Source: Euglena gracilis
Lineage: Eukaryota
Length of the DNA stretch: 64,000 bases
Assembly: GCA_039621445.1 (NCBI GenBank)
Contig: CP154954.1
Span: 32,899,455 to 32,963,454 of the forward strand
Direction of reading: 5' to 3'
In this document: piece by piece, positions 1 through 64,000 of the stretch
Layout: the number at the start of each line of letters is the position of its first letter
Numbering within the stretch: the first letter of the stretch is position 1
Notes under the pieces: model-generated
Database searches by the model: none
What the model was told of the DNA's origin: nothing
What the model saw: the letters and a program-made list of their open reading frames with translations, nothing else
Program-made: the position numbers and the translations under genes

Positions 1-479
1 GCCTGATTTGTCACAAACAATTGCTCTAGTGGGGGCAAAAGTGTTTGCAGCCAAAAGGATCAGTGCTGTGCCTCCAAATATCCCCAGTCTTGACTTTAAA
101 ATATTTTTTGGGGGGCGTTCAAAAAGTTATGAGCAAAAGTCGTTCAAAAAGTTATGCTCCATACTGTATTGCGTGCAAGTCCCATTAAGAGCTCAGTACT
201 ATTCAAAAACCTGGTCCCGAAGTCGGGTTCTGGTGGAATATTATCAGGATTGAAAATATCGCTTCAAAAAAAGGCAATTCCTAATTTAATTTGTCCAGTT
301 CCAGGTCTTCCAAAAAACTGCTTTCTTTTATCCCTTAAAAAAACGTACGTGTGCTTTTGGACAGAAGAAAAACTTTAAAGGGAAGAGAAGAAGGGTTCGG
401 GAGAGGCGATGGTGTTAAAGGAAAGAGGAGGTTAGAGCGATGAACAAATACAGCACAGAAAAGTTGGACTTGGTCCAAC

Positions 480-632
480 CTTGGTTAGCTCTCGGTCATC
501 CATGGTGACTTTGTGACTCTGCCCGCCGTCAAAAGCAGGACTGAAATCCAGACGCAGATGTTGATTTGTCAAATGGCGGTGAACTTCCGGGATTGTGGAG
601 GTCAGGCACACCCCAAACAAAATTTCTACTCC
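480..632 (-). CDS. Internal exon of a gene running off the left edge (hypothetical protein)
   Basis: Polypyrimidine tract + cag|, then 51 open codons (GVEILFGVCL...MDDRELTK), then |gt. Further candidate exons at ~720-765 and ~945-1050. Confidence 0.4.
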
Positions 633-1759
633 CTGTAAAGAAAAAGGAAACAAAGGTACCAACTGCAAAAACAACACAACAACAATAACAAAACAACTTA
701 ACCCTCTCCTCCCATAGAGGGGTTCAATCTCAGCTGACTTCCATACAGAATGGACAAACCCTTGTTGATGACCGAGGGAGAGAAACACACACACAGGGGG
801 AACTGTTGGTTGATTATGCGAGAAAAATGAGGGAGTGGGCAAAAGAAGGATAGTCATTCTGCAGGTGTGACTCCTCCTTTCAAGCTCTGTAGTGTGTGCC
901 TCTGTTTCGGTGTGTGTGTGTGCATGCGCATGTGTAGCTCTGACCCAAAGGTGGGCAATGAGGTTAACGTAGGATGGCTCAGCGTGTGGCATCTGGTTTC
1001 TGGGCACGGCATACTTCAATGGCGATGGACCGACCCACACCGAAAGGATGCATTTTGTTTGCAATGCACATCATTGCACAGAGTGGCTTGCTGGGTGTGT
1101 CCAGTGTGCCGAAATGAAATGCGCAAAAGGGGTGATTGCCACCTGCACCACGCGAACCCGATTAGTGGGAAAGGAAGGGACAGCGGTGGGTCAGAGGAGG
1201 CAGGTTGGAGGGGCAGGGAGGGAAGGGAGCGGTGCTCCGTGAAGTGCCTACGTGAGAGCCGGGGGGAAATGGTGGGAAGGGAGGCCCAGCCCTCCCGTCT
1301 TCGCCCCCCTTTCTCCCGCACTGGCCATCCACGGGTTGGGTGGTTGGGGTGGATGAAGCTACCCCCCCTCGGTCCTGCATGCGGATGAGTGTCAGGACTG
1401 TGCGTGATGAGTCCCAGAACAACCTTCAGGGGAACGACATAGGGAGGGCACATAATGCGGGAGTGGTGTCACATATTCCTTGGCGCGGCTGTTTTCTCAA
1501 CGGGCAAAACAAACTGATGTGGAATAAAACAAATTGTCTTTTGAAGTTCACCTCCTCTTCTTGAAAATGACCAACAGTTTTGTTTTCGCAAACAGAAACG
1601 TGGTTTGTACGGAGGGGACACAAACAAAAATGAATCCCTCTCAAAGACAACTGAGGAAGAGCAAGACGCAAAGGCATCGGGGCTGAAGGGAGGCATTCGC
1701 CCAAATGGGACACACACAGGACAGAAACGGAGTTGGGGCTGGCGGTGGTGGGCAGCGGC

Positions 1760-4700
1760 CTAGAACGACCCGAGGCCGTCGGGGGGCCCCTGCAGGGCCT
1801 TGCGGCCGGTGGGCCGGGGCCCGGGGGCGGTCGGGGAGTGGCTGACCATCCGCTTCCCCAGCAGAGCGCTTCCCTGGTACGTGACGCAGCCCCCCGGTCC
1901 GAGGCGGCCCTTCGGCGTTCTGTGGACGAGAGGGGTTGGCCCGCAGCGTTTTGAGCTGGGGGTTGTTGTTGTCAATGGTTGCCATCAGGCATTATTTTTT
2001 TTAATAGCGCATTGGAATTTTGTGTGAGAAAAATAGACTTGGGCAAAATGAGGGCAAAATTGCAGCAGAAAATGTTTTAGTTTCTGGTCCTGGAGGTTTG
2101 ATCCCCCCATGTGTGTGTGGAAGCCACATTCTTAATGCCTCCCCCCCGGGGGGGGGGTGACCTGGGTCCGACGACCGGCAAGCACCTATAATTGACCCCC
2201 AGATTTTCGCCATTTTCGGCCATTTTCGGCCATTTTCGGCCACTTTTTTTCCCTATAAGTGCCTTAAAGTAAAGCTGCCTTAAAATTCTTTCATACCTAC
2301 AATGCATTTTGATCATTCAGTCAACATGCAAGCAGTCGTGACAAGCTAACGCATCCAAGGAGGTCCGTTTGGAATGAATGGGTGCTCAGGGATTAAAGAG
2401 GTCAAAGAGTTTTTTGTTGCAATATGCAAATGCAAGGTTTTGGGAATAGGCTTCTTTTTTCCTTCCAGAGAGGCTCTTGCCCACTTTGGTCATTTTTTGC
2501 TGCGGGTTCTTGGGACGCAACATGAGAGTGGTTGGCACATGACATATTAACCACAATGGTGGATGGCAACACCAAAACTGGTGCTTTTCTCTTCAAGCCT
2601 CTTGGCGTGGATGCTTTTCACAAACAACTTCCCCTGACCTATTCCAACTTGATACCCCAAACAACATTGTTTGATGGTGGCACTGTTAGATCCCATCCAC
2701 TTGTGTGCAATAAACCTGATGCAGGAATCACACCTTTAACGGAGAAAAAAACGCATCACATACTTTGCCTGGTTGCACCTTGTCACCACAATTTTCTGAA
2801 ACGTCACCAAAACCATTGGTTTTGGCCCAAATAACCCATTCGGAGGTGGTTCTTTGAGCAGCATGTGTTCCATGGTCAGGCACAATGGCAGGAGAATGGG
2901 GCCTGACTTCAAAGAAGCCTTGATATAAAAATTTCATCCGTCATGTTGAGACGATCACCCGTCTGGATGTGGCGAAATTGGGAGAAAATGCGCTCAGCTT
3001 GAGCGGCAGAACAAAAGCAAACAAACGTGTGATCGGCCTATCATGTTGAAATATTGACATCAAATGTGCTCACAACTGTCCAGTGTTTGCATCTTGTTCA
3101 ACATCGCATCTTATCCAACATCTACATCTTGTCCAACGTCTACATCCATTGCATCAGCAATCACTGCACCTTGACTGGTGTGTGCATCTTGTCCAATACC
3201 CGCATCTTGTCAAGATCTTAATCTTGACCAGTATCTGCATCCACTGCATCTTCTCCAGCATCTGCATCTTGTCCAATGTCTGCATCTTGTCCAGCATCTG
3301 CATCTTGTACAACATCTGCATCTTGTCCAATCTGCATCTTGTACAGCATCTGCATCTTGTACAACATCTGCATCTTGTCCAATGTCTGCATCTTGTTCAG
3401 CATCTGCATTCATTGCATCTTGTCCAGTATCTGCAACCACTGCATCCACTGGCTCCCAACCTAGCAAAATGACCATAGAAAGCCTAAAACTGACCGCAAA
3501 AGGCCCCAAAAAGCAACCAAAATGACCTTCAAATGGCTTCAAATGACCAAAATGGCTTCAAATAACCTAAACTTGCCCAAAAACGCCAACAATGTCCACA
3601 AAAAAAAATTGTGAAAAATAACCCAAAATCACCAAAATGTCGCAAAATGGCCAAAAATGCCATAAAATGTGCTCATATTGACCCAAATTAGCCCAATATT
3701 TGCCAAATCAGTGCAAAATATTCCAAAAATTAGCAAAAATTGATCCAAAATGGGGCCAAGAGGTGCAATACTGGAGATTTGTAGAGAAATTATCCCCAAA
3801 ATGGGTTTAATTCTTCAAAATATACCAAAAAATGCCAGCATCGCCCTTGTCACCAAAATGTTCTGAAATGCCATCAAAACATTCAGCTTTGGCCCAAATA
3901 ACCCTTTCGGAGGTGGTTCTTTGAGCAGCATGTGTTGCAGGGCCAGGCATAATAACAAAAGAAGAGAGGCTGCACAGAGATAAGAATCAGTCGCACTGAA
4001 AATTGCCCCTCAGGGAAAAAGAAACTGTTAGGCAAAAAAAATGGTAAAAATTTGCAACAATTTTTTTTCTCATTTTCGGCCATTTTCGGCCATTTTTACT
4101 ATAGGTGCTTGCCCGCGGCACGGGGGAAGTGCGCGGTTTTCAGGCAACCGGCAGTGGATTCAGGGAGGATAGGCACTTAATTTTTAGGAATAGGGTCAGG
4201 GCCGGATCGGTGCGCTAAAAATTGGTCCTATTTAGGGACAAAGTTATGCCAGAAGTTGGGTCACATTTTTAGGCCAAAAAACGTGCCCAAATTCAGCCAA
4301 AATTTGTCCGGAATGCGGCCTAACTTGGGCCTAAACCCCCCCAAAAAGTGCGCAGCGCCCTAATTAAGCGCAGTGCCCAAATAAGTGGCACCCCCAAGGG
4401 GTCCGAAACTACCTCCCTAAAAGTGCGCACCCCCCCAAAGGAGAAACCGCTGTAACATCGCCAGTGGGAAGGCAGGCACAATTATGCTGAAGGCCCCTGA
4501 CTCATCAGAACACAATCTGTTGCCTGTTGACTCGTTGCTTGACATCACAACAAGGGGAAGAGTTGAAAACAGAGTGTTAGAAACTAAGTATTCTGTGCTT
4601 GGCCCTAATAAGTGCGCAGTGTGCAACCTCTGGGAGTCCAGTCAGAATCCTAACCGTGTCCCAATCCAAAACCTCGACTTTCTCGAAAAGTCAGACCTGC

Positions 4701-6700
4701 GTCACCCCATATGACCCCCTCCTGGATGTTTTTGATGCCCCTCCCCCCCGGAGGGGCCATTAAGAATATGCCTGCCAATGATATTTGTACACAGAAAGCC
4801 TGAGGGGCATACAATGCTGGCAGGAGGGGTCAGGGAGGCTTGTTATTCTGTGGGTCAGCGGAATGTTTTTCTTCATTCATCTTGTACAAAAGGTTTCCTT
4901 GTTATATTCCCTCGCCCATTGAGCCACAACTTATTTTGATTGGCTGGCCAAAGAGATTCAATTGATCGTTCGAGGTACCAGATTACCAAGCTGAACCACC
5001 AAATATTTACCTTTCGCCTGTAATTTCTGGTACTTCCTTGATCGGTTTGCTTTTTACATGTTATCAGATATTACTGATGCTGCCACTCACCTCTTGGATG
5101 GCCACCAGGGATTACTTTTCAAGGCAATTTTTTTCAAATTTTAAGGCCTTTTAAAGCATTTCTTAAGGCTTTTTAAGGCATTTAAGGCATTTTACAGCGG
5201 TATTTTTCAGGGCAGTCAAAAGGTTGTCCAGGCACCAAACTAACGTTTTGGATTTTGCACGTTTCACAGAATCAAAAAAAGAGTCAAAATACACATTTCT
5301 TTTGAGATTTGGTTGGATAGACAATGTTCCAGCGATGCCAGAAATCATTTTTCTTCCCGAGTTGGCCTTTATTTGCTGAGATTTTGCAGTTTTCATTTTT
5401 GCTTGGTTGGGGAAAATTCTGGCAGACCAAATGTTTGAAGGCATTTCAAGGCCTTTCAAGGCTTTTTGACCAAAGTTTTTAAAACGCATTTCGAGGCTAC
5501 TACTTTGGCAGAAAACATCAATTTTTGACGATTTTTTTTTTCAGGAACTTTTCTGTTCATGGATGCCCACATTCTGCATTCTGCGTCCTCTTGGCGCTCC
5601 AGTTGGGGGGTTGGGTTGCATTGGCATATCAAAGCTGCCACAGGGGTTGTGTTCGTTTGTCTTCTTTTCAAATCGAACACCCACGGCAATGTGCTGTTGT
5701 ATCCGCCTCTCCCGAGGCTGCTCTGAGGCGCTCTGGGCCCACCTCCCACTTCGCTGCGGAGGGCGACCCGGGTGTCCTCCAGGGACGGCTCGGCGGCGGC
5801 CGGCGGAACTCCAAACGTGGCCGGGGCATCTCCCGGAGGCGCATGCCTGGTCATGGTCCGTGGCCGGTGTCCCACCGGAGGTCTGGCTCCGGTCGGCCGG
5901 GGAAGGCAGCCGAGCACGTCGGTCATTCGTTCCGAAACCGACCAATCCCGACGCTCACCCCAACGCCAATCCAACACACATACGCAGGGCGGTCCTTAAG
6001 CAAAAAAAAAAAAAAAAAATCCCGTCCCGGCACAGCCGAGAAATTTTTTTGAAAATCCATGACCGAAAAGTGGCCGTATTTTGCCCGAAACGGGTCGACT
6101 TCGGGAAAAAAAGTGATTCCTGGCACTTTTGGAACATCGCCCATCCGCCCATAGCGTCAAAAAATGCGTTTTTCGACTTTTTGGTTTTCGACCCCCGTTC
6201 AAGTCCCGGTCGATCCTTGGTCGGGGGGGCGGTCCTTAAGGGGCGGTCCTTAACGAAAAAAAAAAAAAAAAACTTCCCGTCCCTTATGGACCGCCCTGCA
6301 CATACGACCACTCATCTCAACAAATCCCAACACGAACCCCAGCCCTTCTGCCAAACATAATTGTCTCTCGCCACCCCCCTCCCCCCGCCCTGAAGTAAGC
6401 ACCGCCGGGGCGTAGTGGTCCGGCAGCGCCAGCTTGTCCCGGGGGGCATTCGCCACGCGCCGCCGCTGGTGGAGCCGCGTGTTCTGGGGCGAATGGGAGG
6501 CTGGGGGACGATACTGGGTGGCCCGGGTTTGCCAAGAAACCTCAAAATCCCCCTTTTGCCCAGTGAATTTTCAGTTAAATATGCCAGCACATTTTTTTTC
6601 TCACATTGAAAATGATCCTGGGGGGGTCATGGGTGGTGGGGTTCCCCCTTCAAAAAGAAAAAATGCTGGGTGTTAGGCCCGGGGAAAAATGCCCACTCGC

Positions 6701-6745
<45 letters not shown>

Positions 6746-9700
6746 AAGGGGGGGTAAGGGGGGGGGTAAGGGGGGGTAAGGGGGGGGTCGGGGGGGTAAG
6801 GGGGGGTAAGGGGGGGTAAGGGGGGGTAAGGGGGGGTAAGGGGGGGTGGGTAAGGGGGGGGTAAGGGGGTGTGGGGGGGGGGTTAGGGGGGGGCAAGGGG
6901 GGGAAAGGGGGGGGAAGGGGGGGGTAAGGGGGGGTAAGGGGTGGGTAAGGGGGGGTAAGGGGGGGTAAGGGGGGGTGGTAAGGGGGGGTAAGGGGGGGTA
7001 AGGGGGGGGGTAGGGGGGGGTGGTTAGGGGGTGGTAATGGAGAGGAATTGAGGTTGTTTTTGATCTGTATGCAGATTTGCAGTCCTCAAAAGAGGCCCAT
7101 ATACGCGTTTTTTCGCAGTAAACAATTTGCAATGCCAAACACTGGACACACAATCAGTTTGACCCACGGAAAGGATATTGTTATTTGAGTTCCAGGGGGG
7201 GGTTCGGGGGGGGGCGGAGCCCCCCCCCCGCCACTGCAAACGGTTGAGCAAAAAAGGAATTTGCTATGCCTACATTATGCGGAAAACCGAATTTTCAATG
7301 CCAAACACTGGACACAGAATTCAGACGCAAAATCAGTTTGACCCACGGAAAGGATATTGGTATGTGGGTTCCAGGGGGGGGTTCGGGGGGGGGCGGAGCC
7401 CCCCCCCGCCACTGCAAACGGTTGAGCACAAAAGGAATTTGCTATGCCTACATTATGCGGAAAACCGAATTTTCAATGCCAAACACTGGACACAGAATTC
7501 AGACGCAAAATCAGTTTGACCCACGGAAAGGATATTGTTATTTGGGTTCCAGGGGGGGGTTCGGGGGGGGGCGGAGCCCCCCCCCGCCACTGCAAACGGT
7601 TGAGCACAAAAGGAATTGGCTATGCCCATATGCTGCGCAAAACCGAATTTTCAATGCCAAACACTGGACACAGAATTCAGACGCAAAATCAGTTTGACCC
7701 ACGGAAAGGATATTGTTATTTGGGTTCCAGGGGGGGGTTCGGGGGGGGGGCGGAGCCCCCCCCCGCCACTGCAAACGGTTGAGCACAAAAGGAATTTGCT
7801 ATGCCTACATTATGCGGAAAACCGAATTTTCAATGCCAAACAATGGACACAGAATTCAGACGCAAAATCAGTTTGACCCACGGAAAGGTTACCACCAATT
7901 GGCCCTGAAGCAGTGAGGGGGGTAAGGGGGGGGGGTAAGGGGGGGTAAGGGGGGGGGGGTAAGGGGGGGTAAGGGGGGGGTAAGGGGGGGTAAGGGGGGG
8001 TAAGGGGGGGTAATGGGCGGTAAGGCCGGTAAGGGGGGGTAAGGGGGGGTAAGGGGGGGGGTAAGGGGGGGGGAAGGGGGGGTAAGGGGGGGTAAGGGGG
8101 GGGAAGGGGGGGGAAGGGGGGGTAAGGGGGGGGAAGGGGGTCGGGGGGGTAAGGGGGGGTAAGGGGGGGTAAGGGGGGGTAAGGGGGGGTAAGGGGTCCC
8201 CACTTCGTGCCATGTCTCGGAAATTGACTTTGAAAAAAATTCTGATTTTTAGCATTAATAGACCATTGCCACCCAAAGCATCGGAAAATATGTTTGTCGA
8301 CGTTATAATCTACTATTGCTTCGTCCTAACCCTGTTCAGGCCAGCCGCCAATGGGGTGGTCCTCAGTAAGAAAAAAATACCTTGTCCCCAATGGACCACC
8401 CTGATCCCCCCGGGGGGGTGACCCACCCACCAGGACGTGCCCTTAACGACCTCCTCCAGAAACCAGTGGGGGGAAAATAGGGGGGAAATGGGCAGGCCAT
8501 CTCAGATTTGGGAATAAAAATGGCAGCCACCTACCTTAGGCCCCCCGGGGGGGGGGGGGGCGATAGTCAGCCTGGGGGATGGTGGTACACGAGTTCCACC
8601 CTTTGGGGAGAATTTGGGCTATTTTTCAAGATAGGGTTAGGGTAACGGCCGGACTCTCAGAGAGCTTCCTGGCCTTTTTTGGGGGAATTTAATGCATTTC
8701 GGACCGAGGGAGAGACAATTTAGGTCGAATTCAAGCAGTTTTTAGGCGGATTGTGTTCTTAAAAACATTTCGAAATGGGGACCTGACTTCCAGCCTACCT
8801 TGGTCCCTAAAAATGGCCAATTTTTGGCGCATCGATCCTTACCCTAACCCTATTCCTGCCCCTTCCAAGGCTATTTGGGCAGGACCCAAAACCACGATGG
8901 ACCGATTGGCCACGTTCCCGAAAAATAATTTGTTGTCATGTGCTGTTCATTGATATTTGTAATAGAATTTAATGCTTTGATTCATCAAATAATGGAACAT
9001 TGTGGCATTTCAGTTCCTCCTGATTTCCCAAAAAGGTGCATTAATTTTCGCGTGTTTTCCCTTGAAAAGGGGTCGGGCAAAATCATTTGGACCGGACTTT
9101 TCGGCCTTCCCCCCCTGCAAAGTTATTTGGGCACGCAAAGCTTCAGGGCACTGCAAAGTTATTTGGGGGAGGTTCAATCACTCATTCTCCCCGAACCTGG
9201 CCACAATTGCCCGATTCCGGCGCATTTCCTGGGTGCTGCGGGGCCGAATTCCGGGGAAATGGGCACCGGGTACCTCCCCCCCCCCTGGACTGACTTTCGC
9301 CCACCCCCCAACCCCCACCCCACCTGCCATAAAAATATCATAATTTGCTGGTTCGCCCCTTTTTGCCGCTTTAATTTTTTCCCAGCCCGGCCAGCTGCAG
9401 ACGAGGGGGCCCCTATAGGGAGGTTGGCCAAGCCAATTTCCCCCTCATTTTCCGGCCAACGCCTCTGAGTTGCCCCTCTCAGGGGGCCCTGACATCATCC
9501 AATAAAGCAAATAAATCCATTACTGCCCTGCCGCCCGTTAGATAGAAACCAAATGCTTTTATGGGAAAAGGCTGAAAAACCATTTTAAAAATATTTCTCC
9601 TGAGCGCCGGGAAAAGGCTTCTGGCTGGCTGGACCCCCATGAGGAGCGTTGGAAGGATGCCTTATTCACATAATTGCTGTTTTTTTTCTTTCATCATTTG

Positions 9701-12700
9701 GTTACTATATAGGTTAAACCCCCCCCCAAATAATACCCCCCCCCCCAAATAATACTCCCCCCCCCTCGGGGTCCGACTTCGGACGCCGAAATAATACCCC
9801 CCCCCCCTGTTCTGGGCCGAAGGCCCGGATTTTTGACCTGAAAATGTCGGTAAAAACCACAATCTCTGACAACAAATTACGAAAAAAATCAATTTTTCTG
9901 GCTCATCTGACCTGCATAAAATGGTAAATTTCACAAGAAAGTGCAAAAAATGACCCCAAAGGGGGTTTTGGGTGCTATTTTGGGTTTTACGGGACTTCGA
10001 AAAATTTCGAAATTTTTGGAAAAATAACACCCCCCCCAAATAATACCCCCCCCCCCTCGGGCCGGGACTTCGGGCGAAAAAATAATACCCCGGGGGGTAT
10101 TATTTGGGGGGGGTTTACTTGTTATTATTAAGTTATAACTGGGTCATGATAAACAGGTTATATTCATCGACGCTGCTAATACCTCGTTGTGGGCACTTTA
10201 TGGAGGGAGTTTGCTTTTCGCCACCAATTCAAGACCCGGATTACACCGGGGGCTTAATGCTTTAAAGCATCAATAAGGCGGCGTCCCCACACCTGTTCGG
10301 AGTAGCGGCCGTTGGGGGTCGCCTCGGGGCGGAGGTACTCCAGCGGTGAGGCCAGGTTGCGGTACTCGGGGCCCTTCCGCTTCAGCGGCACGCCGGCCAG
10401 TGCGCTGAACTCCTCGTCGAAGTGCGTCCCCAGCGAGGAGAAGAGCGGGTCCTGTACCTTGACGGAGTACCTGCAGGGGAATTGTGCATGGTGACCCCAG
10501 AGACAACCATGGGAGTGCTGGGGGGGGGGGGTCAATACTTCCAGGAACTGATGGCGAAAATCTGACTCCTAGAAATACCCCAACAAATACCCATTTTTTA
10601 GTTTGAAATCCCTTACAATGGTTTAAAAGATTTAGCACCTTAAATGGTGCTGGTAACATGAAAAGCAAAATTTTTTTGGCGATAAAACCCACAAAACCGT
10701 CAAATGGGGGGGGATCATTTTGCTGGTCGGTCAGCCTGGGGGAGGGAGGCTTAATGGATGCTTATGGACAGGGATGGGATGGCGGCGGTTCCGGCCCACT
10801 GACAGCTGCAAATGGCAGTCGATGGCGCCACGACGAGTGGAAGCCTCACGTGTCTGCCAGGGCGGTCCTTAAGCAAATAAAAAAAACAAACTCCGCTGTC
10901 CCAGCACAATCAATGCAAAATCCACCAGAAAATGGGAAAAGAAATTGGGAATTTTCGGCAAGAACAGGTCGATATCGGGGAAAAAAGTGATTCCTGGGGT
11001 CCTTGGACCATCGCCCATCCACCCAAATCATCAAAAGATGTGTGTTTGAACATTTTAATTTTGGACCCTGTTCAAGTCCCAGTCTGGTTCTTGGCTGGCC
11101 CTTTGGCCGAAGGGGGGGGGCGGTCCTTAAGAAAATAATAAAAAAAACTTTCCTGTCCCTTAATGACCGCCCTGGTGTCTGCGCCGGCAGCAGTGGGGGC
11201 AGCAGGGCAGGCAGGCATTATTTCTTAAGGTGCCTTAAAATCTCAAAAAACTCCCAAAAACCTTGAAATATTTCGAAATTTTCGTTTTAAAAACAGTGCC
11301 TGGTCAATGCTTCCAGGAACTATGGTCAAAATTTGACCCCTAAAAAAATACAAATGCCCTATTTTTTATTTGTAAACTGTCAGCGTGGTTCAAAAAATAG
11401 CATTCTAAATGGTGGTTGGTCACACAGAATGCCAAAAAAACCTTTTTTTTTGGGAGTGTGGCGGGCGGGGTGGGGCGGGGCGGGGCGGCACTTGATGGAG
11501 CCCGCCATGCGGTCCAGCCGCTCCTGCATCGACCGGTCCAGGGTCGCCTGGCTGCCGGATGCGCCGAGCGATGCGGCGGCCGGCGCGGCGCCGTCCCCGC
11601 GACTGCGGCCGCGCGACGCGCCCATGGCGTGGGCGGGGCTGGCCTCGACGCGGGCGAGGATCTCCGACTGGATCGGGCGGGGCCCGGCGTCTGTTTCGCA
11701 CCCCCTGGGGGGGGGCAGAGGTGTGCCTGGTGCTGTGGGGGGGTTGGCCCATACCAGGGGCCTAGACAATCTTCCAGAAAATTGGCCATTTTCGGGCCCC
11801 CAGCGTCTTCCACGCCGGGGTGTGTGTGTGTGTGTGTGTGTGTGTGTTGTGAGCGGGTTGTGTTGTGTGTGTGTGTGTGTGTGTTGTGTGTTGTGTTTGT
11901 GTGTTGTTTGTGTGTTGTGTGTGTTGTGTGTGTGTTGCGTGTGTGTGTGTTGTGTGTGTGTTATGTGTGTGTGTTGTGTGTGTTGTGTGTGTGTTGTGTG
12001 TGTGTGTTGTGTGGGTGTGTGTGTTGTGTTGTGTGTGTGTTGTGTTGTGTGTGTGTGTGTGTGTGTGTGCTATAGCTTAACCCACCCCAAAGCCAAATGC
12101 CCACCGAGGTGTGAGGGCGTTGAAGTGCCCTCCCTCCATATTGTTGGTGGGTGGTCGTAAAAAGAAGCCTGGGCGGTACACCGACTGCGCCCAACCCTCG
12201 TGCAGCGCCTCCTTCCTCCTCTGTTGCTGATCATCCAGCTGCGGTGGGTGGGACGACAGGGTCCGGAGGCAGTGCAAAACAACAACTACGGGGGGGGTCA
12301 ATGTTGCGTCCTGGCGGTGAAAAAGTTTGCTGGAAAACGGTCATTTTTGGGGGCCAAATGCCTTCGGTGCTGGGGGCACGGTGTTACCCTCCCACTCTGC
12401 AAACCGGACTCCTGCGGTCGAAAATGCCTTCCCACTGCCCACCCCGCCCCCCGGGGGGGCCCTTCTTTCAAAAGAAGTTTGCACAACACACACACACACA
12501 ACACAGTGACACAATTGGTGTACTTGGTGTATGTCCTCTAGGTTGTTGACCATGGTCAGTGGGTGTGCATAAATGATATCACTTACACTTTTGACAAAAA
12601 TGACGGGGAAAAATGACGGAAAATTTTCGATTTTGGAAAGGGTGGGCGATGAGCCAGGGGGTGTGAGGAATCAATTTTCTTCCGATGTCGATCTATCTGT

Positions 12701-13663
12701 TCTTGCCGAAAAATGCCAATTTTCCTTTCCCATTTTTTGTGGATTTTTCATTGAATGTGCTGGGACAGCGGAGTTTTTTTTTTTACTTTCTTATGGACCG
12801 CCCTGGTAAAAAATTAAAATTTCCATCATTAATCTCACCCCAAATTGACCATGTGTCATATCCCCGACTTTGTGTGTGAAACTTGACTACGTGCTGCCAC
12901 CAAAAGACGTACCCCCCCCTCATTTACACCGATGGTTCGGTATGTCACTTTCACACTGCTTGAAATCCCTGGGGGGGTCTGTATAAATGGGAGGTCGGTA
13001 TAAATGGGTCAAGGTGCCCAACTGGGGCGGGGGGGGGGGGACGAGGCGACGTGCATTTGTCCTCTCTCCCAGTTTGTCATCCAACCCCAATCAGCAATAA
13101 TCCATCTGTTCACATTTCACCAAAAATAAACGCTAGCGTGAGTCTAAGTGTTTTTTTTTGTGTTTTCTGAGACCTCTCCATGCTTTACCTTGGTGGACCG
13201 GATGCAAGAGAGGGGGGCCGGTATAAATCTATTTCTTCTTCTTTCCTTCACAGCGGTCGGTATAAACAAGGGGAGTTAGTATGAATGGGGGTGCGTCTAA
13301 ATGGGAAGGGTTAGAAAGAGTACGGGGGGAAAATGCCAGGCAAAATTATGGGCAAATTAAATAATTTTTAAACATTCCCATCATTTCTGTTTTCCCGTAA
13401 TTTTCGGACCGAAGTTGCGCCTGTGTGCACTCAGCGCATCGAATCAAGAACACTTTCCGTGTCAGCGGCCCGCCTCCCGCTTTCCGTGTCAGCAGCCACA
13501 CCTCCTTCACCTCCTGCCGGAGGTCCCGCACGAAGCCGGTCTGGTCCGCCATGAACTTCGCGAAGCGCTCCTCGAAGTCCCGGTCCTCCGCCTCCCGCTT
13601 CGCCTGCCGGCGCTGCTCCGCGCTCTGCTTCGCCGACGCCAGCTGCGCTGCGAACTCCGTGTC
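1760..13663 (-). CDS. FAM228-like hypothetical protein (multi-exon; first exon probably ~14000-14111)
   Basis: Exons 13502-13663, 12175-12238, 11492-11678, 10293-10470, ~6403-6483, 5743-~5953, 2351-2384 and 1760-1919 (TAG), with high GC3 and mostly GT-AG phase-consistent junctions. RRKEALHEGWAQSVYRPIQSEI resembles the FAM228 RKE.L...W...V..P.Q..I motif as recalled. Confidence 0.65.
2910..3020 (-). pseudogene. hAT transposase C-terminal dimerisation-domain remnant
   Basis: Minus frame reads CSAAQAERIFSQFRHIQTGDRLNMTDEIFISRLL*, which fits the S.A..ER.FS....I....R..M/L motif. Confidence 0.55.
3085..3450. repeat. 18-bp minisatellite (catctgcatcttgtccaa)n
   Basis: About 20 degenerate units. Confidence 0.9.
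5985..6298. mobile_element. hAT-type MITE with perfect 8-bp TSD
   Basis: TIR cagggcggtcc / ggaccgccctg. TSD cacatacg at 5977-5984 and 6299-6306. Confidence 0.92.
6703..7037 (+). repeat. Poly-G plus (TAAGGGGGGG)n minisatellite
   Basis: Read directly from the sequence. Confidence 0.95.
7130..7888. repeat. Tandem repeat, ~178-bp unit, ~4.3 copies
   Basis: caatgccaaacactggacac recurs at ~7130, 7296, 7474, 7652 and (one mismatch) 7831. The first unit is slightly shorter. Confidence 0.95.
7916..8196 (+). repeat. (TAAGGGGGGG)n minisatellite
   Basis: Read directly from the sequence. Confidence 0.95.
10858..11174. mobile_element. hAT-type MITE, same family as 5985-6298, perfect 8-bp TSD
   Basis: TIR cagggcggtc / gaccgccctg. 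TSD gtgtctgc at 10850-10857 and 11175-11182. Partial or interrupted relatives at ~12600-12805, ~16160-16420, 22426-~23248 and ~49318-49620. Confidence 0.92.
11679..12174 (-). other. Non-conventional intron in the FAM228-like gene
   Basis: Borders C|gccCAGgc ... gcCGGgcccc|GC pair in the canonical register with one mismatch. Removal gives WAQSVYRPIQ. Confidence 0.65.
11818..12069. repeat. (GT)n/(GTT) degenerate microsatellite
   Basis: Read directly. Similar tracts at 14150-14340, 24574-24650, 25450-25875 and 49075-49213. Confidence 0.95.
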
Positions 13664-14262
13664 CTGCGGCCACCCCGCCGCGGTCAGGCCGGGCGGCCAT
13701 TTTGTGTGCCGGCCTCGCCATTTCGGGTTTTTTGGGAAACGGGACCACCTTCGCCATCAAAACCAAAAAATGCAAACCAAAAGCCCCGGGGTCTCCCCCA
13801 GCGTATGGGACGTTTGTGTCCCGCCAAGCACTGCTGCACCGCCGCATCGGTGTTGGTCAGTTGGTGTACTGATGCTGGAACCGGCAGTGCCGAAAATCGA
13901 TCTGTGGGCAGCGGGGGGGGGGGGGTTGGTAAAGATGCCAACGTGTCCGCAGGTGTGGGGGGTGATTGGGCGGGTCGGTGGAGCGGCGGGGTGGGGGGGC
14001 GTGGAGCCGGAGGCGGATGGCCTCTCGCTGGCGTTCCTCCTGCAGCTCCCGGAAAGACGCCTCACAGCCCTCCCTTCCAGCCGGCCAGCCGGTCTGGGGT
14101 ACAATACACATTTCGTCATGATGTGGTTGGATAAATGCCAAAAGGGCGATTGGGTGTGTGTGATTGGGTGTGTGTGATTGGGTGTGTGTGTGTGTGTGTG
14201 TTTGTCCGTGTGTGTTTGTGCGTGCGTTTGCGTGCATGTGTGTCTGTGTGCGTGTATTTGCG

Positions 14263-14294
<32 letters not shown>

Positions 14295-17200
14295 CTCCCG
14301 TCTGTATTTGTGTGTGTGCATGTGTGCCACACACACATATCTACATACTTCTCCCCATACTCCTTCCCAGCACAACTTACCCAGCCAGTTCTTTCCCTCT
14401 CTTGCCAACTTTATCATAACAACAGGGGACTTGCTCCAATTGTCACCGTTTCCGTTCGGGCTGCGGTGATCATCATGGAAAAGTCACAATGATGTCACAA
14501 ACATCGTGTCACAAACATCGTAATTTAAAGCGCAGTGAACGGAAAAGCAAATGACACAAGGTCGAATTTCACACAAACTCTGAAGAGGAGAAACCCCAGC
14601 TTCAGGCTGGGAGGGGGATGACCCCTCCACCATTTCAGCGTTTTGAGTTGGACAAACCTGTGGTCCAAGGAAGGGAGGCCTGGGCCGGGGACTACAGCTT
14701 CGACGAAGGGGCTCAGCTGCAGGCTGTTCTCAGGGACACACACATGCCGACCAGCACCACACATTTTGGCTTCCGCCACAACCTCGATTCAAAAAAATTG
14801 CGACAACCGAACTGGAACTGAAGAGGGCAACGTGACTCCCCAAATATGGAAGCTGGTGTTGGATTTGTCGATCAGGTGTAGAATCCCTACCCATATGCTC
14901 ATTTAAATTTGGTTCCAATTTGCTCATTCAATTTGTATGGTAGCATTTGGAAAGGCGTCCATTACAGAGCAAATTGGACGCCAAATTAAATGAGCAAGGG
15001 GAGGGGAGATGCATGGTTCTGGATACCCCTGGGAAAAAACTGGTGCGAAGCGAAAAAATTCTTGGGCTCATATGCCCCATAATGGTGGTTTCTTGCAAAA
15101 ACAAAAACAAAATCCAACGCATGACTTCTCCGGCTCAAAATGCAAATTTGGTTCCTTGGGGGTCCCAGAACCCACTCAGCCCAAAAGGCGGGGGGGGGGG
15201 TGATCTGAGCCCTCCTCCCCCTGTACAAAACAACGCTCCATTAACACCCTGCGCATAACAGCATGACAATGGATAAAAAACCTTTTTTTTTTGCGCTGGA
15301 AAATGTTATAAATGTGTATTTGATTGGAGAGGGTTGAACTTTTGTGAAGCTCTGAGGCTTCCCGAAATATGCAAATACAAAACATACTGGAGCTTTTCTA
15401 CTTCAAAAATGGCGCTAGAATGGCATTTAATTGAAAGTGATCTTCCTTTGCTCTAAAAACCTCCTCACTTAAATCCCCCCAGGGGTTATAAGAACCTGTT
15501 TGGTGGTCGGTCCGGGGGGGCGGGGGGGGGGTAAGGGGGGGTGGTTATAAATTGAGCCTTGGTGTGTAATGGGAAGAGGTTCAAAATCACCCCCAATTCT
15601 TGCCCTGGGGGGGGCAAACAAGGTATTTTGGGTAACTTCATGGTTCTTTTTGCCAAAAACTGGGAGGTTGGCATGCCCACCACACCTGTTTTTTTGGACA
15701 CTGAGGAGTTTAGCATATTTTGTCTATTGCTTCTTCATCGTTCTTTCCCTCTGGGTGGGGTTGTAAATCACGGTTTGGTAATTGGGCCGGGGGGGGTTAT
15801 AAATGGGTTGATCCCCGAACAAGCCTGATCCACAAACTCCGCATTGCTGACCACAGAAAGATATCCCGCTGGGTCATGGACATGACATGCCATACTGAGC
15901 ACAACAATGCAACGGAATACGACAGAAACACAAATGCTGCAGAGAAAATGAGAAAGAGACGTGCTGTTTGGAGAGGAGGTGAAGAAAAATTGCAAGAGAA
16001 CCCATTTCTGGATGCTCTTTCAGAACGACGGTGAAAGAAAAGCAGTGGGAACACACAGCCAACAGCAGTCGATTGTCTGGCGATGGCAATGCAATGGCGA
16101 CCTTCGTTGGGTCATGACGTGAGTGCGGTATGGTTTCTGTTTGAGCCAAGTTGGGGCCTCCAGCCTGTTAACAGAAAAGAAACTCCGCTGTCCTAGCAGA
16201 TTGAACTAAAATCCCCAAGGAAATGGGCAAGAGTTCGATATCCCTTGGCAAAAAACCAGTTCACATCGGGGAACGATTGTAGCAATTTTGGACCATCGTC
16301 CATCCGCCGAAATCATCAAAAGAATACAAGTTTCGATTTGCTTTAATTTTCGAACCCGCTCGAGCCCCGGAGTGGCCATTGGCCGTTGGATAGTAAAAAG
16401 AAAAGTCCTGCCCCTTACGGTGGGGGAGGTGTGAATTCAGGCTGGACATTTGTGACGTCGCTTTTCTCGAGGGCTTTGGGCATTTCAGAGGAATTCTTGG
16501 GCTGGGGAAATGCTCCTCGGTCAACAAGTGATCATCTCCAACTGGCCAAAGCCTTTGGTGGTTTGTGTAGCTGCGTGAACAGGACGGCTTTGGGAGGTAT
16601 CTGTGACTGCAAGAGGTCTGTTGAATTCGAGACTGCAACCATTCAACACAGCGTCAGAAACAATGAAGCGAACTCTCGAATCTCAATGCGAAGAGCCAAG
16701 CTAGGAAGGGAGGAAGCAAGAGGAAAAGGCACATGACACACAATGATAATGGGACAGCACAGGGTCAAGATGAGGGTCGCTTCTTTTCCGTTGGATGCTG
16801 TTGGAAGGCCCAGACAATGCCATGGGAAAGGCACCAAGCTGGCAGGCCAAGCAACCAAGGACACTTTGAAACACTGCATGAACAAGAATGCACACCGACC
16901 CTCCAGGCAGAAGCCCTCTCGCCATTTTGGTCCGCAGCTGGGCGTGTGGTAAAGGCGGTTGTCCTTGCAAACGACAGGGCTCTGGCCAGGGATGGGCGTT
17001 CCAGTGCTCCCGTCCCCAATCGAAAAAAAAAAAGACGACCCTGAGAAGGACAGACCGGACGGCAGCGCAGGGAGGGGGTCTGTGTCGTCGTGGGCCGGCG
17101 GGATCGCTAAATGGGAGTGCCGAAGAGGGGCCCTGAGGCCCCCAACAGCACCGCCCCTTTGGGGAGGGATCGATGGATGGAGCCAAGCGATCCGTTCCAA

Positions 17201-17454
17201 ATGACTGAAGTCAGATAACCTAATAAAAATTTTTTTATGACACGGCCGGCTTCCGCATGGCTCGCTCAAAAAAGGGACAGTGTTTGTGTATTTTGTGCCC
17301 CTAAACACCCCAACCCACCGACCCAACCGCACCGTGTATGCTTCAATGGCACCCTCTCCCACGGGGACACTTTTACAAGGCAAAAGTCAACCGTGAAGCC
17401 TGATGACTCGAGAGGAGCGGTGGCTGGCGCTGCGACGTGGTATTGGCGGTCCAC

Positions 17455-20400
17455 CTTGTTGAGGAGCCGGTGGCAGGCCGCGGTGAGGAGGAGGGGGCCC
17501 TGCCCGGCCCGGCCTGCCTCCTGGGCCGCCTGGGGGAAACAGCAAAAGAACACACTTGTCGATTGTGCTTCAATTCCGACCCCGTTTGAGCCCCGGATCG
17601 GCCATTGGCTGTGGGATAGTTTAAAAACAAGGAGGCCTGCCCCTTAAGGAAGGTGGGGGGGTGTGAGTTGAGTCTGGGGCTAGACATTTGTGACGTTGCT
17701 TCAGGGATAGGTGGGGGGGAAGCTCACCGCCCCTCGACCAAAAGCAAGCCATGCATTGGCACGACACTCCGGAAGATGGCACCAGATGCAGTGCCTGGAT
17801 TTGAACACAGAACGTCACACCCCACGCTAATGTACCCGCCCCCCCCCCCTGGGTAATTGTCGCGCGACAAATCGGGCAGCACGAAGGGGGGGTGACAATT
17901 TCCCGGGGTGAAAATTTGGCCGGCACAGAGGGGGGTGACAATTGCCCGGGGGCGTCAATTGCCCGGGGGCGTCAATTGCCCGGGGGCGTCAATTGCCCGG
18001 GGGCGTCAATTGCCACCCATGTCGGCCACATTAAATCCAAATGACCAAGAACACCATCTGAAACACCAGTGAACATGCAAAAATGCAGCTATGGTTGTGA
18101 TATTGTGTAGAGCATTTGGTATGTGACATTTCTCCGCACGTTGTACCGAAATAGAGGATCAATCGAGTCGTGTCGGCGAAAAGAAAGTTCACAAACATCT
18201 TCTGTGGGGGGGGTGACAATTGGGCAGCACGGACGGGGGTGACAATTTCCCGGGGTGACAAATTGGCCGGCACAGACAGGGGTGACAATTGCCCGGGGGC
18301 GTCAATCGCCCGGGGGGGGGGGCGGGTAAGCAAAAATGCCACATGCGCGTGCAGCAATTTGCAAATAGGAAATAGCACATGGCATGTGCCGCACGGCAGA
18401 TGCACTGCGGCGCATCTGCTGGCGCCACCGTGACGCCGCGTCGCCTGCGGGCCGGCACACCTCCTGCGCGCCGGCCACCGGGGGGCCCAGGAGGCCCAGC
18501 AGGAGGGCCTCGTGCCCCCGCCCGCACACCGTGGAGAACGCCCCGCCGGCGTCCACCCCGACGCACAGCGGATGGGGCCAGGGCAACCATTGGCAGGGGG
18601 CCTGGGTGGAAGAGTCAGCCAGAGGGGGGGGGGCTGGCTGATCCGGACGTCCCCCACAGACACCAGTGTGGCTCTGGGTAACAGGTGTGGGACTTGGCAG
18701 CCTCCTGGGCGTTGGGGGGGGGGGAAGAGGGTGCGAGTGCACAGGCGAAGAAAACAAAGGGGGCACAGGGTGCGGGACTGATCATAACCCTGTGGATGCA
18801 TATGCGGCGTATATGTATCGATATATGTATATATACATGTATAGATATGTATCTATATATATATCTAGATATCTAGATATATGTATATATGTATGTATGT
18901 GTCGGTCTAACAAGGATGAAATCTTGCCAAAGCAAATGGGGGATTTCTTGGACCCCCACCGGGAGGGGGAGCATACATTCGGCCGGCAGCTGGGCTGGAC
19001 CTGGCCAACGGTTTTCAGGGACCCCAAACCTTCCTCGCACCACTTTGAGCATTTTTTTTTTTTGCACAAATTCAGAAAATATCAGCTGGAATCAGCCAAT
19101 CGACTTTTTATCAACCCCCCCCCCCTCTGAGAAGGGGGCTTCGGTTAATGGGCCAATGGATAGCTGTTGGCTGGGGAAAAAAAACGGGGTGTGGGATTGC
19201 TGGATGATCCCTCCGTGGGTCCCAGCCAGCAGAAGCAGATGGTCTGCTTTAAGCTGTAGCATATAAAAAAAGCTGAAATTGCAAGCAATTTTGTTTGAAG
19301 AACGAAGAAGAAATTACAAAAGAAAAGGGGTCCGGGAATGGCGCATTTCATGAGCCTGTCTGGAAAAATCTGGGTGAATAAATGAATGACATAACTGTTG
19401 AATCCAAACCCACCCCAGAGGGTCTCATGACCCCCTCCAGTTACACTAAGGCCTTTTGTCTGTTATGGCAAGCGCTATCCAACAGTGTCCCCCTGAAAGG
19501 GTCCCATACCCACCCTGTAGTGGAGCTGGGTCTGGTACATTATCAAGGGGGGCATGGTACACACGGGCAAAGATGAGAAATTTTATCTGTGAATAAGAAT
19601 GACAATACCTGCAAGATGGATACTGCACACTCCACTGCCTCATTGGCAGACGCTGTTGGGAACGTCACCAGCATCCCATTCCCTGGAGAGAATGAAAGGG
19701 GGAGGTGCAAGCATCCAACCACTACCAGGGAACACACTTACTGCCTCTGACCGGGGTGACCCCACGGATGACATTGTGGCGACTACCTTGGCAGCGGGGA
19801 AATAATTTCTTCCAATCTTTAAAACCCCATACAATCAGAACCCCTCAAAGACCCTCCCGGAATGAGGTGCTGCAACCTGTTGATGCACTGGGTTACTTTG
19901 TGAGGCACTCCGCAAAAGCATATGCATTGAACGTATGGGCAATATGGCCATTGATTGACAATAAAAAAATATAAAAATTAATTACCAGTTCTATCCTGCC
20001 CGTTTCTCGTGTTGTGTGAGTCGGACTAGCATGAGCAGGGAAACCCATTGCCAAAGCACGGCCGCAGCAGCCGAGGAGCCGTACCAATCCACGGGTAGCA
20101 GGTGCCGCCCACGGCTGCCACCCGTCGGTGGACCACGCCCATCAAGGCGCCGATGCTGTGGGCGACCGAGGCGGCTGGGCTGTTGGAGACGGAGCCAGCC
20201 TAAAGGTGCGGGGTGGCAGGGGCTGGGGGCGAAACATGATCAAATGGGGCAGCCCACAACCCCCTCCCCCCTGGATGATCTCTGGGCAGGTCAACAAAGA
20301 CAGAGATAATCAGGTCTATGGAGACAACCTAACCCCCCCCCCCGGGAAACTGTCACCTGACAGGTTGGCCGGTATCGGGGGCCCTGATGTATGTATGTAC

Positions 20401-23400
20401 GTACATACGTACGTACGTATGTATGTATGTATGTATGCATGCATGTATGTATGTATGTATGTATGTATGTATGTATGTATGTATGTATGTATGTATGTAT
20501 GTATGTATGTATGTATGTATGTATGTATGTATGTATGTATGTATGTATGTATGCATGCATGCATGTATGTATGTGTGCATGCATGCATATATGTATGTAC
20601 GTATGTGTGTATGTATGTGTGTATGTATGTATGCATGTATGTATGTACGTATGTAAGTAGGTATATATGAATGTATGTATGTATGCATGTATGTATGTAT
20701 GTATGTCTGTATATATGTATATATGTATATATGTGTGTATGTATGTGTGTACGTATGTATGTATGTATGTATGTATGTATGTATGTATGTATGTATGTAT
20801 GTATGTATGTACGTATGTATGTATGTATGTATGTATGTATGTATGTATGTATGTATGTATGTATGTATGTATGTATGTATGTATGTATGTATTGTATGTA
20901 TGTATGTGTGCATGCATGCATGTATGTATGTACGTATGTGAGTATGTATGTATGTATGTATGTATGCATGCATGTATGTATGTACGTATGTACGCATGTA
21001 TGTATGAATGTATGTATGTATGCATGTATGTATGTATGCATGTCTGTATATATGTATATATGTATGTAGGTATGAATGTATGCATGCATGCATGTATGTA
21101 TGTATGTATGTATGTATGTATGCGTGAATGTATGTATGTATGTATGCATGTATGTGTGTACGTACATACGTACGTATGTAAATATGTATGTATGTATGTA
21201 CCTCCCCCCCCCTCAGCCCAATGAATGTATGTATGTATGTATGTATGTATGTATGTATGTATGTATGTATGTATGTATGTATGTATGTATGTATGTATGT
21301 ATGTATGTATGTATGTATGTATGTATGTATGCATGTATGTATGTATGTATGTATGCATGCATGAATGTATGCATGCATGTATGTATGCATGTATGTATGT
21401 ATGTATGTATGTGTGTACTCTACGAATGTGCAGTTTTACATCCATACAAATATACACTTATGTGAATGTGCAATTATAAATACATCCAAATTCATCCCAT
21501 TGGGATCCTTTGTCCCTTTTCCCAAGTCAGTGGTCAGAGAGCAGGGCAGGCACTGCCCAGCACACCAGCTGCCTGAGGGACCCCACGGTGAGGGGCTGGA
21601 CCCCGATGAACGCCACCACCAGCTCTGCAGCGGTCCCTTGCTCTGTCAGGGGCAGGCTGGCTGTGCCCCTGGAGACTCCGAATGAATGCGGATGTGACCA
21701 ATCAAAGGATGACAGGTAAAAAAAATGCAAAGATGTTCCATGAAATGGCTATGATCGGGACAACTATCAACCAATCACAGAGATGAATTCTGCAATTTTG
21801 CATTTTTTTGCAATTTTTTTGGATCAATGTTTGAAAGCTGCCACATTTTTGACAAATTTTATCGAAAATTGTGTCACAGAGGACTTTGGGTCATCCTGGG
21901 GTGTTTCATTTCGAGAATTCCACTTTATCATCCCCCTGACTTATAACCCACCCTTTTGGCTGACTAGCCAAACCACATCACAACCATATCGGCTTTAAAT
22001 GGGTGGGCTTTAATGTTGCATTTTTTTTCCAACTCAATCCGCAGAGGAACCAAAATTTTAGTCCCAGCCACAATTTTTTTTTAGAACTTTCATCCCCCCC
22101 CTCCAAACCCTACTGCGGCACGATGAAAATTAAGCAAAAATTGCCGAAACTTGTGACTTTGGAAACAAAAAAACATCCAAATTTTTTCGGGTTGTCTGGG
22201 GCAAAAAGCCGTCAGAGGCCCTTCGAGAAGGGGGCACCCTTGGGCAGGGTTGAGGCAACACTCATCCTGGTCAGGGGGTCGATTCCATGAGCCAGCCGAT
22301 GGGTGACGACCGGTGGAGCGTACCGCTCCGCCACGCCGACTGCCTCCTGCGGCGGCAACCAGGGGTGCAGAGGGGAGGTCTGGTGGTGGCGGGGGGGGGG
22401 GGCAGGTCACGTAGGAGGTCTGGGGCAGGGCGGTCCTTGAGCAAAAAAAAAGAGGTATTGCACAAATTGGCGCCCTCACTGGCAATTTCCCCCCACCCCC
22501 ACCCCCACTGATGCGCACGGATGCCATTTTTTCAAAGATGGCAAAAAATGGGTGATTTTGGCTGTGCCACGGGGGGGGGGGGGGCTGCAACCCACCGGAC
22601 CCCCCCTTCCCCCCGCCCCCCACTAACCCTCACTCAACCCTCCTCCTTTTTGAAAACTTCTCATTCTTCGATAAACTTCTCATTCTTCGATGTTTTCCCT
22701 CTGAAAAATGGTCTAAAGTGTGAAATCTTTGGCTGTGGGGGGATGGGACGCGCCCCCCCCCCCCAAATAACAATCAAAGTGCCGTTTTCGGACTTTTTTG
22801 TGAAAGAGGTTTTAACTGTTTTCTTTTTGACCCCACAAATGACCCCAATGAAATGCAAACACATTTCACAGCAATTCGAAAAATGCACACAAGAACAGGA
22901 AATAATTTTTCCGGTTACCCCCCCCACTCACTAAGGCTGGTGGGAGCGCAATATATGAAAAAAAAAACACACTAAACTTTCTGGTGGTCTAAACCAGCAC
23001 ATTGCCAAAAATCCACCGGGAAATTTTGGCAAAAATTGGTCGACTTTGGGCAAATAAAATTCTTTCTGGTGCCCTTGGGCCGGAGCCAAGCAACCCAAAA
23101 CATCAAATAAAAATGTGTTTTATTCTTCGACTCTTAATTTTCGACCCCGTTCGGCGCACGGACTGACCATTGGCTGGGCCTCAAGCCTAAGGGCAGTCCT
23201 TCAGAGTTGGTGCTTAAAAAGAGCATCCTGTCCCTTATGGACCATCTGGTGGTATTCGGTTGATCAATGCAGGGATTTTGAGACGGCGGACAAATCAAAG
23301 AACAAATCAAAAAGATATCCAAACAGCAATCCAATTTGGCCTAAATGCCTAAATGTCCCGCCCCCTGGCTTGAAGCCTGCCTCCCTCTGCAGCGGGCACA

Positions 23401-24572
23401 TTGACCATTCAAACTACATGAAATTGGGGGGGGGAATTACGCACACACACCAGGAGGCTGCCGAGCAGTGGGGACAGCTGGACGCCGTAGTCCTCATCGA
23501 TCCCGTCGACGGACTTTACGGACAATGCGTGGCCACCGAACCTGGCCAAGACCAGGGGCCACAGCACACGAGACCCTCGCTCCAAAACGACTCAGTTTTT
23601 ACCAAACCGTCGTGGCTCTCAGATTGAAGACATATTCGCACACTTTTACACAATACGAATGCAAATCTCACTCCATCCCAGGGGAAAATGTGGGTTGGAC
23701 CTCTCAGTTTCCTGAACGGAAAGAACAAAAGAAACCAAACCAACGCCATTATGGGCTCCTACAAATATGTATTCAGCACCACACCAGCAGGGGACAACAT
23801 TTATCATTGTGGAAATAGAAAAATGTTGATGAGAACGGCTCACACAAGCTCTCCCTCTGCCTCCTCCTCCACCGTCCCACCTCTTCCTCCACACAACCTA
23901 TACCGGCAATTATTTTTGAGCCTTTCCACTCTCAATGTCTGGGCCTCGGATGGCGTTCTGTAATGGTCAGCACATTCGCCACAAAAAAAAACTCACGCCC
24001 AACGTCACTGCAAATGAAAATTTCCTCTGAAGGAAGGGAAAGATATAAAACAATAACGTCCAGAGACACACACCTCCGGGTCGAAATGGTCTCTCTCTGC
24101 GAGAAAAGAGATATACTGCTGTCCGGGGGGGGGGGGTCACAAATCCTGGTCGACACCGAGGAGGGGGAGGGAGGAACAATTCAAAAAATAATTATAATTC
24201 GCATCAGGAATTAAAGGAACAGAGCAAGGATTGGTGCAGGCTGGTGGTCTGGAGGAAAGAGGCTGGAAATCAGAATTGCTGGCAGTCTTTAAAACAAAAA
24301 AGTGAAAATGAAAAATCCGAGTCTCTTAAAGACCGCCCTCCAAAAGCAAGGTATGAAAATTACAAAAAATTGAAGACAGAAGCAACTGGATTTCCTTTAA
24401 TATGCCAAGGAAGAACCTTGGAGGAAAATGGGAATTGAGCAGGAGTTTGCTGAATTGACTCTCGTCCACGTGTCTTGGTGGTTTGGATTGCCACCCCCCA
24501 GCAACACCCGAGGCCTCCCCCACTGTCCCTGGGCTCCAGGCTTCCCTGGCACCCACCCACCCACCCACCCGC

Positions 24573-24653
<81 letters not shown>

Positions 24654-25665
24654 GCAGCAGCGACACGCGGTGGTGCCGGGGGTCCCGAGCGATCTTGGCG
24701 TACAGCTCGTCCACTGCCGCCTCCGGCCCCTCTGCGGGGAGTGCCGGACAGGAGAGGAAATAATTCCAACGGTTTTCTGGGACACTCAAGGACTTAGCAA
24801 TGCTGGCGGGGGGATGACTGCCATCTACACATACTCACTGCGTCTGAATTTTGGAGGACATTATTTTGCATGCTTGAAGTGAGCAAGAAGGTATTTTAGG
24901 GTGAATTCCCGGAAGGTTTTTTGACTGGGAGGGGTGCATTGTATTATTACTTAAAAAATTGGGAGACTCATGCCGCCTTCAAATGTGGGGCTTAGTGACA
25001 ACCTCAGGCATGACTGCTCCAGAGCGCATTCACCAAACGCTGTTGCGCCTGGAGCTGTCCATGGTGGCATGTGGGGGTACAGCACTGCACACCAATGACT
25101 TGGAAGAAAGCGCCGGGCTGCGGGATGGAAAGCAGGCAGCTGGTGAGGCGCTTCTTCTGGTTGGCAACGCGGCCGTACAGCCCGATGTAAGCCACCTGCA
25201 TGTGTGTGTGTGTGTGTGTGTGTGGTGCGTGTGTGCGTGTTGCGTGCGTGTGTGCGTGCTCGGCACAGATGCCAATGCAACAATGGCTGTGGCATATGGG
25301 GTGAGTGGGGTAGGGGGATCCCCAGTCTGCTGTCCCATCTCCTCAATTCTGCCATACCACCTCACCAAAAGCACATATGCCAGGCAGGGAACCAGCAAAC
25401 TCACCAAAACTGTGGGACACCAAAAGACCAGAAATCGGGGGGGGTGTAAATGTTGTGCACTTATGTGCGTGCGTTGTGTGTGCGTACGCGCGTGTGTTGC
25501 GTGTGTATGAGTGTATGCGCTGTTGTGTGCGTTTGTGAATTGTAAATGTGTGTGTTGTGTTTGTGTGTTGTGTTTGTGCTGCACGTTGTGTGCGTGCGTG
25601 TGTCTGTGTGTTTGCATGTTGTAAATTTGTGTGAGTTGTGCTGTTGTTGTAGATGTTGTTGCTGT

Positions 25666-25736
<71 letters not shown>

Positions 25737-28700
25737 TGCTGCTGTTGCTGTTGTTGCTGTTGTTGCTGCTGTTGTTGATGTGTGTTTTGAGTTGTTCGTG
25801 TGCGTGTTTGTCTGTGTCTCTGTGCGTCTCTTTCCCTCTCTCTCTCTCTCTCTCTGTGTGTGCACATGTGTGTGTGGGGGGACAAAGGAGGCTTGGACTT
25901 TGACATTAAGAAGGCCCTTCAGCTTCACCCACCAAAGACAATGACTCCCAGATTCACACCTCTGGGGGGCGGGGGGGGGGGCGGGGGGGGGTCTGCCCGT
26001 CACACACCTCCTGTGCGGACATCGGCTCCTTCCAGAATGAGATGTAGGCGCCGCCAGGGGAGCCGGAAAGGGGGGGGACAAGCCCCGTCAGCAGGGTTCG
26101 ATATAAGGAGAGGAGGGGGGGGGTGGTCCGGACCCCCCCCCTGCGGGCCGGGGGGGGGGGGGTGGGGGGGACACCCCCCCACCTAAACAGTGGCGCTGTC
26201 AGGGTGACCGAAAATATTTGGCCCCCCAAAACGACCAAAAGTGCCATTTTGGGCACTTTTTGGGCAAAAATTGGCCAAAAATGCAAAAAATTTTCGGTGC
26301 GAAGCGCCGGAGGAAAAAGTTGACCCTTTTTGGGGGGGGGTCCCGGGTACCCCCCGAGGGTCGGTCCGGACCCCCCTTGCAGGTGGGGGGGGGTGGTCCG
26401 GACCCCCCCTGCGGGCCGGGGGGGGGGGGGGGGGGGTACACCCCCCCACCTAAACCATGTACGCCCTCCTTATATCGAACCCTGCCCGTCGGTCCTGAGT
26501 GCAGGTTCACTTGGCCTCAACCCACCCACCCACTCTGGAAACCCTTGTGGGGTGGCACCAGTGTTGAACGAATCTATGGTCCAGGAAACTAATATAAATC
26601 AATGTGACGTTTCAATCAGAAACCATTAAAGAAACACGGAGGATGTACACCCCGGAGTGTCTTGTGCCCTTCAATGCACTTGAGGTATGGTTATTCACGC
26701 CAGGACACTTTCAGTAAGATTTTATCAACTGACACACACAGAAAGAGACGCCTGTTTACCTTCCTTTTTTTATGGTGGAAAATTCGAACAAGAATATCAA
26801 CCTTCAAAGGCAAAAAAAAAAACCACTCAAATGGGAAACACTGAGATTTGAAAAACGCACTATAAAAACACCGACTGACATGGGAGGTGCTGCGGTGTCC
26901 ATGGTGCTGGGCATCGACCTCCCCACTGGCATAAAACGCTGAAAGCAAATTGCCGAGTTTTTTTGGAACCAGAAGAATGATTTTTTCCCTGGGACCCAGA
27001 GGAAAAACAAGTCCCCACAGTCCTGCAAAAAATCTGAAAATACGAGACAATTCCCCCCCAAAACTACCCTCCCCTGGAGGTTTCCAGCAACGGACCCAAA
27101 AATAAGACCCGGGCCCAATTTTGGGAGGGGGTCAGAGGGGGGCGGCTTCCTCCTGCCCTGGGCCAGGGACACCTCGGGCTGGGGGCCCAGCGCGGCCAGC
27201 TCTCGGGCTGTCCGCGTCTCCTCCTCGATGCGCCGGTAGAGGTGGTCCCGGTACCACGCCAGCTCCTCCAGCCGCTCCTCCAGCCTGGGGTGGGGGGCAG
27301 GGGGGGTCAACCCGAGTCGGGGTTCAGCCTGACCAACCCCCCCCCCCCGGGGGGGGGGCTCGGATTTCAGGCCCGGTGGGGTTGGGTGGCCAAAACTATT
27401 TTTGCCAGGAAGAGAATTTTTTTAAGGCATTTTTAAGCATTTTCACACATTCTAAGCATTTGGCCCAGATTTTAGGGCCATTTTAATTCAATCACGGGAT
27501 TTTAAGGTTTTTTGAAAAGCTCCTACGGTGGAGCAAAATGAAATCACAAAACCTCGGCAAAAGGAAAACAGTTGAAGAACTGATTTGGGTGGATAGACAA
27601 CGATGCCAGAAAATCATTCTTTCCCCAACGTTGGTTCAATGCATGGATGGACCGCCTTGCTGCAGCCTTGGACCTCCTGAAAAGTAATGTCAAAAGTGCC
27701 TTACCCCCCCCCCCTATGTCCAATGACCGGTAACCTCTGTCCTCTGACCGGGGGGGGTGGTCGTTGGACATAGGGTAGTGACCAAAAAGGCGTCCTCTGA
27801 CCGGGGGGGGGTGGTCGTTGGACATGGGGTCAAAAGAAAGTTGGTGGGTACCAGGGTCCCTACCCACCCAAAGATGCCCAAATTTTCCCTTCCGGCGCTT
27901 CGCGCCGAAAATTTTGGGCAATTTCGACAAATTTTTGTCCAAAAAGTGTCAAAAATGGCATTTTGGCCAAATTTTTGGCCATTTTTTGGGCAAAATTTTT
28001 CGTCCCGGCGCTTCACGCCGGGACGAAAAAAATTGATCAAACCTCCGAAAAGGTGTCCTCTGGCCGGGGGGGTGGTCATTGGACATAGGGGGGTCGTTGG
28101 ACATAGGAGGGGGGTAAAAATTGAAGTGCCTGGATGAACCAAAGGGAGAGGGGGAAAGACCTTGAAAGCTTTGAGGTGGCCAATCTTGCACCGGGGCCTT
28201 ATTTGCCCCATTTGCAGAACTGGGTAACCTTCCATTCTTTTTATTTCGCGGCTTGGGTCCAGGTCTTTGAGGTTCTGCTTATGCCGTCCATAGCCCACAG
28301 CTGTTTTGCGCTACCATCTTCTCAGGTTGAAACTCGGGGCATCAAAGCAAATTCTTATAACTGTTGAAAGAGTGCGGACCATGTTTTGTGTGCTGTCCCC
28401 CCAAACAACCAACTGGCCTGTCCCAACCCCGGTCATCGATTGGGGGTGAGGAATGATCAAAAATGTTGAGACCGGCTTTTGTTGATTGTGAGGTTGGAGG
28501 CATACTCTTGTTCCTTCGCATGGTCCCGGCTTTCTATCACAGTGCACTGCTGGACATGCAGCTCCGCTGAGCACAAAGCATTTGCCAAGACTGGGAGTTG
28601 AAAAAATCCCATCCCATCCCATCCTGACAGTGATCGGCCAGGGAAGAGCCCAGAAAGGGGAAAAGGTCAGATATTAAATTTGGTATCAAACCAGACAGAG

Positions 28701-29781
28701 CTGAGAAAATGGTAACAGCGACAGCAGCAGGGAACACACTGAGAAACACCATGCTCATAATATGTATAATGTACATAATATGTAATATACAAATGAATAA
28801 TACACATAATATATATAATATATGATATACGTATGCATAATATGTATAATATGTATACAATATATAATGTACATTTATTTATGTATGCAATACAATATAA
28901 ATTAAACACATAATAATACTATTATACCATTATTTTTTATTTGTTTTCCCTTTACAAGGCCCTGTCCACAGATTTGGTATCTTTCTCATTTAGCCAGCCG
29001 ACTTCAGGATGGCCAAGTGAATTTCCCGGGCGGAGGTCAACCTACCGACCTACCCAACCCACCGGTCAAAAAGCCCTTCAAAGCCCTTTGGTATTTTTTC
29101 TTCTTCGTCGGAACAGCTTCTGTATACCACAGTGATAAGCAGCGTCTAGTAATAAATGACGTTGCAGGCAGGCCATCTGCTAGGCAACAGGCTCACAGCT
29201 CTCTTGCTGACTTATAATCACTACCGCAAAATCCCCCTACCCAAAATCCCCCTGGTTTCCAGTGATCTTGGCGGTTTTTTTTTGACCCAAAACACCCGAA
29301 AAATCCCCGCGAGCAGAGGTTTCTCTCAGGACCAAAAAGAGGAAGTTGCAGGGAAGGGGGGTGCAGACCCACCCACCCACCGGGGCTCAGGGGGACCCAC
29401 TTTTGGGGTCAATTTTGGGTACAAAATTTTTTTCCTGCCTCTGAGAGGGACCCCCCCCCCAGGGGGGGCTTGGCTGGGACCCACTGGGGGGGGGGGTCCT
29501 GGTGGGTCCCCGTGGGTACGAAACTTAAAAGATTTCTCTGCCCACAAGAGGCACAGAATAAAAATTTTGGGGGAATGCTTTCTTGCATAACAGCTGATCC
29601 ATGCCAGGGAGGGATGGAGCGCCCCGAACACCCACCGACGTCAAAAACACGCACAAACACGCCACGCGGAGAGGCACAATGATTTGCATAACTCGGTGTT
29701 GGGGGTTTGGATTGAAAAGGCAGGCAAAGCCTTGGTGAGGTCCCGGAGCACCGTCTGCACTTGGTCCTGCAGCGCTTCCAT
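17455..29781 (-). CDS. Multi-exon gene: N-terminal coiled coil + one BLUF domain + degenerate class III adenylyl-cyclase-like domain (PAC/bPAC-like); 3' end unresolved
   Basis: Phase-consistent exons (minus): 29731-29781, 29128-29179, 28506-28566 (these three less certain), 27164-27284, 26008-26049, 25093-25195, 24652-24731, 24074-24096, 23451-23541, 22262-22346, 21566-21642, 20085-20199, 19609-19682, 18461-18601, and 17529 down to 17455 or further. Spliced protein includes VSLAYISFWKEPMSAQEVAYIGLYGRVANQKKRLTSCLL...FFQVIEGPEAAVDELYAKIARDPRHHRVSLLRRETISTRRF (BLUF), then ERYAPPVVTHRLAHGIDPLT...GGTCYPWIGNGMLVTF...LCVGVDAG...GLLGPPV, colinear with Beggiatoa bPAC as recalled. Confidence 0.85.
20387..21412. 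repeat. (TATG)n microsatellite, ~1 kb
   Basis: Read directly from the sequence. Confidence 0.97.
23451..27175 (-). CDS. BLUF (blue-light FAD sensor) domain, split over six exons
   Basis: Motifs LAYIS, ANQ..LT..LL, FFQVIEG....VDELY..I..DPRH and RRF appear in the right order and spacing once spliced. Confidence 0.92.
26050..27163 (-). other. Non-conventional (euglenid-type) intron inside BLUF beta-1
   Basis: Borders CTG|gccCAGgg ... ccCTGgcggc|GCC place CAG at +4..+6 and CTG at -8..-6. Removal yields VSL-AYIS. Confidence 0.85.
26092..26484. mobile_element. hAT-type MITE nested in a non-conventional intron
   Basis: Perfect 19-bp TIR cagggttcgatataaggag. Flanks cccgtcag / cccgtcgg match at 7 of 8 positions. 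Confidence 0.9.
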
Positions 29782-29950
29782 CCCGGGGCCTCACACCGCC
29801 CGGAGGAAAAAGACGGCACACGGCATGCGACGCACTGCGGGTTTGGGTGGCACGGGTTGTGTTGGAGAATTGAACTGTCATTGGGGCGCTCCAGAAGAAA
29901 AAATCGGGGGCCATTTTCTATGCTCCCAGGCTTAACCTCCCACACTGGTA

Positions 29951-30067
29951 CCCCCCCCCCCGGGAAACTGTCACCTGACAGGTTGGCCGGTACCGGGGAC
30001 CCTGACAGTTTCCCGGGCGGGACCCTGACAGGTTCTTGGGCATGACAGTTTCCCGGGGGGGGGGGGG
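29951..30067. mobile_element. Short MITE flanked by TA (Tc1/mariner-like)
   Basis: ta|C11gggaaactgtca ... tgacagtttcccG(n)|ta. Relatives at ~20333-20386 and ~30795-30930; a similar family lies at ~17833-18330. Confidence 0.8.
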
Positions 30068-31817
30068 TAGGTGCATAGCGTAAAAATGCCCCGGCCAGTG
30101 AACAAAGCGTCCACCTGAATCTGCTCAGCGATTGGATTGGCATTTTTATCTCTTTGCTTCTGTTTTGTTCTTTGAATGTCGCGGGCCGCGCCCCGAGATT
30201 TTTTTGGGGGAAATCCTTTTTTCAAGGTGACTGCCCCACCTGTTGGGATGCTAACTGGGGCCGAATCATTTGACACACCACTCACGGTGTGGATGCGCAT
30301 GGGATGCCTTAAGCAGGTTTTTTCATAACAACCATCTCACTGCACCACATTGTCAAACAAATATCGGAGCTGAATGAGGGTTTCTCCCAACCAACCAATC
30401 AGCAACGGTGGAAGTGAATTTGCTTGCAAAGCAGGAACACCTACAATTTTGGGATTTTGAACAGACGTTGTGAGATGAGGGGTGGTGCCTCCGGAAACAA
30501 AAGCAATTCAGGGGTACGCCCATTGGTAAGTGTGCTGAACGGCTGCGACTGACTCCAGGGCTGTTTATCTCTGCAGGAGAGGAAGGTCGCAAACTGGAGA
30601 TTTTCAAACAGCCCTGGTTTCACTCCAACAACCTGCTGGTGCGACCGCAGCCCTTGGGGTGGAAAAAAATATTCAGTCACCCCTCAATCTTTTTTTGCAA
30701 AAGGTGTGAGGCACAGAAATAAACCAATAAAATTGTTTGCCACAAGGATTCCACACAATTTGTAGAAAAATCCGTGAAAGCACACCTTCCCACCTGGGAC
30801 ACTGTCACATGAAAAGCCAGCCAGTACCACAGTACCAGGGACCCTGGCAACTTGCCATGATGACAGATTGGCCGGTACTGGGACTTCGGACAGCATCCCG
30901 GGTGGGACCTGACAGGTTCTCGGGCATGCCAGCCAGGGGTTTCCATTTAAGGACCTCCGGGGGGGGGGAGGGTCCTGCGGGCCGGCTAGAAAAAAGGTGC
31001 TGGCTGGACCCCCCGGCAGCCAGGTGAGGGGTGGGGGGTTCGGGGGGGGGGGGTCCGACCTCTGGCAGCTGGGCCCGGCAGATACCCAAAAAATGGCAGA
31101 GATGTCCAACTCCAGCTGGGTTGGGGTTTTTTTTTAGCTAGAAATCCCGAAACCCTAAAAACCCTAAAACCCTGAAATCCCTAAAAACAGCCCCCCTCAA
31201 AAATGCATTTCTTGGCCACTTTGCCTCCTTTTTTCCGGCCCAACTCGGCTTTGCCGGGCTGGCTAAACTTCATTTAGGAGGATCTCCTGGGGGGGCCCAC
31301 CGCCCAGCTGGGAGCTGCTGGCTGGAAAAAAAAAACGTGCTGGCTGAATGGAACCCCCCCCCCCCCGGGGGGTGGCTTGAGAAAACCCTTGGTGACACTG
31401 TCCCAGGAGCTGGGTGCATAAAATGTGAATGATATCTGTATATTTTGAATGATATCTGTATCTTAAAAAATTACCATTCTTGTTTTATTAGCATTGGGAA
31501 GAATATGGCGATGTCCAAATGACGAGGTACTAGAAAGATGGTCTCGATAATGGCCTGCTGATCATTAAACTGCGTGGGGAAAGTATTTATGTACTGCGTT
31601 CCATATTTCCAGGTTGGCACGATGGGTTCATGGATGAAAACACAGACCATCAAAATGCGCAATCCAACAAATGGAGCATGCCAATCCGGTCACTTGAGGG
31701 TTCAAAAGACAAACGTAACTGCATCACGCGCCCAATCAACACGGCAGGAGACAGTCCAAGGGTGGGGGCGTGCAGTTAATCCATAGCCGGAGGCCGGGTT
31801 GCCCCGCGCCTAGGGTG

Positions 31818-32045
31818 TCACCGCACGTGCCTCAGGACGGCAAAGTGGTCCTCCAGTGAGGGGCGGCGGCCGGCGAAGTGATAATCGCACGTGGAGCGGA
31901 ATGCGTCGCCGTGCAGCGCATGCAGCGTGCGGCAGAACTGCTCCAGCTCGCCCCTCGCCGCCAGCCTTCGCTTTGCAACACCCCATTCCCCCGGATGTAA
32001 ACCCTCCCCCCAAATAAAGCCCCCCCTGGGCGGGGACTTCAGGCA

Positions 32046-32120
<75 letters not shown>

Positions 32121-35100
32121 TAATTACAACAACAACAACAACAACAACAACAACACCACCACCACCAACAACAACAATTTGGTGGAGGTACACAAAACCT
32201 CAGCTCTGCCGCATTGGCCGCACGGCAAATTTTGTAAGACACTGCAGCGATGGGTGTTTTGCGGAGTGAGGTGGTTTGGGCACACTTCCGAACCCTTTTT
32301 GGCAGATATCGAGTGAGTCCCAGCGCACGCAACAAGCAAAGTGTCTTCCACACTGAAAAGCAGCAAAATCAGGCAGGGGCGGAGAGCCAGGGTTCCAAAA
32401 GTGAGGTCGGGGTGGTGAGATCCCTTTATCTCCAGCTGTGCACACCCAAAGCTCACTTTGCCCCCCGGGGCAAGCACAGGTGGCAACGCAGCCGAGGCCG
32501 CAGCTGCACCATGTACGGGGTGGAGTGGATTTCGATGCAGCGTTGGCCACCGTCAGCAGCTGCCCTCAGGGTTTGATGATGCGACAGACCATCAGGGTGC
32601 CATCCAACCCATCCCACCAGGGGGGGGGTGAAGGGGCGGGTCGTTAGTGTAGTCAAAACGTGAATCCCACGTAGTTTCCAATACCTTTCATTTCAGCATT
32701 TCATGCATCAAACCCCTGGCTAGCCGAGGCAAACCCTGCTGGACTTTGCCGCCACCCACCGCTCCACGAAGCACAGCAAGGCATCATTTCATCGCCCCCG
32801 CCCCCTTCATCATTTATTGAATTTCGTGTATCGATCACTTAAGCACATCAGCAATTGTCCTGCACAACAAACCAAACCAAACCAAATTCCATAGCCCAGA
32901 TGCAGGGAGCCAATGGCTGTCTTATTTTGGATACACTTTTTTGATTTAAAGGTTAAATGGTAACTTGGATGTTACCATCCTTGGTATCAATTTTTGATTG
33001 GGCATTATTGAAAGAAACCCAAATGGCTACCCTCCCCTCCCTTGTCGTACGACCTGCAACCTGCGACAGGGGGGCTGGTCGTTAGATCCCCCTAACCTGC
33101 AACCTGCGACCGGGGGGTGGTCGTTATAATGGGGGTGGTTGTTGTTCACAATATTGACCGATACCAATGGGGACCTGAATTGTCGTCATGGGTGCGCTGA
33201 AGGACCTTGTACAACTGCGGAGGCTTTCGAGCCATCGCTACAGGTGTGCAAACCATGAGCGCCGGTGGGGAACATGGAAAATGCCTGAAAAAGGCGGCAT
33301 ACATGGATGCATCTTCATACAACCTCAAAAAAACCAGCCTTTTTTTGGTCCTGACCTGCGACCTGCGACCGGGGAGTGGTCGTTAGACCCCCTTGACCTG
33401 CAACCTGCGACCAGGGGGTGGTCGTTATAATGGGGTGGTCTTACGACAAGGGGGGGGGAGGGTACCAGCAAAAAACTGTCGACAATATTGAATACCAGGA
33501 ATGCAACTCCTTCAGCGATGGACCTTAAAAAGGGACAAAACACAAAACACACACAAGTCAAAAAAAAGCTTGCATTTCCCCCTGCCTTCTTTTGCTTTTG
33601 CATGTGATTTGGTGCGTGGCATTTAGCATTGGATGCCCTTTCACTTTATAGACAGCACCCCCCAAAATCCTGCCTGAAATCTGTCCGCTGTGGGTGGCAA
33701 TGCTTTCTTAAAAAGAAGTTTCCAGCCACATTGTGCTTCATCAGCTTTGGTGAAAAATGACTCTGGTACCGATGAATAATGAATGAAGGAGTCGAACTGC
33801 AGAACAATCTGCACAAACAGTAACCCCCCCCCCCCAAATAAGACCCGGGTCATATTTCTGGGTCCGTTGCTGGAAACCTCCAGGGGGGGGTCTTATTTTT
33901 GGATTTTTCCTTGACCAACCCGGGCCTGAAAAAATATTTTTTTCAGGATCCCAAAAGCATTTCAAACTTTGGTGCTTTGCTCCATGTGCAAATTGGTGTA
34001 AGTTGACAGTTTTTTTGCACTTCAAAAATCTGAAAAAAATTTGAAATTTCATCATTTTTGTGCATGAAATTGGGGTTTTTGGCAATTTTCAGGTATATTT
34101 TTTTTTTCAACTTTTCACCGTCTTTGGCGCTTCGTGCCATCAGGGGGGTCTTATTTTGGGGGGTCTTATTTTTGGATTTTTGCTTGATCGGCCCAGGGGG
34201 AGTCTTATTTTGGGGGGGGTCTTATTTTTCTTGGATTTTTGCTCGAAGGGAGGGTCTTGTTTTTGGGGGGTCTTACTTTTGGGCGGGTTTAATAAAATTT
34301 GGTATCATTGATCGGGAATGATCATGATTTCCTCCTTAGGTGACACGTAGGTGACAAACACTGAGGTCGCAACAGACCACCATCTCAGCGGGTTGAGGGG
34401 GACAGCGGAGGTGAAAGGCGGCCTGGGCGTTGCACAGCGGCGGGCCAGGGGCCGGGGTAGGCGCCCGGCAGGTTGGAGTTGCCGGCGTCCACCCAAATGA
34501 GGCGCCGCACGAGGCGGAGGGCGAAGGGGCTGTCCGGGGCGGGGGCGCCGTCGCGGGGGTCATCCACCGCTTCCTCCGGCGGCGGCGGGCGACTGGCGAC
34601 GGTTGAGGGTTGAGGCGGGCTCTGGCCCCGGACAAACCCGGGGCGAGGGGCTTTCTTAAGGACCCCCGGGGGGATTCCGCATGCCAGCTGAAAAAAGGTG
34701 CTGCCGCCCTCCCCCCCCCAGGGGTACGGGTCCGGGGGTCTGGCCAGGTGGTAGCTGGACCTGGAAGGCACCTAAAAACAGGCGAAAAGCCTTGCCGTTT
34801 CTGGCCATTTTGACCCCCTGTTCCCAATATTTTCGGTCCACTGGCTTCGCTGGGCTGGCCCGAACTTTATTTCAGTGGACCCCCCACAGCCCGGCTGGCT
34901 GGACCCCCTCCCCAGGGTAGGGTCCCCTCCGCGTGAGAAAAGCCCCTGCCCGTTCTTTGCAAGGCGGCCCTGGACGAAATGGAAAAAAAGAAACTTTTGT
35001 CCCAGCGCAACAAGGAAAATAAAAAGGAAAAATAAGTGGAAAATTGGAGGAAACGGGTGCACAATAGGGAAAAAATGTGATCAAAAGTTCGCTGCACAGA

Positions 35101-38100
35101 GTTGATTGATTGCAAAAACGTGCCAGTTCAGGCACTGTCCCCCCTCCCTCGAAAAGAGTCGATATCATCCTGAACATCAACGCCGCCGTTTAAAAATAAT
35201 AAAAATGGGGGTGCCGGTGGGCCAATACCGGCGACCCTGACAGCTTCACTTAGGCGGCCGGATTCGCACTTAAGCTTTTTTCCTTTGGATGCGCGCAATT
35301 GCGCAAATGTACCATTTTTTTGTAACCCCTGGGACCCTGTACCCTGACACCCAGAACATGATTTAAGAACCGTTACACCCATCTATTGGGAGGAGATTAA
35401 CTCCCAGTGGTCTGGTGTGCATGCTGCTTACCAGGTGACGTTAATAGGGCTGGGGGTGAGACTGGTGCTGTTGTACATCAAACGGGAGAGAGGCACACAC
35501 CCCTTGTGACGACACTTGGAAATGGTGCTGACGTGCTGGCTGAACTGGCTTGGACACTGCCGCCACCGGTGAGAACACACGGAGCCCCATTAGATCACAC
35601 CACCACAGACACACAGACTACGTGAGGCAGCCGTCACGCAATTGATGTGTGTTTGTGCGCGCAATTGCGCAAATAAAACAATTGTGATTGTGGGCGCATT
35701 TGCACAAATAAAACACAAACCGATGATGTTAAAATGACGTGTTGGTGGGCGCAAATGCGCGCACCAACACGTTTGGTGGTGTGCGCATTTGCGCAAATGC
35801 GCGTACCAACACGTTTATGTTTACTTGCGCAAATGCGCCACCAACATGTACTTTGACTTTCTACGTTAAAAGACACCAATGAGGACCATGACCCTACGAG
35901 GTTTTAAAACGTGATGGACGTGTTGGTGCGCGCAATTGCGCAAATAAACACAATTACGTTTGTGCGCGCATTTGCGCAAATAAACACACAAACATTCAAT
36001 AAACCGCTTCAAAATGATGTGTTTGTAGGAGCCTTAGAGCACACAAACAAAGTTGTGTTTATTTGCGAAAATGCGTGCACCAACACACATCAGTTGTGCA
36101 ATACCATCTCCTCCTCTGTGACAGCTGGCAAACGCAACTCCTCACGCCAACCAATGATTTACACCACAATTACATGCTGATGAAATTTGTGGTGAGAGGT
36201 GGTGTGGAGTGTTCACTGGAACACGGCAAATGACTGGCCAAAATTTGCCTGCCTTACGTGTGTACATTTGCACTGCTGTTACCCGGCCCACACGACCTGT
36301 TGTTTTGGCGTCATCCGTTTGGCAGTTAAACATCATGAATTGATGCGTGCAAACGACCTGTGACTGTTGGACACCTTTTCTGCAACAGGACTGCGTTGCG
36401 AGAAGACAAAATTTGGCACCTGAAATACCCGGGACGTGTCCGGCCGGAGTCCGTTTTACGGTTTTCTTTGCCATTTTCCCCTTGAAAAACGTAAAAAACA
36501 CCAGTTTTTGTGCATAATTTGGGGGGAGTGGGTCCCACCGCTTTGATGCACCCAATCCAGGGGTAAAGGTTCAACACTTCCTTGCATCCAAAGGAACGGG
36601 TGCTTGAGGGCTACCTCTCTTCGGATGCCGGTTGCCATGCACTGGCACCACGTCATACCCCCAGTCTTACACCCTGGTTGCGGGGTATAACGTGGCCGCT
36701 GTGGTGGGTGTCGTTGCACCGGGGAAGTGGATGCTGGCCTGTTGGGTGCTGAAGCATCAGCAGCTGATGGGGCTTTAACAGCGGAGCCCAGGCCGCAGGT
36801 CAGCGGCAGGGACCTTGGGACCCAAAAATTGGTGCCGGTGGACGTGTACAGTTACTGGGTGGCTATGCACGCACCTTCTGGAGATCCTACGTCTCCATCT
36901 TTTGTGGGACCTGTCAATGGTCAAAAAACGGCACAATAACACCATATACCGGAGGAGACGGTGTGGTCATTTGCTTTCAACCATTCAGAAGTCACTAAGG
37001 GTAGTTGCAGGAGAGGCAAATGCAATCGTTTTCTACTCCTCCATTAGTTGTTTATTTGTGCATTTGCGCGCATCACGTTGTTTGTGGGCGCAAATGCGCA
37101 AATAAACATAGTAAATTGTGCAGTTTCTTCATACAGTTTATTTGCGCATTTGAGCCCACGAACAACGTGATGCGCGCAAATGCGCAAATAACCCACATCT
37201 GCTGTCAGTGTTTGACGGTTGTGTTTCCGTCACACCGTTCTTATTTGTGTTTATGGGCGCAAATGCGCGCACCAACAAAATTTATTTTTTATGCGCGCAT
37301 TTGCGCAAATGCGCGCATAAAACATAATTTTTGTTTGTGCGTGCATTTGCGCCCATAAACTTGCGCCGTTGACAAACAGTGTGACAAACTCACCAACTGG
37401 ATGGCCCCTCAGTCCGTACCGTCAGGGCCTCTATGTCACGCAGTTTTTCAACGGCGTCAGTTCATGGGTGCCAAAGCCCAATCCCAGAAGGACAAAATTG
37501 TGTTGATGCGCGCAATTGCGCGCATCAACATAAACATGTTGGTGCGCGCATTTGCGCGCATAAACACAATTTTGTCCTTCCAGTGTGTGGCTTCTCCTGC
37601 TGGGTTCTTTGCCACACAACTGGTTCTGCGCATCCCGGGTACAAGCCGGGTGGGAGACACCCGTTCCCCTTTGTCCCCTTTATTCCCTGTGGACCCCATT
37701 TCTTCACCCTCTGCACATCCCTTGCCAAACACCCCGTACTTACCTTCCTTCCCCTGTGTCCTTCCCGCCGGCTTGGCCACACCACACCCACACCCCCCGG
37801 CACCTCCTCCCCGCGCTTTAACAAACAGCCCCAAAAACACCACACTAAGGTGCCGCAAACAAAGCAGTCCGACAAACACCCAGGACGCACACCGCCGGCA
37901 GCTCGGGCTCACCCGGGGACACAGCCGAAAGAAGCAACAAGGGCAGTAAAGGTCCCGTTCCTAAGGTGCTTTTTTGCGTTTTTCTCCCTTTGGGCTGGCA
38001 GGGTCCCGGGGGTTTCAACGGCAGCCCGAAACTACTGGCCCCCCGGGGGGGGGCCCAGTAGTTAATCCGGGGGGTCAAGGTAATTTTTTTGTGTTAATGA

Positions 38101-41100
38101 TGGAATAGGGTTAGGTGCGCGACTTAGGCTTAGGGTTAGGCCTAACTTGTACACCGAACACCCGTCTATAAGTTAGGCCTAACCCTAACCCTAAGTCGCG
38201 CACCTAACCCTATTCCATCATTAACACGAAAAAACTAAACCCCCCCCAAATAACACCCCCCCCGGTGTGTTATTTGGGCACCCGAACTGGGGCCCCAGGG
38301 GGGGTGTGTTATTTGGGGGGGGTGTTATTTTTACATGGAAAACCAAAGGAAAACAGGGGGGGGGGTTATTTGGGCGCTCGAAATCGGCCCCCGAGGGGGG
38401 GTGTGTTATTTGGGGGGGGGTGTTATTTGGGGGGGTGTTATTTGGGGGGGGGGTTTATTTTGACCCCCCGGATTAACTACTGGGCCCCCCCGGGGGGGGG
38501 GCCAGTAGTTTCGGGCTGCCGTTCAACTTACAAAGTCCATTTTGGTACCCCTCAAAAACACCATTTTTCGCCAAAGTCCCGGGGGTCTCACAGCCAAAAT
38601 CAGAATTTCGCTCGTTTTTTGTGCTCTCTTGTTCACGTGTTTTCAAACCCCCCTGACCTTCACAGCCGAAACAAAGCGGAATCAAAAAAATCGTAAATTT
38701 GCGCAAATGCGCAAATCAAACGAAAAAAGCTTAAGTGCGAATCCGGCTGCCTAAGCTTCAGGAGGAGGGGGACGCAATACTTCCCCAGGCATGACAGTTT
38801 GTTGGGGGGGGGGTATTGCCGAGAACCTTAGATGTGGTTCGATCCACGGCAAATCTGCAAGCAAATTTTACACGGTGCACGCAAATTCCACATTGAGAAA
38901 ATAATCTATGCTGTGGAGGCCCCACCAACAAGGAAACGCAACGCTAGGGCCCATGCTGCTTTCTGTGGCCGACGCTGCAGGGGAGCTGCTCGCCAGGCTT
39001 CTTTTTAAGACCCCCCCCCCCAGGGGCAGGGGTCCCCCACTCACCTGGCCCAAGGCAGAACCTGCACTTCCAAAATCGGGCCGTCTGAAGGCATTTCCCA
39101 AAAAATTTTCGGCGCTTCACGCTGAAACCCATATCCCCCTGGGGGGGGGTCTGGCCTGGAACCCACGCCCTCACCCCCCCGAGGGAGGGGGGCTTCGAGT
39201 TGAACAGTAGCCTGGCGCCCGCCAGGCAGCAGCAGATGGTTCAGCACGAGGCATCCCTTGCTGAAGCCCAGCAAGACGAGGGGCAGGGGCGGCAGCGTGA
39301 CGCCGTGCTGCCGGGCCAGCGCCCGCTGCACAGAGGCCATCAGAGCTAGGGGCAGGCCCCCGGCCCCCCTTAGTTGCCGAGGCTTCTTGTCTGTTTATGG
39401 CCGGCGCCAAAAGCGGGGGGGGGGGGTGGGGGGGCAACACGGACTTTCGCAACATGCAATGCAAAAAAAAGAATGCAAGTTTCCGAACTTTCTGAATCTG
39501 AAAATACGTAATGTGCATTCAAAACTGACAAAAATCGAACAAAATTTGGCCACAGAAATAAAGACCAAACCCGAACCAAAAAGTCCACCATGAAATCTTC
39601 CAAATCGAAATAATATCCCAGCAGAACTGAAAACTTTACCAGCAAAAACAAACTAAAAAAATGCAAAAAAAAACTCACCAGCACAAATAGAGCACAAAAA
39701 AAAACCAACCGCAATTGTCAACTGATTTCTTCCCCTTTGAACATGTGGCTTCACAAAACATGATGTTTCTATAATTAGTTGGAACTCCAACCAGGGAGAT
39801 GTATTTGGATGGGGGACTGAGTTGGGAGTTGAAAAATCACAAACGGTAGAATTCCATTGACATTGAGGCAATTAAACAAAATCCGACTCTAAGTTGGTGC
39901 AAAAAATATTTTTCAACAGTTACCCACAAGAAGCCTGAAGCAACTGGCAACTATCATTTCCTGTCTTGAAATGCTCCATCATGGGGAGGGTTAAATTGAT
40001 TCCTCCCACAAGAAAATTGTATTTCTCCCACATGCCGAAAACCTGCTTGCGACTGCAAGTTCCTTTTTCCTGATGTCAGCGTTTCCTCACGTTAATGGAA
40101 TCCAGTGGCTTTTCAGGGTACCCCTAACAGGCATTCTCGCCATTTTGCAAATTTCAACGAAGACTCACTCCAGGTGGGGGGGGGGGGTGAATGAACTTTT
40201 ATGGGGTATGGGGTAGTTATGGGGTAGTTAGGGCTCAGTGTTGTCCGGTCGCTTTCGTTGCACCCATCAGCAAGCACCATCAGGGGGATGGCGGGGGGGC
40301 TGGGCTGCAGCTGGCAGCGGGTGGTCACTTCCCCCACCCCCTCGGGGCCGACCACGAGGGAGCCGTCCCCGTCCAGGGAGGACAGCAGGTTGGCATACAC
40401 GCTGCGCCCGTCCGGGTGCTGGTATGCCTCAGGGCTCTGGGCCCCGGATGGCATGGTGTGATGGTGTGGGGGGGCCACACTGTACGGGGTTCTGTTCCAG
40501 CCGGGGCCGCATCGGTTGGGTTCCCCCGGGGGGGGGGGGAATGCAACTGGGCCCTGCAAATTATGCAAGTCAAAAAAATGCAAAAAAATGCAAAAAAATG
40601 CAAAAAAATGCAAAAAATGCAAATTTCGGGAAAAGCCGATTATGCAAAAAAATGCAAATTATGCAACTTGCATTCCCCCCCCCCCTGGTTCCCCACACCT
40701 CCGGGGAGTGGGATGTGGGGTGGGGTAATGCCAGAAATTGACCCCATGCGGGCCATTCCTTAAGCACCCCGGGGTCCACTGGCCATTTTGCAAGACACTG
40801 GAAAAAAGCCACTAGCTGGGCCCCCCTCCCCCCTGGGGGGTCTGGGGGTCCTCCTTACAGGGAAAAAAATTCTTCTGGCGCTGTGCACCGAGGAGGAAAT
40901 GAGGCTTTTTATGGGTATTCTTTTGGCAGATTTTGTTCCCAAAAATCCCAAAAATGTCCAAAAATGACATTTTTGGCGGGTCAGAAAAAATTTGGCGCTT
41001 CGAAGGCCATCCAGCCTGCCGTTCAGTTGGGTTCCCACACCTCTGGGGTGTGGGATGGGGGGGGGGGCGGGGGAACGCTGGAAGTTTGGTGTTTGCACGA

Positions 41101-43388
41101 AGAAATTGAAACCGTCCAGTAACAATCACCCAACCGTCACCCTATCATACCAAACCAATTATACCATACCCCTTCGTTGGCAGAAAAAATGAGCTGGTTT
41201 GGCAGCTGCTGTGGCCCGGAGTTGTGTCAGCATGGACCGGGAGTTGTGTGAAAGTTGAAGGTGGGGGTGTCCCACCCTAGCCGGGTCATAGGGTTGGCAA
41301 AAGGGGCGAGCAACAGCGCCCTGCCCGGCCGGCTGGATCAGGAAGAGGTTCGTATCAACGTGTTTCCCCTGCCGTTGTAGAAGAGCGACCCATTTGGGAG
41401 GTATGGTTTGCATTTTGAGGGACACTTCCCTGGAATTAAATCATCAGCAAATATTTCTTAGATATAAATTGAGAAAATAAATCAATTTATAATAAATTAA
41501 ATTTTAAAAAATGAAAACAATTTATCTTTTTTTAAAAAAATGCTCTGGGCACGCCATCGAAGGACTTTCAGTATGCTAGCTCAGACAAGAGTAGGTTGTT
41601 TCTGACCACCAATTCCACCTCCATTCAGAATTCATTTGCATTGCATTGGCAGTTGGCGTTTCTTGTGCGTTGTGATGGTGCCACAACTTTATCTTCACCC
41701 TGTATCTACAATCATTTCAAACGACAACTTTGGGGACATAAATACCATCAATTCCTTTGGGTTAAACATAACCCCCCCCCCCTAATTGTAGAGCGGGTGC
41801 TCTTGTAGTGGACGCTCGCTTCGCCAGAGGGGGGTGCTCTTCTATTTGGACCCTGCTCTTGTAGTGGACATCACACACATTTTCCTACAGCGTTCCAGCG
41901 CCCAGTCAGTTTCCGGTCCCCTCAACCTCCCTTCCTCCACCTAAACCGGCAGCCAAGCGCAAACAGCAGCCGAGGTTGGAGGAATTGTTTAGCCACTGAG
42001 CTCTGGGAAGCTTGCCTTTTTGAGGCAAGTTACAAACCTTGCCACAATCACATGGAATGACTTGCCTTGCTTCTGCCTCCATTGGTTTTCCAGGGGGGTG
42101 CTCTTGTAGTGGACGCTCGCTTCGTCAGAGGGGGGTGCTCTACTATTTGGACCCTGCTCTTGTAGAGGGCATTCCCTACCATTAGGGGGGGGTTAATCAT
42201 TTCAAAATAGAAAGCCGGGGAAGGGTTGCAGCAGGGGACAAGACAGGGAAATTGGCCTTCAGGAGGTCTAGTGTCCCCTCATATGCATACTCTGCAAACT
42301 GAGGGTACCAGAAGGGCTGATTTCTTTGAAGACATCTTAAAACCCTTAAAAAAAACTCTTAAAAAACTTCAAAAAATCAACTTTTGGCCAAATAAAAAAA
42401 ATCATTTCGGCAGAATTTTATCTGACTGAGCAAATCTCGAAATCTCGGCAAAATCACGCCAACTTCAGGAAAGAGAATGATTTCTGGCATGCTTGTACAT
42501 CGGCCATCCACCCAAAACTCGGAAATGCGTTGTTTTTTTTGGCTCTGTAATTTTCGACCCCCATTCGACTCTTGGACTGCTCTTGCACCGTCTTGAAAAA
42601 CAGCAATTTGAGAAAAGCCTTAAAAAACTTAACAAAATGCTTCAAAAATTGCCTGTGGAATTTTGAAAATTGATTTTTTTGGCTTGAAAAATAGCCCTGG
42701 GCACCGGCCGGTCAGCATGGCCGCACGCTCTGCCTGTACATCCCCCGGGAAGAAGAGGAGGGTCTGGCGGGCGGTGGGGGTGCACACCGTGTAGACGTCC
42801 CGGAGGGGCCGCCATTCCTTTGACTGTGGCCTGGAGGGAGGCCCCAGAAGGCCAGGTGGCACACTGCTCGCCTCGTCACACCGCTCACCATCCCAGCCAT
42901 GCCAGCTCAGATGGAAACACCTGCAATGCTTCGCTGAGGCAGCGGAATCAAATTTCCCGTAACAAGGAAATGGCCAGTGCTCACACTTATCTTTATCTCA
43001 TTGAAACAGAATGGCTCCTGTCGTTGAAACAGAATCGCTCCCGTCAGCTGACCGAAATGTCGCAAAGAAAATGGGCTTCTTATGTGCATGATCTTCACAA
43101 TTTTTACCCCTTGATGCAGAACCTCTCCCCAAAACGAGCCCATTGTGTTCTGTGAGAGTAAATGACAAAAATACTGCAAAAACATCCACCACCACTAAAA
43201 CTGGTACTATTAATATTGTTGTCACTGGGTTTGGCCATCGCCTTCCTCTATCGTTCCGGTCTTCTATTCCAGTGGGTCCTCTGGGAGATGGCACCGGAGG
43301 GGGGATTTCCAGCAGAAGCAAGGGAAAAGAGGACCCCAGCGTTGCAGTGCAGCTTGCTGCGCCCCACCACCCCGCGCAGCACTAACAT
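31818..43388 (-). CDS. C2orf69 / UPF0565-family alpha/beta-hydrolase-like protein (multi-exon; 5' end approximate)
   Basis: Exons encode family motifs in order: LLFFPGDVQ (42703-42830), YPQFAEYAYEGTLDLLKANFP (42245-42306), DTNLFLIQPA (41327-41356), SVYANLL (40306-40424), LVLLGFSKGCLVLNHLL (39218-39347), LIWVDAGN (~34430-34620), IEIHSTPYMV (32493-~32564), and terminal exon ...YHFAGRRPSLEDHFAVLRHVR* (31818-31965). Possible first exon MLVLRGVVGRSKLHCN starts at 43388. Confidence 0.85.
32047..32177. repeat. (AAT)n-(AAC)n-(ACC)n compound microsatellite
   Basis: Read directly from the sequence. Confidence 0.95.
33819..34290. mobile_element. MITE of the CCCCCC-AAATAA(G/T) family
   Basis: Ends cagtaaC(n)aaataagacc and gggtctta...ggtttaa. 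Related copies at ~9711-10118, ~47478-47965, ~49905-50276 and ~53607-53908. Confidence 0.7.
35634..37575. repeat. Cluster of GCGCA(A/T)TTGCGC-motif repeats (probable nested MITEs)
   Basis: Repeated gcgcaaatgcgc / gcgcatttgcgc motifs at 35634-36090, 37050-37385 and 37436-37575. TIR-like tcacgcagtttttcaacggcg and cgccgttgacaaacagtgtga. Confidence 0.7.
38017..38523. mobile_element. Foldback/MITE with ~60-bp TIRs and an internal TTAGGG-containing palindrome
   Basis: aacggcagcccgaaactactggcc...ggggggtcaa is mirrored at 38460-38523. Confidence 0.85.
39348..40305 (-). other. Non-conventional intron
   Basis: Borders CA|gccCAG ... cCTGcccct|A. Removal joins QLQ-ALMASV in frame. Confidence 0.75.
40425..41326 (-). 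other. Non-conventional/intermediate intron
   Basis: Borders gggCAGggcgctg ... cagagccCTGaggca pair at 9 of 10 positions. A GC-AG reading shifted by 3 nt gives the same protein. Confidence 0.8.
41357..42244 (-). other. Intron with GT donor but no AG acceptor and base-paired ends
   Basis: 5' tcccctgctg pairs with 3' cggcagggga. Removal joins NFP-DTNLF. Confidence 0.65.
42307..42702 (-). other. Non-conventional intron that consists of a MITE copy
   Basis: Borders gccCAGGGCTatttt ... aaatcAGCCCTtctggt are complementary and there is no AG acceptor. The body resembles the dispersed element starting at 5106. Confidence 0.75.
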
Positions 43389-46300
43389 GGGGTGGGCTTC
43401 AGTGGAACCTGGGCAGAAGGTGGGATGGAAACATGAATTAACACATTGACAGTGCCGTGACCATTGGCCGTGTGTGTGCATGTTTGTATGTATGCATGTA
43501 TTCATGCATGTATGCATGCATGCATGCATACGTGTGAGTGTGTATGTGTGTATGAATTCATATGTGTATGTCCGTCCATGATACAGACAAACAGACAAAC
43601 AGAAAGACAATCACCGAAATCGTTTCATTAAAATGAGAACAGGTGATTCAAACATAAATTATTCCTTCGACACAGGAAGGCAACTGCACATAACCTCTCT
43701 GTGGAACTATTCATTTTCAAGGATCGTTTCGTATGATTTTTTCCGACTGGTCTGTCCGTTCCAAGTGCCCTGAAATGAAATTTTCCTGAACATAACTGGC
43801 ATCCCTCTTTGTGGTTAATGGTTTGGTGGGTCATTCCTCTTGATTCCATACGTTTTGCTATACACGCATGAGAATGAGAAATTGCCAATGTTTCTTTTTC
43901 AAACAACATACATACATACGTACTTGCATATATACATACATACATACACATACATGCATACATACATGCATACAAGCATACATACATACATGCACGCAGG
44001 CCGGCTGGAAAAAAATGCTGGTGGACCCCCCCCTAGGGGGTGGGGGTCCGGTAATTCGAACCTCGCTGGCAGCTGGACCCGGCGGGTAACCAAAAAAAGC
44101 CCCCAAAAGCCCAAAATCTAGCTGGTTTGGAAATTTTCAGGCATCCATTGGGGTGAAAAATCCCCCCAAAACACCCCAAAAAGGCCATTTTTGGCCATTA
44201 GCTCCCTTTTTTCAAAATTTTCGGTCAAGCCCAGCTTCGCCAGGCTACCCCAAACGTAATTCCCCCTGGGGGGGGGTCCGCAGCCCGGGTGGGAGGTGCT
44301 GGCTGGAAAAAAAATGCTGGCTGGCTGACCCCCTTGGAGGTAGGGTCCCTTCCGGCGTAAGAAAATCCCTGAACAGACATTCATACAGACACACATACCA
44401 TGCATACATGCAACACCACCCAGTAAAAAGCACCTGGCTTATCTTTGGCCCAATAAACCCCCACCTGAAAAAAAAAGTAAAAAAAAACTGAACACTTGGG
44501 CCTAAAACTCTCGTCCACCAGGGATCTTCATTTGCCCGAAATTCCCCACTCGGGCGTCCGCCAGCTCGTAACATGACCTGCAACCTCCGACCGGCAAATA
44601 CCGCAATTTTTCCACAATTCTCCCAGGGCGTGAATCCGTGTTTGGACATGTGGTCCAAACACTAGTGGGCAACATCGTGGGAGGTGAGCAGGGAAAGGGC
44701 AGGCGGTCAGGTAGCAACGGGCAGCCATATGCACATTACACAAATATTTATTTACACAAAACAACAGTCTTGGAAACCAGACCATCTTTTAAAACAAAGA
44801 AACAATACAAACATAACGTTCATCATAGCAGGGGCGGGGAAACACAACGTGGATCCTTGCATAACGCGACACAAAATTGCCAAAAAAAAACAAATAAACA
44901 CAATCAAAAGCAAATGAACTCAAAAAAAATCATTTTTTCGTGTCCTCGAGAAAATTCCTCATTAATATTTTGCTAAGCAGAAAATTGTGATTTTTTTTGG
45001 CAAAAAAGATAGATAACATGACAAGAAATTGCAAAAAAAATTGGTTGGAAGGAAAAACGGGCCAAAATGTGGATCTTTCAGAGTCGAAAAAAATTCTCAA
45101 GGTCCCAATGTCCCATAGAAATCAAAGCATCACCTGGGAAAAAAATGCAATAAAACCCCCACAAAAAATCACGTTTCTTGGGATGAATGCTGTTGGTTGG
45201 TTGGTTGATACTTTGCACTCGTTTTTGTTTGTGCATGTCTGCAGGGCAGCATATTGGTAATGCAGCACCAGCGGCCATGCACCAGGGGGACGGCGACAGC
45301 CGCATTGTGCAGTGCACTTTGGACTGAATGTTGTCTGAACATATTTGGGTGCTTGCCTGCATCAGATCGACAAAACCTGGAAAATCATGAAAGGCTCTGT
45401 GGGTGACGTCATCCTGATGGACGGCAGCAACAAGGGGCGTTCAAGGTTTGGCTCTGGACGAAACCCCAGGGGGGGCATATGTGCCCAAAGGACAGGAACA
45501 GGAACAAAGATCTACAAACAGGGCTTAGCTCCAGCCTGGGGTGGGACATGTGGACATGTGGTTGGCATAGCGGAGGTCGTCCAAGTGAGCCTATGGGTGT
45601 CATTGACGAGCTCCGGGCCAAACAGTAATGCTGATCCATCCTCCCTCCCACCCCACTGGAAGCCCGAGGGAATTGTGCTATCACAGGTCTTGAGGCGGGA
45701 AAAGGCTTCCCATCCCCTGTAGACCGCCCATGTTCATCACGAGGGACACACAGGGATGGCAGACAGCAATCCATCCGAAATATTGGGGGTGGGGGTTGGA
45801 AAAATGGCCGCCTCCGGTCACATTCCCCGTCCACTTCAACAAAATCAGTCGGCGGTGATGGAAACCATCATCAGCCTTGCATCGATCCGGCCCCTGACCT
45901 GAGCCGGTTCATCTCGCCAGGTATGCCTCCTGAACACTTCCTGTTGCTTATCGTCTTTCCATTGCGCACAAAAAAACATGTCAGTGTCTAGTGTCTGTCA
46001 GAAATCCCAGCCACATCCCTCACACTCGGTGCAACGAGATTCACATCCATCGAAAACAATGATGCAAACAACAAAGCCGGGACCGGGTTGACTTCCTTCC
46101 CCCAGCACTTGTTGTTGCCAGTCATCCGATCAAGCCAACGAGTACCATTGCAAAACTCTGGGTCAGAACCAGGACGGTTGCCCAATCAACAGTTGTGGGG
46201 TGGAGGCAGGAACTGTTAAGACCGGGGGGGCCCACCACCTAGGGGGTGGAGGGGCACCCCCTTTCTTGGGGTTAATCTTGGAGTCAAAAAATCTGCACTG

Positions 46301-48179
46301 AAGAAACCCAAAAACCTGCCTCTCCCAGAGTCCCCCCGGGGTCCTTGGGGGAACCCACCCTGGGGGGGGGTCCAACAGACCCACCCACCCTAGCCCCCTC
46401 CCCCAGATTCCAAACTTCAGAAAATCCGTGGTGGGGGCGGGGGAGTGCTTCTGAACACGTCCAATGGAATGGAAAATCGCTGGTGTGTGGAGAATACTTT
46501 GGCACACAATCTAAAAGCCACTGAATCTAGCCTCAGCCTTATCTGGCCACACCTCAAACCTGAAGACACCAAAATCTGGCATCACTTCAATCTGCCAAGA
46601 GCCTGATCCAAAGCAATGCGCATGCAACACATCTATCAAATCTTATGATAATAAACATGCGGTACTTTCAAAAAAAACAAAAGATATGAAGCAAGCTGCA
46701 TGCAAATGTATATATGTGTATAAAAATGTGGGAAAAAATAATCAAGTAACAACGAGAAATAGAATAATGTGTAGAACATATAGCATTATACGTGTAAAAA
46801 AAAACTGAATTAAATCACGCTCAACACACAAAAATAAATGGCAACAATTCACCACTGCCCCCCCCCCCCAGAACTAGGTGGTGAAACGTGCGAGCAACCC
46901 TACTTCTAGGGCCAACGCCAATTTTTGGACTTTGCACCACAAATCACGTTTTTTCCAATTCCGCTTCCATTAAAGATTGGGATTAGGGTTCAAAGCATGG
47001 TTAGGGAACAAGTTAGGAAAAAAGGTAGGCCAAAATTGGACCTAAAATGGACTTAAATTTTGGCTGAAAGCCCGGTCTAACTTAGGCTCAAATTCGGCCG
47101 AACCTTCACCAAACCTTAAACCTAAATCCCAACCCTAAACGTTTTCAGTGATACTACATTTTCCCAAGAAAGAAAACTTGTGAGGGGCCAAGCGGTGAAA
47201 CGTGGTCCCTGGTGCATTTCACTGCTACCCTCCCCCCCGGGGGTGGTCAGTAGCAAATTTGTTGCCATATAAACATATGGATTCAAAACTAAGCATTACA
47301 CTTTAAAAAATCACCCTGAGCCTCCAAAAACCTGCATTGAGAAAAAAGACAAAGAAACAAACAGCATTATTCGGAACGTTGGTCGAAAACCGAGGGAGGG
47401 GTTTACAAGGTTGTCGCCTCAAACACCAAGGTTGCCTGCCGAGGGTTTCAAAGGGAAACCAAGACCTGTGTAACGGGTAAACCCCCCAAAATAATACCCC
47501 CTGGGTGTTATTTTTCCGTCCGAAATTGTGGCCGGGGGGATTACTTGGAGGGGGTAATAATCGAAATAATCGAAATTTTTGAAGCCTCATGGGACCCAAA
47601 ATAGCACCCAACACCCCCCTTTGGGGACATTTTTTTTATATACATTTTCTCATACAATTTAGCATTTTGGACGGATGATCCAGAAAAATAGTCTTCTTGT
47701 AACTTATTGTCAGAGATTGTCACTTTTATTGGCATTTTTTAGGTTAAAATCCTGGTCGTCAGCCCCAAATTACGGGGGGGGGGTTATTAACTTGGTCGCC
47801 AAAGTCAGACCCCGAGGGGGGTGTATTTTTTGGGAGGGTATTATTTGGGGGTATTTGGGGGTTTTATTTGGAGGAGGGTTCACCCCCCTCCCAAATAACA
47901 ACCCCCCAGCCTGTTAATTTATTTGCCCGAAGTCCCGGCCCATGGGGGGTATTATTTGAGGGTCGTACTGTTGAATGCACCATTCCTGTTTTGTTATGAA
48001 CTTGTGACCCAAACTTTTTGCTCCCCACCAAAAAGAACTGTGTGAGGCAGGGGGGGGTCAAAAAACATACCGAGGGATGACGATGATTCTCCCACTTCAG
48101 AATTTTTTGACTTCAAAAATTTTCAGCAGTTTTCTTGCTCGCCCCCCCTCCTGGCGATTCTGGGCGGGTTGTGGACCCC

Positions 48180-49099
48180 GGCCTCGGCCTTGGGTAGCCA
48201 GCAGAATAACCAGCAGATTGGCAGTGCGCGGAGAGGGCAAATGCCTCGGATTGCGCCGTTCGGCGCGACACGGCAGGCGTGATTTTTAAAGTGCCTCTGA
48301 AATACTCAAAAAAAAGTTGAAAAAACCTAAAACCTTTCTGGCAAAATTCTCCTCAAACTGAGTCAAAATGAAGTTGCAAAACCTCCACAAAAAATCCAGC
48401 TTGTCAAAAAAAAACCTGGCATCACTGGAACAGTGTGCATCCACCCAAATCGAAAAAAATGGGCCTTCAGACTTTTTGATTTTTGACACATTCGATGCCT
48501 TGTCCCGCCCTTGGAAAATATATTTCTAAAAAATCTTAAAACCCCAAAACCCTTCAAAATATTTGAGATGCTTTGTCTTCGAATATTCCCTGGCTGCCAG
48601 GGAGATGTCAGCATGTCGAGCTTGAGGTGCCGGCAGCAATGTGATGACCCCCGTCGGTCTCAGCCCTGAGCCAAGGGAGGTGGGCATCCCACATGGCAGC
48701 CCGGCATGGGCCAAGTGATCGATTGGAAGCAAAAGCAGGGTGGAGGTTTGGGTTTGGTGAGGTTGGAGGCCCCCCCCCCCCACACAAGCACGGGTCAGCC
48801 AACGTTGGGAGCTTTATCAACTGAAAGGGAGGGAGTGGTTGCTCCGTGATTGTCCTTGAAATGTTTCATTGGGGGGGGACTGGAGTGCTCCATTACTCTG
48901 CTATGAGAGGAAGGAGGACAGCAGCGTTGGCGGCAGATAGACCTCCTCCTTCTGTTGGGGGCCGTTGGGGAAGGTGGCTCAGGGTGACCAAGAAGTCCCT
49001 GAGACTCCCCACAAGGTTGGTCTGGACCCCCATGCTGGAACAAGGATCGATGATTATCGTGACACTTACATATGCACACACACAACACATCACAACAGA

Positions 49100-49166
<67 letters not shown>

Positions 49167-52100
49167 AACAACACACACACACACACACACACATACACAC
49201 ACACACACACACATATGCAGCAGCATACCTCACTGGATGTGTGGATGCGGCTGACATCTGAACCATGCGAGAGGAAAACAAAATCTGGGACGTGAGTGGA
49301 TGTCAATGGACATGAACAGGGCGGTGCTAAAAAGAAAAAAACCCCCTGTCCCAGGACATTCAATGAAAAAACCAGGAAAAATGGCTGCAAAAATGGCCAT
49401 ATTTTGGCAAACTTTTTGGGGCCTTGAACAGGTTCAAAAAATTTAAAGTCGAAAAACTCGTTTTTTTGTCGTTTTGGGTGGATGGGCGATGTTCCAATAA
49501 TCCCAGAAATCATTTTCCCCCCTGAAATCGACCCGTTTTTGTCGAAATATGGTGTTTTTTTTTGGCCCGGTTTTGTGGATTCTTCATTGAATGTGCTGGG
49601 ACGGAAGCTTTTTTTGACCCTGGTTTTTGGGGGAATTTTCTGCAGTTTCGATTCTTTGGCACCCGGTTTGACCCCCAGAATGGCCCAGTCCCAGGTGGGA
49701 AAAAAGGCTGTACGGGAATCCTGCAGGGGTGGGTGGGGGGGTTGACCCCTCCCCACCAGGCCTTCCTGTATTTCCAAAGTGCCGATTTTTAGATCGACAT
49801 GGTTCTTTGGGGTCTGGGGTTTTCGCTGCGAGGTGCTGTGGTGGGTGGTGGGGCGATCGAGCCTCCCCCACCAGGCCTTCCTGTAACCCCCCCAAAAGCT
49901 GATCTGTAACCCCCGGCTGATCGAACAAAAACCTAAAAACAAGGCACCCCCAAAAAACAACACCCCCCTGATGGTGCAAAGAAACGGGGAGGGTGGGACT
50001 TTTTCTGAAGAAAAAAAATACCGATGAACCCACTTTCAGATGGATTTTTGAAGTGCAAAAAAATGGTAAATATACCGATTTGGACATGGTGCGAAATGCT
50101 GAAGGAAAATTTTGGTGTTTTTGGGAACCCAAAAAATTATGGTTTTTTGGGCCTGGGTCGGTCAGGTGAAAATCTAAAAATAAGACGCCCCCCAAAATAA
50201 GACCCCCCCCCCTGGCGGTTTCCAGCAACGGACCCAAAAATCAGTCCGGAGTCTTATTATGGGGGGGGGGTTACGGGCAGAGCCATGGCCAGAGGGGGAG
50301 GGTCATTTAGCAGCCTTTTTCCAGCCAGCCCAAACTTTCCAGCCTCTCATGGAAATCTGGACCGCCCCCCCCCCCCCGAAGGTTGCTGAGCGACGCCCTG
50401 GCCCAGGATCCCGGGTTTCGAAGAGTACATTGGTGCAAATGGCAGGCTCAAACTTGTCCTCCTGCTCGACTGAACGGCGAAGTTTGGACCACCATTCGCA
50501 TCCCCGCATTGTTGGTGGGATTGCGCACTCCCGGTGCCTGTCCAGGTCCCCCTCCCCTTGCTGGTTTGTTGCTCTTGGTTGGTTCGAGACATTTTGCCAT
50601 GCGACGGTGAGCAGTAGTTGACTGTTCTTTCAACCAGGGAATGTAATAATAACTGTGCCCCCAAATAACTGTGCCCCTGCAAAGCTATTTTGAGAGCGTA
50701 AAACCAGTGGTGGACCCACTTTTTTTCAAGAACCACTTTGTTTCTGAAAGTTGTTGCAACACGATTTACTTCATCGGACAACATAACAAACAGAACATCA
50801 TGGCATGGTCTTTGTCCTTCCACTTCCTCATTTTCCAAGACGATGCACCCCTTTCCACATTTTTCTTGTAAAGGGGGGGCAAAATTATTTGGACAGATCT
50901 TTTTCGGCCATCCCCCCTGTTCTTTGATTTGCATTCACTGATGATGCGCTTGCTAGATTCTCTCTGGGATGGAAATGCACATGACACTGGGAAATAGTGC
51001 ATTTGCATCGGTGCGGTGGGTGAGGTGGTGGGTGGAGAGCAGAAAAGGTCAGCGGGTCAGGAGGCGGGCTGACATGCATATTGCACAGAATATTACAACA
51101 GTTTGGGAAAACCAGACCGACTTCGAAAACAAACAAAACGACACAGACATCATGGCGTTCAAGGTCAGTGGTGCAGCGATGGAGTTAAAAAATGAAACGT
51201 TGAGCAGTGTCCATGACAGGATAACTTCCGCAGGGTGTGAACAGCGCTCTGTAAATGATCGCATTTACCCTGCCCCCCTGCACCTGGGGGTGACCGATGA
51301 ACACCAAAAAAAAAACTTTGGGGGCGAAACAAACACAAGGACAATGTGAAAGACCGACCCCCCCCCCCGCCACAAGGGCTGGTTCAGAAATCCACCGCTT
51401 GCCATTCGTGACTTCATAACGAGACGTCGATGGAAGGGGCTCAGGAAATGTGCAGTGGAGGGGGGACCTTCAGCCAGAAATGGGAGGCCCCGCCCCCCCA
51501 GGGGTATTTGGCGCCAGCCACCCACCACGCCGGGGGGGGGGGTCAGCACTCACCACACAAACTGGGCTAAACGCGAAGTTAGCGCCGGCCATAAACGGAC
51601 AAGAAGTCGTAGTGCAACTCAGGGGGGTGGTCAGCGGCGGGCCTGGGGGGGCCGCAGGGCGGGGCGCTGGGCCGGGGCCTCCCCCGCCGCGGCGCCGACT
51701 AGCCGCCGAAGGACGGCGCTGCCCTTTTTTGGGGTCGGGGGGGGGGGCAACTTTTGGAAATTCCACCTGTGCACCAGTGGTGTCTGATGGCTTTGGGGGA
51801 CACCCATTGCTGCCTGGCCTGGCTGTCACGTGCGAAGGTGGCTGTCCTTTTGGGGGGGGGGGGCATTTTATGACTGTTCTCAAAGCCCCTGGGGTTCCTC
51901 CACGGAACCTCAGCTTGGGGTGTAGGTTGGAATATCCCCAAAGGGTGCCTTGCAGAACCACATGGGGCGTCCGGGAAGGACGGGAAGAGCAGCGCCCGCC
52001 GAGACATGAGGCCCAGCCCGCCGGGGTCCTCCAGCGGGGTGGGCTTGCTGGGGTCTGGCCGGGTCTGGGCCACAGCATTGCTTAATAACCAGCCTGGGGG

Positions 52101-53400
52101 GGGTGGGCAGGGGAGGTTTATTCACCAGCCCACTTTCAACCCCCCCGGGTGGGGACTGGGGGATCACTCCAGCCACTCAAGACAAACTGGTTCAAAACCT
52201 CACGTTGATCAACGTCAAAAAAGCTTTCATTTACATCGCGGGGCACTTGCGGCCGACCCCACCCACTCCGAGGGGTCCGGGGCCCAAAAACCAGTCAGCC
52301 ATCCCCTTGGGGGGGGTCCAGCGCATCCCGAGCAATGCAGTGGTCCGGGCGGCGGCCTGGGCCGCCCCAACGGGCCGCTGGGCCGGGGGTGGCTGGGTCG
52401 GCGGGGGCGGGGGGCCCGGCTGGTGGACGCCGTGGAGGCGGCGGGAGGCGAGCCCGAGGCCGAGGCCCGGGTCGGCCGGCGCGGCGCCGCCCGGGGCGGG
52501 GCGGGCCAGCGGGGCGACGGCGGAGGCGCGGCCGGGGCCGGCGGGGGCCGGGGCGGGGCGGGGCTGGGGAGGGGGGGCGGCGGAGGGGGACGGGGGGAGG
52601 GGCCGGCCGGCCAGGCTGGCGGAGAGGTCGGGGGCCGGGGCGGCTGATGTGCGGTGTGGCCCCAAAGTGCCCCGGGCATACACGTGGGTCTGTTTGCCGG
52701 GGGGCATCCATGGGTAGAGAGGAGGGAGGGGAATACATGGGGGGGCTGGTGCACACGACAGGGTTCTACGGGGATGTACTACTACTATGTCCGCAGCGGC
52801 CGGGACAAAGAGGAAACAAAGGGCCGACATGAAGTTTCGCAGGAAAGCAGGGTCTTTCATCCTTCGGGGGCTGCCTGTCTGAATCAATTCCACCCACCCC
52901 AGTAATCCCCCCAGTGGGGGATGGTGGTGTGTGCTTTGCCTTTTGGCCACAACAAGGATGGATATTGGATATTGGCCCATATCGGGTTTATCGAAAACCT
53001 TGAATTTATGGGGTCCCAAAAAAATATCGTGAAATATCGGCTTTTATTGGGGGGGGCAACGTACTTTTTTGTTCTCTCTTTTTTTGGGGCGACTTTGGGA
53101 TTCTCCAAATCACAAAAATGAGGATATCGGGGCACAAAATGATCATATCGGTTTTATCAACCTTTATCGACGATATCAGGGCTTCAATCCATCCAAATTT
53201 ATCGCGACCTCCAAAAACCAATATCAATATCCATCCTTGGCTACGATAGTTTGCTGCTGCCAAAGCACAATGACACAGAGCAGCCCCGGAGAAGAGCTGA
53301 CAGGTGGACGGTTGGGCAGGGGGGCGAGGGCGGTGGGCTTAGCTGGTGCACGCATAGGAGATGGCATCGAGGGGATGGGAGGGGGACCGCCTTGAAGACA
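48180..53400 (-). CDS. Tentative hypothetical gene with Pro-rich N-terminus and possible vWA-like segment
   Basis: GC-rich exon-like blocks at ~53280-53390, 52340-52640, 51965-52060, 51640-51720, 50400-50500, 48950-49062 (VTIIIDPCSSMG...LRDFL) and 48190-48280 (NLLVILLATQG). Junctions not resolved. Confidence 0.35.
52953..53239. mobile_element. MITE with 14-bp TIR
   Basis: TIR caaggatggatatt / aatatccatccttg. TSD not clean. Confidence 0.7.
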
Positions 53401-54275
53401 TGGGGTGAAACTGGGACTGTGCGTGTGCGTAAGAACTCCAATGCAACGATGAAGAGACCATCTCACATGGATGAAATCATACGCACACACATGTTTGCTT
53501 AACCTTGATTTGTGAAAAGGTGTTAAATACTCATTCGTTTATGGACACACACAATTACTACCTAACCGCCCCCCCCCATACCGAAAGAAACACTGAAGGA
53601 AATAATAAACCCCCCCGTATTATTATCTAGACATTCGGAATTGGGGTCCAGGGGGGTTGATTATTTTGGGGGGGGTTCGTTACTTGGGCGAAATTTTCGA
53701 AGTCAAACATGCACCACCAAGAGGCAATACAGGGGACTTTTTTTGGGCATTTTGGGGCTCCTTTGAAAATGGACGAACTTTGGAACATAATTTCTGCACC
53801 AATTTCCTCCATGTTTGTGTTTCTTTTTTAACCATTCTGTTGATTTCCCCTCTTCATTGCCTTTATGGTTGTCGGGGGGTTATTATTTGGGGATTTTTTG
53901 GGGGTTACAATTTACATTTCCATGCACACCTGCTGAAAAAAAAGGTGCTCTGCCAACCTCCAATTTTTTGAAAGTTGTCCAACAACCCAAAGCCCCTACA
54001 AGTGAAGAGTACCTGAAAGGGGAATTTCAATTTCTTGAATACTGAAGGGTTTTGGCTTTGACCCCGAGGGGGGACACACTTCTCTGCCTCTCTGCAAAAA
54101 AAATCCCTGCTCAACCCTGGCACCTCCACCCTCACTTGCTTGTGAACAACGAGCACAAACAAACAAAAATTATGCATTTGTGTCCATGTGGGTGCTTGCA
54201 TGCACACGTGAGGTCATGCGTGCGCCTGTGCCATGTGTATCTGCGTGTGACAAACACAGTCGGCCCGATAGTTGG

Positions 54276-55274
54276 TCAACGGGGTCCATTCAGGACGTCC
54301 CCGGTGCTGCCGAAGCTGCCCGGCAGGCTGCGGTGGGCGGAGCCGCCCCCCGGGGACGCCCGGTCCGCCCACACCCCCGGCGCGGAGGGGGCGGAGCCCG
54401 TCCGCGGCCCGCCGGCCGCCTCCTCCCGCGACGACCCGAGCGCGCCGAACGTGCGGGAACGCTCGCCGAGGCTGCGGCTGGCGGAGGACGGGCGGAGGGC
54501 GGGCCATCCGGGGCCGACCCCCGACGCCATGTTGTGCACAACGATGGCACTTGCTGGGCATGGATGTGTGGCGGTGTTTTTTTTGGCTGTGGGTAGACAG
54601 AAGGTGGAGTGGAGTACGAAACACCAGCCAGCCGTCACCAACCCTGGCAGGTGGATGGAGTCGGACCCCCCCCAGGGGACCTAAACAGTGGCGTGGTCAA
54701 AATGAAGGATTTTGGGCGTCGGGCTGAAAAATCCCCCCATATGGACCCAAACTGCAATTTTGGGCAGGTTTTGGGCAAAATTCGTCAAAATTGCCAAAAA
54801 AAATTCGGTGTAAAGCGCTGGAAACTGAAAATTGAGGGTCTGACTACCTCCCTGGGATCGGTCCAGACACCTTGGCTGGTGGGGCGGCCAAGGAGGGGGT
54901 AGATCCACTACCTAAAGCCGTGGCACCCTCCTAGCCCCGAACCCTGGTCCCCGACCACAACCCCAGCTGATATGCACCTTGGGGGGGGGGGTTGGGCCCG
55001 CCCTCGGCACTGACTGCAGTTCGATGTCGGTCGGCCGGCCTCCGCCCATTGACTCCAGCAGGCTGGCCTGCAGGCCTGCCGGACACTCCCGGCCCCGCGG
55101 CGACGCCCTCCCATCAACAACAGCAGCAGCCACCCCCAACCTCCCAATCCTCGAAATACAGATGCTGTGTATAAGGTGTATGTATATGTGTATATGTATA
55201 TGTTTATGTTTACATGTATGTACACGTATATGTACACATGTACATATACATATACGTATACGCATATGAATATG

Positions 55275-55313
<39 letters not shown>

Positions 55314-58300
55314 GTATGTGTATAGGTATGTGTATGTGCATATATTTATGCATATGTATATGTATATGCATACGTGCATGTATATGTTTTTTGCATATAC
55401 TTACATGTGTATATGTATATGCATGCGTGTATATGTATTTTTTACTTATATGTATTTGCATGTGTACATGTATATGTATCTGTATATATGTATCTGTATC
55501 TGTATTCATATATGTATATGCATATGTGCATGAATCTGAACATATATATATCTGCATCTGTATAATATATGTATATGTACATGTATATGCACATGTGGCA
55601 GGCGGGTGGGTAGCAGGGGTGCCCGGGGGGGCCCCTGCTACCCGCGACCCTGCACTGGGTTAGGGTTAGGGTTAGCAGGCCCCCCGTGGGTAGCAGGCCC
55701 CCCGGGGGGGGGCTGCTACCCACTTGCCGTATATGTATATGTACGGGGACACTGTTATGTGAAATATTAAATAAAGTTTTGGACGAAGACTGCAGATCCA
55801 ATTATTTTAGTGCTTTTTAAATTTTTTTCCTTTGTAGGACTGAATTGGGGGTTTTCAAAGAAAATGTTCCTGTTGTGCTGTTTGTATTGTGCTCTTGAAC
55901 CTTTGGCCTGTTATCTAAATCTGGTTGTGGTTACGCTTATGCCCCACAGGTGAGCGGATGCGGTGGCGATGTGCATCAACCCTCCCAAATGAGAACCTGT
56001 GGACTGCCAACAGTAAGACTATCCCAAAAGTTCAGACACCTGGCGGCACCAGGTGCCAGAGGTGATGAAGGTGTTCTTTGGACTTTTATCGAAAATCCAA
56101 ATCCCAACTTCAGGCGCACAAAAGACAAATATATATTTTTTTGGGATAGCCAAGACCGGAAGGACATCCAAAATCTCATTTTACAACAATTTGAATGAGG
56201 CATACATCGCGCTAAAGGAAACCTTGCTTATTTTTGTCAGAAAATGTAGTGCATTTGGGATCAGAGGCTCCACTTAAAAAAAACAAGAACCAGATGGATT
56301 GCCAGAGGTGACTTTCCCTTTCTTCAAAAAAAATTGTTTGAATTGTCAAAACCCATATTGGATTACAAAGGCAGGCGTTGGAAACTGCAGCAACAAAAAC
56401 AGTCATCTTCAAAAAAAAGTTCTGCAGAACAGAGGTCTTTTGGTGCCTTGCACCGAATTCTTTTCCGTCAAGCCCTGGCTTGCCGGGTTGCGAAACCTTT
56501 ATTATCACTGACTGTCAGGGGGTTTTGCAGCCTGGGGAGCTGCTTGTTGGGGAAAACGAGTGCTGGCTGGGAGCCTCCCCCCCAGGTAAATAGGGTGGGG
56601 TCCGGACAAAAAAAAATCCCTGATACATATGCATGTGCATATACATATGCATATGCATAAACACATACATATACATTTACATACACATATGCATATATAT
56701 ATACATATGCATATACACATACACATACACATATACACATACATATACATATACATACACATGTACATACACAAATATGTATGCATATATGGATGCGGAT
56801 ACGTACACATGTGCATTCACAAATACATATACACATACACACATTACATTATACGTACACACACATGCATGTAAACCCAGCTCAAACGTTTTTTTCACGC
56901 TTGTGTCCAATTTCCACTGTTGGTGCCATTAGGCGCAGCCGCGGCTGAGGCAGCTTGCCAGGGATGGTTTGGGCCACAGACATTCCTGGTGGTGGGCCAT
57001 TGAGGCCGGGGCTGGGCGAAAACACAATCCACCCCCATCTAAAGCGGTGCCTGAAACTTTGAAAATAAAAACCGAAAACGTTGAAAACACCAAACATTGG
57101 AAACCAGACAAATTTAATCGAAAAAAAAATGCCAGGAGTCAATGCATTTCTGGCACAGAAGAAATGTGCGAGAAAAGAACAGGGCTTTCAATGGTTTGGA
57201 ACATAAATCCTCGGCTAGGAATGCGTGAAAAAATATCACTTGCTCTGAGGACAACGGTGGACTACCAAATTTTATCAAGGATTTAATTTAGACCCTCATT
57301 TGGGGGAATCGGACTGGATGTTTTCAGAAGGCTGCGCCCACGCTCAGGCACCCACCCCCACACCCCCACCCCCATTCACACCACCCCCACACCACACCCA
57401 AACCCCCACCCCCACCCACGCACCCACCCACCCACAGACCGCCCCTCCCCGGGCGAACTGCTGGTCCAGCCTCCGGTGCAGGGCCTCCAGCCGCTTCTCC
57501 GGGGGCAGCTGCGCCTCCCGCTGGGCGGTGCGCCGCGCCTGGGTCTCCCGCCGCCGCTGCATCCGCCGGATGCGGTCTGCCACGCCGCCCCACTCCTCCG
57601 CCGGGGGGCCGGCCGGCGGACCGGGGCCTGTGCGGGGGAAGGTGGGGGGGGAGCAAAGCCCGCCACTGTCCCCCGCGCAGTTTGGCTTAAGGACCGGGGT
57701 CTTTAAGCAAACCATTTTCCGAGCCAATGGGGAAAAAAGCCACGGGCTGGACCCCTCGGCTGAAACCCCTGAAATGGGGGAAAAAAGCTCATCCGGCGCT
57801 GTGTGTCAGAGGCGGAAATGGGACTTTCAGGGCGTTGTTGGGCGAATTTTGTTCAAAAAATCCCGAATTGCCAAAAACGGTCATTTGGGGCAGGCTTTGG
57901 GCTGTCAAAAAAATCCACAAACTGGCCCTGCTGGCGCACCCCCCCCTCCCCAGGGGTCCACAAGCCAAATTTGAACTAGCTGCAGTCGAGCCCTCCCCCC
58001 CCCTGCTGAGGGGTACTGCAGACCCTTGAGCAGAAGCCTGGTCCCTCACCCCCCACCTCACCAAGGCTGGTGGAGACTTAAAGGTAGGGGATTTCCCTCC
58101 CGCCCAGCCCAGTGCAGGCCAAACTGTACAAAGCGCACCCCAAAATGCCATTTGTGTTTTTTTATGGTTTTTTTTTGGTTTTTAGGATCTTTTCTTAGCT
58201 TTATGAGCAAAGAAAAAAATATCGAAAACAATTCAAAGATCAAGATTTTGACACAAGATTTTTTCTTCAAAGCAGTACTAGAAAAACCACAAAAATATTT

Positions 58301-61300
58301 AAAAAATTGCACTTTTAGTGCAATTTTATTCATTTTATTCAATGACAATTTTATTTATTTTCACTCCACATTTTCTTTATTATTGGCTTTAAAAAAAAAA
58401 CGGCGAAAGAAAGGGTTCCTGAATTTTTATGGATTTACGGCAGCCCCATGACACAAAACCCCAACGTCGCCCAAATGGAGCTCAAAAAACCCAGACGACA
58501 ATCCAACAAACGACCAAACACGAAACTGTGGAACAAATATCTGTGGGGTTTAGCAGCTCCGCATTTTTGCGCATTAAAAAAGATTTCCTGATTTGCTCAG
58601 ACCAGGGTTTTTCAAGAGAGAATTGTCTGTTGTTCACCTTTTGATTTTATTTTTGCACTGCGGTGCATAAATTTTGGTTGGCTTAATTTTGTCTTCCTAG
58701 CAAACCACATGGCAGGTTGAAGCAATTGTGCTTTGGTGCCAAGCAATGCCACATTTTCTTCGTCTTGGCTGTTGTATGTCTGTGCATGTTTGCACTTTTC
58801 TTTTTGCCCATGGACGCCTCAATGAGCCCGTGTCTTTCGTGTTTCGCCGAGTTTTGTCAATTTGTTTTTGTTGACGGATCACGTGCCACATTGGTTATTT
58901 TTTTTAAATGTATTTTTGCTTCGTCCCCTTTGCCCAATATTGGACCAAGGCAGAAACAGCGCCCTCACCAACCTATGGTATGCTGATTTGTGGACCGCCA
59001 AGTGATTTAGACTAGGGCTGGATAGAGGTAGAGGTCGAGGTCAAAACCTCTACCTTTATCTGACCCACCTCCACCTCAACCTCTACCTCTATGTCACCTC
59101 TATGTCCATAAAATGTCATAAAATGGCACAAAAAAAGGTCATAAAACACCCCAAAATGCCTCAAATGTGGCAAGTCTCATCAAAACACGTCCAATTAGGG
59201 TCGGAATGAGAATGAGAAATATTATCCAGGTGGGTGGTTTTGAAAGTTGTCATCACAGATATGTGAAATGACCCCAAAAATGAGCAAAAGTGTGCAAAGT
59301 GAGCAAGCACAAAACCGAAAGCACATTCCACACATTCGGAATCCAGCGCCAACTTGTATCGCATAGATGCCCATGGAATCTATTGAACAAATTGCTTTGT
59401 GAATTTTTTCGAAAATCTTTCCAAATGAGCGAAAATGGTCACAAAGATAAAGAATGGCATAAAACATCGGCTACAAAAATGCACACAAAAAACCAGAATG
59501 GTGTAAAATGACCTGAAATATTTTGCACTTGCTCATTTTGACCAAGCAAGGCCCAAAAGCCCCAAATCAGCTCAACGTTGATCCAAATTTGTCAAAATAG
59601 CCCCAGATTCACAAAAACCGAATCCAAATCGCCAAAATGGGCATAATATCAGAGACAAGTGAAATAATCCCTCATAAATCCAAAAAAATGACGTGGTTCG
59701 GGCTTGAAGAACATGGGTGTGTGAGGGGGAGATGAACCAACAGAATCACCCCTTGGCAACCCTGCCGCTGCACCAGACCACACCCTGAAACACCTGCAGA
59801 GGGGCAGTTCCCCCTCACTGAAGGACGTGAATTCTTGCCTTGACACCTGCCGTCGCTGAGCCCAGGGTTTTCCACGCTGCTCTTGGAACAACGCTGGCAG
59901 CAACCGGCCCATCACCTCCGCCGGGTGGGGGACGGTTGCACGTGCGTTGTGAGGTGCTCCACACGTTCATAAAAGCAGCATAGGCTGGGCTGGGCACTGG
60001 ACTGCAGCAGGTGAAGTCGAATGCGCAGGCGCGCATTCTGTTTTGCTCAATGACTTGACGACACCTGCAGCACCGCCCCAGAGTATGCATGGCAGCACAC
60101 AGCCAATGGCCGCACTGACCAACCTTACGTTGGGCTGCAGTGCATGGTGCAAGGAGCACTGTGCCCCACAATTAGGGTCAAAGCAGGGGATTGCGTCTGG
60201 TTCCACACACATGGTGCTCACGGGGTTGGCACCTTGAGAGTGAAACACGCCTATCACCACCTTCGGCATCATTCCCAAAAACGGTGTGTAAACACAGAAT
60301 TATTTCACATTCAAAATGGACTCAAAGAAGTGAACGCCATTGGACAGTCCTTGACCAAAAATTCTCCAGGCCCTTGAGACCGTGAGTCAGGCACAAGCAC
60401 ATCACAAAAGAAAACGACCGATAAAACCGATAATTTTTCCCTTCCTGCTTGTTCTGTGTATTCCACTGTGTCGCACCATGGGACTTCAGTGCCCAAGGAA
60501 ATTCCTCAGTGACGGGCACCCTAATTCCCAACTGCGTTCAGCAGTCTTTCATGGCATGAGTGAAAAGACGGTGAATGCACACATGCGCAAAAAAGCGTCT
60601 TGTGCCTTTCTTTGAATTGCAGCCACGCTGCTGAATTTTGTACACCCAGGTGGGCCTGCCACCACCCACGCTCACTCCCCCCCCACCAGGCCTGGGTTTA
60701 AAACCACATGGCTGAAATATAGACCTCCCTGTGAGGATCGAATGGTGTCCGAGGACAAGGCAACCCTGAAGCGAAACACGGCAGGGGAGGACCACCGCCT
60801 GTGGCCTTGTTGGCAACAAACGTCACCCACCACACAGATCCCTTTTTTATCATGTACTCAGAGTCGACGCTCCAGCACTCAAAGCCACACAAGTTGTTTG
60901 GCATGGCCCTGCATAGCAACCTCCTACCAGGGTGCCTTAAGGTGAGACACAAGAAGGGAATGCACATGTGCGCATTCACCCCGATGTGCCATGTTTGACT
61001 GCAACCATTGCAGATGGGGTGTGTGGAGAAAGTGTCTTCATATGTGCTTTCCTTGGTCTTCACAGCAGCCAGGAGGCCAGGTGGAGGCAGCCCAGGAGAC
61101 GTCAACCCTACTGGCGGCATCCACCTTTGCAATGAGATGCCTCTGAAATCGCTAACAAAAAGGGTGTAGCCCTGTCACAATGCTGCGCTAGCACTGGGTT
61201 CAGGAGTGCAAGACACAGCTCCCCACAACACAGAGAATGCGCACATGCGCACTCCCCCTCACGGAATGCGCAGGTGCGCACTCTTGTGGATGCCCAGCGC

Positions 61301-63490
61301 TGCTCCCCTCCTGCTTTTCTGCAGATAGAATCACAGCCAGCCAGCGAAGGAATGGCCTCAAGAGTGCGCACGTGCGCATTCTTGTGCCTCATGCAACCTC
61401 GGAGAGGAGACATTTTATGTTGTTTGTGAGGGCTGTTCTGGTGGGTGTAGTCTGTGGCAAAAAGGGTTGAAGTGGGGCTCCGTTCTGTAGCTTTTAAAAC
61501 CAGTGACACACAAGAAAGGAGTGCAAACCAGCCCCCCCCCCATACCCAGCAGCCCATCCCAAACGTCAGACCTAAACACAGGTGGTCGCACATGGTGATG
61601 TGCCGTGGTGCCTATGAGAAGACATGCGGGACGGACTGCGGGTGCCACTGGAGGGATGCTGTGCCTGTGTCAAGGAGGGGCGCAGTGCACCGTGTGCAAT
61701 GCAAACAGCAGGCAGCCTAACGAAAGGTAACGAGCCCTCCCCTACAGACATCTGGTGTGGATTTAAACATACCCTCCCCACCACTCTCTGAATGCAGACT
61801 ACAGGCACAGAACAAACCTTCGCTAGCGCCCCCTTGTTGGCCCTCCTGGCCTGCTTCCAACACAGGGTACAGAACCTCCCCTCCAGTCTAACCGTAGAGA
61901 CCACAATGCCCCCTTCCCACCCCCACCCCCAGGAGCCACAATAACTGAAACTTCAGGAAAAGTCTGGGAGGGGAGGGGGGTGAATGCACACCTGCGCATT
62001 CACTGGGCACCACAAAACAGGGGGGACAGCGACAGGTACAACAGCTTCACCTGACGAGGGTTCGCCCTTGCGATACAGCGTTTCGTGTCGCACCAACTTC
62101 GGCAGACGGGGGTTTCCACACGGTCGGCGGAGGTGGTAAACCGTCATTTTCAAAACGAAAAATGTCGGTTTACCCAGAAAAAAACCCGGGGGTCGAAAGC
62201 AGTGGTACTAATTTTGGTACCACGGGTTCCAGCTGACGGGTGCGCCGCCCCGTCAAGTGATGGCGACACATTTGGTCAAAAAAGAATGTGCAGGTGCGTA
62301 AAAAGCCACCAAAAATGAAAAGTGCATTCCCGGCCGTTTAAATAAACATTCCAAGACACACTTCTTAAAGGCGTCAAAGCAAAGCTTAAAATTTAATAAA
62401 ATCCCACTTCTTTTGTTGCCTTGCTTTTTTTGTGTCCTTTTTGAGCAAATAAAAAGAAAACTAACCAGAAAAAAGTTCAGAAATGGGAGAAAATAAAATA
62501 ATAATAAAATAATAAAATATAAATAAACGGGAACAAATGAAATATAAATACATCTGTTCAAACCTTCAAAAGTTAAACTACCGAGAAAAAAGTCGATGTC
62601 GATGGGGGGGGCAGGCACCCAGGAAAGCGAGGGGCACACCGTGGCTCGGGACAGGCTGTGGCGCACTGTCGTTCATCCAGGCATGAACCGTGCGGCTGGC
62701 GTCGGTTACAGGGCGCTGACCGGTCTTCCCCCAACCTCAACGTGCCTTGGCCTGTTTTTCAGTCGTTTCGGTTGGTTCGTTGGCTCAGCCGGTACAGCGT
62801 TTCCAATGCATCATAATGGACGGCGAAAAAGAAACGATGAAAATTTCAGATCAGCGGAAAATGCGGTATGCAGAAGATGGCACGAGCGGAAAATCGAATG
62901 TTGAAAAGATGCCAAACCTTCTGTCTGTGAAATTCAAATTTTAAACTGAATTAGGAGTCACCAAAACAGAATTCTGAATTTTCAAACAACAAGTGGTGAA
63001 CTTCACAGAAAGCGTGATGAATTTCTATAAAAACTTTTTGGAAGGACTGGGAGGGTGGTTCTCTGGGTCAACCCTGGGTGTTTGGGTCAGGTGGGGGCGG
63101 CAGGCTGGGCGGGGCCCCCGGCCCCGGCATCGGCGACGGGGCAGGCGGCGGTGGGTTGCGGCGGAGGTACTCCTCCATGGGGGTGGGGGCGGCGGGGTCC
63201 GGTGGGGGCCGGTCCAGGCCATGGGCCGCCATCGCCTGCGCCAACACCGTCGACACGTTGACGGCCGGCCACCGGGCGAGCGCTTTGCTGGGGGGGGGGG
63301 GGGGCAGGGCGGTCCACCACGAAGAAAAGAAAGCCCGTCTTCTTCCGCCGTCGCCCAGCCTTCTTCCCCACTCCACACCCGTCGTCGTCATCACGGGGGG
63401 GAGTATGACAAGCACCGCCCGGGGCAGGTACCTCTCCTCGTCAAACGCCACCTCCACCCGGCCGTACAGCTCCGCGTCGTCGTCCTCCAG
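54276..63490 (-). CDS. Hypothetical Pro-rich/coiled-coil protein, partial (5' part lies beyond the window)
   Basis: GC3-rich exon-like blocks: ~63420-63490 (LEDDDAELYGRVEVAFDEERYLP), ~63110-63266 (AVNVSTVLAQAMAAHGLD...MEEYLRRN), 57440-57627 (EEWGGVADRIRRMQRRRE...LHRRLDQQFAR, flanked by cag and gt), ~54990-55110, and ~54276-54510 ending in TGA. Confidence 0.6.
55168..55595. repeat. (TATATG)n degenerate microsatellite
   Basis: Read directly. A complementary-type tract lies at 56623-56872. Confidence 0.93.
59700..61900 (-). pseudogene. Possible heavily decayed non-LTR retrotransposon (RT) fragment inside an intron
   Basis: About 2.2 kb of high-complexity, stop-ridden sequence with faint, correctly ordered RT-like traces (LRP, possible YADD relic near 60900, LGH, C..C). 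No intact motif. Confidence 0.3.
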
Positions 63491-64000
63491 CTGGGGGGGG
63501 ACAATGCCACGGGGGCAGGGGACAGGGGAGGTGGCACATAACCATTCCAACCATTGATTCACTGGGTGAACCCCTCCCCCCGGGGCGGCACGTTTCCCCC
63601 AGGGCCAAACCCACCCATCCATCCACCCACTTGTCGCAAAAACCCACCCACCCACAATCGCCCTACGGGGGTCAACCACCCGCCCACCCACCCAGAATCC
63701 AGCCAAAATCGCCTCAAAAACTTCTCTGACCCGGCCGTTGGCCAGGCAGAAAATCCGACCCTATCGCACCCCACCCCCAGGGGAGTCCACGGGCACAACC
63801 CACTCACCCACTCTCGAAACTCCCCCCGGGGGGGGTCACACAAGTGTTAAATGAATCTCTGGTTCCAACCTCATTTGATGTCCCTGCCACAACTTTGACT
63901 TCAGCGACACAGACAAATTATGGATGCTCCAGAGGCCACCACTGCTTGCGAGTGCATTCGTTCGGCTGATGGGACCTCCACCATAACCCCCCCCCCCAAA

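Follow-up and report, generated by a model that had tools for sequence, protein, structure and literature searches.

The locus analyzed here raises the question whether the spacing rule of the nonconventional introns of Euglena, in which 3 nt and 5 nt lie outside the paired CAG and CTG ends, corresponds to the 8-bp target-site duplication (TSD) of a MITE, in which case an element inserted into an exon could be removed from the RNA as an intron. The window, i.e. the whole analyzed stretch of 64,000 nucleotides of E. gracilis DNA (contig CP154954.1), is eukaryotic DNA in which short, GC-rich exons on the minus strand alternate with long introns of a style indicative of Euglena, and simple repeats are numerous. 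Three MITEs within it had been named in the original prediction as candidate introners.

CAG...CTG elements and the splicing code

The three elements, M1 (5985-6298, 314 nt), M2 (10858-11174, 317 nt; 10850-11182 with its duplications) and M3 (26092-26484, 393 nt; 26084-26492 with its duplications), begin with CAG and end with CTG, and the complementarity of their terminal 12-mers is 11/12, 11/12 and 12/12, respectively. All of them are short and non-coding and carry terminal inverted repeats (TIRs) and a TSD, as is proper to MITEs; an ORF running across M1 gave no match in Pfam. The 8-bp duplication of M1 (left copy 5977-5984, identical to the right copy 6299-6306) is bounded at exactly 8 nt, and in folding the ends of the element pair with a probability of 1.0. 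Comparison of the flanking 8-mers gave 8/8 matches for M1 and M2 and 7/8 for M3. The CAG and CTG ends foreseen for all three elements were therefore found, along with perfect TSDs at M1 and M2, but the TSD of M3 is imperfect.

M1 and M2 are 72% identical over their full length and belong to one family: the likeness begins at CAG and ends at CTG, nothing is common outside, and each is flanked by its own, locally duplicated 8-mer. M3 represents a second family, which has only partial relatives. The M1 family is evidently of very large size, with a sharply defined end: in the DNA run X1, 85 contigs diverge from the window exactly behind 6298, and the contig depth summed over M1, which is not a copy number, goes up to 9e5, compared with about 180 for unique bins. 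Decayed or truncated pieces of this family were observed at 12666-12805, 16175-16370, 22426, 42439-42566, 49317-49602 and 63305; those at 22426 and 63305 are isolated ends located close to exon borders. Further very high-copy repeats occupy 3560-4110, 4330-4660 and 5300-5352, and contigs break off sharply at 4111, 5308 and 5352. A 178-bp tandem array (4.2 copies, 95%) is bracketed by G-rich GGGGGGGTAA arrays, the blocks being 6703-7021, 7145-7888 and 7929-8196.

The window contains 844 CAG...CTG pairs with an end complementarity of at least 9/12. Exact flanking repeats were found in three of them at k=8, and in none at k=6, 7 or 9-12; permuting the flanks, as a control for the excess at k=8, produced one match in total over 20 rounds. 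Other CAG...CTG pairs flanked by exact 8-mers (e.g. 33067-33353, 37581-37756 and 41626-42075) were rejected, their ends being complementary at 7/12 positions or fewer; two of these also sit in local tandem repeats. Pairs starting with CAT are swamped by microsatellites in the window. A search for the M1 end motif in viral contigs gave 10 chance matches, none of them accompanied by a corresponding far end and TSD; prokaryote genomes gave 22 matches to the motif, and metagenome contigs gave none.

According to Nomura et al. 2025 (PMC12501133), Euglenid nonconventional introns follow the code 5'-N3CDG-/-CH'GN5-6|R. In the knock-in tests of that work CAG must stand exactly 3 nt past the donor and CTG 5 (or 6) nt before the acceptor, the donor spacer being strictly 3 nt and the best acceptor spacer 5 nt; splicing also depends on pairing of the ends, and a purine is preferred as the first letter past the intron. 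The same paper reports that such introns make up 71.8% of the introns of E. agilis and states that their origin is unclear. The code places CAG at +4..+6 and CTG at -8..-6. If the TSD bases are numbered T1 to T8, each copy is cut between T5 and T6, so that removal of the element plus 8 nt re-creates the target. When M1 was spliced in silico by the N3/N5 rule, the empty site was recovered on either strand, in agreement with the original prediction that these offsets would remove the element and exactly one TSD. The +4/-6 register of the introns of the window, which was derived from open frames and end pairing rather than from spliced reads, also agrees with the published code.

Removal in either orientation had been predicted as well, and this holds as arithmetic on both strands. 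The first base of the downstream exon is however T6, so the claim is conditional on a purine, the preferred letter, at this base. M1 has a purine at T6 in both orientations, M3 on the minus strand only, and M2 in neither; among 1718 exonic 8-mers, the fraction with a purine at T6 is 0.48 per orientation. By the same arithmetic, the 6-nt spacer would permit clean removal of a 9-bp TSD; a 7-bp TSD would not be removed cleanly.

The terminal motif of hAT elements is YARNG and that of P elements CANRG; hAT ends are typically CAGGG-like, and tandem subterminal copies of the end motif are a hAT trait. M1, M2 and M3 begin with CAGGG, which fits both motifs alike, and M1 contains tandem subterminal copies of its end motif at 6226-6253. 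The hAT target preference NTNNNNAN is not fitted by M1, and is fitted on one side only by M2, M3 and I4, the element described below. That the mobilizing enzyme was a transposase of the P superfamily, or a mixture of hAT and P types, rather than a hAT transposase, is somewhat unlikely: published intron ends vary among CAG, CAT and CAA, which would suit CANRG, whereas the CAGGG start of M1-M3 and the subterminal repeats of M1 resemble hAT elements. TSDs of 8 bp, at GT....AC targets, are generated by hobo as well as by the P element (PMC3276498); the length of the duplication, which fits the hAT label of the original prediction, also fits the P superfamily. Transposases of neither type were seen, none being present in the 50 of the 161 long ORFs of the window that were scanned.

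Probable location of the MITEs within host introns

M1 lies within an intron, about 550 nt long, of a minus-strand gene and is not itself flanked by exons in the mRNA. The best-guess borders of this host intron, based on an in-frame candidate and on RNA depth, are 5860-6407 on the minus strand, and define an intron of the CGG/CCG type. In both RNA runs the depth, which ranges between 3 and 7 in the exon bins 5749-5857 and 6403-6511, drops to 0 over 5858-5966 and to 0.2-0.7 over 6294-6402. RNA reads located on M1 mostly continue unlike the window, and therefore come from other copies of the family. Among the 15 joints listed around M1, out of 136, there is neither a spliced RNA joint nor one belonging to an empty M1 site, all coming from DNA contigs of repeats. 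On the transcribed strand M1 has, taken as an intron, the arrangement N3-CAG...CTG-N5, paired ends and a purine next. Within the host intron, a stretch starting with CAG at 6392 pairs over 8 bases with the far end of M1 and provides an in-frame cryptic acceptor at 5979, of which RNA depth shows no use.

Judging from the exon maps, M2 probably occupies the gap separating two predicted exons (near 10290-10470 and 11490-11680, respectively), and M3 is probably part of the predicted nonconventional intron 26050-27163. One exon of the gene hosting M1 and M2, used in a protein search, gave no match. The suggestion that the three named MITEs themselves act as introns was not confirmed: M1 is excluded by RNA depth, and M2 and M3 appear to be located inside predicted introns.

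In both DNA runs, one contig each stops aligning at 5976, the base preceding the left duplication of M1, when contig joints are placed at the leftmost possible position. The letters left over past this point, 77 and 83 respectively, would end at 6375 and 6381, a C-rich run. These contig ends make probable the existence of an empty M1 allele, lacking the element and one 8-mer. Allele depths of about 60 and 120, recorded in run X1 at 4173-4335 and 6485-6700, suggest three chromosome copies, with the window corresponding to the single-copy haplotype.

A predicted intron with an 8-bp duplication and its published counterparts

The real support that the window offers to the introner idea is not M1-M3 but the predicted nonconventional intron 21648-22272 (minus strand, 625 nt), which equals an element, I4 (21653-22269, 617 nt, CAG...CTG, ends 9/12 complementary), plus one perfect 8-bp duplication. 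On the transcribed strand, the upstream copy of the duplication (22270-22277) is made up of 5 exonic and 3 intronic nt, and the identical downstream copy (21645-21652) of 5 intronic and 3 exonic nt; the repeat is bounded at exactly 8 nt. The intron conforms to the splicing code and restores the frame between two predicted exons, an upstream one (22273-22346, minus strand) encoding the linker before a degenerate cyclase domain, and a downstream one (21566-21647, minus strand), which starts with a purine and whose far border is uncertain. Among the 11 code-compatible junctions of this exon pair it has the best end pairing, the repeat being unused in the ranking. The end duplex amounts to -17 to -19 kcal/mol; in a fold of the whole intron the ends pair with a probability of 0.2, and they are unpaired in the minimum-energy fold. 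From this build, we infer that the intron arose by insertion of an element making an 8-bp TSD. No second copy of I4 was found in the window: I4 is intron-like and single there, while the M1 family is repeated and has no copy in the window that is an intron.

The gene involved (17450-29800, minus strand, multi-exon) looks like a BLUF sensor joined to a degenerate cyclase without the first catalytic Asp, the BLUF identity being assigned by eye and the cyclase linker by profile. Searches of Pfam and PDB with its single exons gave no BLUF match, and PDB searches with single exons and stop-read-through stretches gave no relevant chain. The product of splicing at 21648-22272 gives a gapless alignment to a profile built from 9 bacterial cyclase-linker segments, with 8.8 bits, the best score of 7 variants; the variant sharing the donor, with the acceptor 6 nt further, scores 7.6 bits. 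The 9 segments were chosen for the linker motif from 24 bacterial ones, and some of the bacterial cyclases had been retrieved through 5 prokaryote genomes matching the M1 end motif; a first, unselected profile of 14 segments gave no signal for I4. The spacing between Tyr and Phe is 29 in the product, and ranges between 28 and 30 in all of the 14 bacterial cyclases, out of 24, with a comparable motif. One bacterial linker of the profile aligns at equal length to the bPAC and OaPAC chains. A search of Pfam with 8 exons of the window matched only C2orf69: a multi-exon, C2orf69-like gene lies at 31780-43400 (minus strand), one exon of which matches PF10561 (E=6.5e-5).

Repeats in the same register were found by eye in three published introns. 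In the strain-specific gapC intron 4 of E. agilis, the youngest of the three, for which eight-nucleotide direct repeats have been described (Milanowski 2016, PMC4770533), inspection of Table S3 shows that the repeat consists of 5 exonic plus 3 intronic nt at one end and of 5 intronic plus 3 exonic nt at the other, and that it abuts paired CAT...ATG ends. Perfect 5+3 repeats are also present in tubB intron 12 of L. spirogyroides, with CAG...CTG ends, and in tubB intron 13 of M. pyrum, with CAT...ATG ends (2014 supplement, PMC3935182); in the latter a pyrimidine follows the intron and the repeat extends 2 nt further. Two of these three perfect cases begin with CAT, not CAG. Overall, perfect 5+3 repeats occur in 3 of 76 published rows at 23 positions (P <= 2.4e-5, with n set at 77), in a manual tally in which rows of one position are not independent. 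Second gene copies, two intermediate E. gracilis tubA-5 rows and three hsp90 intron-9 rows were left out; in Table S2 of PMC4770533 the 5' ends given for hsp90 intron 9 (WI, PO, WA) do not differ from the intron-8 ones, a probable copying error.

At the six non-junction positions, the manual tally gave 29/54 matches in single-species introns (P=6e-5 versus 0.28), 21/66 in widely shared introns and 83/306 in old E. agilis homologues, the last two values being at chance; matches at these positions thus fall with intron age. At the junctions, a purine is reported in 51/55 cases at the intron start and in 55/55 at the exon start (PMC4770533). An 8-bp TSD would by itself make the two junctions alike in their Y|R letters; these letters persist in old introns, and selection is therefore implied as well. 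When the target was examined by eye at 22 published positions, base 1 was G in 12, base 2 a pyrimidine in 20, base 7 A in 14 and base 8 C in 15. This palindromic motif is a lead only, as codon periodicity could produce it.

Origin of the introns and comparison with known systems

We consider it likely that CAG...CTG elements with 8-bp TSDs, when they land in exons, are spliced without leaving a scar and become new nonconventional introns. A cut-and-paste transposase, probably of the hAT or P type, would leave CAG...CTG repeats within 8-bp duplications; Euglena would cut between TSD bases 5 and 6, so that the element and 8 nt leave, and, given a purine at T6, an exonic insertion would immediately become an intron. 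Those halves of the duplication that lie inside the intron would then drift, until old introns keep only CAG/CTG and the pairing. M1, M2 and M3 would be donors-in-waiting which landed in introns, and M1 would lend itself to splicing as a nested intron. The proposal that MITEs serve as introners is in this form supported by the predicted intron at I4 and by the three published ones, but not by the elements originally named.

A broader reading, to which we give slightly less than an even chance, is that the second splicing code of Euglena, which applies to most of its introns, was left behind by a single kind of DNA transposon. The stem would correspond to the TIR and the 3+5 spacers to one 8-bp TSD; the conserved junction letters, Y|R on both sides of the intron and RAC opening the next exon, would represent a duplicated target of the GT....AC type. 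The RNA machine would have evolved to undo hAT/P insertions precisely. The outcome would be a still-active, polymorphic intron factory, in which nested M1-like copies are spliced as introns within introns.

The direction of cause may also be reversed, the 3/5 spacing being structural in the splicing enzyme, and elements with CAG ends and 8-bp TSDs having fitted it and been tolerated; we regard this as somewhat unlikely. Elements would then add introns without having founded the code, a reading which is compatible with our preferred explanation in all but the direction of cause. It accommodates the efficient splicing of artificial 50-nt introns devoid of duplication, the tolerance of the acceptor for 5 or 6 nt and the many intron ends which are CGG-CCG, CTG-CAG or unclassified (PMC12501133), as well as the fact that most introns bear no trace of a duplication (the 83/306 above). 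It needs, however, a coincidence between the geometry of the enzyme and the TSD length of abundant resident elements, as the strict 3-nt donor spacer and the best 5-nt acceptor spacer sum to 8.

It is improbable that the repeat at I4 is due to chance, with the gene using GT-AG there and the window showing ordinary intronic MITEs only. Frequencies were evaluated by listing, for 31 pairs of exon cores picked by hand, all junctions that keep the frame and comply with the code. In the 5+3 register, 8/8 matches occur in 2 of the resulting 144 candidates (I4 and 54643-54942), and 6 or 7 matches in none; in controls with shifted registers 8/8 occurs in 1/1728, corresponding to a chance of about 1e-3 per candidate. 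The second candidate, 54643-54942, pairs weakly, has intron-like surroundings and is probably a chance match, one among the 144. Four other inferred nonconventional introns of the window have 2-4 of 8 letters matching. A further predicted intron (13666-13996, minus strand) has 11 perfect end pairs and CAC...GTG ends, outside the published CDG/CHG code. In-frame GT-AG alternatives do exist at I4 (e.g. 22237/21643), but their products are longer by 10 or 16 residues and can no longer be aligned to the cyclases without gaps, two of them scoring at most 2.3 bits on the same profile.

Repair of double-strand breaks, proposed for gapC intron 4 (PMC4770533), would make new introns flanked by direct repeats and the MITEs mere bystanders, and could account for I4 being without a second copy in the window. 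It predicts, however, no fixed length of 8 nt abutting inverted repeats, while the repeat measures 8 nt in three of the four perfect cases (I4, gapC 4 and tubB 12) and abuts paired ends in all four, and free elements of the same build are abundant; break repair is accordingly judged quite improbable. Least credible of all is that excised intron RNAs, reported to form circles (PMC11282704), re-insert by reverse splicing or a retro route and that free MITE-like copies are spread introns, as such copies would carry the 3+5 spacer bases of the intron itself, whereas M1 and M2 share only the stretch from CAG to CTG and have different local 8-mers.

In line with the general remark of the original prediction on a transposon origin, descent of nonconventional introns from MITEs was proposed by Milanowski et al. 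2014 (PMC3935182), and the idea is found again in PMC12501133, PMC6221363 and PMC12621601; a review (Mikina et al. 2024, PMC11282704) mentions TIRs and TSD-like repeats. In the openly accessible texts and tables searched, neither the 3+5=8 identity nor a superfamily was found. The identity makes the general MITE hypothesis sharply testable: a sliding window at -5..+3 and an 8-nt peak in young introns are expected. A purine bias at TSD base 6, empty alleles retaining one 8-mer and a transposase producing 8-bp TSDs with matching ends are further predictions. The published 8-nt repeat of gapC intron 4, earlier put down to break repair, can be read anew. If the explanation is true, Euglena would have an introner system signalled by a TIR stem rather than by GT-AG, which also suggests scar-free insertion cassettes for this organism.

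Published Euglenid nonconventional introns resemble those described here in having paired ends, a purine next and direct repeats at the junctions, including one case of 8 nt. The difference is that, in the accessible parts of PMC12501133, PMC3935182 and PMC4770533, the 3+5 spacers are not equated with one 8-bp TSD, and the 8-nt case is ascribed to break repair. hAT MITEs (Ac/Ds, hobo, Hermes) and P elements have, like M1-M3, 8-bp TSDs (8 bp in hobo and in the P element, PMC3276498) and short TIRs starting with CA; for M1-M3, assignment to either superfamily is tentative. The introner elements of Micromonas, Aureococcus, Fritillaria and Amoebophrya are likewise non-autonomous TIR elements, removed from the RNA without a scar, whose TSD helps to define the junction (PMC11282704). 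Their TSDs are short, 3 nt in Micromonas and 3-5 nt in Amoebophrya, and they use the spliceosome or a modified spliceosome (PMC11282704). In Euglena, by contrast, both cuts would fall inside 8-bp TSD copies, and the TIR stem itself would be the splice signal.

What the first reader, a model, noticed from the sequence alone, without database searches (positions are those of the whole stretch)
17455..29781. Single-BLUF PAC-like photoreceptor with a catalytically dead cyclase (light-sensing pseudo-cyclase)
Seen: a 15-exon spliced ORF with coiled coil, BLUF and cyclase-like regions. Known: Euglena PAC-alpha/beta have two BLUF + two cyclase domains, bacterial bPAC has one of each, and class III cyclases need two metal-binding Asp, a substrate Lys and an N...R pair. 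Against bPAC as recalled, FSDI becomes FIGV, TKFIGD becomes YPWIGN and DAVNVAAR becomes PPVAGAQE, so every catalytic position is lost while the fold, the BLUF-cyclase linker (ERYAP...GIDPLT) and the frame are kept. Inference: a non-catalytic light-sensing scaffold or an inhibitory heterodimer partner for active PACs. Extra PAC paralogues may already be catalogued, so novelty needs checking.
Basis: partly seen in the sequence, partly recalled or inferred. Interest (0 to 1): 0.88.

Follow-up and report, generated by a model that had tools for sequence, protein, structure and literature searches.

The report
Light-sensor protein with dead cyclase
This is a real, transcribed and spliced gene for a small relative of the blue-light-activated cAMP-making enzymes of Euglena that keeps the light-sensing part but has lost every residue needed to make cAMP, so it probably passes on light signals by binding other proteins rather than by chemistry.

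Summary
A minus-strand gene runs from an ATG at 29781 to a stop at 17109-17107, not 17455. It has 14 coding exons plus a spliced 3'UTR and encodes 383-399 aa. RNA-seq reads confirm the last seven exons and their joints. The first eight are inferred from frame, splice signals and collinear homology.

Scored in scripts, the spliced product matches a 41-sequence BLUF profile at 56.9 bits. It matches a 43-sequence profile of single-unit BLUF-cyclase (PAC) proteins at 108.2 bits, in one alignment from the BLUF domain through the linker into the cyclase domain. A generic cyclase profile gives only 13-18 bits, where solved cyclases score 62-206.

The BLUF Tyr, Asn and Gln are kept. All five canonical cyclase residues are replaced: Asp to Gly, Lys to Pro, Asp to Asn, Asn to Ala, Arg to Glu. 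None of 88 other BLUF-cyclase units lacks all five. Euglenid PAC halves each keep a complementary three.

A second expressed haplotype differs at 8 synonymous and 6 non-synonymous sites (pN/pS about 0.28), which argues against a decaying pseudogene. My best reading is a non-catalytic light sensor, a new variant of the PAC family. Fold, flavin binding and partners are untested. The spliced protein could not be given to the fold tools.

The parts
29693..29781 (-). Exon 1: start codon at 29781, about 29 codons (start MEALQDQ...). Inferred, not read-checked.
   Evidence: ATG with an in-frame TGA 9 nt upstream; a GT donor after ..ACCGA keeps the frame into exon 2. From the ATG to 20200 is 731 nt. 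The two contigs carry 800 and 799 nt upstream of 20200, which leaves a leader of about 69 nt.
27163..27284 (-). Exon 2: helical, heptad-like stretch (LEERLEELAWYRDHLYRRIEEE...) and the first residues of BLUF strand 1 (..VSL). Inferred.
   Evidence: AG acceptor after a pyrimidine run. The 3' end was set where a nonconventional intron with pairing ends (CCAGGG/CCCTGG) keeps the frame. The BLUF profile alignment starts at VSLAYIS, across this joint.
26008..26048 (-). Exon 3: BLUF strand 1 with the conserved Tyr (AYIS). Inferred.
   Evidence: GT donor after ..CAGGAG. Aligns to BLUF profile positions 12 onwards. Tyr column kept.
25093..25195 (-). Exon 4: BLUF helix 1 to strand 3, with the conserved Asn (VANQ) and Gln (FFQVI|EG). 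Inferred.
   Evidence: AG acceptor and GT donor. Third-best ORF piece of the window against the PAC profile, positions 15-50. Asn and Gln columns kept.
24652..24731 (-). Exon 5: BLUF helix 2 and strand 4 (EGPEAAVDELYAKIARDPRHHRVSLLR). Inferred.
   Evidence: Pfam BLUF E 1.5e-5 on the enclosing ORF. BLUF structures 1X0P, 2BYC and 2KB2 are among the five PDB hits, with 1X0P and 2BYC best. Best ORF piece of the window against both profiles.
23451..23591 (-). Exon 6: BLUF strand 5 region and the start of the connector helix. The 5' end is open (23591, 23579 or 23541). Inferred.
   Evidence: GT donor at 23450. The three in-frame variants score 108.2, 111.7 and 108.3 bits against the PAC profile. 23579 gives a canonical GT-AG intron.
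22270..22346 (-). Exon 7: connector ('handle') with ERYAPPVV...GIDPLT. Inferred.
   Evidence: AG acceptor. Aligns without a gap to EKYTQPTV...QNPLL of a bacterial BLUF-cyclase protein. Fourth-best ORF piece against the PAC profile, positions 121-143.
21567..21644 (-). Exon 8: cyclase strand 1, VVAFIGV where the family has F-x-D-I (first metal Asp replaced by Gly). 3' end read-confirmed, 5' end inferred.
   Evidence: 33 raw reads (15 in X21, 18 in X22) and one contig each in X1 and X4 run on from 20200 into the sequence that starts at 21567. Alignment.
20084..20200 (-). Exon 9: cyclase helix 1-2 and strand 2, ending ..GGTCYPWIG.
   Evidence: Read-confirmed joints; GT-AG intron on the minus strand.
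19608..19681 (-). Exon 10: begins N-GMLVTFP. The joint makes YPWIGN, so the Lys is Pro and the second metal Asp is Asn.
   Evidence: Joint 19681|20084 seen in 17 and 12 raw reads and in contigs of X1 and X4. Second-best ORF piece against the PAC profile. Best of 1856 pieces against the cyclase profile.
18679..18703 (-). Exon 11: 25-nt microexon.
   Evidence: Joints 18572|18679 and 18703|19608 in raw reads of X21 and X22 and in the X1 contig.
18460..18572 (-). Exon 12: cyclase strands 4-5 and helix 4, ending ..LLGPPVAGAQE (transition-state Asn is Ala, Arg is Glu).
   Evidence: Read-confirmed joints. Alignments. Carries 6 of the roughly 40% variant sites.
17426..17528 (-). Exon 13: last part of the cyclase-like domain.
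   Evidence: Joints 17528|18460 (GT-AG) and 17143|17426 (nonconventional) in reads and contigs.
17047..17143 (-). Exon 14: last 11 codons, stop codon at 17109-17107, then 3'UTR.
   Evidence: Read-confirmed joints. Translation of the joined exons.
16580..16766 (-). Exon 15: 3'UTR exon. Its 3' limit is approximate, and there are minor alternative joints at 16765|16923 and 16950|17061.
   Evidence: Joint 16766|17047 in 18 and 19 raw reads and one X4 contig; depth ends near 16580.

Best explanation
The locus encodes a single-unit member of the photoactivated adenylyl cyclase (PAC) family. It consists of a short helical N-terminus, one BLUF flavin domain, the PAC-type connector and one class III cyclase-homology domain.

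Shown: the gene is transcribed and spliced into an open frame. The BLUF keeps the Tyr, Asn and Gln that define the flavin pocket and photocycle. The cyclase-like domain has none of the five canonical catalytic residues.

Inferred: the protein binds flavin and still changes conformation in blue light, but cannot make cAMP. It therefore acts as a light-dependent binding module (a pseudoenzyme). The most likely route is dimerisation through its connector and cyclase-like domain, with itself or with another PAC-family protein. Which partner it has, and whether it inhibits, anchors or relays, is open.
For: Expression and splicing. Raw RNA-seq reads of two runs and contigs of two further runs give seven joints across 16658-20200, plus a run-on from 20200 into 21567. 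Introns have no depth apart from a repeat.

Open frame. 14 exons give 399 aa (395 or 383 with the other exon-6 starts), with a stop in exon 14.

BLUF. 56.9 bits, E 8e-20, against a profile of 41 bacterial BLUF domains; 2000 shuffles reach at most 3.3 bits. Pfam and PDB hits on exon 5 alone. Tyr, Asn and Gln are kept, as in 56, 61 and 61 of 66 single-unit relatives.

PAC architecture. One collinear alignment of 54.3 bits, E 6e-19, to a bacterial protein that Pfam calls BLUF + Guanylate_cyc. 108.2 bits, E 2e-35, against a 43-sequence PAC profile, covering product residues 70-311; shuffles reach at most 2.7 bits. Best single match is the second unit of an 853-aa two-unit PAC-like protein: 77.5 bits over residues 68-380.

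Dead site. D1 to G, K to P, D2 to N, N to A, R to E. 0 of 88 other units have 0 of 5. OaPAC Asp156 and Asp200 are the metal/ATP ligands (PMC11533990, passages read).

Constraint. 14 coding variants in the RNA reads: 8 synonymous and 6 non-synonymous over 127 synonymous and 338 non-synonymous sites. pN/pS is about 0.28; one-sided binomial P = 0.018.
Against: The cyclase-like domain is so diverged that Pfam sees nothing in any single exon at E <= 1. PDB searches with three cyclase exons found no cyclase. Generic cyclase profiles give only 18.2 and 13.0 bits, and the PAC profile alignment stops at residue 311 of 399.

The end branch is four times the median, 2.93 against 0.72. That fits relaxed constraint as well as a new function.

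The BLUF strand-5 Trp/Met pair is not cleanly aligned; Met is Leu in every alignment. The same change occurs in 5 of 66 single units and in several euglenid second units.

The variant count is small. It mixes common and rare variants, leaves out reads under 95% identity, and may mix alleles with paralogues.

No orthologue or identical protein was found with two exon queries, so conservation across species is unknown.

Exons 1-8 are not read-checked. Fold, flavin binding and any partner are untested.
Confidence: 0.6

Rival explanations
1. Transcribed but functionless relic: a PAC-family duplicate that lost its catalytic residues and is drifting, with a frame that is still open by chance.
For: Very long branch, 2.93 against a median of 0.72, and at most 28% identity to any relative. 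The C-terminal third of the cyclase domain is barely recognisable. There is an insertion or uncertainty in the BLUF strand 4-5 region. No orthologue was found. The 3'UTR carries an intron 60 nt after the stop, which in many eukaryotes marks a transcript for decay.
Against: An open frame of 383-399 codons across 14 exons. The BLUF Tyr/Asn/Gln and the connector are well kept. Expressed variants have an excess of synonymous changes, pN/pS about 0.28, P = 0.018. Exon depth is steady in four runs of three studies.
Confidence: 0.22
2. Obligate partner subunit that completes an active site with another PAC-family chain, as the two cyclase halves of euglenid PACs do with each other.
For: In the two-unit relatives each half supplies a complementary set: in most of the 11 proteins tabulated, unit 1 supplies K/N/R and unit 2 supplies D/K/D. 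The best match is to such a second unit.
Against: This protein keeps neither set, 0 of 5, so it cannot donate residues to either half-site. At most it could occupy an interface.
Confidence: 0.1
3. Still an enzyme: either a cyclase using non-canonical residues, or a domain recruited to another reaction or to nucleotide binding.
For: Pseudoenzymes are sometimes re-wired; this is general knowledge and no result here points to it. The second metal position is Asn, which can still bind a metal weakly.
Against: All five canonical positions are changed, two of them to Gly and Pro, and the strand 7-8 hairpin with its Lys is missing.
Confidence: 0.04
4. Gene-model artefact: the upstream exons belong to a different transcript, or the true product is shorter.
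For: The exon-6 start and the exon 2/3 joint are inferred.
Against: Contigs of 1262 and 1009 nt carry 800 and 799 nt upstream of 20200, close to the 731 nt of modelled CDS plus a leader. One unbroken alignment to PAC proteins crosses the joints of exons 3 to 10. The four best PAC-profile ORF pieces in the window are collinear.
Confidence: 0.04

Closest known systems
Bacterial single-unit photoactivated adenylyl cyclases (bPAC/BlaC of Beggiatoa, PDB 5M27; OaPAC of Oscillatoria, PDB 4YUS), represented here by two gammaproteobacterial proteins (L104:624-1676:-, L105:357-1421:+)
   Same: One BLUF, then a connector, then one cyclase-homology domain, in about 350-400 aa. The alignment is collinear at 54.3 bits. 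FFQVIEG is identical. The connector has the same length from E(K/R)Y to the F-x-D-I strand. Pfam confirms that the two references are BLUF + Guanylate_cyc.
   Different: The references have FFSDI, LKFIGD and DEVNVAAR where this protein has VAFIGV, YPWIGN and PPVAGAQE. This protein has an extra helical N-terminus of about 65 aa, a shorter C-terminus without the Lys hairpin, and a far lower cyclase score: solved PACs score 122-127 bits against the 9-cyclase profile, this protein 18.
Euglenid two-unit PAC subunits and PAC-like paralogues (BLUF-cyclase-BLUF-cyclase): E. gracilis alpha-like P84739 (P0023), E. stellata beta (P0009), E. gracilis EG_transcript_3059 (P0035), an unnamed 853-aa protein (P0036)
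   Same: Same family and, judging by the intron types, the same kind of organism. Best pairwise match is to unit 2 of P0036, 77.5 bits over residues 68-380. It shares with second units the loss of Asn/Arg and of the Lys hairpin, and with first units the loss of both Asp; compare VVAFIHV in E. longa unit 1.
   Different: One unit instead of two, about 400 aa instead of 800-1019. It lacks both complementary residue sets (0 of 5, against 3 of 5 in most halves). In the tree it does not fall inside the clade of 28 rows that holds all 22 halves of the two-unit proteins, although its place is unsure because of the long branch.
Degenerate BLUF-cyclase proteins in the sequence library (P0020, P0072, P0098, and the P0047 cluster of 1209-aa multidomain proteins from Pseudomonadota bins)
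   Same: BLUF intact, cyclase residues largely lost (1 of 5 kept). P0020 falls below the Pfam cyclase cut-off and P0098 has no cyclase hit. BLUF with a crippled cyclase is therefore not unique to this gene.
   Different: Each still keeps one canonical residue. None is close to this protein: none is among its 40 best matches. None has been described, as far as my searches show.
Naegleria gruberi NgPAC1-4 (single-unit eukaryotic PACs)
   Same: A eukaryote of the same supergroup with one BLUF and one cyclase per chain.
   Different: That note reports them as active light-switched enzymes. They were not compared here.
DYBLUP/MOT7, the dynein-associated BLUF protein of cilia
   Same: A eukaryotic BLUF protein without enzymatic output, in a flagellate setting.
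   Different: A different architecture. PMC7909887 (passages read) reports no clear orthologue in Euglena. This protein aligns to PACs through connector and cyclase domain.

Membership tests
Photoactivated adenylyl cyclase (BLUF + class III cyclase) | BLUF domain with the flavin-pocket Tyr, Asn and Gln | tested here: met
   56.9 bits, E 8e-20, against a 41-sequence BLUF profile. Pfam BLUF on exon 5. Tyr, Asn and Gln columns kept.
Photoactivated adenylyl cyclase (BLUF + class III cyclase) | BLUF, connector helix/handle and cyclase domain collinear in one chain | tested here: met
   A single alignment covers residues 71-310 against a bacterial PAC and residues 70-311 against the PAC profile at 108.2 bits. 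This rests on an exon model of which exons 1-8 are inferred.
Photoactivated adenylyl cyclase (BLUF + class III cyclase) | Two metal-binding Asp in the cyclase domain | tested here: not met
   Gly and Asn at these columns; 58 and 62 of 66 single-unit relatives have Asp. The Asn lies at a read-confirmed joint.
Photoactivated adenylyl cyclase (BLUF + class III cyclase) | Substrate Lys and transition-state Asn/Arg | tested here: not met
   Pro, Ala and Glu; 61, 58 and 47 of 66 single-unit relatives have Lys, Asn and Arg.
Photoactivated adenylyl cyclase (BLUF + class III cyclase) | Blue-light-stimulated cAMP synthesis | not testable with these tools
   Needs the recombinant protein.
Euglenid PAC alpha/beta type | Two BLUF-cyclase units per chain with complementary half-sites | tested here: not met
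   One unit, 383-399 aa. 0 of 5 residues, against 3 of 5 in most halves.
Class III nucleotidyl cyclase domain (Pfam PF00211) | Significant match to the family profile | tested here: inconclusive
   No Pfam hit on any single exon at E <= 1. The spliced product could not be given to the Pfam tool. My own profiles of 9 and 67 cyclase domains give 18.2 and 13.0 bits, with shuffles reaching at most 7.4 and 6.7. The curated Pfam cut-off is 21.9 bits on a different profile.
Class III nucleotidyl cyclase domain (Pfam PF00211) | Cyclase fold (beta-alpha-beta-beta-alpha-beta core, dimer) | not testable with these tools
No identical library protein was found.
DYBLUP/MOT7 | Homology outside the BLUF domain to DYBLUP | not tested
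   No DYBLUP sequence was fetched. The region outside the BLUF aligns to PAC connector and cyclase instead. PMC7909887 reports no clear Euglena orthologue.

The most novel reading that the evidence does not exclude
A eukaryotic BLUF pseudo-cyclase that works as a light-switched adaptor. In the dark or in the light it docks through its dead cyclase domain and connector onto catalytic PAC subunits or PAC-like paralogues, and so tunes, caps or anchors the photoreceptor array of the flagellar swelling. That would be a light-gated regulator of a light-gated enzyme, and a member of a wider, undescribed class of BLUF proteins with crippled cyclase domains, of which the library holds at least four more.
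Probability: 0.25. Interest if true: 0.75.

Novelty: new variant of a known kind. Interest (0 to 1): 0.55.

Why it matters
Euglena phototaxis is the textbook case of a BLUF-cyclase photoreceptor, and bacterial PACs are widely used optogenetic tools. A natural PAC relative that keeps the light switch and the connector but has no catalytic residue at all would matter in three ways.

- It would show that the BLUF-to-cyclase conformational relay can be reused for protein-protein signalling.
- It would give a natural non-catalytic control or dominant-negative scaffold for PAC work.
- It would add a candidate regulator to a photoreceptor organelle whose make-up beyond PAC alpha and beta is poorly known.

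It also warns that the 49 'PAC' transcripts counted in a Euglena transcriptome by similarity (PMC8227486, passage read) need not all be cyclases.

Tried and rejected
- **Whole genome.** None is held for this window.
- **RNA runs.** No RNA holder listed in the index search. Evidence came instead from laying two raw RNA-seq runs and two contig runs.
- **Laid stretch.** I laid only 16000-20340. The tool turns away stretches with a long repeat, and a 1-kb (ATGT)n array lies at 20387-21417.
- **Single-exon searches.** Pfam on ten ORF pieces hit BLUF only. PDB searches with cyclase exons 8, 9 and 12 found no cyclase. BLUF exon 4 alone found nothing.
- **Identical or orthologous proteins.** Queries with the exon 12 ORF (proteins of 280 aa or more) and the exon 9 ORF (101 aa or more) found none. 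The library does hold Euglena gracilis and E. longa transcript-derived proteins. The third search was not spent.
- **AT-rich 'TLIYISF' piece at 26590.** Rejected as BLUF strand 1; the GC-rich AYISFW exon at 26048 fits instead.
- **Eight alternative gene models.** Six were out of frame through my own coordinate slips: the first try at the 23541 exon-6 start and the five conventional-donor models for exon 2. They say nothing. The 23541 variant was redone.
- **Alignment of a library PAC with the separate exons (A2).** It came out mis-aligned and was not used.
- **First ORF picks for L005 and L010.** They were antisense; corrected.
- **Profile search of genome contigs with A1.** A single protein was used instead. 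None of the 59 loci it returned had a BLUF upstream.
- **Tree.** The placement next to a BLUF-cyclase-kinase fusion (P0004, SH-aLRT 89) is not trusted because of the long branch. The AU test of membership in the clade of two-unit proteins did not finish in two runs of 288 s.
- **Papers.** No paper holds both 'Euglena' and 'PAC-like'. Of the 15 of 176 papers listed for BLUF with pseudo-cyclase, pseudoenzyme or related terms, none describes such a protein. Searches gave nothing on a single-BLUF dead cyclase in Euglena. Supplementary tables were closed, including the list of 49 PAC transcripts in PMC8227486, so this gene may already be listed there.
- **DYBLUP/MOT7.** Considered and set aside.

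Full report
**1. What is there**

The region is GC-rich, repeat-laden DNA in which short GC3-rich ORF pieces on the minus strand lie far apart. One piece (24400-24834) reaches Pfam BLUF at 25.5 bits, E 1.5e-5, cut-off 25. Nine other pieces, including all the cyclase-like ones, hit nothing relevant at E <= 1. No whole genome is held, and the scan had no earlier notes on this place.

**2. Transcription and splicing**

The index search listed 24 runs. Nineteen contig runs hold 8-13% of the sampled words, one holds 68%, and four are raw RNA-seq runs of the same species label.

The read tool turns away stretches with a long repeat, and a 1-kb (ATGT)n array lies at 20387-21417. I therefore laid only 16000-20340, on two contig runs and two raw RNA-seq runs.

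- Depth falls on discrete blocks, and introns are empty except for a dispersed repeat at 17885-18320.
- The joints define exons 20084-20200, 19608-19681, 18679-18703 (a 25-nt microexon), 18460-18572, 17426-17528, 17047-17143 and 16766 down to about 16580.
- Each joint is seen in 11-31 raw reads per run or in contigs.
- On the minus strand three introns are GT-AG. Three are nonconventional, with ends that can pair. This is the intron mix known from euglenids (my knowledge).
- The reads are unstranded. The strand follows from the GT-AG introns and the frame.
- Reads and contigs run on from 20200 into sequence that starts at 21567 (15 and 18 raw reads, plus one contig each in X1 and X4). This fixes the 3' end of the next exon upstream.
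- Contigs of 1262 and 1009 nt carry 800 and 799 nt beyond that joint.

**3. Gene model**

Joining the confirmed exons gives one open frame that ends with a stop at 17109-17107.

Upstream I placed exons by frame, splice signals and homology: 21644-21567, 22346-22270, 23591-23451, 24731-24652, 25195-25093, 26048-26008, 27284-27163 and 29781-29693.

- The ATG at 29781 has an in-frame TGA 9 nt upstream.
- From the ATG to 20200 is 731 nt, which leaves about 69 nt of leader in the 800-nt contig part.
- The exon 2/3 intron is modelled as nonconventional, with CCAGGG/CCCTGG ends like the confirmed ones. It keeps the frame, and the BLUF profile alignment begins exactly across it.
- The exon-6 start is open. 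23591, 23579 (clean GT-AG) and 23541 give 399, 395 and 383 aa, and score 108.2, 111.7 and 108.3 bits against the PAC profile.

The spliced protein could not be handed to the Pfam, fold or library tools, so all scoring of it was done in scripts.

**4. Reference sets**

- *Cyclase domains.* I fetched 10 matches from plasmid pSymA with PF00211 and used nine. A further 59 loci came from genome contigs.
- *BLUF domains.* 61 of 401 gammaproteobacterial genomes searched had a BLUF match. From the loci fetched I took 41 BLUF domains.
- *Bacterial PACs.* Two of those ORFs are BLUF-cyclase fusions. Pfam confirms both as BLUF + Guanylate_cyc.
- *PAC family.* With one of the two I searched the 1.84-billion representative library. 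130 proteins scored E <= 1e-30, and the best 150 were returned. They include the E. gracilis PAC alpha-like protein (P84739), E. stellata PAC beta, E. longa, a diplonemid, Entosiphon, and three E. gracilis transcript-derived PAC-like proteins.

**5. What the product is**

| Comparison | Score | Shuffle maximum (2000) |
|---|---|---|
| 41-sequence BLUF profile, residues 68-145 | 56.9 bits, E 8e-20 | 3.3 bits |
| One bacterial PAC, residues 71-310 | 54.3 bits, E 6e-19 | not run |
| 43-sequence single-unit PAC profile, residues 70-311 | 108.2 bits, E 2e-35 | 2.7 bits |
| Unit 2 of an 853-aa two-unit PAC-like protein, residues 68-380 | 77.5 bits | not run |
| 9-sequence cyclase profile | 18.2 bits | 7.4 bits |
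| 67-sequence cyclase profile | 13.0 bits | 6.7 bits |

- The alignment to the bacterial PAC is a single one. It runs from the BLUF through the connector into the cyclase domain, without a gap from E(R/K)Y to the first cyclase strand.
- The 60 solved cyclases listed score 62-206 bits against the 9-sequence profile, and OaPAC and bPAC 122-127. The cyclase-like domain here is homologous but extremely diverged.
- Over all 1856 ORF pieces of the window, the four best PAC-profile matches are exons 5, 10, 4 and 7 of this gene, in collinear order. No second PAC-like gene lies in the window.

**6. Catalytic and photochemical residues**

I aligned 88 other BLUF-cyclase units: 66 from single-unit proteins and 22 halves of two-unit proteins.

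- The product has Gly, Pro, Asn, Ala and Glu where single-unit relatives have Asp (58 of 66), Lys (61), Asp (62), Asn (58) and Arg (47).
- No other unit has 0 of 5.
- Four single-unit proteins keep only one. Two of these have a sub-threshold Pfam cyclase hit or none at all.
- In most of the 11 two-unit proteins tabulated, unit 1 lacks both Asp but keeps Lys/Asn/Arg, and unit 2 keeps Asp/Lys/Asp but lacks Asn/Arg and the Lys hairpin. These are complementary half-sites, as in mammalian cyclases (my knowledge).
- This protein combines the losses of both halves.
- Asp156 and Asp200 of OaPAC are the metal/ATP ligands (PMC11533990, passages read).
- In the BLUF domain Tyr, Asn and Gln are kept. The strand-5 Trp/Met region aligns ambiguously, and Met is Leu. 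The same change occurs in 5 of 66 single units and in several euglenid second units.

**7. Is it under constraint?**

The raw reads carry a second sequence form at roughly 40% frequency. Of 15 listed sites in exons 9-14, one lies in the 3'UTR. Of the 14 coding sites, 8 are synonymous and 6 are not. With 127 synonymous and 338 non-synonymous sites, pN/pS is about 0.28, and a one-sided binomial test gives P = 0.018. Dropping the four rarer variants gives P = 0.03.

This is a small sample, and it may mix alleles with paralogues. It still leans against neutral decay.

**8. Origin**

In a quick maximum-likelihood tree of 89 units the product has the longest branch, 2.93 against a median of 0.72. 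It sits beside a BLUF-cyclase-kinase fusion, outside the supported clade of 28 rows that holds all the two-unit halves. The tool itself warns that such a placement is unsure. The AU test did not finish. Origin is therefore open: a diverged half of a euglenid PAC, or an older single-unit line.

**9. What is known**

- A Euglena transcriptome paper counts 49 PAC-annotated transcripts (PMC8227486, passage read), so extra PAC-like genes are catalogued by similarity.
- Two exon queries found no identical or close protein in a library that does hold Euglena transcript-derived proteins.
- Searches for 'Euglena' with 'PAC-like', and for BLUF with pseudo-cyclase or pseudoenzyme terms, gave no description of such a protein.
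- DYBLUP/MOT7 has a different architecture, and is reported to have no clear orthologue in Euglena (PMC7909887, passages read).

**10. Verdict**

The pseudo-cyclase reading is well supported at sequence level: 0 of 5 catalytic residues, an intact BLUF triad, expression, and a synonymous bias.

The proposed roles as scaffold or inhibitor are untested. So are the fold, flavin binding and orthologues. I rate it a new variant of a known kind, of moderate to good interest.

Noticed in passing
17885-18320: A dispersed repeat inside intron 12 has contig word-depth up to 13,242 (X1) and 3,563 (X4), against roughly 90-445 on the exons. It holds 17-nt and 43-nt tandem units, and similar G-rich units recur elsewhere in the window (for example 29974-30034).
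   Followed up: no
20387-21417: A (ATGT)n array of about 257 copies, 87% matching, fills most of intron 8.
   Followed up: partly
18679-18703: A 25-nt microexon confirmed by reads. It is flanked upstream by a GT-AG intron and downstream by a nonconventional intron of 106 nt.
   Followed up: yes
18573-18678; 17144-17425; 16767-17046: Three read-confirmed nonconventional introns without GT-AG ends. Their 5' and 3' ends can pair over 6-7 bases (for example CCACCGC with GCGGTG, and AGGGTC with GACCCT).
   Followed up: partly
16580-17143: The 3'UTR is spliced about 60 nt after the stop codon. It has minor alternative joints: 16765|16923 in 7 and 3 reads, and 16950|17061 in 4 reads of one run.
   Followed up: no
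24574-24651: An (AC)39 run on the plus strand, (GT)n on the coding strand, starts right at the donor site of exon 5. The exact donor within the run cannot be read from the DNA alone.
   Followed up: no
17099-20180 (12 or more sites): About 40% of RNA reads carry a second form of the transcript. It is either a second allele or a near-identical paralogue; the contigs break at exon 12, where six such sites cluster.
   Followed up: partly
library proteins P0020, P0047, P0072, P0098: 4 of 66 single-unit BLUF-cyclase representatives keep only 1 of 5 catalytic residues. P0047 stands for a cluster of 162 multidomain proteins of about 1200 aa from Pseudomonadota bins, and P0098 has no Pfam cyclase hit. 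This may be an undescribed set of BLUF proteins with crippled cyclase domains.
   Followed up: partly
library protein P0004: A 652-aa protein from a metagenome assembly joins BLUF, a cyclase domain and a protein kinase domain in one chain (Pfam).
   Followed up: no
29790-29840: The modelled 5' leader holds a short upstream ORF (an ATG about 44 nt before the start codon, ending at the TGA 9 nt upstream of it).
   Followed up: no
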